Assembly: GCF_032444005.1 (NCBI RefSeq)
Contig: NC_091283.1
Location: 117,676,001 to 117,740,000 of the forward strand
DNA: 64,000 nt
Direction of reading: 5' to 3'
From: Ranitomeya imitator
Taxonomy: Eukaryota
Each line of letters begins with the position of its first letter. The first letter of the stretch is position 1. This document shows positions 1-64,000 of this stretch, piece after piece. Both the position numbers and the translations under genes were made by a program. Below the pieces are notes generated by a model. The model was not told the origin of the DNA, did not search any database, and worked only from the letters and a program-made list of their open reading frames with translations.

Positions 1-1850
1 GGGAGTGAGAGGCTAGTATATGCACTGCGCATGGCCATGGATACCAGGCCCACTGTGGGATCACATTAGACGACACTGCGAGGTGTGATTTCGGGCAGCG
101 TGGACGCACAGGCGCAGCCAGGACGACAACAAATGATGTCAGAGGACGGGCAGCGCAAACTGTGCATGGCCAAGGGATAACATAACAGCGCAGGGTCCAT
201 GACGGAATCAAACAACGCTAAGGAGGCAGCGCACGGTGCCAAGGGGGTAGCAATGACGGCTGTGCTGCGTCACATTACAAAGGAAAGTCCCACCTCCGGG
301 ACGGTTGGACGGTGTGAGGGGACACATTACATGAGTGTGTAGTTCAGCGTTTGCAAGGAGCATAATTTCAAGAGCGACCTTTCCCTTGTGCAGTATTAGT
401 GCTGCACATGGTGGCTCTTTCAGTAACAAACGCCTAGGGGGGGGGGGGGACAGGTCCCCTTACATTTTAGTTGTGCCAGCGTGGCGGTCGCATGACACGT
501 TGCCGGATACACAGCTGGGGATCAGCTGACGTTACTGAACCCCAATAACAGAGGAGCGACTGTTGACTGTGCACACAGCACTTCCAGGCACCAACTGGCG
601 GTGTTAGAGCCCAGGGACAGCAGGAGGAGCAGAGGAACAGAGTGTAGGCCGAAGCCTGATTGGAGCAAGTTGAAAGGAAACCTTTAACCCCCCCCCCCCA
701 AGACGTTTGTAGCTGAAAGAGCCATGTTGTGCAGCACTAAGGATGCAAAAGGAAAAGGTTGCTCTTTTAATTATGCTCCTTGCAAACACCGAAGTAAACA
801 CTAAAAATGTGTCCCTTTATACCGTTAAACCGTTCCGGAGGTGCGAATTTCCTTCGTAATGGGACACAGCACAGCTGTCATTCCTATCCCCTTGATGCCG
901 TGCGCTGCCTCCTCAGCGTTGTTTTAAGCTGCCACGGAGCCTGCGCTGTTCTGTTAGCCCTTGGCCATGCCCAATTAGCGCTGCCTGTCTTCTGACATAA
1001 TTTGGTGTCAGGCTGTCAGTGCCTGTGCGTCCACGCTGCTCCAGATCCCACCTCGCAGTCTCATCTAACGTAATCCCACTGCGGGCCTTGGAACCATGGG
1101 CATGCACAGTGCATAACCTCGACTCTCACTCCCCTCCTTCCCTCTTCTTCAGACTGTGCGGTGTCACGGCCGTGGCATGCTAGGGATCAGCTGACGGCGC
1201 ACAGTCTAAAGAAGGCGGAGGGAAATGAGCGAGAGCCCGAGGGGAAGATATGCACTGCGCATGCCCATGGATCCCAGGCCCGCAGTGTGACTCAATCAGA
1301 AGACACTGCGAGGCGGGATCTCGGGCACCGCGGCCGCACAGGCGCAGCCAGCCTGACACCAAATTATGTCAGAAGACAGGCAGCGCAAATAGGGCATGCC
1401 CAAGGGATAACAGAACAGCGCAGGCTCCGTGACAGCTTAAAACAACGCTGAGGAGGCAGCGCATGGCACCAAGGGGGTAGGAATGACGGCTGTGCTGCGT
1501 CACATTACGAAGGAAAGTCCCAGCTCCGGGACGGTATAACGGTATCAGTGAACACATTTTATAAGTGTTAAGTTCTGCGTGTGCAAAGAGCTAAAAAAAA
1601 AGAGCTACCTTTTCCTTGTGCAGCATTACTGCTGCACAAGATGGCTCTTTCAGTAACAAACGACGGGGGGGGGGGGACAGGTTCCCTTACATTTAGGTTG
1701 TTGTGCCAGCGTGGCGGTCGCAGGACACATTGCCGGCTACACAGCTGGGGATCAGCTGACGTTACTGAAACCCAATAACACTGGGTCGTATGTTTTTACT
1801 GTGCAGCCTGCACTTCTGAGCCGCAACTGGCGGTGTTGGAGCCCAGGAAT
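1..1850. repeat. Alternating-orientation ~450-500 bp modules in the hAT 3' subterminal region
   Basis: 1-~470 resembles ~1240-1700 in direct orientation (e.g. ATGCACTGCGCATG.CCATGGA, GAATGACGGCTGTGCTGCGTCACATTAC). ~670-1130 is the reverse complement of the same module. The ORF track echoes this (807-995+ resembles 1369-1557-; 913-1107- resembles 1161-1451+). Confidence 0.85.
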
Positions 1851-1908
1851 AGCAGTTCAGGTGGTAGAAAGATGAACACAGCAGGAGACCTGGATGACAC
1901 CCAATTAC

Positions 1909-4900
1909 TTAATCAGGCAGAGGAGTGGCAAATTCCTGCGAGATCCAGGCCTGGTTCATTTTCAGGAAAGTAAGCCGGTCAACGTTATCGGAGGATAGTC
2001 GCATGCGACGGTCTGTTAGTACACCACCTGCGGCACTAAAGACACGTTCCGATAAGACACTAGCCGCAGGGCAAGCCAGCACCTCCAATGCATACTGGCT
2101 TAGCTCTGGCCATGTATCCAGCTTAGAGACCCAAAACTTGAACGGGGAAGAGCCGTCTGGGAGTACAGTAAGAGGGCAAGCCATGTAGTCTGTCACCATC
2201 TGACGGAACCGTTGCCTCCTGCTGACTGGAGCCGCCGGTGATGGTGTAGACATTTGGGGCGGGCACACAAAAGTGTGCCAGAGTTGTGCCATACTGGGCT
2301 TGCCTTGGGCAGAGGCACTGCTTCTGCTCCCTCTTTGGGCAGAGCCTCCCCCACTGCCTCGACGCACTGAGCTGCTTTGTAAAGCACTAGCAGCACTCCT
2401 CTCAGTTGGACAGGAGAAGATGATGGAATTCACCAGTGTGTCGTGGTACTCCCGCAATTTACGCTCCCGGGTCAACGCAGGGATGAGGTTTTGGACGTTG
2501 TCCCGGTAGCGAGGATCGAGGAGGGTGAACACCCAATAATCAGGCATGTTGAGAATGTGGTCGATGCGGCGGTCGTTTCTCAGGCACTGCAGCATGAAAT
2601 CCACCATGTGCTGCAGAGTGCCAACCGGCCCAGAAACGCTGTCCCCTGCTTGAGACATGATCTCTGCCCGCTCGTCATCACCCCACCCTCGCTGTACACA
2701 CTGACCACTGGACAATTGTGTCGCTCCCTCCTCTGGACGGAGCTCTTCCTCCTCCATTGACTCCTCCTCATCCTCCTCACAAATTGGCCCCTGCGTACCC
2801 CTTTGTGAGGAACCACGTGGCGCTGACTCTCCAGAAGCTGATGGAAAAGGTGACTCCTCATCCTCCACCTCTTCCACCACATCATCCCTTAACCCTTGCA
2901 AAGTTTGCTGAAGCAGGCAGATAAGGGGGACAGTCATGCTGACTAGTGCATCATCTGCACTTGCCATCCGCGTGGAATAATCAAAAGGACGCAAAACCTG
3001 GCAGACGTCCTTCATAGTGGCCCACTCTGTGGTTGTGAAGTCTGATCGGCGCTGACTGCGACTTCTTTGCGCCTGATGCAGCTGGTACTCCATAACTGCT
3101 TGCTGCTGCTCACACAACCGCTCCAACATATGTAACGTGGAATTCCACCGGGTAGGTAGGTCACATATGATGCGGTGTTCCGGAAGGCGGAATCGGCGCT
3201 GCAGAGCAGCAATGCGGGATCTGGCCAAGCTGGAACGCCGCAAGTGAGCACACTCTAGGCGGACCTTGTGCAGCAGGGCATCAAGATCCGGATAGTCCCT
3301 CAGAAAACTCTGCACAACCAAATTGAGCACATGTGCCAGACATGGGATGTGAGTGAGGTTGCCAAGGGCCAAAGCTGCCACCAGATTTCGGCCATTGTCA
3401 CACACTACCATGCCTGGCTGGAGATTCGCTGGCAGTAACCACACATCGCTCTCCTGCTTTATAGCATTCCAGAGCTCCTGCGCTGTGTGGCTTCGATGCC
3501 CCAATGAAACTAGTTTCAAGACGGCCTGCTGACGTTTGGCCACGGCTGTGCTCATGTCGGTCATAGGTAAACGTTCACGGGTCCATGTGGGGGTGGACTG
3601 TGACGGATCCTGCAGAGAGGAATCAGAGGAACTGGTGTAAGAGGAGGAGTCGATGCGTACAGACTGGATTCCTGCAATCCTTGGAGTGGGCAGGACACGT
3701 CCTGCGCCACTCGCACGATCTGTACCTGGCTCAACAACATTAACCCAATGGGCAGTGAGGGAAACATATCGCCCCTGTCCATGCTGACTGGTCCACGCAT
3801 CGGTGGTGAGGTGGACCTTGCTACTGACGGCGTTCAGTAGCGCATGTTTTATGTTTGCCTCAACATGCCTGTGCAGGGCAGGGACAGCCTGCCTGCTGAA
3901 GTAAAAGCGGCTGGGCACCTTGTACTGTGGGACTGCCAATGCCATCAAGTCACGGAAGCTGTCAGTCTCCACCAGCCTGAACGAGAGCATTTCCAGGGAC
4001 AACAGTTTGGCAATGCCTGCATTCAGAGCCTGTGCTCGGGGGTGGTTGGCCGAGAATGCCCGCCTTTTCTCCCATGCCTGTACTACCGATGGCTGTAGAG
4101 TAGACTGGGAGTGTGAGGATGACTGGGAAGGTGGTGCTGTGGGTGGAATTACACAAGGTCTCTGGGAGGAAGCCAAACCAGCTGTGCGTGAGCTGGAGGA
4201 AGAGGCAACACGAGCTGAAGAGGTGGTAGCTGCCGCTGTTGGTTGGCCTACATCTTCAGTGTGTTTCTGTAACTCCACCGCGTGCCTGGTCCGCACATGT
4301 TTCCACATATTTGTGGTATTGAGGTTGCTGACATTTTTCCCTCTTTTTACTTTATGATGACACAGCTTGCATTTGACAAAACAAATGTCATCTGCAACTG
4401 TGTCAAAAAAGGACCAGGCACTGCAAGTCTTGGGAGCGCCCTTTTTGGCTTTGGAAAGAGACAGGCTCCTAACGGGTGCCAAAGTGGAGGCTACAGGCTC
4501 CGCAGTCTTCCCCCTCCCTCTCCCTCTTTGGCCCGTAAGAGGAAGCTCTTCCTCTGAGCTGCTCCCACCACCTTCCTGTTCCTCACGCCACGATGGGTCA
4601 AGGACCTCATCATCTCCACTACCCTCTGCCACCAACTGCTCCTCCTGGGTAGTCTCAGCAGCACAGTACGCACGAGAAAGCGGCACCTGAGTTTCATCAT
4701 CAGATGCGTACTGCGCTGTGGTCACCGGAGGCACTGGCCCACCTGCCTCTTCAGAGTCAGAGAGAAAAAGGTGTTGGGCATCACTGCACACTGCCTCTTC
4801 TTCCATTTCTCCAATGCTGCTTGGCTGGCCCCCTGTTTCCAAGCCAAGAGATTCAGAGAACAGAAGTAGAGACGGCTCCTGTCCTGGGCTCTCTGACTGC

Positions 4901-5217
4901 CTGGCCAATTTGGCAGGTGGTGAAGAGACAGATGGCTGCTCTCCAGTGCTCTGTGCCTGAGAGGATGTGGCACTAACTGAAGTCGATGCCGAGGCGTTAG
5001 CTGCCATCCACCCGACAACGGCTTCAATTTGGTCTTCACGCAGCAGCGGTGCACGGCGCTCTCCGACAAAGCTGCGCATGAAGGACTGTTCCCTGCTGAA
5101 ACTGAGTGACGACGAGTCACCGGCGCCCGCAGCAGGCACAGAATCACCACGTCCTCTCCCTGCTCCTCTCCCTGCTCCGCGCCCACGCCCACGTGCCTTA
5201 CTCCCTGCCCTCTTCAT
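1909..5217 (-). CDS. hAT transposase, 1102 aa (BED zinc finger, DDE catalytic domain, hATC dimerisation domain)
   Basis: BED finger (WSFF..CKLC..HVRTRH); D in HLTTDAW; D in VVCDNGRN; CxxH in HIPCLAHVLNL; PTRWNST; E in ASVLSERVFS; C-terminal RLSSDNVDRLTFLKMN. No stops or frameshifts. Confidence 0.95.
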   Translation of the reverse strand: MKRAGSKARGRGRGAGRGAGRGRGDSVPAAGAGDSSSLSFSREQSFMRSFVGERRAPLLREDQIEAVVGWMAANASASTSVSATSSQAQSTGEQPSVSSPPAKLARQSESPGQEPSLLLFSESLGLETGGQPSSIGEMEEEAVCSDAQHLFLSDSEEAGGPVPPVTTAQYASDDETQVPLSRAYCAAETTQEEQLVAEGSGDDEVLDPSWREEQEGGGSSSEEELPLTGQRGRGRGKTAEPVASTLAPVRSLSLSKAKKGAPKTCSAWSFFDTVADDICFVKCKLCHHKVKRGKNVSNLNTTNMWKHVRTRHAVELQKHTEDVGQPTAAATTSSARVASSSSSRTAGLASSQRPCVIPPTAPPSQSSSHSQSTLQPSVVQAWEKRRAFSANHPRAQALNAGIAKLLSLEMLSFRLVETDSFRDLMALAVPQYKVPSRFYFSRQAVPALHRHVEANIKHALLNAVSSKVHLTTDAWTSQHGQGRYVSLTAHWVNVVEPGTDRASGAGRVLPTPRIAGIQSVRIDSSSYTSSSDSSLQDPSQSTPTWTRERLPMTDMSTAVAKRQQAVLKLVSLGHRSHTAQELWNAIKQESDVWLLPANLQPGMVVCDNGRNLVAALALGNLTHIPCLAHVLNLVVQSFLRDYPDLDALLHKVRLECAHLRRSSLARSRIAALQRRFRLPEHRIICDLPTRWNSTLHMLERLCEQQQAVMEYQLHQAQRSRSQRRSDFTTTEWATMKDVCQVLRPFDYSTRMASADDALVSMTVPLICLLQQTLQGLRDDVVEEVEDEESPFPSASGESAPRGSSQRGTQGPICEEDEEESMEEEELRPEEGATQLSSGQCVQRGWGDDERAEIMSQAGDSVSGPVGTLQHMVDFMLQCLRNDRRIDHILNMPDYWVFTLLDPRYRDNVQNLIPALTRERKLREYHDTLVNSIIFSCPTERSAASALQSSSVRRGSGGGSAQRGSRSSASAQGKPSMAQLWHTFVCPPQMSTPSPAAPVSRRQRFRQMVTDYMACPLTVLPDGSSPFKFWVSKLDTWPELSQYALEVLACPAASVLSERVFSAAGGVLTDRRMRLSSDNVDRLTFLKMNQAWISQEFATPLPD

Positions 5218-5399
5218 CTTGGTTGACAGATAAAGATAAGCAGAAAAGTACTAAGGCCTTAGTGTGCTTATTCCTGTAATGCTCCTCCTAACAGGTGTAA
5301 GAAACACTAATGTTGTAAATTGTGGACTAAACTTTATTATTTTTCAAATGTGGCCTACACAAGTGTAAGTTGTGTTTGGTGAACTTAACCTTTTTTTTG

Positions 5400-6790
5400 G
5401 TGCAGATCGGGCTACAGAGCTAGTTTAAATCACACGGAGACCGTGCAGACAGCCGTAAACGGCGCTGCAAGGCCAAGAAACCCTCCTCTCGGTTATCCTA
5501 TATAGTGTTTTTCCACTATTTAGCTGGATACGAGTGGAAAGACACTAATAGGAATTTTTTTTTTCAAATTTTAAACTGGCTGCACTATTTGAAAAAAAGG
5601 AAATTGTTTTTCAAGGTATGAGGCAGTAACGCACCCTGAGCTGAATCCAACCGGCTATGGCTGCACACAGACTACAGGGTGAGCTGCGCTCACACAGAGA
5701 CCGTGCAGACAGCCGTAAACGGCGCTGCAAGGCCAAAAAACCCTCCTCTAGGTTATCCTATATAGTGTTTTTCCACTATTTAGCTGGATACGAGTGGAAA
5801 GACACTAATAGGAATTTTTTTTTTCAAATTTTAAACAGGCTGCACTATTTGAAAAAAAGGAAAATTTTTCTCAAGGTATGAGCCAGTAACGAACCCTGAG
5901 CTGAATCCAACCGGCTATGGCTGCACACAGACTACAGGGCGAGCTGGGCTCACACGGAGACCGTGCAGACAGCCGTAAACGGCGCTGCAAGGCCAAAAAA
6001 CCCTCCTCTCGGTTATCCTATATAGTGTTTTTCCACTATTTAGCTGGATACGAGTGGAAAGACACTAATAGGAATTTTTTTTTTCAGATTTTAAACAGGC
6101 TGCACTATTTGAAAAAAAGGAAAATTTTTCTCAAGGTATGAGCCAGTAACGAACCCTGAGCTGAATCCAACCGGCTATGGCTGCACACAGACTACAGGGC
6201 GAGCTGGGCTCACACGGAGACCGTGCAGACAGCCGTAAACGGCGCTGCAAGGCCAAAAAACCCTCCTCTCGGTTATCCTATATAGTGTTTTTCCACTATT
6301 TAGCTGGATACGAGTGGAAAGACACTAATAGGAATTTTTTTTTTCAAATTTTAAACAGGCTGCACTATTTGAAAAAAAGGAAAATTTTTCTCAAGGTATG
6401 AGCCAGTAACGAACCCTGAGCTGAATCCAACCGGCTATGGCTGCACACAGACTACAGGGCGAGCTGGGCTCACACGGAGACCGTGCAGACAGCCGTAAAC
6501 GGCGCTGCAAGGCCCAAAAACCCCCCTCTAGGTTATCCTATGTAGTGTTTTTCCACAATAGAGCTGGAGACTGGTGGAAAAACACTAATAGGAAATTTGA
6601 GAAAAAATGTGCAGCAGGCTGCACTAAGAGCAAAAAAGAACAACTGTGTGAGGCAGTGTGAACCCCCCCTGAGCTGAATACAACCGGGTATATGGCTGCA
6701 CACAGACTACAGAGTGAGCTGCACACACACACACACACAGAGACCTTGCAGAACGCTGTTAAAACAGCGCTGCAAGGCAAGAGCAAGGTG
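5400..6790. repeat. 260-bp tandem array (5 full copies plus a degenerate sixth) upstream of the hAT transposase
   Basis: GAGACCGTGCAGACAGCCGTAAACGGCGCTGCAAGGCC recurs every 260 bp. Near-identical 74-aa spurious ORFs start at 5657, 5917, 6177 and 6437. Confidence 0.95.
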
Positions 6791-6921
6791 AACAGTGAAG
6801 AACACACAGCGTTTTGCTAAATTAGCCTTTGGAAAGGAAAATAAAGCAATTAGCTAGCTCGACTGGCCCTCAGTTAGAACACAGCGTCCTGTCCCTAACT
6901 GAAATCACAGCAGAGTGAGCG

Positions 6922-7055
6922 CAAAATGGCGGCAGCGCTTTTTTATAGTGCAGAGTGACATCATTTCAGCAGCCAATCCCAGCCTTGCCAGTACTTACAT
7001 GCCCACCATGCTAAACAGGATGTGCCCACACTTTCATTCATTCCTCATTGGCTGC
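6922..7055. promoter_or_regulatory. Possible hAT promoter motifs (YY1-like CAAAATGGCGGC; CCAAT boxes)
   Basis: CAAAATGGCGGC at 6922-6933; GCCAATC near 6972; CATTGGC near 7047. They lie between the TIR and the tandem array, upstream of the ORF. Motif match only. Confidence 0.35.
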
Positions 7056-7192
7056 TGCGTTCAATTTGAATTCTGGGAACTTCCGATTCCGGTATCCGAT
7101 ACGCGGGAAGTATCGGAATTCAGTATCGGAATTCCGATACCGCAAATATCGGCCGATACCCGATACTTGCGGTATCGGAATGCTCAACACTA

Positions 7193-8208
7193 TTTGTAAT
7201 ATATCCTTTGTTGGCAATGACAGAGGTCAAACGTTTTCTGTAAGTCTTCACAAGGTTGCCACACACTGTTGTTGGTATGTTGGCCCATTCCTAAATGCAG
7301 ATCTCCTCTAGAGCAGTGATGTTTTTGGCTTTTCGCTTGGCAACACGGACTTTCAACTCCCTCCAAAGGTTTTCTATAGGGTTGAGATCTGGAGACTGGC
7401 TAGGCCACTCCAGGACCTTGAAATGCTTCTTACGAAGCCACTCCTTCGTTGCCCTGGCGGTGTGCTTTGGATCATTGTCATGTTGAAAGACCCAGCCACG
7501 TTTCATCTTCAATGCCCTTGCTGATGGAAGGAGGTTTGCACTCAAAATCTCACGATACATGGCCCCATTCATTCTTTCATGTACCCGGATCAGTCGTCCT
7601 GGCCCCTTTGCAGAGAAACACCCTCAAAGCATGATGTTTCCACCACCATGCTTTACAGTAGGTATGGTGTTTGATGGATGCAACTCAGTATTCTTTTTCC
7701 TCCAAACACGACAAGTTGTGTTTCTACCAAACAGTTCCAGTTTGGTTTCATCAGACCATAGGACATTCTCCCAAAACTCCTCTGGATCATCCAAATGCTC
7801 TCTAGCAAACTTCAGACGGGCCCGGACATGTACTGGCTTAAGCAGTGGGACACGTCTGGCACTGCAGGATCTGAGTCCATGGTGGCATAGTGTGTTACTT
7901 ATGGTAGGCCTTGTTACATTGGTCCCAGCTCTCTGCAGTTCATTCACTAGGTCCCCACGCGTGGTTCTGGGATTTTTGGTCACCGTTCTTGTGATCATTC
8001 TGACCCCACGGGGTGGGGTTTTGCGTGGAGCCCCAGATCGAGGGAGATTATCAGTGGTCTCGTATGTCTTCCATTTTCTTATTATTGCTCCCACTGTTGA
8101 TTTCTTCACTCCAAGCTGGTTGGCTATTGCAGATTTAGTCTTCCCAGCCTGGTGCAGGGCTACAATTTTGTTTCTGGTGTCCTTTGACAGCTCTTTGGTC
8201 TTCACCAT
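7193..8208 (-). pseudogene. Tc1 transposase pseudogene with two in-frame premature stops
   Basis: MVKTKELSKD..., [25 protein letters not shown]. ORFs 7624-8208 and 7291-7572 share one frame; stops at 7624-26 (W position) and 7291-93 (E position). Confidence 0.9.
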
Positions 8209-8574
8209 AGTGGAGTTTGGAGTCAGACTGTTTGGGGGTGTGCACAGGTGTCTTTTTATACTGATAACAAGTGTAAACAGGTGCCATTACTACAGGTAAT
8301 GAGTGGAGGAAAGAGGAGACTCTTAAAGAAGAAGTTACAGGTCTGTGAGAGCCAGAAATCTTGATTGTTTGTTTCTGACCAAATACTTATTTTCCACCAT
8401 AATATGCAAATAAAATGTTAAAAAAACAGACAATGTGATTTTCTGGATTTTTTTTCTCAGTTTGTCTCCCATAGTTGAGGTCTACCTATGATGTAAATTA
8501 CAGACGCCTCTCATATTTTTAAGTGGTGGAACTTGCACTATTGCTGACTGACTAAATACTTTTTTGCCCCACTG
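7193..8574 (-). mobile_element. Tc1 (DD34E) transposon interrupted at its 3' end by the hAT
   Basis: Terminus rc CAGTGGGGCAAAAAAGTATTTAGTCAG with TA at 8575-76. The transposase runs to KGYITK, where the hAT is inserted. Confidence 0.92.
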
Positions 8575-8769
8575 TACACACCCATGTCTCATAAGTTGAA
8601 TGTTGCATTGGCATGTTTGTCAATAGGTAAGGCTATTTGTTAGATATAATATATCAACTTATCCTATATTGCCACAAAACGCACATGCACATTGCGTCAA
8701 TGTTGTTATACTGTTGAAATATTTGGCACGTAAGTTGCATAATGTCCTGGTTGCAGGTGTCATTTCCTT

Positions 8770-9045
8770 AACAATCCTTTCAAGGCTGCGGTTATCCCGC
8801 TTGCTTGTGCACCTTTTTCTACTACACTTTTTCCTTCCACTCAACTTTCTATTAATATGATTGGATACAGCACTCTGTGAACAGCTTGCTTCTTTAGCAA
8901 TGATTTTTTGTGGCTTACCCTCCTTGTGGAGTGTGTCAATGACTGCCTTCTGGACATATGTTAAGTCAGCAGTCTTCCCCATGATTGTGGAGCTACTGAA
9001 ACAGACTAAGGGACCTTTTTAAACACTTAAGAAGCCTTTGCACGT
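8770..9045 (-). pseudogene. N-terminal fragment of a second Tc1-family transposase
   Basis: MGKTADLTYVQKAVIDTLHKEGKPQKIIAKEASCSQSAVS...TSKRDNRSLERIV (paired-like HTH). Similarity is lost after ~8770. Confidence 0.75.
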
Positions 9046-9049
9046 TATA

Positions 9050-10400
9050 CAGAGCATAATGTTCAGTGATGAGGCAAACGTTTTGAGGTTAGCCACTTAT
9101 ATGGATATGTACCACTGCCTTTCCCATGACCTTCAGGTTTCATGCATCTTGGCCAAAAAGACTAATAATTGATCGATCTTGGCAAAAAAGACTAATAGTT
9201 GTTCACCCCGCTAGACCCATGCTACAAAAAGAGCCTTGCATCTCTTCTTCCTGAGGCAGAGAGGTCTACTAAAATGGTGCTATAGCAGAAGACCATTGTG
9301 GAAAATATGTTGGAAAATTTCCCATCAGACAACACTAGCGGCAGGGGGTGAGCTTCTTTGCCTAACCAAGGAGGATAGGCAAGTGAAACACACAGCAGAG
9401 GCAAGGGTACACTGTCAAAGGCCAGGGCCAATTTCATGACACCATGCTAGCGTAAAGGGCCCTAAAGACCAGGAATTTTTGACAAGGAGGTAAAAGTTTT
9501 AAAAGATGGTCAAGCAATACCTGGCCAAAACAAAAGCAGCATACTCCCTAAATCATCTGTGACCTTCAGATAATGGGCCTCAAAGCTAGATACCTGCCAT
9601 GAGCTGTCTTCCCATGCCTTGAAAGTGTTGTGCTGCCTTGCCGCTAACATCTTGTCTGAGTGGGTTTTTCATGTCATCAGATTGGTCAAAACAGACAGGC
9701 GCTTTTACCTGTCAACAGAAAGTGCTGACGGGCCCACTCTGATAAAAATGAACAAAGCTTGTATTAACCCCAACTTTCCCACACCACCAGATGGCAGCAT
9801 TTACAAATACATTGTTTTTAATCTTCAATATTTGAATGAGGCCCGCCAGTTGTTGTCTTCAAGGGTTTATGGATTACTGTATTACCATACAAATAATTTT
9901 TTCCTAGTTTTGCACGTTGTGCAAAGCCTTTGTAAGTGTAGGAGTACATCAACTACACTTTTAAAAAATTTTTATGAATCCATCCAGCCTTCAAGGGTCT
10001 ATGGGTGAGCCTGCTTATAGTCTTTTCATGGCTTGCACTGTGAGTAAAGCCTTCATTATTGTAGGAGGACCACAATTATACTCTGTTCACAATATTTGAA
10101 TGAGGTACTACAGTTGGTGTCTTCAAGGGTTTATGGATGACCCTGCTTTTAATTTTTGGCAGGCTTAGCCTTTATGAGTCTCGAAGTTCCACTGCATGAC
10201 TATTTGAACAGAATGTGTGTGAGGCCCTCCTTTATATCTGATACATGGTGTATCCGAGAGTATCCTTCTAATCAACACTTTTTCCATCCATTTTAACATT
10301 TTCATTGCCCCACTCTGCTGGACGTCGGGTCCAGGATTGACAGTATCTCTGCCCTGCCCCAGTCTCGGTTAAGCACAGTATTCAAAAGTATTCACTTATT
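9050..10400 (+). mobile_element. Old degraded hAT 3' relic
   Basis: ~9570-9800 translates to KLDTCHELSSHALKVLCCLAANILSEWVF...TLIKMNKACI, colinear with the hATC domain of the intact hAT (KLDTWPELSQYALEVLACPAASVLSERVF...TFLKMNQAWI). Outer limits approximate. Confidence 0.7.
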
Positions 10401-11830
10401 TTAGATGAGAAAACATTTGACTATATGATGAAGTAAACAGCATCTCCCTGACAGTTCCAAGGGCCACAAAAAATCTCTTGATGGCCGTGGGCCATATGTT
10501 GTGCAGGCCTGCCCTATAGCACAATAAGATACATTAAATTTGCAGAGAATAACTTTTGGGCAGATTGAATTTCTTGGGGAAAATCATGCAAACAAGCGAA
10601 TATGATTTTACCTGATCAACTATTCTCTACTGAGAACGAAACTGTCGTATGCTATTTTTTTCTTATTGGTGTGCTGTTATATTGTACAGCAGTTATTTTT
10701 GTCTTTTCAGGTAACAGAGTTAATTTGTAATTGCTGCTTCTTTAACTATTACAAGGTGCCATAGTTACAATCTTAAGAGAGCAAGTATAAGGGCTCACTC
10801 ACACTAGCGCATAAATCCGACGAGTGCAATCCGATAAAAAATCAGATTGCACTTAGACCAATATTATTTATTGAGGCAGTGGAGATTTGTATATTTGTCC
10901 TCAGCTCTAATCAGACTGAGGAATAAATCATATCATGCTGTGATTGCACATGTATATCAGACGAGACTCGCCAATGCAAATCTATGGATCTATTATGGAT
11001 AAATAGCTAGAATAGATATATACAGTAGATAGATAGCCTGTAGATATATAATTTCACAAGCCCCCTACATACAATAAACTTGCACCCTTTGGTGCCATTC
11101 ATGTGGCACTAAAGGGACTTTAGCCTTATTTAACCTAATAAATATATAATTAAAAAACACGACATGAGGTTGCCACTATTTTTGATGATCATTTAATGGA
11201 AAGCAGAAATCTATGAGCTAATATTATCAGACTGGAAAGGTCCATGGTTATTGGGCCCTTCCTAGCCTAAAAATGCCACCTCTCAGCTATCCCAGAAGTG
11301 GCGCATCACATAAGAAGGATATTGGCGCTTTGCCTTTCTCTTCCTGATTGCCTTGGTGCATTGGCAGTTGGGGTAGTGGGGCTTGAGGTTGCTATTGGAA
11401 TAAATATTTTCATGTTTTAATTACTCATGTCATGTGTTCTGTTTAACTAACATCACAGCTTTTGGTATTTGTTTTTATATTTATCTTCAACCTGTTATTT
11501 TTTTATATGTAGGAGTTTAATCATTGAAATGTTATTTCCAAAATGAGTTGTTCAACATGTGTGGTATTCTTGCTCGAATCACTGCAATCTATGCATTGTT
11601 TTGTTTTCCCTTTTAAGTAAGAATAATCTCTTATCCCTACATACTAGAATAAAAATTGATTGCACTGCTGGATGGAGAAATAGCTTTTATTCCTCATGAA
11701 TGCAGCATCTCTGCCCTGGAAAAGAAATATAAAAAGTCAGACTAGAAACACTGATTTTTTTAAATGATTTCCTTCCTTTTTATTATGTTTTGGTAGAATT
11801 TTTACAATACAATCTCAAAGTTGAGGGGGT

Positions 11831-12232
11831 AACATAGTAACATAGTAACATAGTTAGTAAGGCCGAAAAAAGACATTTGTCCATCCAGTTCAGCCTATAT
11901 TCCATCATAATAAATACCCAGATCTACATCCTTCTACAGAACCTAATAATTGTATGATACAATATTGTTCTGCTCCAGGAAGACATCCAGGCCTCTCTTG
12001 AACCCCTCGACTGAGTTCGCCATCACCACCTCCTCAGGCAAGCAATTCCAGATTCTCACTGCCCTAACCGTAAAGAATCCTCTTCTATGTTGGTGGAAAA
12101 ACCTTCTCTCCTCCAGACGCAAAGAATGCCCCCTTGTGCCCGTCACCTTCCTTGGTATAAACAGATCCTCAGCGAGATATTTGTATTGTCCCCTTATATA
12201 CTTATACATGGTTATTAGATCGCCCCTCAGTC
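11831..12232 (-). mobile_element. 5'-truncated CR1 LINE inserted at the extreme 5' end of the L1
   Basis: (AACATAGT)n tail at 11831; C-terminal CR1 peptide RLRGDLITMYKYIRG...RGHSLRLEERRF...FFTVRAVRIWNCLP; GGGGT duplicated at 11826-30 and 12233-37. Confidence 0.9.
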
Positions 12233-12651
12233 GGGGTGTGGCTTGGCAATGGAACCAAATGGATGTGTGCACTAAAGCTCCTGCTGCTCCCAGGAATTCA
12301 AAGGCCATGGACAAGGCTAAATGCTGCAAAAAGAGCTCTAGGACATCAGATATTGAGTAGCAGCAAAGGAGAGGTGTTGAGGATGAGCAGCTGTGTATTT
12401 GCGGTGATGGGGAAGCTGTTTTATTTAGAGGAGAGAGAAGAGGGTCGTGTGTCTTCAAGCTTGCAGCAGAGCAAGATCCCTCCTGGTGAAACTGTCTTTT
12501 TGCATTCCCGTGCGGTTGGCAGGCATGTCAAAACGCCGCAAGCGGATGCATCTGCATACAATGCATGTCCCTGCATACCCAATGTTAAAGATAGGTATGC
12601 AGGATGATGCAGGATGCATGTGGATGTAGGCGGAGCATAGGTGGAGCTTAA

Positions 12652-15600
12652 CCCCTTCGCGACATGCACCGTACTAGTACTGCGCTGCCGGCACTGCATT
12701 AGTGCCAGCAGCAGTACTAGTATGGCGCACCGATCACCGCGGTCTCGCGCTGAGCGCCGCGGTGATCGGGTGCGGGTGTCAGCTGTATACGACAGCTGAC
12801 ACCCCGCAGCAATGCCCACGATCGGCGCTATCGCCGATCGCGGGCATTTAACCCCTCTGATGCCGCTGTCAGTAGTGACAGCGGCATAGAGGGGGATCGC
12901 GCAGGGACGGGGGCTCCCTGCGCTCTCTCACCGGAGCAACGCAATAAGATCGCGTTGCTCCGGTGACCTGGAAGGAGTCCCCGGATCCAAGATGGCCGCC
13001 GGACTCCTTCAGGGTTATGAAGTGACCTGGCTAGCCGGCGCCTGCTGAGAGCAGGCGCTGGAGAGCCAGCTAAGCTGCCTGTCAGATCGTTGATCTGACA
13101 GTGTGCTATGCACAGTGTCAGATCAACGATCTGATCTAATACAGAGATGTCCCACCCTGGGACAATGTTAGAAAGTAAAAAAAAAAAAAAAATAGAATGT
13201 GTAAAAAAAAAATAAAAAAAAATCCCCAAATAAAAAAAAAAAACATTTCCCAATAAATCCATTTATTTATGGAAAAAAAAAAAAACAATAAATGTACACA
13301 TATTTGGTATCGCCGCGTCCGTAACGACCCGCTCTATAAAACTATCCCACTAGTTAACCCCTTCAGTGAACACCGCAAAAAAAAAAAAAAAAAAAAAAAC
13401 AAGGCAAAAACAACGCTTTATTATCATACAGGCGAACAAAAAGTGGAATAACACGCGATCAAAACGACGGATATAAATAACCATGGTACCGCTGAAAACA
13501 TCATCTTGTCCCGCAAAAACAAAAGCCACCATACAGCATCATCAGCAGAAAAATGAAAAAGTTATAGCTCTCAGAATAAAGCGATGCAAAAACAATTATT
13601 TGTTTATATAAAATAGTTTTTATTGTGTAAAAGCGCCAAAACATAAAAAAAATTACATAAATGAGGTATCGCTGTAATCGTACTGACCCGAAGAATAAAA
13701 CTGCTTTATCCATTTTACCACCCGTGGAACGGTATAAACACCCCCCTAAAAGAAATTCAGGAATTGCTGGTTTTTGTTCATTCCGCCTCCCAAAAATCGG
13801 AATAAAAAGCGATCAAAAAATGTCATCTGCCCGAAAATGTGACCAATAAAAACGTCAACTCGTCCCGCAAAAAACAAGACCTCATATGACTCTGTGGGCC
13901 AAAATATGGATAAATTATAGCTCTCAAAATGTGGTGATGCAAAAACAATTTTTTGCAATAAAAAGCGTCTTTTAGTGTGTGACAGCTGCCAATCATAAAA
14001 ATCCGCCAAAAAAATGCTATAAAAGTAAATCAAACCCCCCTTCATCACCCCCTTAGTTAGGGAAAAATAATAAAATGTAAAAAAATGTATTTATTTCCAT
14101 TTTNNNNNNNNNNNNNNNNNNNNNNNNNNNNNNNNNNNNNNNNNNNNNNNNNNNNNNNNNNNNNNNNNNNNNNNNNNNNNNNNNNNNNNNNNNNNNNNNN
14201 NNNNNNNNNNNNNNNNNNNNNNNNNNNNNNNNNNNNNNNNNNNGGGTTTCCACTGTTTAGGCACATCAGGGGCTCTCCAAACGCGACATGGCGTCCGATC
14301 TCAATTCCAGCCAATTCTGCATTGAAAAAGTAAAACAGGGCTCCTTCCCTTCCGAGTTCTCCTGTGTGCCCAAACAGTGGTTCCCCCCAACATATGGGGT
14401 ATCAGCGTTCTCAGGACAAGTTGGACAACAACTTTTGGGGTCCAATTTGTCCTGTTACCCTTGGGAAAATAAAAACATAGGGGATAAAATATCATTTTCG
14501 TGAAAAAAAAAATATTTTGTTATTTTCACGGCTCTGCGTTATAAACTGTAGTGAAACACTTGTTGGTTCAAAGCTCTCACAACACATCTAGATAAGTTCC
14601 TTGGGGGGTCTAGTTTCCAATATGGGGTCACTTGTGGGGGGTTTCTACTGTTTAGGTACATCAGGGGCTCTGCAAATGCAACATGACGCCTGCAGACCAA
14701 TCCATCTAAGTCTGCATTTCAAATGGCGCTCATTCCCTTCCGAGCTCTGCCGTGCACCCAAACAGTGGTTCCCCCCAACATATGGGGTATCAGCGTTCTC
14801 AGGACAAGTTGGACAACAACTTTTGGGGTCCAATTTGTCCTGTTACCCTTGGGAAAATAAAAACATAGGGGATAAAATATCATTTTCGTGGAAAAAAAAA
14901 TATTTTTTATTTTCACGGCTCTGCGTTTTAAACTGTAGTGAAACACTTGTTGGTTCAAAGCTCTCACAACACATCTAGATAAGTTCCTTGGGGGGGTCTA
15001 GTTTCCACTATGGGGTCACTTGTGGTGGGTTTCTACTGTTTAGGTACATCAGGGGCTCTGCAAATGCAACATGACACCTGCAGTCCATTCCATCTAAGTC
15101 TGCATTTCAAACGGTGCTCCTTCCCTTCCGAGCTCTGCCATGCACTCAAACGGTGGTTCCCCCCCACATGTGGGGTATCAGCGTACTCAGGACAAATTGG
15201 ACAATAACATTTGTGGTCCAATTTCTCCTGTTACCCTTGGGGAAAAAAAATTGCGGGCTAAAACATCATTTTGTGGAAAGAAAAAATGATTTTTTAATTT
15301 TCACAATGCTACATTCTAAACTTTAGTGAAACAATTGGGGGTTAAAAGTGCTCACCACACATCTAGATAAGTTCCTTAGGGGGTCTTCTTTCCAAAATGG
15401 GGTCACTTGTGGGGGGTTTCCACTGTTAAGGCACGTCAGGGGCTCTCCAAATGCGACATGGCGTCCGATCTCAATTCCAGCCAATTTTGCATTGAAAAGT
15501 CAAATGGCACTCCTTCCCTTCCGAGCTCTGCCATGCGCTCAAACAGTGGTTTATCCCCATATATGAAGTATCGACGTACTCAGGACAAATTGCACAACAA

Positions 15601-16687
15601 CTTTTGGGGTCCAATTTATCCTTTTACCCTTGGGAAAATAAAAAATTTGGGGCAAAAAGATCATTTTTTGTGAAAATTAATAAAAAAAATTTTTTTACGG
15701 CTCTACATTATAAACTTCTGTGAAGCACTTGGAGGTTCAAAGTGCTCACCACACATCTAGATTAGTTCCTTAGGGGGTCTACTTTCCAAAATGGTGTCAC
15801 TTGTGGGGGTTTCCACTGTTTAGGCACATCAGGGGCTCTCCAATCGTGACATGGGCTCCGATCTCAATTCCAGCAAATCTTGCATTGAAAAGTCAAATGG
15901 CGCTCCTTCCCTTCCGAGCTCTGCCATGTGCCCAAACAGTGGTTTACCCCCACATATGGGGTATCGGCGTACTCAGGACAAATTGTACAACGACTTTTGT
16001 GGTCCAATTTCTCCTGTTACCCTTGGTAAAATGAAACAAATTGGACCTGAAGTAAAAATTTTGTGAAAAAAAAGTTAAATGTTCAATTTTTTTAAACATT
16101 CAAAAAATTCCTGTGAAGCACCTGAAGGGTTAATAAACTTTTTGAATGTGGTTTTGAGTACCTTGAGGGGTGCAGTTTTTAGAATGGTGTCACTTTTGGG
16201 CATTTTCTGTCATATAGACCCCTCAAAGTCACTTCAAGTGTGAGGTGGTCCGTAAAAAAATGGTTTTGAAAATTTTGTTGCAAAAATGAGAAATCGCTGG
16301 TCAACTTTTAACCCTTATAATGTCCTAACAAAAAAAAATTATGTTTCCAAAATTGTGCTGATGTAAAGCAGACATGTGGGAAATGTTGTTTATTAACTAT
16401 ATTATGTGATATAACTCTCTAATTTAAGGGCATAAAAACTAAGAGTTTGAAAATTGCTAAATTTTCATAATTTCCGACAAATTTTTGTTTTTTTCACAAA
16501 TAAATGCAAGTCATATCGAAGAAGTTTTACCACTATCATGAAGCACAATATGTCACGAGAAAACAGTGTCAGAATCACCAGGATCCGTTGAAGCGTTTCA
16601 GAGTTATGACCTCATAAAGTGACAGTGGTCAGAATTGTAAAAATTGGCCCTGTCACTTAGGTGAAAACAGGCTTTGGGGTGAAGGGG
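12652..16687. mobile_element. Non-autonomous piggyBac-type element, copy 1
   Basis: TTAA|CCCCTTC...GAAGGGG|TTAA (TTAA at 12648-51 and 16688-91). No transposase; five ~390-bp internal repeats; assembly gap at 14104-14243. Confidence 0.88.
14104..14243. other. Assembly gap (140 N)
   Basis: N run; the flanks match the borders of the telomere-like tract in copies 2 and 3. Confidence 1.
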
Positions 16688-17491
16688 TTAATGGAGGATG
16701 TACAAAGCCATACGCAGACCAGCTAAATGCAAGTGTGACACAGCCTATCTTTGTCCTTTCATCCTTGTCCATCCACCCAGACTAAGATGAAATTGGTAAT
16801 ATCAGGCATGTCATCAATTAGCTTCTCTAAATGTTAGAGGGTTTAATGTCCCACAAAAACATTCTCAAATTCTTTACGGGATGCATAAAATGGGAGTGCA
16901 AATTATTTTCTTACAGGAGACCTAGTTTTAAAGTAATCACTTACCAGAAGTGAAACATCGGTACTACACAGCCTGGCATCATGGGTTGAATCCGATTGCT
17001 GAATCTAAAGGGGTCAGCATTGCTATTCACAAAAATGTTACCTTTACCCTAGTAGAGTTTGAAACTGATGATAACAGACGTTTTATGGTAGTGAAGATTT
17101 CTTTTTTTAATCAGATCTACACACTAGCTAACTTTTATCTTCCAAACAAAGAGCAGGTGAGGACTGGGATGATATATTTGCGGCGACTGGAGTTTTTTTT
17201 GGAAGGCCTTTAGATTTTGGGGGAGACCTCAACCTGACGATGGATAAGATGTGGGACTCCTCAGTGGGTGAGTCTACTATTCCCCTTATGCAATTGTCCT
17301 CCTGGAAAAACAATCTCTTCAAATTGCTGGCAGTGGATGTGTGGTGTCTCTTATTTCCTAAAGATAGATATTACACCCACTACTCATCACTTCACAACTC
17401 ATATAGTAGAATCGACTACTTTTTGGTTAGTCTTCATTTGCTTAGCTGGGGTCCCCCGCTTCGAGGCGCACTATGAGCTGGCCAGACTATG

Positions 17492-18483
17492 TGTTAATGA
17501 CTGGCGGAACGCACCAAGTATAGATGATATGAAACTAGGTGCGTTCGCAGTCCGAGGTCCACCGTGCAGGTAAAAACCCTGCTGCTAGTAAGACGGACTA
17601 TATGGCGGTACTATAAGTATACACACATGGGTTAACTTTACCCAGCGTGAAGGAAGCGATCCTGTTGCGTCACAGGACCGCGGTACCGCACATAGAGCGC
17701 GAGCAAGAAGTCAGCAAACACAACCCCAACTCAGGATTGAAGTCCGATTAGACCACTTGCTGGCGCAACACCGCAACTGGGTGTGTAAGGAAACTATTAA
17801 AATAGTATATAAAGGCACGAGAGTGCGTGCGGTGCCGCACTGACGGACGCCACTAACCACCCAGGCTTGGGTAAGGAAAGCGCAGAGGAAGCGCACGGCG
17901 CCGTACAGGTGGACACAGCAACTGGACGCTGTGATGTGTGTTACGTGCAGATGGCTAGTCGGGCGCTAGATAGCTACCATCATCAACGAGCAGTCAACAA
18001 CACTAGGGAGGAATACTTAGGAGCTTTCATCCATCGACATACATCCATCTACACACACACATTATATCAAGACAATACTAGCGCATGGCCGTGCGGTCAT
18101 GCGCAGTTTATATAGTTGCAGCACAGGAAGCTGCTACAGAAGTTTTGCCCTTTCAGGACCTGCCAAGAGGACCAATGGGATGTGATGCAGCACCTGAGCA
18201 TGTGACCCTCGATCTCCAACGGGAGATCCTGTCCTGGGCATGCTCAGTGTGTGCAAATAAGGACTTAGTCCCAGGGAAGCCCGCTCGCCGCAGATCAGTG
18301 CAGGGTACAACAGGAGAGCCGGAAAAGGCAGCAGTAACCCTTTGCACAGAATCAGTCCCAGCGAGACGCTGGGAGCGACGCCTCCGCTGAGCAGAGCCCA
18401 CTGCGGCCGAAGCAGAATGGGAGACCGCAGCAGACACGGATCGAGATTCCCCCTGTGCAGCAGAGGAAACTCGACTCCTAACA
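17492..18483 (-). mobile_element. Solo LTR (992 bp) in the L1 endonuclease region
   Basis: TGTTA...TAACA termini; 5-bp TSD CTATG (17487-91 and 18484-88); L1 reading resumes (SWPDY|APII). TATATAAA on the minus strand at 18107-18114 suggests orientation. Confidence 0.88.
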
Positions 18484-20239
18484 CTATGCTCCCATCATCT
18501 TTACTTTTCAGCCACCCACCTCTGTACCACGCCCATGGCATTGGCATTTAAACTCTAACCTTCTTGAAGACATTAACAACAAAAATGCTGTAGAACAAGC
18601 CATCTCTGAGTTTTTGCATCATCACGGAATGGTTGATACCCTCTTCCCCATCCAATGGAGAGCTCTAAAATCGGTAATTAGGCGTATCCTAATCAAAGAA
18701 GGCACTAGACTTAAGTAAGGAAAAACCCATGCGATAGAAAATCTTTTGATGCAAATACATTCCATTGAACAATCCCATGAAAAAAAATCCATCTGCTGAT
18801 ATCTTGATTAATTTGATCAAGTAAAAAGATGACCTGAACGGACTTCTAGACCAAAGCTGCTCAAAACATAGGGAAAGTTATTTTATGAATTTGCAGATAA
18901 ATGTGGTGGCCCTCTAGCTATAAGCATCCATCCTAAAGCCCCAACAACATTTATCCAATCGATACAGGATGCTGCAGGATGTATAATCAATGAATCCAAA
19001 TTGCTGACGTATTCAAAAGATATTATAGCTCCCTGTACAATATTGAGGGCCAATATGTAGATATGTCACCAACCAACTTCAGTTGAAAATTGATCAATAA
19101 ATGAAAGACACTACTCTGCCCTCAATACTGGATGACACAAGGGCATCCCTAGAGCAATCAGTTGAAGAAGAGGAGGTACTTCAGGTCATCAAAAGTTCCC
19201 CATCTAAGAAATTCCCAGATGGTTAGCCTGCCAAATTTTATTAAAAATTTGCTACGCAAATAACACCATTCTTAACCAAACCAAAGTACATAATTCAGTT
19301 TCGACTTCAAACCCTTTTCCCAGACAAACTCTGGAATCCCATATTTCGGTGATACTGAAACCTGGGAAAGACCAAACATTATGTTCAAGTTACAGGTCAA
19401 TATCCTTTGTTAACATTGATGTTAAACTTTTCTCTAAAATCATAGTGACCAGATTAGCCCCCTAATGCTTCATATTGTACACCACGATCAAGTAGGATTT
19501 GTGCCCCAGAGGGAGGCAAGAGACAACACGATTAAAGCGATGCTGCTTATGTCCTATAAAAAATTGAAAAAGATTTGGGTATGCATTCTATCGGTTGATG
19601 CTTAAAAAGCATTTGAGCGGGTTAGCTGGCCACTTCTATATAGTGCTCTTAAACAAATCAATTTATGCACCAACTTTCTCAACAATATAATGGTTTTATA
19701 TCAAGACCCCTCTGCCAAGGTCTGTTGCAATGGCACCTATTCAGAATCTTTTGGAGTGTCAAATGGAACAAGACAGGGGTAGCCACTCTCCCGGTTATTG
19801 TGATTGAACATCTGGCAATGGCCCTCAGGAAAAATTCCAATATTCAAGGAATCCCAGTCGGGCCCAAATCTCATAAACTGGCACTGTACGCATTTGACCT
19901 CCTATTGTATATCACTATTCCTAAAACATCACTGCCCTCTATTCTGAAAGAATTTGAGACATATAGTTGACTGAGTAATTTTAAGGTAAATCTTTTTCAG
20001 TGAGAGATTTTAAACATCAATATCCCACAGGAGGAGGCACAATTGTTAAAATAGCCCTTTCCTATCCGTTGGTGCAATGGTTCTATGAAATATCTTAGGG
20101 TCTAATTGCCCTCAGACTTGTCCCAGCTCTTCTATCTGAATCATGAGCCTTTGCTCAGTCGTATCAAAGCTGAGCTCAAGGCTTATGACAAAACACGATT
20201 ATCTTGGTTTGGTAGAATTAGCGTATTAAAGATGGACAT

Positions 20240-20416
20240 TAGGGTTGAGCGACTTTTACTTTTTTAGGGTCGAGTCGGGTTTCACGAAACCCGACTATCT
20301 CAAAAGTCGAGTCGAGTGAAATAGGCCGATTATGGTGAAAAGTCGGGGATCGACCAAAACACGAAACCCAATGCAAAGTCAATGGGAATTTTTTATTTTT
20401 ATTTTTATTTTTTTTA

Positions 20417-20452
<36 letters not shown>

Positions 20453-20746
20453 CCCTCCGTCCCTGAACAGAAAAGCTGGTGTTACACATTGCAAATCGCT
20501 ACAGCGCACAAGCAACAAGATGACGATAGGCGTCCACGCCCCTAAGACCTATGTCATCACTCTGCCCACGCTCCTTCATTGGCTGAAAAAATGGCGCCAA
20601 GTGCGTCATATGACACGCGACTTTGGCGCGAAAGTCACGTACCGCATGGCCGACCCCACACAGGGATCGGGTCGGATTTCATGAAACCTGACTTTGCCAA
20701 AAGTCGGCGACTTTTGAAAATGAACGATCCGTTTCGCTCAACCCTA
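20240..20746. mobile_element. hAT MITE in L1 ORF2
   Basis: TAGGGTTGAGCG...CGCTCAACCCTA; 8-bp TSD ATGGACAT/TTGGACAT; internal (CT)n. Confidence 0.9.
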
Positions 20747-21476
20747 TTGGACATTCTTATGAAACGTTTATGTATTTCAAGCGATTTCAATTGCACCCTC
20801 CTGTTCCTTTTTTAAGCAACTAAATACAGTCTGTAAAAATGTCATTTGGAGAACAAAAAAATCGAGACTGTCCATTAAATTTTTGGCTAGATCTAAATAT
20901 CAAAGGGGGGCCTGCCTCACAAATTTTCAACTATATCATGCTGCAACTGTGCTCGGGCAGCATTTCATGGTGTGAATCAGAAGCATTGGGTCACACTAGA
21001 GTCATTCCTATCATGCCTAGACTTAATTTCTCTACCTTGGATTTCTAAGCACTTCCAGTTCTTCAATGGGACCACTCCCCTCATTAACAGTTGATCTTCT
21101 AAGAGATAGGGATCAATTGGTAAAGAAACTTAAGTTTTCTAAGATTCCAGGACCTATGACACCAATCACTGACAATCCAGAATTCCCCCCTGAAGTTGAA
21201 GTGAGTAAATTCCTGGTCTTCAACTGGAAAATTAGACTCCATCAGGTCATTGCAAATTTCATTAATATACCATCACTAAACGAGCTTAAAGCTCTGCAGC
21301 CCAATCAAATCATGTCTTGTTTTCATACCTCCAGTTCCATTCATTCACTAATACCCTTCAGTCGTTCTCAGTGCTCAAGTCTGACCCTTCTCAGTTTGAT
21401 TCATTGCTGATTGGAGAAGTTGCACCCAAGCATACGATCTCTCAAATATATTATATTTTGTCATCTCACACTAATA

Positions 21477-21674
21477 AAGAAAGAATATAAAACAGCTCAC
21501 CCGTGATGCATAAACCAAACCTTAGAAGCACGTACCCGCTGTGTGCAGGCGTATAAAGTCCAAAAAAAGAAGAGAATGTCCAGCTTCACCGAATCCGTAA
21601 AAAAGTGTTTTCTTTATTCACAAACTTTAAACATAGAGGATACAGACTTCAGCACGAACCATATGGGTAAGAAT
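21477..21674. mobile_element. Short (~200 bp) insertion in L1 ORF2, Penelope-like fragment
   Basis: Interrupts L1 coding similarity; CTAATA duplicated at 21471-76 and 21675-80. The family call rests on recalled resemblance only. Confidence 0.45.
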
Positions 21675-22653
21675 CTAATACAGAGCTCCTATGGTTCAAG
21701 AAAGAGTGGGAGGGAGAGATAGGGATGACCTCGGAGGAGCAATGTAACAAAACTTTCTTTTGCACACACAGACTTCCATTGGCTTGCAAAGCTCAAGAAA
21801 AAAAACTACAAAATCATAACTAGGTGGTATTGTTGCCCAGCAGATCTTCATGAGATATTTCCCTCTGTCTCCAATAAATGCTGGAGATGTGAAAATGCTG
21901 AAGGCACTATGATTCATATCTGGTGGGAATGCCCTCAAATAAGTGGCCTCTGGAGCAAAGTCTTTCATGTTCACAAACACAGGGGAATCATCATCTAGAA
22001 CTCCATAGATTGGACTTCTTTCTATGATACCAGGCTATTTAAATCTATCAAAAAAGGATTGCTGAGACGGTGTTTATCCTCCACTAGAACAGTCATTACC
22101 AGACACTGGCATTCTAGAATCACTCCACCTATCCAAGAATGGTCTCTTGAAATGGATTTTTTGTGCAGAATGGAATGATTCTCTGCTCATATTAAAATTT
22201 CCTCTGACAACTTTTTCCGCAATTCGCAAGGATAGATTCCCCGAAGTACTCCTCAATCCTTCTGTCGTGATGAAGACACCATATATTATACTTGTACATA
22301 CCTGAATCTGGGTAGATTCATAAACCTTGCTCATATCTTCCCTTAGGATCTCTTCTTCACTTTTCTATTTGTTATAATTTTCTACAAAAAGTTATTTTCT
22401 TTCCTTTGTCAGGCTTGACAAAGCCCAACTTGATTGCAAGAAAATAATGAACAATTTGCTAATCTGTGATACTCTTCTTTTTTAAAAAAGGGGCATTCTG
22501 ATATGTGATTTAATGTTAACATATTATCTTGATATTTTGAAAAGTTTTGATGGGATCACTGTGGTCTGTACCACTATAATGAAGATTACCCCTATGGTTT
22601 CATTTACAAATGTTACAACACTATATACTGTTCTCAATTAATAAATTAGCTAG

Positions 22654-25600
22654 TGTCATGATCCGTTCCAGGGTTCAGTCCTGTCTGCTCTTTTTCCGGG
22701 TGGATCACGTCAAGGGTTAACTTTGCTCTGCCTGACTCTGAGTTCCACGATTCTGCTCAGTGGACACCCGGGGATCTCTGCCACCCGGAAAGCCATTGCT
22801 AGGCTATTTTGCTGGCCCTCCATGACTTCTGATATCACTGTGTTTGTGTCTGCTTGTGATACCTGTGCCCGTGCTAAGAGCTCTCCTAACCGGCCGGCCG
22901 GGGAATTGGTGCCATTGCCAATTCAGAATCGACCTTGGACTCATTTGTCCATGGATTTTATCACTGATCTCCCTCCTTCTAATGGCAAAAGTGTAATCTG
23001 GGTAGTGATTGACAGATTCAGTAAACAGGCGCATTTTGCCTAATGCTGAAACACTATCTAAGCTGTTTGTTGAGCACATTGTATGGCTGCATGGCGTGCC
23101 TTTGAATGTAGTTTCTGATAGAGGGGTATAATTTGAGTCCAAATTTTGGAGGGCATTTTGTAAAAGATTGGGGGTTTGCTTGACCTTCTCCTCTTCTTAC
23201 CATCCTGAGACCAAAGGTCAGATGGAGAGGACCAATCAGTCACTTGAACAGATTTTGAGGTGTCTTGCTACGTCTCAGCACGATGATTGGTGTTCTTCAT
23301 TGCCCGTGGTTGAGTTTGCATTTAACAATCGGATTAACCAGCCCACGGGCACATCTCCATTCTTCTGTAACTATGGTTTTGGGATATCCAGGGGCTGATG
23401 CGGCGGTGAACGATTGGGAGAGGTGTGGAGGGTGGTCCAGAAAAACATTGGGGAGGTTCAGGGCAAACAAACTTTTTGCGGATAAGCGACGGTCTGTAGG
23501 GCCTATATTTCTGGTAGGAGATAAAGTATGGTTGTCTACCAGGAACATTCGTCTTAAGGTTCCTTCTGCTAAGCTGGGTCCCAGGTTTATTGATCCTTAT
23601 GAGATCATTGAGGTGGTCAATCCAGTTGCCTTTCGCTTAAGGCTTTCTCCGTCGCTTCAGATCCCCAACGTGTTCCATAAGTCCTTTCTTAAGTCATTTG
23701 TACCATCCTCTGCAGGGCCTCCATTCCCTCTGCCTCCTGTCTCTTTGGATGGTCAAACCAAGTTTGAAGTGGAACGGATTGTGGATTTTCGCATGGTTCA
23801 CTTCAGTATTTGGTCCATTAGAGGGGTTACAGTCCTGAGGATCGATCTTGGATCCCGGCGCAATCTGTCTATGCTGATCGATTCATCCGGGCATTTCATG
23901 CACATTATCCTGGGAAACCTGGGGGTCCGGTGGCCCCCCTTGAGAGGAGGGTACTGTCATAATTCATTCCAGGGTTTAGTCCTGTCTGCTCTTTTTCGGG
24001 CAGATCATGTCAAGGGTTAACTTTGCTCTGCTTCACTCTGGGTTCAGGTTTGCTATTTAGCTCCCAGGAATCCTGCTGGTGGTGTCAGCTATAGTTCTGC
24101 CTTCGGCGTGTGAACCTGACTCTGGTAATCCTTGATTTATCCTGCTGTGATCCCTGACTTGCCCCGTGTCTGTTGTCTTTCTCTGTCTGCCCTTTTCTCA
24201 GTATTTTCTCTGTTTCTCGGTTTGATTTTCTGGTTTCTGACTCTACCTGTATTCAGACTCGCTTCTTCTTTCTGTCTTTGTCTTATCCACTTCATCTCCT
24301 CTTCCTCTCACTGTCGGGGTACCTCAGGGCTCAGTCCTTGGCCCCCTTCTCTTCTCTCTCTACATGGCCCCAATTGGACAGACCATCAGCAGATTTGGCT
24401 TTCAGTACCATCTTTATGCCAATGACACACAACTATAAACATCCTCCCCTGACCTTACCCCCGCTGTACTACAGAACACCACTGACTGTCTGCAGTCTCC
24501 AACATCATGTCTGCTCTCTATCTGAAACTCAACCTCTCCAAAACGGAACTTCTTCTGCTCCCGCCATCTATTAACCTCCCTAAATCTGACATTTCCCTCT
24601 ATGTGGGTGGCACCAAAATAACACCACGGCAGCAGGCGCGCTGTCTGGGTTTTATGTTTGACTCCGATCTCTCCTTCACCTACCATATACAATCTCTTGC
24701 CCGCTCATGCCGTTTACATCTAAAGAACATCTCTTGAATCCGTCCTTTTCTCACCATGGAAACAACAAAAACCCTGACTGTCGCCCTGATCCTCTCCCGC
24801 CTGGACTACTGCAACGCTCTATTAATTGGCCTCCCCCTTACTCGACTTTCCCCACTCTAGTCTATCCTTAATGCAGCAGCCAGGGTCGTCCATCTGGCTA
24901 GTCATTACTCAGATGCATCCGCTCTTCGCCAGTCGTTACACTGGCTGCCCATTCACTACAGGATACAATTCAAAGTACTTGTTCTCACCCACAAAGCTCT
25001 TCACAGTGCAGCACCCCCTTACATCTCCTCCCTCATTTCGGTCTATCGGCCTAGCCGACCACTGCGCTCTGGAAATGACTTTCGACTAACCTCTGCACTA
25101 ATCCATACCTCCCACTCCCGACTCCAAGACTTCTCCTGCGCTACGCCAATCCTCTGGAATGCTCTACCCCAATATATTAGGCCCATCCACAATTTGCATA
25201 GTTTTAGGCGCTCGCTCAAAACACATTTGTCCAGAGCGGCCTATCACATTCAGTAATCAAAGTCATGTTATGTTTGTGTGTGTAGCCCATTCACTATCTC
25301 CATCTATCCCCCACCCTCTGAAGATGGCTGGACCATCATTGTAAATACATCATTGTAAATACACACCTGTACTTGGTATCTCCCCAACCTCATTGTAGAT
25401 TGTAAGCTCTCACGAGCAGGGTCGTTTTATTTCGCATTGATTATTGCATTGTTAACGTTGTTACTTATGACTGTTGTGTTTGAAACTGTTAAACTGTAAA
25501 GCGCTGCGGAATATGTTGGCGCTATATAAATAAAGATTATTGTTATTATTTATCCACTTCTGACCCTCCTGGCTTGCTCCTGACCATGTATATTGCTTAC

Positions 25601-25763
25601 TCCTTTTTGTATTTTGCCTCTGAACGTTTTTATGACTCGGCTTGTCTGACTTGGTGGCCCCTGTGCTGCTGCTTTGTGTAGCCACTCTGTGTACACAGTA
25701 TCACTTCCCTCTCAAGCTCCCTCTGGTGGAGGTTGCATTACACTGCACTGCAGCAGCATGACA
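22654..25763 (+). mobile_element. Internally deleted chromodomain Gypsy element in the L1 3' tail
   Basis: TGTCATG...CATGACA with 5-bp TSD GCTAG (22649-53 and 25764-68). ~90 bp of 5' LTR is joined to decayed integrase (GHPG, LSMDFITDLP, QMERTNQSLE, RFIDPYEI) and a chromodomain remnant; PPT at ~23941; 3' LTR from 23955. Confidence 0.88.
24294..25549 (+). mobile_element. 5'-truncated L2 LINE inside the Gypsy 3' LTR
   Basis: [18 protein letters not shown] motif; 3' end AAAGCGCTGCGGAATATGTTGGCGCTATATAAATAAAG(ATT)n; TSD TTATCCACTTC (24283-93 and 25550-60). Confidence 0.9.
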
Positions 25764-27471
25764 GCTAGTTTATAAAAAAAAATCTCAAAGTTGAGAACTG
25801 ACTATTATTTCCAGTCTAATGTCATACCTAAAAAAACATTATTGTTTCTCTTCCCCTAGGCTACAACTGAAACCTAAAGATTAATTGATGATTTATTGAG
25901 TTTTAGTGCTAATTCATGCTCACACCATAAGCATCATGACATAAGATAGTTTACTTCTGCCTTATTCACTATGGTTTCCTATATTCCAATCTTGCATGAT
26001 TGGATTCAAGTTCTGGTAATTATTTTGTGGGTCTATAATATTTACTGTTTAACAGGCTCCTTAACCCCTTTCTGCCATTGGACGTAATATTCCGTCCATG
26101 TGGGGTGGGCCTTAATTCCCAAGGACGGAATATTACGTCCAGCGCGATCGGCCGCGCTCACGGGGGGAGCGCGGCCGATCGCGGCCGGGTGTCAGCTGCT
26201 TATCGCAGCTGACATCCGGCACTATGTGCCAGGAGCGGTCACGGACCGCCCCCAACACATTAACCCCCGGCAAAGATGATCGCGATGTGCCGGCGGTGCA
26301 GGGAAGCATCGCGCAGGGAGGGGGATCCCTGCGTGCTTCCCTGAGACCCCCGCATCAACGCGATGTGATCGCATTGCTCCGGGGGTCTCCTACCTCCCTC
26401 CCTGCAGTAAGTCCCGGATCCAAGATGGCCGCGGATCCGGGTCCTACAGGGAGGGAGGTGCCTTACCAAGTGCCTGCTCAGAGCAGGCACTTGGTAACGC
26501 TGCACTGCTCTCAGACAGATCGGTGATCTGTCAGAGTGCTGTGCAAACTGGCAGATCACCGATCTGTATTGTCCCCCCCTGGGACAAAGTAAAAAAGTAA
26601 AAAAAAAAATTTCCAAGTGTGTAAAAAAAAAAAAATCCTAAATAATGAAAAAAAAAAAATATTCCCATAAATACATTTCTTTATCTAAATAATAAAAAAA
26701 AACAATAAAAGTACACATATTTAGTATCGCCGCGTCCGTAACGACCCGACCTATAAAACTGGCCCACTAGTTAACCCCTTCAGTAAACACCGTAAGAAAA
26801 AAAAAAAAACGAGGCAAAAAACAACGCTATATTATCATACCGCCAAACAAAAAGTGGAATAACACGCGATCAAAAAGACGGATATAAATAGCCATGGTAC
26901 CACTGAAAGCGTCATCTTGTCCCGCAAAAAATGAGCCGCCATACAGCAACATCAGTAAAAAAATTAAAAAGTTATAGTCCTCAGAATAAAGCGATGCAAA
27001 AATAATTATTTTTTTCTATAAAATAGTTTTTATCGTATAAAAGCGCCAAAACATAAAAAAATGATATAAATGAGGTGTCGCTGTAATCATACTGAACCGA
27101 AAAATAAAACTGCTTTATCAATTTTACCAAACGCGGAACGGTATAAACGCCTCCCCCAAAAGAAATTCATGAATAGCTGGTTTTTGGTCATTCTGCCTCA
27201 CAAAAATCGGAATAAAAAGCGATCAAAAATGTCACGTGCCCGAAAATGTTACCAATAAAAACGTCAACTCGTCCCGCAAAAAACAAGACCTCACATGACT
27301 CTGTGGACTCAAATATGGAAAAATTATAGCTCTCAAAATGTGGTAACGCAAAAAATATTTTTTGCAATAAAAAGCGTCTTTCAGTGTGTGACGGCTGCCA
27401 ATCATAAAAATCCGCTAAAAAAACCCGCTATAAAAGTAAATGAAAAAAATGTATTTATTTCCATTTTCCCA

Positions 27472-27910
27472 TTAGGGTTAGGGCTAGGGTTAGGGCTAGG
27501 GTTAGGGCTAGGGCTAGGGTTAGGGCTAGGGCTAGGGTTAGGGCTAGGGTTAGGGCTAGGGCTAGGGTTAGGGCTAGTGTTAGGGCTAGGGTTAGGGCTA
27601 GAGNNNNNNNNNNNNNNNNNNNNNNNNNNNNNNNNNNNNNNNNNNNNNNNNNNNNNNNNNNNNNNNNNNNNNNNNNNNNNNNNNNNNNNNNNNNNNNNNN
27701 NNNNNNNNNNNNNNNNNNNNNNNNNNNNNNNNNNNNNNNNNNNNNNNNNNNNNNNNNNNNNNNNNNNNNNNNNNNGGTTGGGGCTAAAGTTAGGGTTAGG
27801 GTTTGGATTACATTTACGGTTGGGAATAGGGTTGGGATTAGGGTTAGGGGTGTGTCTGGGTTAGAGGTGTGGTTAGGGTTACCGTTGGGATTAGGGTTAG
27901 GGGTGTGTTT
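27472..27910 (+). repeat. Telomere-like TTAGGG/CTAGGG tract inside copy 2 (includes assembly gap 27604-27775)
   Basis: About 22 consecutive hexamers (TTAGGG/CTAGGG) at 27472-27603, then degenerate GGGTTAGGG/GGGTTGGG after the gap. Confidence 0.95.
27604..27775. other. Assembly gap (172 N)
   Basis: N run inside the telomere-like tract. Confidence 1.
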
Positions 27911-30362
27911 GGATTAGGGTTTCAGTTATAATTGGGGGGTTTCCACTGTTTAGGCACATCAGGGGGATCTCCAAACGCGACATGGCGACCGATCTCAATT
28001 CCATCCAATTCTGCATTGAAAAAGTAAAACAGTGCTCCTTCCCTTCCGAGCTCTCCCGTGTGCCCAAACAGGAGTTTACCCCAACATATGGGGTATCAGC
28101 GTACTCAGGACAAATTGGACAACAACTTTTGGGGTCCAATTTCTCCTGTTACCCTTGGGAAAATACAAAACTGGGGGCTAAAAAATAATTTTTGTGGGAA
28201 AAAGAGAGATTTTTTATTTTCACGGCTCTGCGTTATAAACTGTAGTGAAACACTTGGGGGCTCAAAGTTCTCACAACACATCTAGATAAGTTCGTGGGGG
28301 GTCTAGTTTCCAATATGGGGTCACTTGTGGGGGTTTCTACTGTTTAGGTATATTAGGGGCTCTGCAAACGCAATGTGACGCCTGCAGACCATTCCATCTA
28401 AGTCTGCATTCCAAATGGCGCTCCTTCCCTTCCGAGCCCTCCCATGCGCCCAAACGCTGGTTCCCCCCCCACATATGGGGTATCAACGCACTCAGGACAA
28501 ATTGGACAACAACTTTTGGGGTCCAATTTCTCCTTTTACCCTCGAGAAAATACAAAACTGGGGGCTAAAAAATAATTTTGAGGGGAATTTTTTATTTTTA
28601 TTTTCACGGCTTTGCGTTATAAACTGTAGTGAAATACTTGGGGGCTCAAAGTTCTCACAACACAACTAGATAAGTTCCTTGGGGGGTCTAGTTTCCAATA
28701 TGGGGTCACTTGTGGGGGGTTTCTACTGTTTAGGTACATTAGGGGCTCTGCAAACACAATGTGACGCCTGCAGACCATTCCATCTAAGTCTGTATTCCAA
28801 ATGGCGCTCCTTCCCTTCCGAACCCTCCCATGCGCCCAAACGCTGGTTCTCCCCCACATATAGGGTATCAGCGCACTCAGGACAAATTGCACAACAACTT
28901 TTGGGGTCCAATTTCTCCTGTTACCCTCAGGAAAATACAAAACTGGGGGCTAAAAAATTATTTTTGTGGGAAAAAATGTTTGTTTTATTTTTACGGCTCT
29001 GCATTATAAACTTCTGTGAAGCTCTTATTGGGTCAAAGTGCTCACCACACCTCTAGATAAGTTCCTTAGGGGGTCTACTTTCCAAAATGGTGTCACTTGT
29101 GGGGGGTTTCAATGTTTAGGCACATCAGTGGCTCTCCAAACGCAACATGGCGTCCCATCTCAATTCCTGTCAATTTTGCATTGAAAGGTCAAACGGCGCT
29201 CCTTCCCTTCCGAGCTCTCCCATGCGCCCAAACAATGGTTTACCCCCACATATGGGGTATCAGAGTACTCAGGACAAATTGTGCCACAACTTTTGTGGTC
29301 CAATTTCTTCTCTTACCATTGGGAAAATAAAAAATTGGGGGCGAAAAGATAATTTTTGTGAAAAAAAATGATTTTTTATTTTTACGGCTCTGCATTATAA
29401 ACTTCTGTGAAGCACTTGGTGGGTCAAAGTGCTCACCACACCTCTAGATAAGTTCCTTAGGGGGTCTACTTTCCAAAATGGTGTCACTTGTGGGGGTTTC
29501 AATGTTTAGGCACATCAGTGGCTCTCCAAACGCAACATGGCGTCCCATCTCAATTCCAGTCAATTTTGCATTGAAAAGTCAAATGGCGCTCCTTCCCTTC
29601 CGAGCTCTGCCATGCGCCCAAACTGTGGTTAACCCCCACATATGGGGTATCAGCGTACTCAGGACAAATCGTACAACAACGTTTGGGGTCAATTTTCTCC
29701 TTTAACCCTTGGTAAAATAAAACAAATTGGAGCTGAAGTAAATTTTTTGTGAAAAAAAGTTAAATGTTAATTTTTATTTAAACATTCCAAAAATTCCTGT
29801 GAAGCACCTGAAGGGTTAATAAACTTCTTGAATGTGGTTTTGAGAACCTTGAGGGGTGCAGTTTTTAGAATGGTGTCACACTTGGGTATTTTCTATCATA
29901 TAGACCCCTCAAAATGACTTCAAATGAGATGTGGTCCCTAAAATAAAATGGTGTTGTAAAAATGAGAAATTGCTGGTCAACTTTTAACCCTTATAACTCC
30001 CTAACAAAAAAAAATTTTGGTTCCAAAGTTGTGCTGATGTAAAGTAGACATGTGGGAAATGTTACTTATTGAGTATTTTGTGTGACATTTCTCTGTGATT
30101 TAATTGCATAAAAATTCAAAGTTGGAAAATTGCGAAATTTTCAAAATTTTCGCCAAATTTCCGTTTTTTTCACAAATAAACGCAGGTAATATCAAAGAAA
30201 TTTTACCACTATCATGAAGTACAATATGTCACGAGAAAACAATGTCACCGGGATCCGTTGAAGCGTTCCAGAGTTATAACCTCATAAAGGGACAGTGGTC
30301 AGAATTGTAAAAATTGGCCCGGTCCATAACGTGCAAACCACCCTTGGGGGTAAAGGGGTTAA

Positions 30363-30777
30363 AGGGAATCTGTCACCAGGTTTTTGCTACATCATCTGAG
30401 AGCAGTATAATATATTAAAAGAGCCTGTGATTCCAGTGATCTCTCACTTACTTTACTGGGTGCAGACGTTTTGGCACAATCAGAGTTTTTAGATGTAACA
30501 TACAGCAGAGCTCAGAGAGCTAACCCCACCAAGAGGACAGATTTCTGTGTACATTGTACATTGACAGTGAGCTGCTTACCAAAGGAGGGGGCATGGTCAT
30601 ACCAGAGCTCATTTACACTGGGATCCTGACAGTGATAATCTCTAGGTGATAAAATGTTAAATTTATGTAAACAACAGAACACAGCCTAATAAGTGACACA
30701 TCCCTTAAACCTGTGTCTCAGACCCTACCTCATGCTGTCCTTAGATTACATAGCCAAAACCCACTAACCGATTCTCT
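30363..30777. mobile_element. TTAA-flanked Kolobok/T2-type MITE
   Basis: TTAA|AGGGAATCTG...CCGATTCTCT|TTAA; shares its left TTAA with piggyBac-type copy 2; same family as 56407-57475. Confidence 0.75.
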
Positions 30778-31899
30778 TTAAGTCATATTTTGGATAGCTT
30801 GACATTTTATCACTTTTTTCTAATAAACTACTTTCTTAATTAGTTTTCTGCTGAGCTTCATAACTTACAGTACCATAGGCATTAAGAATTTGCTGAATAC
30901 TAATAATTATTAGTTTTCATTGATGGGATAATATTGGTGTTATTTTAAAATTGGATTTTAAAATTGGATCTTCTATTTGTTAAGTGAAGTGAGATAATAA
31001 TGATCTTTTTTGCAAGTATTAAGAACTCCCCTTCTATATTTTCCTAATAAACATCAGAATAACAATAATGCTTTACTGACGTTCTTTTACATATTTCCAA
31101 ATATTAGAATTGCGTTATTTGTCACGTTAGACTTCAGATTAATTCACATATCTTTGTAGTGCCTAGCTTTTCTGTTTAGAACAATTTCAGTCAGACATAG
31201 TACAGAATTTGTGCCATGACACAATGCCTATGGGAAATCTGCCCTGGAACAACTGCAAGTTTAAACCTTTAAAAATATAGAGTCTAAGCTGAGGCCAACT
31301 GCTCCCTCCTCTTCATTCTATGATCATGTGAAGAGTAATTGAACATTGCTGTTATGGTGTTGCAATGTCTTATTTATATCCAGCCCACAGAAACGCATCT
31401 ACCAGCACGGATGATAATGCTTAATTAGACCATCTGATAAGGAAGAATCTTGGCTGCTAAATAAATTGTTGGTACTTAACTCTCAAAATATTGTATTGGT
31501 CGAAATCAAGTTAGCAGCTGGTCCTTTCACACTGATATCATGCATTATGCAGGAAATGTAGCACCATCTATGAGGACAATTATGGCTATATAGTTTTCTT
31601 CAAGATCATGACACCTCACATACATATTGTAGACAATACTGGAAACAAAGAAGAGTTTTTTATAAAAAAAAAAAAAATTGAAACTGCAAAGAACAAAAAA
31701 ATCAATTTATGTTATCTTTATATTAAAAAAGTAATTGATTCTAAAAATAAGTAAAGCAATTGCAGTTAAAGCACAGATAAGGCTGGATTTACAACATGTC
31801 TACGAAAAACCATTTATGTATTAAACTTGCCTATATAATACCATCATATTCTGCAGACATGATGATCATCACTGTCCTCATTGGGACTCAAAATTTATA

Positions 31900-32030
31900 T
31901 TGCCTCTCAGTATGCCTTTTGACTGTGAGTTGAAACCAATGCAAACACACATATAAACTCCTTGGAAATGTTGTCCTTGGTGGGATTTGATCCCAGGACC
32001 CCAGCACTACAAGGATGCAATGTTAAGTAC
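31900..32030 (-). mobile_element. tRNA-derived SINE remnant
   Basis: The reverse complement contains B-box-like GGGATCAAATCCCACC within CTGGGGTCCTGGGATCAAATCCCACCAAGGACAACAT. Confidence 0.55.
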
Positions 32031-32327
32031 TAAGAAAACACAAAAAAGCACAGTAAAACCAAAAACACACTGTTGCAAAAAAATCACAGTGGACAGCAAG
32101 TGCTAGTAAAAAGATGGAAAAAACAGGGTATTTGGTTGATACGTTTTTTGCAAAAAATGTATATTAAGCCGCTCTACCAAACGTCAAGGTATACCCATAT
32201 CAGAGCAGTCCTAACTAATGTATGTAATCCCTATCTGATGTATTTAAAACCTGGTCATATGTACAATACCTGTATGAGCAGGATTCAGAAAAATGTGTTC
32301 TGGTTTCATACAATGTTAAGAACTAAG

Positions 32328-32637
32328 TAGTGATGAGCGAATATACTCCTTACTCGAGATTTCCTGAGCATGCTCGGGGGTCCTCCGAGTATTTATTAGT
32401 GCTCGGAGATTTAGTTTTCATCGCCTCAGCTGAATGATTTACAGCTTTTAGCCAGGCTAAGTACATGTGGGGGTTGCCTGGTTGCTAGGGAATCCCCACA
32501 TTTAATCAAGCTGGCTAGTAGCTGTAAATCATTCAGCTGCGGTGAAAAAACTAAATCTCCGAGCACTAAAAAATACTCGGAGGACCACCGAGCGTGCTCG
32601 GGAAATCTCGACTAACGAGTATATTCGCTCATCACTA
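32328..32637. mobile_element. Palindromic hAT MITE (310 bp)
   Basis: TAGTGATGAGCGAATATACTC...GAGTATATTCGCTCATCACTA; TSD GAACTAAG/GTACTAAG; inverted symmetry over most of its length. Confidence 0.9.
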
Positions 32638-33139
32638 GTACTAAGCCACCATGCTGTCTTGCATAAATGATGGACAAATCTTGGCAACATTTTAGATCGC
32701 ATGATTGACTGCACAAGCATAAGTTTTGTTGAAATATCATTTTTATAGTGACATATATTGGAAAAGGGGACATAGGCAACAATTCATCAAGACTGATAAG
32801 AAAATCAGGGTCATGGTGGAGTGAGATGCTCCTGATTCACGTGGAGGTTCATCATTCTTCTTGAATCTTGAGCATGTGATGAGTTGCATACGCCTCCGTA
32901 TGCCATACTGTAGCACCCCAGAGTCCGGTTGCCACGGTGACATTGCCTCTCTCTAAGGGGTGATGTCATGCCTGGAGGCAAGAAGTAAGGTCCACATGCC
33001 AGGTAACACAGTGTACATGTCAATTCCTACTTCAGGCCAGAAAGGGGAGCTTCCTTATTAATTCTGGCCAGCAGGTGGGGTTAGTGAGTAAGAAAGAAGT
33101 CAGCTGAGAGAGTAAACAGGGGAGTTGTCATGGAAACAT

Positions 33140-33420
33140 TTAATTCAGTGTTTTATATATTTGCTGAAGGTGATGGTGTGGGTGTTTTTTTTTCTCTTAC
33201 CACACCTGTTATGTCTTTGTATAAATTGATGCTATGCCTGGAGAGAGCTAATTGAGACTAAGAGCACTTGTGTGTTCGAAACGCGTACAGTTTACACAAG
33301 CACTCTCCTTCCAGTATATCCGGCTTTTGTATGTCTTATAGTCTATTTCTATTTTAAATGAATACAATGAAAGTTAAGTGATTTTATCTCTTGGAGCTGG
33401 ATTCCCTTTTTTACACATTA
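33140..33420 (+). mobile_element. Penelope-like remnant with a degenerate hammerhead motif
   Basis: CGAAACGCGTA at 33277-87 (palindromic stem III typical of Penelope hammerheads), preceded by CTAAGAGCAC. Boundaries approximate. Confidence 0.45.
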
Positions 33421-35299
33421 GAATAAATATACAGTACAGGATGTATCACCCACTTTGTAAGAATGGATCCCACACTGGCAAAGACGAGCCATATTTAATA
33501 TAGACAGTTCATCTTGCCATGTAATACCACATTACTAATGCAGCGGGTACCATTGATTAAATGGTCATGGCATCTCTGGGAAAACTTTTATTTTCTTATG
33601 TTGCCTGGAAGCTCCTGAAATGGGCAGCCCGTGATGAAACAAACGCATTACGATGGAAGTATGATCATGTATGATTAATGGTGATGACCAATAAATTAAA
33701 GTTTCATTGTTTATTATCGATTTTTTTTTAGAACATTTATAATAGGCAATAATCGTTATCGTCTCTCAGAAATTAACGAAGCATAATGATTATGTGTTTG
33801 ATAAGCAGTTGGTTATGTGAGCAATGTTAATCAATTTAAATCAAATTAGGCTTTGTAATTACGGAATACGGTAAATATTAACACAGGCTGTCATGTGTGG
33901 AAAATATACCTTACCTTATAATAATAGGCTATAGATAACAACATTCATTGTGTGGAAAGTGAATGCCTGGCAGATTTTTTGACGAAGGTAAAATGGTGAA
34001 AGTACTTTCATTGTTTGGTAATCTACTAATACTGTAATTATTTATGAAGCATGTAACATATAAAGATTACCCGTTCGCTCTCTTAACATTTATACCTTAG
34101 TAAATAACTATCATCTCCATACAATAACAATGCTGGAACATCTTTTCGTAGATGTCACCATTGTGCCTTTCCTCTTGCATTCCTGGAAATTTATGAATAA
34201 TTTCACAACAAATATACAAGTGCTTGTCCTTGTTAATAACCATGAATTCATACCTGATGCCACTTTTATACTCAAAAAATCACATGCCTGAAGAAGCAAC
34301 AATTCTAAATCCAGTTGTGATCTGTATTCTATAGAATATTATTAAGAAGTTTCATAAGACCTTGTATTTTAGGTTTAGCTTTCTTAAATCTTAGTTAATC
34401 GAGGTCAAGTATTTGATTGCACCTGGGCTACACAAACACGCTGTCACATATTGGAAAGTGTTTGGCTTATGTCAGCATTGCTATTTACAGGATTTACACC
34501 TGAGACTTTTTTTTCATAGCAATAGAATTTGAGAGGACCCCAACAAATTTTCTGAAACTCTTTAAGACCATTCAGTTTGTTCAACCAGTTTTATGGTAAA
34601 ATACAGTTCTGGAAAAATTTGGGAGACCACTGCAAAATTTTTAGTTTGTCTGATTTTTCTCTTTATAGGTATATTTTTAAGTAAAATGTAAATTGCTCTT
34701 TTATTCTATAAACTAATGACAACATGTCTTCGAATTTCCAAACACTAAATTTTGCATTTATTTTCATAAAATGAGAAATGCCAAAATAACAAAAAAAAAA
34801 TGCAGTGCTTGGCAACCTCAAATAATGCTTTAATGTTTTAAATTAGGAAGAGTTCAGGATTCAATATTTTGTGGAATAACCATGATTTTTAATCACAGCT
34901 TTCATGCATCTTGGCATGCTTTCTACCAGTCTTTAAGCCCTTTCTGGCATTAGACGTACTATTCCATCCATGTGACCCAGGCCCTAATTCCCATAGACGG
35001 AATAGTATGTCTAACGCGATCAGCCGCGCTCACGGGGGGAGGGAGGCCGATCGCGGCTGGGTATAAGCTGACTATCACTATCACATTAACCCCCGGAACA
35101 CTGCGATCAAACATGATCGCAGTGTTACAGCGGCATAGGGAAGCATCGCGCAGGGAGGGGGCTCCTTGTGTGCTTCCCTGAGACCCACTGAGCAATGCGA
35201 TGTCTCCTCTGTCCTCCTCCCTGCAGGCCCTGGATCCAAGATGGCCGCAGGGCTCCTTCCGGGTCCTGCAGGGAGGTGGCTTGCAAGCGCCTGCTCAGA

Positions 35300-36047
35300 T
35301 GTTATGGCTGGCAATCAGGCAACACAGCGTGCAGTAATCAGCGCACATACAGAGATCTGGCAATAACCCAAAACAATAGGACGAGCTCTGAGACGTGGAA
35401 TCTCTGTAGACTGCAGTACCTGATCTATCCTCACACAACTGGAAGCAGCAGTGGATTGCGCCTATCAACTACCTATGCAACTCGGCACTGCCTGAGGAGC
35501 TGACATGCCTGAAGATAGAAATACAAGCCTGACTTACCTCAGAGAAATACCCCAAAGGAATAGGCAGCCCCCACATATAATGACTGTTAGCAAGATGAAA
35601 AGACAAACGTAGGAATGAAATAGATTCAGCAAAGTGAGGCCCGATATTCTAGACAGAGCGAGGATAGCAAAGAGAACTATGCAGTCTACAAAAAACCCTA
35701 AAACGAAAACCACGCAAAGGGGCAAAAAGACCCACCGTGCCGAACTAACAGCACGGCGGTGCACCCCTTTGCTTCTCAGAGCTTCCAGCAAAAGATAATA
35801 ACAAGCTGGACAGAAAAAACAGAAAACAAACTAGAAGTACTTATCTAGCAGAGCAGCAGGCCCAAGGAAAGATGCAGTAGCTCAGATCCAACACTGGAAC
35901 ATTGACAAGGAGCAAGGAAGACAGACTCAGGTGGAGCTAAATAGCAAGGCAGCCAACGAGCTCACCAAAACACCTGAGGGAGGAAGCCCAGAGACTGCAA
36001 TACCACTTGTGACCACAGAAGTGAACTCAGCCACAGAATTCACAACA
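35300..36047 (-). repeat. 3' LTR of the Gypsy element
   Basis: Direct repeat of 40240-40987. Confidence 0.97.
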
Positions 36048-39000
36048 GTACCTCCCCCTTGAGGAGGGGTCACCGAACCCTCACCAGAACCCCCAGGCCG
36101 ACCAGGATGAGCCACATGAAAGGCACGAACAAGATCTGGGGCATGGACATCAGAGGCAAAAACCCAGGAATTATCTTCCTGAGCATAACCCTTCCATTTG
36201 ACCAGATACTGGAGTTTCCGTCTAGAGACACGAGAATCCAAAATCTTCTCCACAACATACTCCAATTCCCCCTCCACCAAAACAGGGGCAGGAGGCTCCA
36301 CAGATGGAACCATAGGTGCCACGTATCTCCTCAACAACGACCTATGGAATACATTATGTATGGAAAAGGAGTCTGGGAGGGTCAGACGAAAAGACACCGG
36401 ATTGAGAATCTCAGAAATCCTATACGGACCAATAAAACGAGGTTTAAATTTAGGAGAGGAAACCTTCATAGGTATATGACGAGAAGATAACAAAACCAGA
36501 TCCCCAACACGAAGTCGGGGTCCCACACGGCGTCTGCGATTAGCGAAAAGCTGAGCCTTCTCCTGGGACAAGGTCAAATTGTCCACTACCTGAGTCCAGA
36601 TCTGCTGCAACCTGTCCACCACATAATCCACACCAGGACAGTCCGAAGACTCAACCTGTCCTGAAGAGAAACGAGGATGGAACCCAGAATTGCAGAAAAA
36701 TGGAGAGACCAAGGTAGCCGAGCTGGCCCGATTATTAAGGGCGAACTCAGCCAACGGCAAAAATGACACCCAATCATCCTGGTCAGCGGAAACAAAACAT
36801 CTCAGATATGTTTCCAAGGTCTGATTGGTTCGTTCGGTCTGGCCATTAGTCTGAGGATGGAAGGCCGAGGAAAAAGATAGGTCAATGCCCATCCTACCAC
36901 AAAAGGCTCGCCAGAACCTCGAGACAAACTGGGAACCTCTGTCAGAAACAATATTCTCAGGAATGCCATGTAAACGAACCACATGCTGGAAGAACAAAGG
37001 CACCAAATCAGAGGAGGAAGGCAATTTAACCAAGGGCACCAGATGGACCATTTTAGAAAAGCGATCACAGACCACCCAAATGACAGACATCTTTTGAGAA
37101 ACGGGAAGGTCAGAAATGAAATCCATCGAAATATGTGTCCAAGGCCTCTTCGGGACCGGCAAGGGCAAAAGCAACCCACTGGCACGTGAACAGCAGGGCT
37201 TAGCCCTAGCACAAATTCCACAGGACTGCACAAAAGCACGCACATCCCGTGACAGAGATGGCCACCAGAAGGATCTAGCAACCAACTCCCTGGTACCAAA
37301 GATTCCTGGATGACCGGCCAGCACTGAACAATGAAGTTCAGAGATAACTTTACTAGTCCACCTATCAGGGACGAACAGTTTCTCGGCCGGACAACGATCA
37401 GGTTTATTAGCCTGAAATTTCTGCAACACTCTCCGCAAATCAGGGGAGATGGCAGACACAATGACTCCTTCCTTGAGGATACTCGCCGGCTCAGATAACC
37501 CCGGAGAGTCGGGCACAAAACTCCTAGACAGAGCATCCGCCTTCACATTTTTAGAGCCCGGAAGGTATGAAATCACAAAATCAAAACGAGCAAAAAATAA
37601 CGACCAACGGGCCTGTCTAGGATTCAAGCGCTTGGCAGACTCAAGATAAGTAAGGTTCTTATGATCAGTCAAAACCACCACGCGATGCTTAGCACCCTCA
37701 AGCCAATGACGCCACTCCTCGAATGCCCACTTCATGGCCAGCAACTCTCGGTTGCCCACATCATAATTACGCTCAGCAGCAGAAAATTTCCTGGAAAAGA
37801 AAGCACATGGTTTGAACACTGAGCAACCAGAACCTCTCTGTGACAAAACCGCCCCTGCACCAATCTCAGAAGCATCAACCTCGACCTGGAACGGAAGAGA
37901 AACATCAGGTTGACACAACACAGGGGCAGAACAAAAACGACGCTTCAACTCCTGAAAAGCTTCCACGGCAGCAGAAGACCAATTAACCAAATCAGCACCC
38001 TTCTTGGTCAAATCGGTCAATGGTCTGGCAATGCTAGAAAAATTACAGATGAAGCGACGATAAAAATTAGCAAAGCCCAGGAATTTCTGCAAACTTTTTA
38101 GAGATGTCGGCTGAGTCCAATCCTGGATGGCCTGAACCTTAACCGGATCCATCTCGATAGTAGAAGGGGAAAAGATGAACCCCAAAAATGAAACTTTCTG
38201 CACACCGAAGAGACACTTTGATCCCTTCACGAACAAGGAATTAGCACGCAGTACCTGGAAAACCATTCTGACTTGCTTCACATGAGACCCCCAATCATCT
38301 GAGAAGATCAAAATGTCATCCAAGTAAACAATCAAGAATTTATCCAGATACTCACGGAAAATGTCATGCATAAAAGACTGAAAAACAGATGGAGCATTGG
38401 CAAGTCCGAACGGCATCACCAGATACTCAAAATGACCCTCGGGCGTATTAAATGCCGTTTTCCATTCATCTCCCTGCCTGATTCTCACCAGATTATACGC
38501 ACCACGAAGATCAATCTTAGTAAACCAACTAGCCCCCTTAATCCGAGCAAACAAGTCAGAAATCAATGGCAAGGGATACTGAAACTTAACAGTGATCTTA
38601 TTAAGAAGGCGGTAATCAATACACGGTCTTAGCGAACCATCCTTCTTGGCTACAAAAAAGAACCCTGCTCCCAATGGTGACGACGATGGGCGAATATGTC
38701 CCTTCTCCAGGGACTCCTTCACATAACTGCGCATAGCGGTGTGTTCAGGTACGGACAAATTAAATAAACGACCCTTAGGGAATTTACTACCAGGAATCAA
38801 ATCGATAGCACAATCACAATTCCTATGCGGAGGAAGGGCATCAGACTTGGACTCTTCAAATACATCCTGAAAGTCCGACAAGAACTCTGGGATGTCAGAA
38901 GGAATGGATGATGAAATAGACAAAAATGGAACATCACCATGTACTCCCTGACAACCCCAGCTGGTTACCGACATAGAGTTCCAATCCAATACTGGATTAT

Positions 39001-40108
39001 GGGTTTGTAGCCATGGCAACCCCAACACGACCACATCATGCAAATTATGCAGTACCAAAAAGCGAATAACTTCCTGATGTGCAGGAGCCATGCACATGGT
39101 CAGCTGGGCCCAGTACTGAGGCTTATTCTTGGCCAGAGGTGTAGCATCAATTCCTCTCAACGGAATAGGACACCACAAAGGCTCCAAGAAAAATCCACAA
39201 CGTTTAGCATAATCCAAATCCATCAGATTCAGGGCAGCGCCTGAATCCACAAACGCCATGACAGAATATGATGACAAAGAGCACATTAAGGTAATGGACA
39301 AAAGGAATTTGGACTGTGCAGTACCAATAACGGCAGAGCTATCGAACCGCCTAGTGCGTTTAGGACAATTAGAAATAGCATGAGTAGAATCACCACAATA
39401 GAAACACAGTCTGTTCAGACGTCTGTGTTCGTGCCGTTCTACTTTAGTCATAGTCCTGTCGCACTGCATAGGCTCAGGCTTACTCTCAGACAATACCGCC
39501 AGATGGTGCACAGATTTACGCTCGCGCAAGCGACGACCGATCTGAATGGCCAAGGACATAGACTCATTCAAACCAGCAGGCATAGGAAATCCCACCATTA
39601 CATCCTTAAGAGCTTCAGAGAGACCCTTTCTGAACAAAGCCGCTAGTGCAGATTCATTCCACAGAGTGAGTACTGACCATTTTCTAAATTTCTGACAATA
39701 TACTTCTACATCATCCTGACCCTGGCATAAAGCCAGCAGATTTTTCTCAGCTTGATCCACTGAATTAGGCTCATCGTAAAGCAATCCCAGCGCCTGGAAA
39801 AATGCATCAACATTACTCAATGCAGAATCTCCTGGTGCAAGAGAAAACGCCCAGTCCTGTGGGTCGCCGCGCAAAAAAGAAATAATAATCAAAACCTGTT
39901 GAATAGGATTACCAGAAGAATGAGGTTTCAAGGCCAAAAATAGCTTACAATTATTTCTGAAGCTCAGGAACTTAGTTCTGTCACCAAAAAACAAATCAGG
40001 AATCGGAATTCTTGGTTCTAGCATCGATTTCTGATCAATAGTATCTTGAATCTTTTGTACATTTACAACGAGATTATCCATTGAGGAGCACAGAGCCTGA
40101 ATATCCAT
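35927..40108 (-). CDS. Single-ORF Gag-Pol polyprotein (~1393 aa from MDIQAL; open from 40408)
   Basis: Gag with CFYCGDSTHAISNC knuckle; protease FVDSGA; RT YLDDILIFS; RNase H VDASEIG; integrase HHCC region plus MDFISDLP/VSDRGSQF/QTERTNQTLE; GPY motif; chromodomain YVVEKILDSR...QYLVKWKGY..EDNSW. Confidence 0.96.
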   Translation of the reverse strand: MDIQALCSSMDNLVVNVQKIQDTIDQKSMLEPRIPIPDLFFGDRTKFLSFRNNCKLFLALKPHSSGNPIQQVLIIISFLRGDPQDWAFSLAPGDSALSNVDAFFQALGLLYDEPNSVDQAEKNLLALCQGQDDVEVYCQKFRKWSVLTLWNESALAALFRKGLSEALKDVMVGFPMPAGLNESMSLAIQIGRRLRERKSVHHLAVLSESKPEPMQCDRTMTKVERHEHRRLNRLCFYCGDSTHAISNCPKRTRRFDSSAVIGTAQSKFLLSITLMCSLSSYSVMAFVDSGAALNLMDLDYAKRCGFFLEPLWCPIPLRGIDATPLAKNKPQYWAQLTMCMAPAHQEVIRFLVLHNLHDVVVLGLPWLQTHNPVLDWNSMSVTSWGCQGVHGDVPFLSISSSIPSDIPEFLSDFQDVFEESKSDALPPHRNCDCAIDLIPGSKFPKGRLFNLSVPEHTAMRSYVKESLEKGHIRPSSSPLGAGFFFVAKKDGSLRPCIDYRLLNKITVKFQYPLPLISDLFARIKGASWFTKIDLRGAYNLVRIRQGDEWKTAFNTPEGHFEYLVMPFGLANAPSVFQSFMHDIFREYLDKFLIVYLDDILIFSDDWGSHVKQVRMVFQVLRANSLFVKGSKCLFGVQKVSFLGFIFSPSTIEMDPVKVQAIQDWTQPTSLKSLQKFLGFANFYRRFICNFSSIARPLTDLTKKGADLVNWSSAAVEAFQELKRRFCSAPVLCQPDVSLPFQVEVDASEIGAGAVLSQRGSGCSVFKPCAFFSRKFSAAERNYDVGNRELLAMKWAFEEWRHWLEGAKHRVVVLTDHKNLTYLESAKRLNPRQARWSLFFARFDFVISYLPGSKNVKADALSRSFVPDSPGLSEPASILKEGVIVSAISPDLRRVLQKFQANKPDRCPAEKLFVPDRWTSKVISELHCSVLAGHPGIFGTRELVARSFWWPSLSRDVRAFVQSCGICARAKPCCSRASGLLLPLPVPKRPWTHISMDFISDLPVSQKMSVIWVVCDRFSKMVHLVPLVKLPSSSDLVPLFFQHVVRLHGIPENIVSDRGSQFVSRFWRAFCGRMGIDLSFSSAFHPQTNGQTERTNQTLETYLRCFVSADQDDWVSFLPLAEFALNNRASSATLVSPFFCNSGFHPRFSSGQVESSDCPGVDYVVDRLQQIWTQVVDNLTLSQEKAQLFANRRRRVGPRLRVGDLVLLSSRHIPMKVSSPKFKPRFIGPYRISEILNPVSFRLTLPDSFSIHNVFHRSLLRRYVAPMVPSVEPPAPVLVEGELEYVVEKILDSRVSRRKLQYLVKWKGYAQEDNSWVFASDVHAPDLVRAFHVAHPGRPGGSGEGSVTPPQGGGTVVNSVAEFTSVVTSGIAVSGLPPSGVLVSSLAALLFSST

Positions 40109-40239
40109 GTCCACAGCTGTGTCCTGAAGCACTCTAATGTCTAGGGGAAAAAAAAGACTGAAGACAGAGCTAAGAAAAAAAAATGATGTCAGGATTTCTT
40201 TTTTCCCTCTATTGGAAATCATTGAAAGGCTCCTTGTAC

Positions 40240-40987
40240 TGTTATGGCTGGCAATCAGGCAACACAGCGTGCAGTAATCAGCGCACATACAGAGATCTGG
40301 CAATAACCCAAAACAATAGGACGAGCTCTGAGACGTGGAATCTCTGTAGACTGCAGTACCTGATCTATCCTCACACAACTGGAAGCAGCAGTGGATTGCG
40401 CCTATCAACTACCTATGCAACTCGGCACTGCCTGAGGAGCTGACTAGCCTGAAGATAGAAATACAAGCCTGACTTACCTCAGAGAAATACCCCAAAGGAA
40501 TAGGCAGCCCCCACATATAATGACTGTTAGCAAGATGAAAAGACAAACGTAGGAATGAAATAGATTCAGCAAAGTGAGGCCCGATATTCTAGACAGAGCG
40601 AGGATAGCAAAGAGAACTATGCAGTCTACAAAAAACCCTAAAACGAAAACCACGCAAAGGGGCAAAAAGACCCACCGTGCCGAACTAACAGCACGGCGGT
40701 GCACCCCTTTGCTTCTCAGAGCTTCCAGCAAAAGATAATAACAAGCTGGACAGAAAAAACAGAAAACAAACTAGAAGCACTTATCTAGCAGAGCAGCAGG
40801 CCCAAGGAAAGATGCAGTAGCTCAGATCCAACACTGGAACATTGACAAGGAGCAAGGAAGACAGACTCAGGTGGAGCTAAATAGCAAGGCAGCCAACGAG
40901 CTCACCAAAACACCTGAGGGAGGAAGCCCAGAGACTGCAATACCACTTGTGACCACAGAAGTGAACTCAGCCACAGAATTCACAACA
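40240..40987 (-). repeat. 5' LTR of the Gypsy element, with TATA-like TATTTAG at 40883-40877
   Basis: Direct repeat of 35300-36047. The motif GCTATTTAGCTCC is also present in the other Gypsy LTR at 24052-24064. Confidence 0.95.
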
Positions 40988-42008
40988 CTCAGAGCAGGCA
41001 CCAGCAAGCCTACTGCAGTGCCTGTCAGATTGCTGATCTGACACAGTGCATTGCAAAGTGTCAGATCAGCAATCTGACACTCTAGCATGATGTACCACAC
41101 TGGGACAAAGTAAAAAAGTAAAAAAAATATATATTTACATACGTGTAAAAAAAAAATCCTAAATAAATAAAAAAAAATTGTTCCAATAAATACATTTCTT
41201 TATGTAAATAATAAAAAAACAATAAAAGTACACATATTTAGTATTGCTGCGTCTGTAACGACTCGACCTATAAAACTGTCCCACTAGTTAACCCCTTCAG
41301 TGAACACCATAAAAAAAACTTGGCAAAAAACAATGCTTTATCATCATACCGCCGAACAAAAAGTGGAATAACATGCGATCAAAAAGACGGATATAAATAA
41401 ACATTGTACCGCCGAAAACATCATCTTGACCCGCAAAAAATAAGGCACCATACAGCGTCATCAGCAAAAAAATAAAAAGTTATAGCCCTCAGAATAAAGC
41501 GATGCAAAAATAATTATTTTTTCTATAAAATAGTTTTTATTGTGTAAAAGCGCCAAAACATAAAAAAAGATATAAATGAGGTATCGCTGTAAACGTACTG
41601 ACCTGAAGAATAAAACTGCTTTATCAATTTTACCAAACGCGGAATGGTATAGACGCCCCCCAAAGAAATTCACAAATTGTTGGTTTTTCTTCATTTTGCC
41701 TATCAAAAATCAGAATAGAAAGCCATCAAAAAATGTCATGTGCCCGAAAATGATACCAATAAAAATGTCAACTCATCCCGCAAAAAACATGACCTCGCAT
41801 CACTTTGTGGACCAAAATATGGAAAAATTATAGCTCTCAGAATGTGGTAACGCAAAAAATATTTTTTGCAATATAAAGCGTCTTTTAGTGTGTGACAGCT
41901 GCCAAACATAAAAACCCACTATAAATAGTAAATCAAACCCCCCATTATTACCACCTTAGTTAGGGAAAAATAATAAAATAAAAAAGTGTATTTATTTCTA
42001 TTTTCCCA

Positions 42009-42452
42009 TTAGAGTTAGGGTTGTGGCTAAAGTTAGGGTTGGAGCTAAAGTTAGGGTTAGGGTTGGGGCTAAAGTTAGGGTGGGGCTAAAGTTAGGGTTA
42101 TTGTTGGGGCTAAAGTTAAGGTTGGGGTTAAGTTAGGGTTAGGGTTGAGGCTAAAGTTAGGGTTGGGGCTAAAGTTAGGGTTGGGGCTAGAGTTGGGGTT
42201 AGGGTTTGGATTACGTTTACATTTGGGTTAGGGGTGTGTCAGGATTAAAGGTATGGTTAGGATTGGAATTAGGGTTAGGGGTGTGTTGTGGTTGGGATTA
42301 GGTTTAGGGGTGTGTTCTGGTTAGTGGTGTGGTTAGGGTTGGGATTAAGGTAAGGGGTGTGTTGGGGCTAGGGGTGAGTTAGGGTTAGGGGTGTGGTTCA
42401 GGTTGGGATTAGGCTTAGGGGTGTTTTGGGGTTAGGATTGGAGTTAGAATTA
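42009..42452 (+). repeat. Telomere-like G-rich tract in copy 3 (18-bp unit TTAGGGTTGGGGCTAAAG, then degenerate)
   Basis: Repeated GTTAGGGTTGGGGCTAAA and GGGTTAGGG; same position in the element as the tract in copy 2. Confidence 0.9.
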
Positions 42453-43014
42453 GGTGTTTAGGCACACCAGGAGCTCTGCAAACGCAACATGACGTCCAAT
42501 CTCAATCCATACAATTCTGTATTGAAAAAGTAAAACGGTGCTCCTTCCCTTCCGAGCTCTGCCGTGCGCCCAAACAGTGGTTTACCCCCACATATGGGGT
42601 ATCAGCTTACTCAGAATAAATTGTACAATAACTTTTGCAGTCCAATTTCTTCTGTTACCTATGGAAAAATACAAAACTGGGGGCTAAAAAATCAATTTTG
42701 TGGAAAAAAAAGATTTTTTATTTTCACGGCTCTGCGTTATAAACTTTAGTGAAACACTTGGGGGTTCAAGTTCCTTGGGTGGTCTAGTTTTCAAAATGGG
42801 GTCACTTGTGGGCGGTTTCTACTGTTTAGGTACATCAGGCACCCTGCAAACACAACATGATGCCCGCAGACCATTCTATTAAAGTCTGCATTCCAAAACA
42901 CCACCTCCCTTCTGAGCTCTGCTGTGCACCCAAACAGTAGTTTTCACCCACATATGGGGTATCAGCATACTCAGGACAAATTAAATAACTTTTGCGGTCC
43001 AATTTCACCTGTAA

Positions 43015-43175
43015 GGGTATGTGTCCACGTTCAGGATGGCCGGCACTTTGGACGGAGTGGAAAACTCGTTATGCCCAAAGGGCCACCCCCTTCTGTAGAC
43101 GCGGTGATTCCGGATGTGTTCATTGCACACATCCAGGATCATCGCACCCCATACATAGGGCCCTGTGTTTTACCT
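43015..43175. mobile_element. Truncated MITE end, probably Harbinger-type
   Basis: TAA|GGGTATGTGTCCAC start; unrelated to the flanking piggyBac-type and Tc1 sequence; no second end found. Confidence 0.45.
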
Positions 43176-45039
43176 TGTTTGATGGCTTATGACTATCCAA
43201 CTTCCTTTGTTTTACTTTGTTTGATGGCTTATGACTATCCAACTTCCTCTTGATTACATTCCAGAGGTTTTCAATGAAGTTCAGGTCTGGAGATTGGGCT
43301 AGCCATGACAGGGATTTGATGTGGTGGTCCTTCATCCACACATTGACCTAGCTGTGTTGCATGGTGCATTGTCCTGCTGGAAAAAACAGTCCTCAGAGTT
43401 GGGGAACATTGCTGAGCAGAAGGAACCAACTGTTTTTCCAGGATAACCTTGTATGCGGCTTGATTCATACGTCCTTCGCAAAGATTAACCTGTCCAATTC
43501 CAGCCTTGCTGAAGCATCCCCAGATCATCACTGATTTTACCCTAAATTTCACAGTGGGTGCAAGACACTGTGGCTTGTACGCCTGTCCAGGTCTCCGTCT
43601 AACCATTAGATGACCAGGTGTTGGGCAAAGCTGAAAATTAGACTCATCAGAGAAGATTACCTTACTCCAGTCCTCTGTGGTCCAATCCTAATGGTCTTTG
43701 GCAAACTTCAGCCTAGCTCTCCTTTTCTTCTCATTGATGATAGACTTTTTCTACTTTTACATGACTTTAGCCCTACCTCTAGATACCTGTTACAAACTGT
43801 TCTTGCTGTGCACTTCACCCCAGATGCCATTTGCCATTCCTTTTGTAGGTCATTTGATGTCATCCTGCAGTTGCTGAGTGACATTTGAATAAGATGACTG
43901 TCATCCCAGTCAGTGGAGAGTCGCCCCTTGCAGGTCTGTATCTTTGTTGTCCCCAATGTCTGCCACTTGACCTTGTAATGGACTGCCGTCTTAGAAATTT
44001 TAAGGATGGGGGCAACATGATGCTCACAGTATCCCTCTGCTAGTAAAGCCAAAATTTAGCCCTTCTTTTCATCACTCAAGACTTTTCTTTTCAACTCCTT
44101 TGGCATGGTTAAAAGTTATGTTTTCATTCCTGTTACTTTTGGGATATTACTAGCACTTGGTTTGCCATCCAGCTAGTCCTATTGCAAGAAGATTGTGAAC
44201 ACCACAGCAGGGTTTTTTTTATACTTTCCTTTGTTAAATAAGATTTGGCTCAGGTGATCACCTAATCAGAAGCACATTAAGTAGAATGAGGTGCAGTCTG
44301 GTTGGAATTCAACTGATACTGGAATGGAATGGAATAGCTGTCAGACATGTAGAGAAGCTGATTTTTATAAAACTCTGTAGTGGTCTCTTCATTTTTGCCA
44401 GCTCTGTATATTGATTATTAGTTTTCAAACATGTTTTGAAAGCAAAATTTAATGTTCAAAATATGTAAAAATTTCAGTCAGAGGTTTAAAAGGAGAACTA
44501 TTTTATCATAACCATTGGCGTCATAAAATGCCACTATGCTCCCACATTGCATGTAGTAAATTATGCAAATTAATTTTCCTCCAAGAGGAAGAACGTCAGC
44601 TCAGTAGTATCATCTATTAAAGGAAACTCACTTATATACCTTGCAACATAGCTAATGGACTTATAAAGAAGTTACCTACATTCCCAGGAACTTTAGAGAC
44701 ATTTTTTTTTTACTGGAAGGAGACATAATTTGCCTACCTTTTCCTGAGATAACCTTACTCATTCTAAAGGTTCCCCTACATCATCAGGCAGCCTCTACCA
44801 AGAGAAAGACCCCTATATATAATACCATAGAATTTTGCAGAAAACATTGATGAAGTGCTGGGCACAGAAAGAAGTCTTTACTGTGTGGTTTCATTCATGA
44901 AAACTTATTCAAGACCTCCTCAGCTTGAAAGACAGGTCTCTCCCAATACAGAACTTTTAACTGGACTTGCATGATATGATGCAGAACAGTAAGTTGACAC
45001 CTAACTTTTTATATCCGGTGGCTTGTTTTGACTGACAGT

Positions 45040-45520
45040 GAAGTAAATATTATTTGATTCATTGCTGATTTTATAAGTTTGCCCACTGACAAAGACATGA
45101 ACAGTCTATAATTTTAGGGGTAGGTTAATTTTAAAATTGAGAGATGGAATATCAAAAATAAAATCAAGAAAATCACATTGTATAAAATATATAACGTATT
45201 TGCATTTTGCAGTGAGAAATAAGTATGTGATCCCTTTGGTAAATAAGACTTAATACTTGGTGATAAAACCCTTGTTGGCAAGCACAGCCGTCAGATGTTT
45301 TTTGCAGTTAATGATGAGGTTGGCGCACTTGTCAGGAGGAATTTTGAGCCACTCCTCTTTGCAGATCATCTCTAAATCATTAAGATTTTGAGGCTGTCGC
45401 TTGGCAGCTCGAAGCTTCAACTCCCTCCATATGTATTCTATAGGATTAAGGTCTGGAGACTGGCTAGGCCACTCCATGACCTTAATGTGCTTCTTTTTGA
45501 GCCACTCCTTTGTTGCTGTA
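45040..45520 (-). mobile_element. Tc1 3' fragment
   Basis: [20 protein letters not shown]...[11 protein letters not shown] followed by typical Tc1 3' sequence. Limits approximate. Confidence 0.8.
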
Positions 45521-46627
45521 TGTATTGGGTTTCCTTCACTGTATATTTCAAGCTACGGTTTTCTCTTTCAATATATTTTTCTGCATCATGGTATAGTTAA
45601 AACATTGTTAAAAAATACTACATTGGTGCACAGAAACATATGGACACTCTGAGTTTCCTAAAAGAGTTTGTTCTGCCCCAAATAAAAAAATGAGTAAAAA
45701 TACATGAACATCAAAGATGAACAAAATATACTGACAACAAGCAGAGTTCGAAATACTGTAAAAAAAAAAACAGTGATGCGTAATAACAAGAAATTCAGTA
45801 ATAACAATTAAATATTAGGTAATGAAGGTTAGCCAAGTAACCAAAAAAGTAACATACTAGAACTCCATCCTGCTTGCTATAACTGTATCTTGTTGTCCTT
45901 TACTGTTCAGGTTTCTTTTGTATTTTTGTTTCTTTTTATATTCTTATTTGAGTGGAAGTGTATTTCTTGTTGTTTCTATTACACCAGTGTGCTTTCTAAC
46001 CATTTTTTTACTATGAGTATGATGAAATAAAGATTATTAATTTAAATTAATTAATTACAAACGTTCTCAAAAAAAGTAATTAGAATTGATTCATCAGGTT
46101 CAAGATTTGCAAATTTGCAGGGAATTAAGATGTTGTGCCTTTAAACATGGAGGTAATGCGTGATCAGATGCAATTCAATGTTTAAGCAATCATTTTCCTT
46201 GTTCTTATTGGAATGTGAATATTGTAGTTTCAAACTGAATGCAGCAAAGCCATGTTGGAACAAATATTGTAAATGAGTAAAGAAGAATGTATGAAACAAA
46301 CCTGAATATGTTTTAAAACTTAAATTATTTAAAGTAACGCACTTTTCCTCTGATGACAGCTTTACACATCCTTGGCATTCATTAAGCGGCCACCTGGAGT
46401 GGTTTTCGATGAACATGTATGCCTTGTGAAAAGTTCATGTGTGTCAGAAAGTGTTTGCAGCCATGAGGAATGTTTTGCAGAGGCATTGTTGGTTGGTTAT
46501 GCAGGTCACTACAATGATGAACTTTATCCCACAATGGTTTTAAGCCAGAATATTGCAAGAACTATTCAACTAAGTAAAAAAAGGGACAGTCCATCGATAC
46601 TTTAAGATCTGATGCTAGAACTTTTAA

Positions 46628-49173
46628 CCCCTTTCTACCATTGGACGTACTATTTGGTCCATGTGGGGTGGGCCCTACTTCCCAAGGAAGAAATAGTACG
46701 TCCAGCGCGATCAGCTGCGCTCACGGGGGAAGCACGACCGATCGCGGCTGGGTGTCAGCTGACTATCGCAGCTGACATCCGGCACTATGTGCCAGGAGCG
46801 GTCATGGACCACCCCAGCACAATAACCCCGCCACACTGCGATCAAACATGATCGCAGTGTTCCAGCGGTGCAGGGAAGCATCGCGCAGGGAGAGGGCTCC
46901 CTGCTTGCTTCCCTGAGACTTGGGTCTCTTACCACCTCCTCCCTGCAGCCCTGGATCCAAAATGGCCATGGGGCTGCATCCGGGTCCTACAGGGAGGTGG
47001 CTTACCAGCGCCTGCTCAGAGCAGGCGCTGGGAAGCCTCCCTGCTGTGCATGTCAGATCGCTGATCTGACACAATGCACAGCAACTTGTCAGATCAGTGA
47101 TCTGTCACTTTACTGTGATGTCCCCCCTGGGGCAAAGTAAAAAAGTTTAAAAAAAAACATATTTACATGTGTAAAAAAAAAAATCCTAAACAAATAATAA
47201 AAAAAATATTGTTCCAAACTTTCCAACGATCACGACCAGCGATACGACCTGGCTGTGATCGTTGGAAAGTCCTTGTGTGGTCGCTGGGGAGCTGTCTCAC
47301 AGACAGCTCTCCAGTGACCAACGATGCCGAAGTCCCCGGGTAACCAGGGTAAACATCGGGTTACCATTGTAAAAGTAAAAAAAAACAAAAACACTACATA
47401 CTCACATTCCGGTGTCTGTCACGTCCCTCGCCGTCAGCTTCCTGCACTGACTCTGTGAGCACCGGCCGTAAAGCATAGCACAGCGGTGACGTGTGCTTTA
47501 CGGCCGGCGCTCACAGTCAGTGCGGGAAGCTGACGGCGAGGGACGTGACAGGGGCCCTCCAAACGCGACATGGCATCCGATCTCAATTCCAGCCAATTCT
47601 GCGTTAAAAAAGTAAAACAGTGCTCCTTCCCTTCCGAGCTCTCCCGTGCATCCAAACAGGGGTTTACCCCAACATGTGGGGTATAAGCGTACTCAGGACA
47701 AATTGGACAACAACTTTTGGCTTCCAATTTCTCCTGTTACCCTTGGAAAAATACAAAACTGGGGGCTAAAAAATAATTTTTGCGAAAAAAAAAGATTTTT
47801 TATTTTCATCGCTCTGCGTTATAAACTGTAGTGAAACACTTGGGGGTTCAAAGTTCTCACAACACATCTAGATAAGTTTCTTGGGGGTCTAGTTTCCAAT
47901 ATGGGGTCACTTGTGGGGGGTTTCTACTGTTTAGTCACATCAGGGGCCCTGCAAATGCAACGTGACGCCTGCAGACCAATCCATCTAAGTCTGCAATTCA
48001 AATGGCGCTCCTTCCCTTCCGAGCTCTGCCATGCACCCAAACGGTGGTTCCCCCCACATATTGGGTATCAGCGTAGTCAGGACAAATTGGACCACAACTT
48101 TTGGGGTCCAATTTCTTCTCTTACCCTTGGGAAAAGAAAAAATTGGGGGCGAAAAGATCATTTTTGTGAAAAAATATGATTTTTTATTTTTACGGCTCTG
48201 CATTTTAAACTTCTCTGAATCACTTAATGGGTCAAAGTGCTCACCACACATCTAGATAAGTTCCTTATGGGGTCTACTTTCCAAAATGGTGTCATTTGTG
48301 GGGTGTTTCACTGTTTAGGCACATTAGGGGCTCTCCAAACGCAACATGGCGTCCCATCTCAATTCCAGTCAATTTTGCATTGAAAAGTCAAATGGCGCTC
48401 CTTCGCTTCTGAGCTCTTCCTTGCGCCCAAACAGTGGTTTACCCCACATATGGGGTATCGGCGTACTCAGGATAAATTGCACAATAACTTTTGGGGTCCA
48501 TTTTCTCCTGTTACCCTTGATAAAAGAAAACAAATTGCAGCTGAAGTAAATTTTTTGTGAAAAAAAGTTAAATGTTCATTTATATTTAAATATTCCAAAA
48601 ATTCCTGTGAAACACCTGAAGGGTTAATAAACCTCTTGAATGTGGTTTTGAGCACCTTTAGGGGTGCAGTTCATAGAATGGTGTCACACTTGGTTATTTT
48701 CTATCATATAGACCCCTCAGAATGACTTCAAATGAGATATGGTCCGTAATAAAATGGTGTTGTAAAAATGAGAAATTGCTGGTCAACTTTTAACCCTTAT
48801 ACAGTAACTCCCTAACAAAAAAAAATTTGGTTCCAAAATTGTGCTGATGTAAAGTAGACATGTGGAAAATGTTACTTGTTAAGTATTTTGTGTGACATAT
48901 CTCTGTGATTTAATTGCATAAAAATTCAAAGTTGGAAAATTGCTAAATTTTCAACATTTTTGCCAAATTTCAGTTGTTTTCACAAATAAATGCAGGTAAT
49001 ATCAAAGAAATTTTCCCACTAACATGAAGGACAATATGTCATGAGAAAACAGTGTCAGAATCACCAGGATCCGTTGAAGCATTCCAGAGTTATAACCTCA
49101 TAAAAGGACAGTGGTCAGAATTGTAAAAATTGGCCCGGTCATTAACATGCAAACCACCCTTGGGGTAAAGGGG
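46628..49173. mobile_element. Non-autonomous piggyBac-type element, copy 4 (internal segment replaced by a foreign filler)
   Basis: TTAA|CCCCTTT...AAAGGGG|TTAA; colinear with copy 2 except 47218-47550; three ~380-bp repeats. Confidence 0.88.
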
Positions 49174-49520
49174 TTAAAGTATCCTCAAGCGTAGTCATGA
49201 TAAAGAATAAATTGATATGATGAAATTGGCTATCATATGGACTGTCCCAGGAATGAAATATCTAGAATTACCTCTGCTGAAGGAAATAAGTTAATCAAAT
49301 TTACAATCCTAAGAAAATGCAAATTGGCAGCTCAGACTTCAATTGACAGAAGTATGGATAATATGTGGTCCCCGTGCACTGTTGAAGAAGATCCAAAGAA
49401 AACTTCCAAGAGACACTGTAAACCTTGATGCGGCTTTATTATCGACACATTTCAGATTCATTCCATGTGAGGCTGCTTAAGAAAATACCAGGGGTATATA
49501 AAGTATAAAGCTGTCATCAG

Positions 49521-50062
49521 TAGTGTTGAGCATTCCGATACCGCAAGTATCGGGTATCGGCCGATATTTGCGGTATCGGAATTCCGATCCCGAGTTCCGA
49601 TATTTTTGCGATATCGGGAATCGGGATCGGGATGAAAATTTATGTGTAAAATAAATAATAAAAATAAAAAATATGAATATACTCAACCTCGGACGCGCCC
49701 TGGTTGTAACCGCTGCAACCGGCAGTCTCCGTTCCTAAGAATGAGTGAGTGAAGGACCTGCGATGACGTCGCGGCTTGTGATTGGTCGCGTGAGCGGTCA
49801 CATGAGCGGTCACGCGACCAATCACAAGCCGCGACATCATCGAAGGTCCTTCACCCGCTCATTCTTAGGAACGGAGGCTGCCGGTTACACCGCTAAGGTC
49901 CAGGGTCCGCCAAAGGGGTGAGTATATCCATATTTTTTATTTTTATTCTTTATTTTTTACATGAATATGGATCCCAGGGCCTGAAGTAGATATTTTACGG
50001 ATATTGGCCGATACAATCCGATACCGATACTTTCAAATATTGGAAGGTATCGCTCAACACTA
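49521..50062. mobile_element. hAT MITE (542 bp) matching the end of the intact hAT
   Basis: TAGTGTTGAGC...GCTCAACACTA; perfect 8-bp TSD GTCATCAG; central palindromic cassette. Confidence 0.93.
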
Positions 50063-51155
50063 GTCATCAGTGTAAAAGGGTGCAACCTTGAAAATTTTAA
50101 GTTTAATACATGTTGGTTTATCATGTGTGTTTTAACTCCTTGTCTCCTTAAATTTTCTTTTGCTGTTTTGCTGCCTACAATATGCAACTTCTAAATAAAA
50201 GAAGGGAAACCATTACATGAACAGATATGTCCAAACTTTTGACCAGTATGGTACACATACTATATACGTTTACTGTGTAAAAGTTTTAAGCATGTGTGGA
50301 AAAAATTCTGTAAAGTAAGAATGCCTTAAATGATAATAGTGTTTATTTTTGAGAGAGAGCTGGGAAGACAAACAAGTGCGATAGGGCATTATCTATAAAA
50401 AAAAAAAAAAAACTTTTTAGGTGATATGCCACTGCTCACCTGTATAGCCCACCTTCTGCTTCTCCACTGGTTAGGGAATCCAAAGTAAAAATCAAGTAAA
50501 AGGAAAAACGGAATGTTATGCCTCTGGTGAATATTTAGTAAATATATCTAACGAATCCATGGTAAAGTAGCACAAGTTTGGTTCATTGTTAATGTGTTTC
50601 AAAGTCTCTATGACTTCTTCACCATTTTCTTTGGTTCTCACGATGAAGTCATAGAGACTTTGAAATGCGCTGTGACTAAACTGCACTGCTACTACATTAA
50701 CCTGGATTCTCTGAATACCTTTATTGAATATTCACCATCAGCACAGCATTCCACATTTCCTTTGACTTGAGTTGTTTATTTTTGCAATTAACAAAATGCA
50801 AAGTGAAGGAACAAAAGGTGAATTAAAATCAAATTTTGTTTTGTCTGATCATACTTTACCTTCAAAACACCTGAACATAGTCATGGCCTTTGATAGCATT
50901 ATAGTCAAGTGTATGAGTAATCAATTATATCAAACAGGTGATAATGGTCATTATTTTCATATGTAGATTTAAACGCAGTTTTTAACTGAAACAGAAACCG
51001 CAGTGTGGAATACTTACAACTAAGTGAGGAACAGGAAAACTCAGCAATGAAGGTGAGGACTTGGTAATGCACCATGTAAAAACTGAATACAACAAGGTAG
51101 TTATACTGCATCAGCAAGGTATCTCACAGGCAAAGAATTCACACTGATGTTTTAA

Positions 51156-53666
51156 CCCTCCGTCACATACAATATTCGGACTAACGAGTTCACATACAAT
51201 GTGCCTGTCAGGCGCCTGCTGGAAAAATACCTATAATATCTAATGTTTGCAATTTCAGTGCTCTAAAAGTGATCAGTGACCTTCATAGGGATGTAATAAA
51301 AGAGACTACACATAATCAGTTGCAAAAAAAAACATTTACTTAACATAAAACTAATAACTATGAAATACAAACTTTTCAAAACTCCCGCCAAATAGTCCCC
51401 AGTTCGACTCTCTCAAAAAAATGTACAAAGAAAATTTTTGAACACAAACTTAATTTTAAGGTACCTTAAGTACTATTAAAAACATATTCAATCAGAAGTA
51501 GATGCTGAGGTTTCCCCAGAAAAGTCACACTTGCAGAGCAAATAGCAAGAATTACACACCATTTTTGCATGTGTCAGGCAAATTGCTTTATGACATTTGA
51601 GACATTCATAATTTGAAAGCCTTCTGGTTCCGCGTTCCGTTTGGCAGGTGGTGCATCTCCTTCTTTTGTGAGGTGGTGCAGATGGTGACTTTTCACCATC
51701 ATCTTCTGGGCGGAACCTTTTGAGCTGAACTTGAAGGCGAGAGGGGATACCGATTGTTTTCACGCTTCTCCCGCGTAGCTCTCCAAGTACTAGTTCATGG
51801 GCCAATTTTTTCAGATACAATCGTCTACGGAGTGGTTCAAGCTTGTTTTCAAGATAAATTACTTGTGAATTTATACCACCCAAATTCAACATAGCAAAAA
51901 ATATGACCATTGGCCAGCGTTTGATGTTTCTGCTGACGTTGAAAGTGGAGCACATCTGATCTGCTGTATCCACACCCCCTTTGGTGGCATTGTAAAATGT
52001 AATTATCTCCGGTTTTTTTTCTGCCCCAGTCCCAGGATCGATGGCAGCATCATCATGAAGTGTTGATAGAAGAAGTACGATTTTTTTGGCATGTGGTACA
52101 TAGGAAACTAAAGCCTTTCCATTATGGAATGCAAACATACTGCTGTACTGTTGTCTCTCTTTCACACTTACAAACTGTGGCGGCAATTCCCTTTTGTTTT
52201 TTCTTACAGTTCCCACATATGACAGCTTCTGAATTTTCAGATAATCAATCAGATCACAACTTGTAAACCAATTGTCAGCTGTAATATTGCGACCCGATCC
52301 AAATAAGGGTTCAGCCAGTCTTTTTACAACATCAATGGGTTTGTTGCTCACACAGTAAGGACCTTCTGGTTGTTTTCCTGCATAAACTTCCAGGTTGTAA
52401 GTGTAGGTCTTACTGGCATCAACAAGGGCATAAATTTTTATTCCATATTTGTTTGGCTTTGATGGAATATATTGACGAAAGGCACATCTACCACGAAAAC
52501 CAGGGAGCATTTCGTCAATAGTGAGATTCTCTCCAGGGTAATAACTTTGTTTACAGTTTACAACAAATCTTTGAAATATATCACGAATTGGAGCAAGTCG
52601 GTCATGTGTTTTGCGTTCGGTTCGGGTAGTTCTGTCGTCAAACCGAAGGCAACGAATTAGAATCTTGAATCTGTTTATGGACATAACAAGGCTAAATTTT
52701 TCAACTCCATCCCCATCTTTACCCCAAAGTTCCTCCAAACTTTGTCTATTTGCCCTATAAGCTCCTGCAAGGTACAGTAATCCAAAAAAAGCACGCAGTT
52801 CTATTTCATCTGTGGGCTTGATGGTTCTGTTGCAGATGTACTTGTCCTTTATAATGTCTATATATTGGTTGGTATATGTGACAATAGAGTCCAGAATGTC
52901 ATCTGTAAATATACTGTTCCAGCATTCAACTGCAGTTTTTGCATTACGTGCAGTTCCTATTATTGCAGGAAGGTGAGTAATAATGTTTAAAGGTTCCCTA
53001 CGTTTTTTCTGGAATGGCTTCTTGTTCCATTTAGTATTTTTATCTTTTCCAATATAATATGATCCAACTTCTTCATCCTCACCACTGTCACCATCTTGCT
53101 CTGTTTCAGAATCCAGGACACATTCTTCCACCTCATCATGAGAATCAACCTCACTTTCCTCTCCTAAATCCTCATTCAGTGTGAGGTCTCTATCATCTAA
53201 CAGCATGTGTGTTACTTCCTCAACATCAAGTTGTTTGGATAAATTGTACATTTTCCTTTCCATTTCAGCAGATAATCTGAAACAAGAGAAGGAATATGTT
53301 AGGAAACTACTGTATATGCCTGAGCAGCACACTTTCTTTTATAAAATCTCCCTTATTTCTATGAAATATCCTCACATTTTGTGCTATACATTCATAAAAC
53401 AAGCTAAATAAACTATTGTGATGAATAAAAACATAAAATACCAACCTTACTGAATGTGACGTATTCACATACAATGAGCCTGAGAGATCTGTGCAGCTAT
53501 ATCCTCTCCCCTGAAGCTCTGAAATCCAACTGTGATATCAGGTTTCACAGACCTTCAAGAGACAGGAGACTACCTGGAGGGAGGGGGTTTCCTCACAATC
53601 TGGTGAGGAAGGAGAAATGAAAGTAAAAGAGAAGCGCCTGTCAGATCAGTTGTATGTGACGGAGGG
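51156..53666 (-). mobile_element. Complete piggyBac transposon (2511 bp)
   Basis: TTAA TSDs (51152-55 and 53667-70); perfect 17-bp TIR CCCTCCGTCACATACAA; subterminal direct repeat TTCACATACAATG (51189-201 and 53464-476); intact ORF. Confidence 0.96.
51488..53263 (-). CDS. piggyBac transposase (591 aa from MERKMY; PGBD4-like)
   Basis: Acidic N-terminus; DDD triad LTIDEML / ITADNWFT / GGVDTADQ; PSKPNKYGIK; C-terminal cysteine-rich domain RRCTTC...YECLKCHKAICLTH...CNSC; no stops. Confidence 0.95.
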   Translation of the reverse strand: MERKMYNLSKQLDVEEVTHMLLDDRDLTLNEDLGEESEVDSHDEVEECVLDSETEQDGDSGEDEEVGSYYIGKDKNTKWNKKPFQKKRREPLNIITHLPAIIGTARNAKTAVECWNSIFTDDILDSIVTYTNQYIDIIKDKYICNRTIKPTDEIELRAFFGLLYLAGAYRANRQSLEELWGKDGDGVEKFSLVMSINRFKILIRCLRFDDRTTRTERKTHDRLAPIRDIFQRFVVNCKQSYYPGENLTIDEMLPGFRGRCAFRQYIPSKPNKYGIKIYALVDASKTYTYNLEVYAGKQPEGPYCVSNKPIDVVKRLAEPLFGSGRNITADNWFTSCDLIDYLKIQKLSYVGTVRKNKRELPPQFVSVKERQQYSSMFAFHNGKALVSYVPHAKKIVLLLSTLHDDAAIDPGTGAEKKPEIITFYNATKGGVDTADQMCSTFNVSRNIKRWPMVIFFAMLNLGGINSQVIYLENKLEPLRRRLYLKKLAHELVLGELRGRSVKTIGIPSRLQVQLKRFRPEDDGEKSPSAPPHKRRRCTTCQTERGTRRLSNYECLKCHKAICLTHAKMVCNSCYLLCKCDFSGETSASTSD

Positions 53667-54429
53667 TTAAGATGTGCTGTCCAAGGTCTTTTGATGATGG
53701 GGTGCAAATGTATGGCTTTAATCTGCATTGGTGCATCAAAATGTAAACTATTTGTAATGGAAGACAGTTTGCTTGTCAAACTTCTGAAGAGTGGCTACAA
53801 TATAGAATGTCTGTAAGCAAGAGTGAATCATTGTGTGGGGATATTTGTGGGTTTTGGGCTGCATTTTAGCTAATTGAGTAAACGATTTGGTCAGGATTAA
53901 TGGTGTCCTCAAAGCTGAGAAATAAACTCAAGATAATTAGGTATCACATAATACAATGAAGAAGGCATATGATCGACTCCAAATTTATTCTGCAGCAACG
54001 ACAATTACTTCAAACAGATAGCCAATATCATTAAGAATTATATAGTAGTATAAAGAGTCTGTGAGTTACAGAGTTAATATAACTGAATAAAGACAAATGT
54101 CCATCAAATTCAACCGAGGATGTGAAAAGAGAAAAGGAAAGTGGCACAATTAATGAACTAGTCCATCCTAAATGAGCTATTCTACCCCTCCTTATCCCAA
54201 TTGTTGATCCACTGGACAAAGCATTCAGATAAAGAACTTGACGCATTTGCATAATTATTTGTTATTTTCTTTTAATAAAAGCGTTTTAAGCCTATTTTGA
54301 AGATGATATAGCCCGTACAGAGCCTTGATCGCAACATAATCACCTCTGCATGGTAACACAAGAAGAGAAAGAAGAATTTGTTAAAGCTTACATGCACAAA
54401 TGATCTATGGCAAATTCTTCAAGATGTTT

Positions 54430-54870
54430 GGGTCCCAGCTCTTTGCTGAGTAAGAATTATGTTTCCCAGAGGAGCATTGCAGCTTTAAGTCTCATCAACT
54501 CAGCATGCTTAACATGTAACTCTCCACAAAGAGAAATTATACTTTTTGGATCCTTATCAGATGCCTCTCCCACAGCCAAACCAGATCTCACACTTTGCAC
54601 TAGCGAGGGACAGTACCCTGAAACACAGTGGCTGCAAATTGAGATTCTGGTTTTGGCTTTTATCCTAAGTCATGTGACAAGACTCATTTAAAGGTCGACA
54701 TTGACTTTTAGGATTGCTACTTCCAACAGGTGGCACTAGAGTTTTAGTCTTCTTCCTCTCTGAAGAGACCATTTGTATATTTCCAAGAGGAGCTTTAAGT
54801 CTCCTCATCTCGGCATGCTTAACATGTCACTCTCCACAAGGAGAAACAAATCTTATTGGATCCAAGTAAG
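54430..54870. repeat. Unclassified repeat with two imperfect direct copies flanking a CTCF-like motif
   Basis: AGCTTTAAGTCTC.TCA.CTC.GCATGCTTAACATGT.ACTCTCCACAA at ~54480 and ~54791; CCAACAGGTGGCACT at 54723-37. Confidence 0.5.
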
Positions 54871-55292
54871 AATTGAAACTGTTGTGAAGGCAAAGGATAG
54901 TTATGCCAAACATTGGTTTGGTTTAGATTTCTCTTGCGTTCTTTCACTTTGCATTTTGTTAATTTAGATAAACTATTAATTAACACTTTTGTTGAATATT
55001 ATATGCCATTACTTTGATATAATTCCAAACTACAACTAATACTGCAAAACTCAAGCTCTCAGAAGTCTATGTTGATGTAGAATTTAATAAGTTACGCCTC
55101 TTGAAAGGAGAGAAAAAAACGAAGAACAAAAAAAAAAAAATTGTGATAAAGAGGATTTTAAACATTTCTCTGGATCTTGTACATGTTTTACAGAAGTTTT
55201 TTATTGCAATATGAATAGAGGCACACACATTGAAGCACACAAAGACATCCAGGCATACATAAGCAGATTTACACTCATGCATACCATTACAT

Positions 55293-55296
<4 letters not shown>

Positions 55297-55324
<28 letters not shown>

Positions 55325-56345
55325 TTTTATTTATATAGCGCCAACATATTCCGCAGCGCTTTACAAATTATAGAGGGGACTTGTACATACAATAGACATT
55401 ACAGCATAACAGAAATACAGTTCAAAACAGATACCAAGAGGAGTGAGGGCCCTGCTCGTAAGCTTACAAACTATGAGGAAAAGGGGAGACACGAGAGGTG
55501 GATGGTAACAATTGCTATAGTTATTCGGACCAGCCATAGTGTAAGGCTTGGGTGTTCATGTAAAGCTGCATGAACCAGTTAATTAATTTTTTTTTTTTTT
55601 TTTAATATAGGCCACACAGGGATCGTTAGGTTAATGCATTGAGGCGGTAGGCCAGTCTGAACAAATGAGTTTTTAGGGCACGCTTAAAACTGTGGGGATT
55701 GGGGATTAATCGTATTATCCTAGGTAGTGCATTCCAAAGAATCGGCGCAGCACGTGTAAAGTCTTGGAGACGGGAGTGGGAGGTTCTGATTATTGAGGAT
55801 GCTAACCTGAGGTCATCAGCGGAGCGGAGGGCACGGGTAGGGTGGTAGACTGAGACCAGAGAGGAGATGTAGGGTGGTGCTGAGCCATGGAGTGCTTTGT
55901 GGATGAGGGTAGTAGTTTTGTACTGGATTCTTGAGTGGATGGGTAACCAGTGTAATGACTGGCACAAGGTAGAGGCATCGGTGTAACGGTTGGTGAGGAA
56001 TATGATCCTGGCAGCAGCATTCAGGACAGATTGGAGCGGGGAGAGTTTGGTAAGAGGGAGGCCGATTAGTAGAGAGTTACAATAGTCCAGACGAGAATGA
56101 ATAAGTGAAACAGTAAGAGTTTTTGCAGAGTCGAAAGTAAGAAAAGGGCGAATTCTAGAAATGTTTTTGAGATGCAGGTAAGAAGAGCGAGCCAGTGATC
56201 GGATGTGGGGGGTGAATGAAAGGTCAGAATCAAGGATGACCCCAAGGCAGCGGGCATGTTGCTTTGGAGTAATGGTGGAACCGCACACGGAGATGGCAAT
56301 GTCAGGCAAAGGTAGGTTAGTAGAGGGAGAAAACACGAGGGAGAA
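55297..56345 (-). mobile_element. 5'-truncated L2 LINE
   Basis: (AAT)n tail at ~55297; 3' motif shared with the L2 at 25500; ORF 55626-56393 includes ARCLGVILDSDLSF...SRLDYCNSLLIG...LQSVLNAAAR...LHWLP...WNALP. The 5' limit is approximate. Confidence 0.9.
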
Positions 56346-56406
56346 AATACAATACAATAGCATTATTTGCAATGCTGATTTCAAGTCATTCATACAGTCT
56401 TCTTAA

Positions 56407-57475
56407 AGGGAATCTGTCAGCACATTTTTGATCCCTCATATGAGAGCAGGCTAATGTAGGCAAAAAGACCCTGAATCCAACTACTCTTACACAATCAGAG
56501 TTTAAACATTTCACAATGCATCAGAGCTGTCAAAGTTTCCCCTACACACACTAGGCACCTTGGCTATAGACAGTGAGCTACTTTTCACGAGAGAGGGTGG
56601 AGTCAGACTAGCAACCACATGCTGCTGAATCTGCTGTAGTCCAGACAATGATAATCTATCACCCCCCAAAAAAGTATTCATAGAAAAATTATTAAAATAT
56701 ATCAATCACTTTATTGACAATGTAGTACATGATTACACAAAATACCAAATGAGAAACATACTTTTCTTGCAGGAAAAATTGATGTTACAAAAATATTATT
56801 TTATTAAAAAAAAATTAATAACATAAAAGCAATAGCAAAATGAATGTGTGACAGGGGCCAAGGAATACCAGATGGGATGGTGAAAAATGTAAAAAAATGT
56901 ATGAATATTACACCAATAAAAAAAAAAATATTTTTTAAAAATCAATGTGCACAATTAATGTGGCAAAAAATAACACCAATGACTACTCTATGTGAAATGT
57001 GAACAAGCAAATAATAAATGCCAAGTGGCAATTAATATAATATAATAAGTGCATACACAAGCATGATAAAAATTGACCACATAACTAACTTAATAAGAAT
57101 AATCAAAAAATATAACAAGTGAATGTCACCATGCAGTGAAATGATAAAAATTAATATCCATAAAAAGTAGCCATAGTGCACATCTAAAGAGCCCTCTGGC
57201 CAGCCATCATGAGTCTATTGAAGTGCAATTAATAAAACTGCATACAAAATCTCATACGGGCCGGTCTGATACTCCACTGCCCCCTGCACACACCACCCAA
57301 CATGCGTTTCGCTTCCGCTTCATCAGGGAGTATTAATCACAAGGTGATAAAACCTTCAGAATAAGAAAACAACAGCACTCAGCTGCTTATGTGACACATC
57401 ATTGAAATCTTTGTTTTAACCCCTACCTCATGCTGTCCTCAGATTTCATAGCAAAAACCTGCTGACGGATTCCCT
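56407..57475. mobile_element. Kolobok/T2-type MITE carrying a Penelope-like insertion (~56660-57365)
   Basis: TTAA|AGGGAATCTGTCAGCA...TGCTGACGGATTCCCT|TTAA; ~650 bp longer than the sibling at 30363. Confidence 0.8.
57290..57335 (-). ncRNA. Candidate minimal hammerhead ribozyme of Penelope type
   Basis: The minus strand reads ATACTCC-CTGATGA-A-GC-GGAA-GC-GAAAC-GCAT-GTT-GGG: both conserved core strands, with a 2-bp GNRA-capped stem II. Stem I pairing is short. Confidence 0.55.
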
Positions 57476-58729
57476 TTAAGTAACAGAGGTGAAGCATGGG
57501 GCATGTGACAACAGTAATCACTTGTCAGTCAGTAAGTATAGGGAGCTGGTAGGGCACTAGGCTAAGACAGCTCCCTATGGCTCTTAAATCTCAGCCCTGC
57601 ATACTGAGATTGTGAACCCTGTCTTATCCATCTCTTCTCTGATGCAACCATCTCAAAATTGAAGAGCTGGGAAAAATCTCGAAAAAAAACATATGTCTGC
57701 TTGTAGATGTAATAAGAGAGAGTATGCTGCACAGGAAAACACAGTCCACCCATGCTAATACACAGTCCACCCATGACATGACAATGTGTGTCAGGCTTTC
57801 TGAGCTTACTGGGATCTTAGGTTCCTTAAAAGCTGTGTGCTCTGCATTTGTTGGTTGAAAGTAAGCCACTGCTATTATATTTACTTTGTCAAAACCAGAT
57901 GAGATTTCGATTTAATGATCAGTACAATGGTTATGGTCATCATCAGTAATGTAGATAGACAGATAAGTGTCCTTGAATTGTATACATCAAAATGAATCAT
58001 TTGCTCGCAAACGTTCAAAAATGCTGTACAACTGTCCAATGGCAGCGTGAAAAAAAAAAGAAGAAAAATGTGAACACTTAGCAATTTTCTACCTATCTAT
58101 AATAGCTTATAAGAAATAAACCATTGCTATTGAAATCATTTGCCATCTATTCTTGTAGCAGCATATGAGAAATCCACAGTACTTTAACAGCCAGCGGGAA
58201 TGAACTGTTCTGCTGCAGCCTCAAAATGCCTATATCTGATTGGATTTAGGTAAGCTATATATTGTTGCAGGATTTTGTAGATAAGGATTAGTACTGCACA
58301 AATTGTTTTGTGTGAGATTTATATACCTATTGTTACCTTTGTTATAGGTTTTTCATAGACAAAAATATATATATAGTGTAGATTATGCCATTTAACATGA
58401 GAATCAGCAGTGTATTCATTTCCTTCATTTAAATATTTTAAGTCTTCTTAGTATTTGGAAATTCGGAAATCCATAGTGAGTTATTTAAATACCTTTAGTC
58501 TCAGAATAATTTAAGGATTTAACACAACCTTCCATACTTATTTAAATGTCCTGGACATATTATATTGTGTAGCATTGCAACAACATAATAGGTAATTCAT
58601 ACAGAATAATAGCAATCATAAAGTTTATGTCTCAAATAAGTCTTCATGTAACTGAAAACATATGGGTTTATTTATATAGCCGACCTTGGTGTATTTATGT
58701 CAGATCTCGAAAGCACCCTATTATCTTAA

Positions 58730-59670
58730 CCCCTTTCCGAAATCGGGCATAAATGTACGCCGATGTCAGACTCCCTCCCTTAGATGTGGGCTCCGGTACT
58801 GAGCCCATATCTTTCTTGTTACATGTCAGCTGTTTTAAACAGCTGACATGTGCATCTAACATCCGCAGGTGGAATCGTGATCCACCCACAGCTGTTAACT
58901 AGTTAAATGACATTGTCAAACTCTGATAGTGGCATTTAACGCGCACTTCCGGCAAGTGCAGAGGAAATCCCACCCAACAGTGACCCTGTCACGTGATTGC
59001 GGTTCACTGATGGGTTGGCGTGACAATTAGAGGTCTCCAGCAGACCTCTATGGTTGTCAATGCCGGTGGTCGGCGTTCATAGCAAGTCAGCAATTCTGCT
59101 ACATGAAGGCAATCTGATCATCACATGTATGTAGCAGAGCCGATCGGGTTATGTCAGCTTCTATTCTCCCATGGAGACTATTGAAGCATGCCAAAAGTAA
59201 AAAAAGTTTTAAAAAATATTTAAAATTTTTAAAAAATATAAAAGTTCAAATCACCCTCCTTTTGCCCCATTCAAAATAAAACAATAAACAATCAAACATA
59301 CACATATTTGGTATCGCTGCATTCAGAATCGCCCGATCTATCAATATAAAAAAAATTAACCTGATTGCTAAACGGCGTATCAAGACAAACAGTCAAAACA
59401 CCAGAATTACGATTTTTAGTTGCTGCAACATTGCATTAAAATGCCATAACGCCTGATCAAAAGATCTTATCTGCACCAAAATGGTATTACAAATGTCAGC
59501 TCAGCATGCAATAAATAAGCCCTCACCCAACCCGAGACCAAGAAAAATGGAGACGCTATGGATATTGGAAAATGTCGAAATTTTTTTTAACAAACTTTGG
59601 AATTTTTTTTCACCACTTAAATGAAAAAGAATCTATACATGTTTGGTGTCTATGAACTCGTAATCATGAA
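58730..59670. mobile_element. Left part of a related piggyBac-type non-autonomous element
   Basis: TTAA|CCCCTTTCCG start; internal ACACATATTTGGTATCGC shared with copy 1 (similar in copies 2-3); no right end seen. Confidence 0.6.
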
Positions 59671-60354
59671 AAATAGATATTGACGTGCACTCTGAGTTAC
59701 ACTAGTGGAGGTGCCAATTGAGGGGATTGGTGAGATCCCTCATAGATCATATAGATTAAATATCAATTGCACACTCCTTTTGAATGCAAACAAGATTTCT
59801 TTTATTGAAGTTCAAAAAATAAGTACAACCTTTGAATGTCAATGCATTTTGGCCAACGGATGAGCAAGCACCCGGTCTAGGACGTGTGAAATATAAGCTT
59901 TCCACACTCATCAACTTACTCAAGGATATCTCTTGAACAATACCTTCCAGACTTAACAAATCGCACCTCCAAGGAAGAAAAATCCCTGTCTAGAAGAGAA
60001 TACCTACTGAGTGCAACTTTTGTGAAAAAGGCATGGTATAGATGTGTAGATACTGTTGTGCACGTGACAATTATTGGCTGCAATGGTCGGGTCAACTGCT
60101 TACTTCAGGACAAGTGATGTGACAGACTGGTGGTGACCATTAGCATGTTATTATGTATATTTTTTTTATTTTGCAACATTCTTTCCTTTAAGTAAATTTT
60201 TAAGCCAATAAGAATCCTTGCAAAGTTGTATATAGGAGGACAAAGAATGTAAAATTGCAAATACAAGTAGCAATACTGTAATACATTGGCCACACAAGGG
60301 TAAGGGCACTAAGAATACATGAGTCAGCATTCATGTAATAATATGCAGTTTTAA

Positions 60355-60668
60355 AGAGGTTGTCCATGACTTTAACATTGATGGGCTCTCCTTAAGATAG
60401 GACATAGTGTCTGATCGGTGGGAGTGCGACACCCGACACCTCCCGCCTATTCCTGGTGTTGATAGCGGGACTACTCAGTTATGGAGCTGCACAGCTCCGT
60501 CGATGGAATAGTGGCCATGGCCAGGTACTGCACATTTGCAGATTGATTGAGTTCAGACACCAGAAAGAGCTGATCGGCGGGGGTGCTGGGTGTCGCACCC
60601 CCATTGATCAGACATTGATGACTTATCCTAAGGATAGTAAATCAGTTTTAAAGTCCCTGATAAATCCT
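60355..60668. mobile_element. Degenerate palindromic Kolobok/T2-type MITE
   Basis: TTAA|AGAGGTTGTCC...GATAAATCCT|TTAA, with internal inverted repeats (GGAGTGCGACACCCGACACC / GGTGCTGGGTGTCGCACCCC). Confidence 0.65.
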
Positions 60669-61949
60669 TTAAGAATGACAATTTTTTGTCCAGTCCATTT
60701 GTTTAATATTAGCATTATAATTGTATTGTTTTCTCTAATAAATTTTATTACATTGTTGCAAAGTTTTCAAGTTGAAGACCTCTAACTTCCCCCCACAATA
60801 TATACTATACAGGTTTTGTATCAGCTGCTCAATACTGTGATTTTTGTTAAAATAGCACTCACTTTCTAACTTGTGTGCTTTTATTATAGCACCATCATTC
60901 TGATCTGCTCACGTTTTATGCAGGTGCAGTGACAGCAATTAGCACCAAGAGATTACAAATCTTTTTTTTCTGATTTTGCTGTTACTATGACAACTTATAT
61001 TGGCACTTTTGGCAATGCAAAGTCAACAGGTGTGATAAAGGAGAGAAGTTCTCAGCCAAATTCTACTGCTGGCATACATAAATGCCATTTTACTATAAGG
61101 TTATAATTAGCAGAGCAGTATTGGCTGCTTATATAAAGCCATTGTGCACTGGCAGAAGCAGAGTGCTTGCTTTTTTTTCTTAAAAACTTATGCCATGCAA
61201 ACAGATGGTCTGGAAAATCAAGTTAGACTTTTCATTTTCTGCATTCACTAATCAAGTCTAAAAAATGGACAGAAAATAGCTTACAAAATAACATTATCAT
61301 CATAAAAAAGTATAGATATTCAACACTACACTCCTCGGTATGGAAATTGCAACATCAAGAAGGAAAAGTCGTGTAATTGTGAAAATCACAGGGTTGGTAT
61401 AAATGCTGATGAAAGGCAAATGATGAAAAAATAGAAACACAATTTTCAAAATATTTCAGCTTATTCAACTTCAAGTATGAGCGTCACATGTAGAAATACA
61501 TGCAGTTGTATCATTGAGGTTATTAAGGGTTGTCTGGGAAATGTTCTGCACTACTGAACGCATTTGGCACGGAGTGCGACTTTTTACCTTTAAGTAATGC
61601 ATTTCTATTTCCATAAATTAATTATCAGCCTTTATATACTATTGTTTGTAATTTTAACATATAGGTTTTCTTACTTTAGACACTAGACCAACAGTGGACA
61701 CCAAAATAAAAGTAAATCCCTTTATTTTCAATTTTTAATTTTTGTTTTAATTTTGTACTTCTATGCAACAGTATTCTGGATGCTTGTTACTTCCCTTGAG
61801 GAGTTATTCTATCACATTTTACATCTTGTGTGGCACTTGTTTTAGATGTCATCACCCACTATTTTTAATGAAGTTTTTGTTCTGTAAATTCCATATTGCG
61901 AGATTAAAGATTAACTATCGAAATACATATACAGTAATTTCCATGGGTT

Positions 61950-62236
61950 TTCAACTTGAACGTTGTGATTGCGTGACATGGGCTTCCGATGAGCAGGAGA
62001 AATGACGCCCTTCTGGCTGGCACATATTAAATGCTGCTGTCAGTGATTGACAGCGGGATTTAACTGGTTAACAGCTGTGTGAGTAGCACCGATCCACTCA
62101 CGGTTGTTAGAGGCACTTGATAGCTGATTAAATGACCTGTCATGTGTGGGGAAAGACGTGGGCACATTGTGTGAGCCCATATCAAATGCAGGGACACCAC
62201 CTTTGACATAAATATATGTCAAAGTCAGTAAAGGGG
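61950..62236 (-). mobile_element. Terminal fragment of a piggyBac-type non-autonomous element
   Basis: AAAGGGG|TTAA at 62236; its rc resembles the left end at 58730. Confidence 0.55.
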
Positions 62237-62998
62237 TTAAGAAGACTAAGGCTGATAGCATTTGCAGCTGTAGAAAAAACATTGAGTTTGTCACATTTGT
62301 ATGGGCATCATCAAACCTCACTTCTGACACGTCAATAATGACTTCGGCGGTGAGCATGGTGACTGACAGGTTGTTAGCATTGGTAAACCTTATAATGATC
62401 CTGCATAATTGCATTAGGAGAGTTGGTGAAATCCTCTGCTAATCTCAAGAGTAGGCTCAGTATGTGTAAACTGGCCTATTATCTCCTAAAGGGAATACCT
62501 CCGAAATGTCAGATTAATTCCAATTGAGTCACTATGTCGCTTAATAATTAGTCTTTCTTGGGATCTTTCCATAAAGATGCCATTTGGGAAATCGACTGCT
62601 CTGGATAAAGTATGCGGCTACCTTTATAGATAAATAAGGCAAAACATACCAACCTCAGACAAGGAAAATTGAAATTCACTGAAATGATTTCAGTAGCGAA
62701 TGCACATTTTGAGTTTTTTATTTAATTATTTGATTTTAATTATATTTTTCCTTAAGTAACTAAATGTATAATTAAATAAAAATAAAGTGATCAAAAGACA
62801 TTTTGTAAAAGAGTAAACATTTAATATACTGAAGTAAATACCGCTGAGGATCCTAAATTGAATCCCCCAAATTTTCCTAGAACATTTTCTGTTCTTTTTC
62901 CATCAAAGACCTGTGCTGAGCAATTAAAATGACTGTACTAATGCCCTGTACAAATATTTTGTAAGTGCATTAGTTGTCTGTATCTGATTTGTCCTCAG

Positions 62999-63934
62999 TA
63001 GGGTTGAGCAACTTTTCTTTTTATAGGATCGGGTCGGGTTTGACGAAACCCGACTTTTTCAAATGTCGGGTCGAGTGAAATCGGCCGATCCTATAGAAAA
63101 GTCGGGGTCGGGGTCGGCCGAAACACGAAACCCAATGCAGTGCATTGGGTTTCTAATGGTTCCCAGGGTCTGAAGGAGAGGAAACTCTCCTTCAGGCCCT
63201 GGGATCCATATTTAAGTGTAAAATAAAGAATCAAAATAAAAAATATTGATATACTTACCCTCGGACGTGCCCTGATTCTCACCGGCAGCCTTCCTTCCTA
63301 AGAATGAGCGCCTGAAGGACCTTTGATGATGTTGCGGCTTGTGATTGGTCGCGTGAGCGGTCACATGGGCGTCACGCGACCAATCACAAGCCGCGACATC
63401 ATCTAAGGTCCTTCAGGTGCTGATTCTTAGGAAGGAAGGCTGCGGGTTAGAACCAGGGCGCATCTGAGGGTGAGTATATACCTATTAGGAATATACTCAC
63501 CCTCTGACGCGCCCTCGGACGCTTCCTTCCTAAGAATTAGCACCTGAAGGACCTTAGATGACGTCGCGGCTTGTGATTGGTCGCTTGACGCCCATGTGAC
63601 CGCTCACGCGACCAATCACAAGCCGCGACGTCATCGAAGGCCCTTCAGGCGCTCATTCTTAGGAAGGAAGGCTGCTGGTGAGAACCAGGGCGCGTCCGAG
63701 GGTGAGTATATCAATATTTTTTTTTTTTTATTCTTTATTTTACACTTAAATATGAATTCCAATACCGATTCCCGATATCTTAAACATATTGGAACTCAGT
63801 ATCGGAATTCCGATTCCAGATCAGAAGATCGCCGACCTCATGGCCACACAGGGGTCGGGTCCGGTTTCATGAAACTCGACTTTGCCAAAAGTCGGCGACT
63901 TCTGAATCTGGCCGACCCGTTTCGCTCAACCCTA
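62999..63934. mobile_element. hAT MITE (936 bp) with a doubled palindromic core
   Basis: TAGGGTTGAGC...GCTCAACCCTA; TSD GTCCTCAG/TTCTTCAG (6/8); inverted arms 63207-63479 and 63492-63754. Confidence 0.88.
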
Positions 63935-64000
63935 TTCTTCAGCACTCGAATGCCTAAGTGCCAAATTGGTAAGATTGCTTTTTTTAATTATAAGGTAATA

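Follow-up and report, generated by a model that had tools for sequence, protein, structure and literature searches.

A telomere-like tract built of TTAGGG-type units lies at one fixed internal position in a family of piggyBac-like non-autonomous elements, and we regard it as probably a neutral hitchhiking minisatellite of the telomeric type that was inherited within the family and remodelled after insertion. TTAGGG is the telomere repeat of vertebrates; it is bound by TRF1 and TRF2 and forms G-quadruplexes. The tract can be read in letters in two copies of the element only (copies 2 and 3), copy 1 consisting of Ns at that position. Below, "the window" denotes the whole 64-kb stretch of DNA that was analyzed.

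Copies and ends of the element family

By self-comparison and end alignment, we found in the 64-kb window (GC 42%) four copies of one non-coding element of 2.5-4.3 kb, all on the same strand. Copy 1 (12648-16691, + strand) is complete and reads TTAA, CCCCTTCGCG at its left end and GAAGGGG, TTAA at its right end. Copy 2 (26061-30362, +), also complete, measures 4298 bp between its TTAAs and is bounded by TTAA, CCCCTTTCTGCC on the left and GTAAAGGGG, TTAA on the right. Copy 3 is present in two parts separated by a nested chromovirus: a 5' part (34933-35299, +; TTAA, GCCCTTTCTGG and left arm), and a remainder (40988-43014, +) that holds the end of the left arm, the A-rich arm, the tract and about 1.5 units of a 388-bp tandem array. 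Despite its apparent truncation, this copy is intact on the 5' side, where its first 367 bp correspond to 34933-35299, and it is truncated at the 3' side near 43014. Copy 4 (46624-49177, +) has complete ends with TTAA on both sides and an internal loss, and its 388-bp array has only 2.5 units.

Copies 1, 2 and 4 have a TTAA target-site duplication at each end, and TTAA also bounds copy 3 on the left; every complete copy begins with CCCCTT(T/C) and has the complement of this sequence at its right end. Compared in the same two ways, the flanks of the copies are mutually unrelated, which indicates that the four copies are separate insertions and do not go back to a segmental duplication. No empty site of the element was found in the window.

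The left arm of copy 1 differs from the others in its first ~430 bp (12648-13080), which represent a diverged subtype with respect to 26061-26515. This part was not detected by BLAST against copies 2 and 4, the remaining element being 86-90% alike, and subfamilies may have exchanged left arms or gained them more than once.

The chromovirus within copy 3 (35300-40987) has LTRs of ~748 bp that are 99% alike over the 300 nt compared, and is young; gag, protease, RT, RNase H, integrase and chromo domains are encoded in its ORF of 1493 aa. The insert has CTCAGA to its left and right, and the corresponding site is uninterrupted in copy 2, so the insertion point is exact. Copy 3 is thus old enough to have received a nested chromovirus, yet it has retained a 450-bp tract.

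Superfamily of the carrier

The family has a TTAA duplication and CCC...GGG termini in common with the piggyBac superfamily, including TxpB (Uribo/Kobuta) of Xenopus and an autonomous piggyBac copy at 51152-53670, and its left end may resemble the TxpB end motif. Its left and right ends, each well conserved between copies, have only 7-8 nt in common; this inverted repeat is short for the superfamily, in which piggyBac-type elements are expected to carry terminal inverted repeats of roughly 12-19 nt, accompanied or not by subterminal repeats, and is unlike the 17-nt ends that the autonomous copy in the window has. Kolobok and T2-MITE elements target TTAA too, but their termini are AGGRR (PMC6004289), and this identity was rejected on account of the CCCC/GGGG ends of the present family.

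The element contains no ORF that reaches 200 aa. Homologues were searched for a 57-aa ORF beside the tract and a 125-aa ORF in the array, with none found for either, and an ORF at 27295-27864 that runs through Ns was dismissed as an artefact of the repeat, the element being non-coding and the reading frame irrelevant. Classification of the carrier as a piggyBac-type non-autonomous element is supported by its target site and terminal trinucleotides, and a piggyBac-type enzyme would have mobilised it. An earlier note on this DNA had named the same kind of carrier, in agreement with the TTAA plus CCC...GGG signature and the missing coding capacity.

The autonomous piggyBac at 51152-53670 is apparently intact. 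TTAA flanks it at either end, its inverted repeats of 17 nt (CCCTCCGTCACATACAA) are perfect, and a minus-strand ORF of 614 aa (51488-53332) matches PF13843 (E=1.9e-78) and, over residues 93-597, the T. ni piggyBac transposase structure 6x67 (E=1.5e-97); the copy may have been recently active. The occurrence of an intact canonical piggyBac in the window means that the superfamily is present in the genome. This copy was considered as the partner of the family and rejected: the CCCTCCGTCACATACAA ends are unlike those of the family, so that this copy is no evident partner. It is the sole autonomous piggyBac in the window, and no transposase with matching ends was found there.

Internal organization

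The element consists almost entirely of tandem-repeat modules. Read on copy 2, they follow one another in the order left arm, A-rich arm, anchor, telomere-like tract, 388-bp array and right arm. The left arm (~700 bp) is GC-rich and contains many short palindromes; the right arm measures ~600 bp. The A-rich arm (26771-27465, +) starts at an internal second TTAA-CCCCTTCAGT end at 26771, which is also found at 13354 and 41288, and is made of two old units of ~353 bp that are 65% alike. We also considered whether this arm repeats the 388-bp array in inverted orientation and rejected the idea, since only the internal ~353 bp duplication was detected. Because of the internal second end, the structure suggests a composite origin, in which an older element, reaching from the internal TTAA to the right end, would have been combined with a left-arm fragment; the outer ends carry TTAA flanks in copies 2 and 4.

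In copy 2, the tandem array (27933-29758, +) comprises 4.7 units of 386-388 bp that are ~85% alike, and the element in general is built with 4.6-4.7 units of the 388-bp repeat. When copies 1 and 2 are compared, identity is 87% over 2460 nt in register and 80-83% out of register. The best match being in register, the array is older than the insertion of these two copies.

Structure and position of the telomere-like tract

The conserved anchor AAAAARTGTATTTATTTCYATTTT, which ends in ...TATTTATTTCCATTTT, occurs three times in the window (14080, 27444 and 41981), compared with 0 occurrences expected by chance. In copies 2 and 3, the anchor is followed by CCCATTAG(G/A)GTTAGGG, and the alignment reveals a proximal junction that is identical to the base, as fits the observation in the earlier note that the tract occupies the same internal position.

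The tract of copy 2 (27466-27932, +) consists of a proximal block (27466-27603), an N run (27604-27775) and a distal degenerate block (27776-27932), so the assembled span, which includes the N run, is not a true tract length. We counted 23 hexamers in the proximal block, where about 22 had been reported before; 10 are exact TTAGGG, 10 are CTAGGG and 2 are near variants, with a G3 run every 6 nt. TTAGGG and CTAGGG alternate almost perfectly, giving TRF periods of 12, 18 and 30 at 85-94% matches, and higher-order units of 18 and 30 nt are present. The distal block is degenerate, with 8 exact and 4 one-mismatch units.

The tract of copy 3 (42006-42455, +) is gap-free and 450 bp long. It contains an 18/41-nt block, a short unique spacer and a 29/47-nt block of the GGTTAGGGGTGTG type, and its 19 exact and 20 one-mismatch units cover 52% of its length. 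It had been described as ~440 bp of TTAGGG-containing 18-mers; the TTAGGG-like nature of the tract stands, whereas 18-mers occur only at ~42013-42204, as part of the 18/41-nt units, and beyond the spacer the periods are 29, 47 and 76 nt. Both tracts have the features of an interstitial telomeric sequence (ITS), that is, tandem units of the TTAGGG type (138 nt in copy 2, 450 nt in copy 3) at a non-terminal site.

The distal half of the tract, including the unique spacer (TTTGGATTAC then TTTAC), is collinear between copies 2 and 3. Together with the identical proximal junction, this collinearity indicates that the tract was already present in the common ancestor of the two copies. The K2P distance between copies 2 and 3 is 0.36-0.375 in the two tract blocks and 0.10-0.14 in the arms and array, i.e. 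the tract has diverged about three times as much as its flanks; in line with these values and with the differing periods, the earlier claim of a fast-evolving tract with units that differ between copies is upheld. The same internal position in independently inserted copies, with variable unit and length, is the pattern of a hitchhiking repeat.

Unit differences between copies could also be read as a sign that the tract arises repeatedly, after insertion, at a fragile spot where telomerase healing or slippage acts on the boundary between A-rich arm and array. The site is indeed a boundary between two repeat modules, and a TTAGTTAGGG seed lies 45 nt upstream in copies 1 and 3. However, copies 2 and 3 have an identical junction (CCCATTAG then GTTAGGG), the same spacer (TTTGGATTAC then TTTAC) and the same block order, which independent origin would not reproduce, and we find repeated birth of the tract highly improbable.

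Another source that we weighed is the chromosome end itself: tract and 388-bp array may together be captured subtelomeric DNA or, conversely, subtelomeric satellites may derive from the element. Variant hexamers (CTAGGG, TTGGGG) beside a satellite-like array do resemble telomere-associated sequence, and in frogs, portions of transposable elements are reported to have given rise to subtelomeric arrays (PMC10794172). Still, on the G strand the order is purer repeats, degenerate repeats and then satellite, whereas a native chromosome end would have the satellite first; this reversed order speaks against a simple subtelomere capture. The window, moreover, is 130 Mb or more away from one end of its sequence piece. 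We therefore rate a subtelomeric connection as unlikely, in either direction.

Telomere-type motifs and G-quadruplex potential

YTAGGGTTR, a TRF-type half-site, occurs 25 times in the window, always on the + strand, and 24 of these sites fall inside the two tracts (12 per tract), compared with a chance level of ~0.8 per strand in shuffles. On this count the tracts are telomere-like rather than merely G-rich, as the earlier note had proposed.

Canonical G4 motifs number four in the proximal block of copy 2, one in its distal block and one in copy 3, with a mean G4Hunter score of 1.1-1.2, and a G4-aware in-silico fold predicts four consecutive stacked quadruplexes in the proximal block of copy 2. 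The predicted G4 potential is thus strong in this block and weak in copy 3.

These motifs raise the question of whether the tract is a functional module that, by attracting TRF-type Myb proteins (shelterin) or by folding into G4 structures, would tether, target, shield or silence-proof the transposon; the earlier note had suggested a use of shelterin or G4 for protection or targeting. The 12 YTAGGGTTR sites per tract remain on the same strand despite fast turnover, the proximal block of copy 2 combines its four predicted consecutive quadruplexes with four canonical motifs, and the tract has one and the same orientation within the element wherever it is seen. Inheritance alone, however, explains the constancy of the strand. 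Moreover, copy 4 is without the tract, yet it has complete ends and TTAA flanks (the loss may predate or postdate its insertion), and copy 3 retains only one canonical G4 motif in 450 bp of a sequence that is decaying (K2P ~0.37). We consider a functional module very unlikely. It is just as doubtful that the one-strand half-sites and G4 motifs form a maintained module that would bind telomere proteins and so steer chromatin state, nuclear position or insertion preference; in that event, a DNA transposon with very high copy number would be borrowing the telomere-recognition system of its host.

Around either tract, we found no Telomerase-vert match at E values up to 10, and an identity as TERC-ITS was rejected given the absence of a telomerase-RNA-like flank. 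A search for known RNA families in or beside the tract found none.

N runs and the copy without the tract

The window contains only two N runs (14104-14243 and 27604-27775), and both are at one position of the family. In copy 1, the anchor ends at 14103, the N run occupies 14104-14243 and the 388-bp array starts at 14244; the gap, bounded by the anchor and the first 388-bp unit, is exactly where the earlier note had placed it, at the position of the tract. In copy 2, both sides of the gap are within the tract, on the same strand, and collinear with successive parts of the copy 3 tract: 27466-27603 aligns with 42006 to ~42140, and the part from 27776 with that from 42179. The A-rich arm lies before these parts of the tract and the 388-bp array after them, which is the usual order. 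From these alignments, the join across the N run of copy 2 looks sound, with no sign of a misjoin.

Since both N runs touch the tract position, we considered that the tract might be an assembly artefact, produced by telomere-like reads misplaced at collapsed repeats or gap edges. This is hardly credible: the tract of copy 3 has no gap and passes without a break into unique flanks at either end, and all copy 3 bins are covered by contigs of four independent studies. The coincidence of the N runs at one position fits a repeat that is hard to assemble or was deliberately masked, but it does not prove a tract in copy 1. Because both N runs of the window fall in the position of the block, the family may account for many assembly gaps or masked stretches.

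In copy 4, an unrelated and partly palindromic stretch of 334 bp (47215-47548) takes the place of the A-rich arm and the tract; this accords with the earlier report that this copy has lost the region. The filler includes a long near-perfect palindrome (~47400-47545) and could represent a fragment of a foldback element or MITE, or else have been produced by repair.

Abundance beyond the window

In five organism labels, from five studies, 29-47% of the sampled words of 41300-42900 were present. We also placed short contigs (160-580 nt) of four public runs, representing four organism labels, on 1.6 kb of copy 3 at 80% likeness. Each run contributed 90,891-201,785 contigs to these 1.6 kb, and 30 of 30 bins were covered, including those of the tract; such coverage measures abundance and not the linkage of tract and element, as telomere-like contigs may come from other sites. 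In the four runs, the joints listed correspond to the 388-bp register and to length variants within the tract; none of those listed skips the tract, and none of the loose ends listed is at the proximal junction. Taken together, the word and contig counts show that the family is very abundant and occurs in several organism labels. Metagenome contigs and viral contigs were scanned for exact matches to the anchor and to the beginning of the 388-bp unit, and none was present.

These counts bear on the central proposal of the earlier note, that a transposon spreads interstitial telomere-like sequence through the genome. A contribution of this kind is plausible because the carrier is of the piggyBac type and the tract is an inherited internal module, and beyond the window the family itself is very abundant.

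Proposed history of the tract

We come back to the neutral hitchhiking minisatellite as the probable explanation. The telomere-like block, seen in two copies, would have been present in the master copy of the family, and cut-and-paste transposition, as suggested by the structure of the element, would carry it to each new TTAA site. After insertion, replication slippage and unequal exchange would then generate the copy-specific units of 18, 29, 30, 41 and 47 nt, with the block staying G-rich on one strand while its units change. Assuming neutrality, the block would persist as a passenger, and a side effect would be the scattering of interstitial telomere-like sites that are G4-prone and rich in TRF motifs.

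As to its origin, the block most likely goes back to an ancestral copy that received a short insertion of telomeric repeats or in which a TTAGGG microsatellite was born. The first could have taken place at a repaired break and the second near the TTAGTTAGGG seed 45 nt upstream; a break-repair origin finds no support in the flanks, neither tract having a TERC-like sequence around it.

Relation to known systems

Non-autonomous DNA transposons with tandem repeats as passengers are well established, and many satellites derive from transposable elements (PMC6947457, PMC6004289). One example is Xstir, an internal tandem repeat riding on Xmix (T2-MITE) of Xenopus (Hikosaka and Kawahara 2000, 2004, as cited in PMC6004289 and PMC6947457). 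As summarized in these citing papers, Xmix/Xstir resembles the present case in that a frog non-autonomous, TTAA-targeting DNA transposon is accompanied by an internal tandem repeat of variable copy number. By the same accounts, Xmix belongs to Kolobok, with AGGRR ends, whereas the present family has CCCC...GGGG ends, and the Xstir unit is non-telomeric, whereas here three repeat modules are adjacent, one of them TTAGGG-like. A second example is provided by the (GTCY)n MITEs of insects, which carry hitchhiking microsatellites (Coates et al. 2011, as cited in PMC6947457). In that citing account, a short-unit repeat likewise has a fixed internal position in a non-autonomous DNA transposon and is dispersed by transposition, but host, superfamily and motif are different; in our case the motif is the telomere repeat of the host, with higher-order units up to 450 bp.

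Vertebrate ITS have been classified as short ITS at double-strand breaks, TERC-ITS and heterochromatic ITS (PMC9693754, PMC8537989, PMC7215372). They resemble the present tracts as internal TTAGGG-type arrays with degenerate variants, and the standard explanation for them, an origin through break repair or the birth of a microsatellite, could also hold for the first copy of the family. They are, however, single, locus-specific insertions, whereas here the array was multiplied within a mobile element and has no TERC-like flank. A systematic study of TERC-ITS found no role of transposons in their spread (PMC8537989), and reviews have proposed transposable elements as spreaders of interstitial telomeric sequence (PMC9693754, PMC6803351).

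In the full-text literature searched (most subscription journals and Repbase lie outside it), we found no piggyBac-like family described as having a telomeric minisatellite built in. The earlier note had known of no such description; this holds for a sequence-level case, but repeats riding on MITEs are known and the spread of ITS by transposable elements had already been proposed.

Interstitial telomeric FISH signals are frequent in anuran karyotypes, including in euchromatin (PMC9693754). If most copies of the family keep the block, it would constitute a concrete and countable source of such signals and of G4-prone, break-prone sites. The relevance of the family is mainly to anuran cytogenetics and assembly quality.

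Other repeats and mobile elements in the window

A TTAA-flanked element of 3.5 kb at 58726-62240 has the same CCCCTTT/AAAGGGG terminal heptamer as the family and an unrelated interior, with no ORF longer than 124 aa and without a telomere-like tract; several families in the genome thus have this end in common. Directly after the right TTAA of copy 2 (30359-30420) stands AGGGAATCTGTCACC, an AGGRR-type end as in Kolobok/T2 MITEs (AGGGAA), so that one TTAA is common to two TTAA-targeting elements of different superfamilies. The mix of repeats, this end among them, would fit an amphibian host.

Two more long-unit tandem arrays, unrelated to the family, are found at 5430-6598 (260-bp unit, 4.5 copies, 97% matches) and at 63290-63711 (232-bp unit, 1.8 copies). 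On the minus strand, 1909-5217 holds an ORF of 1102 aa with a BED zinc finger and a hAT C-terminal dimerisation domain, which is possibly an intact hAT transposase.
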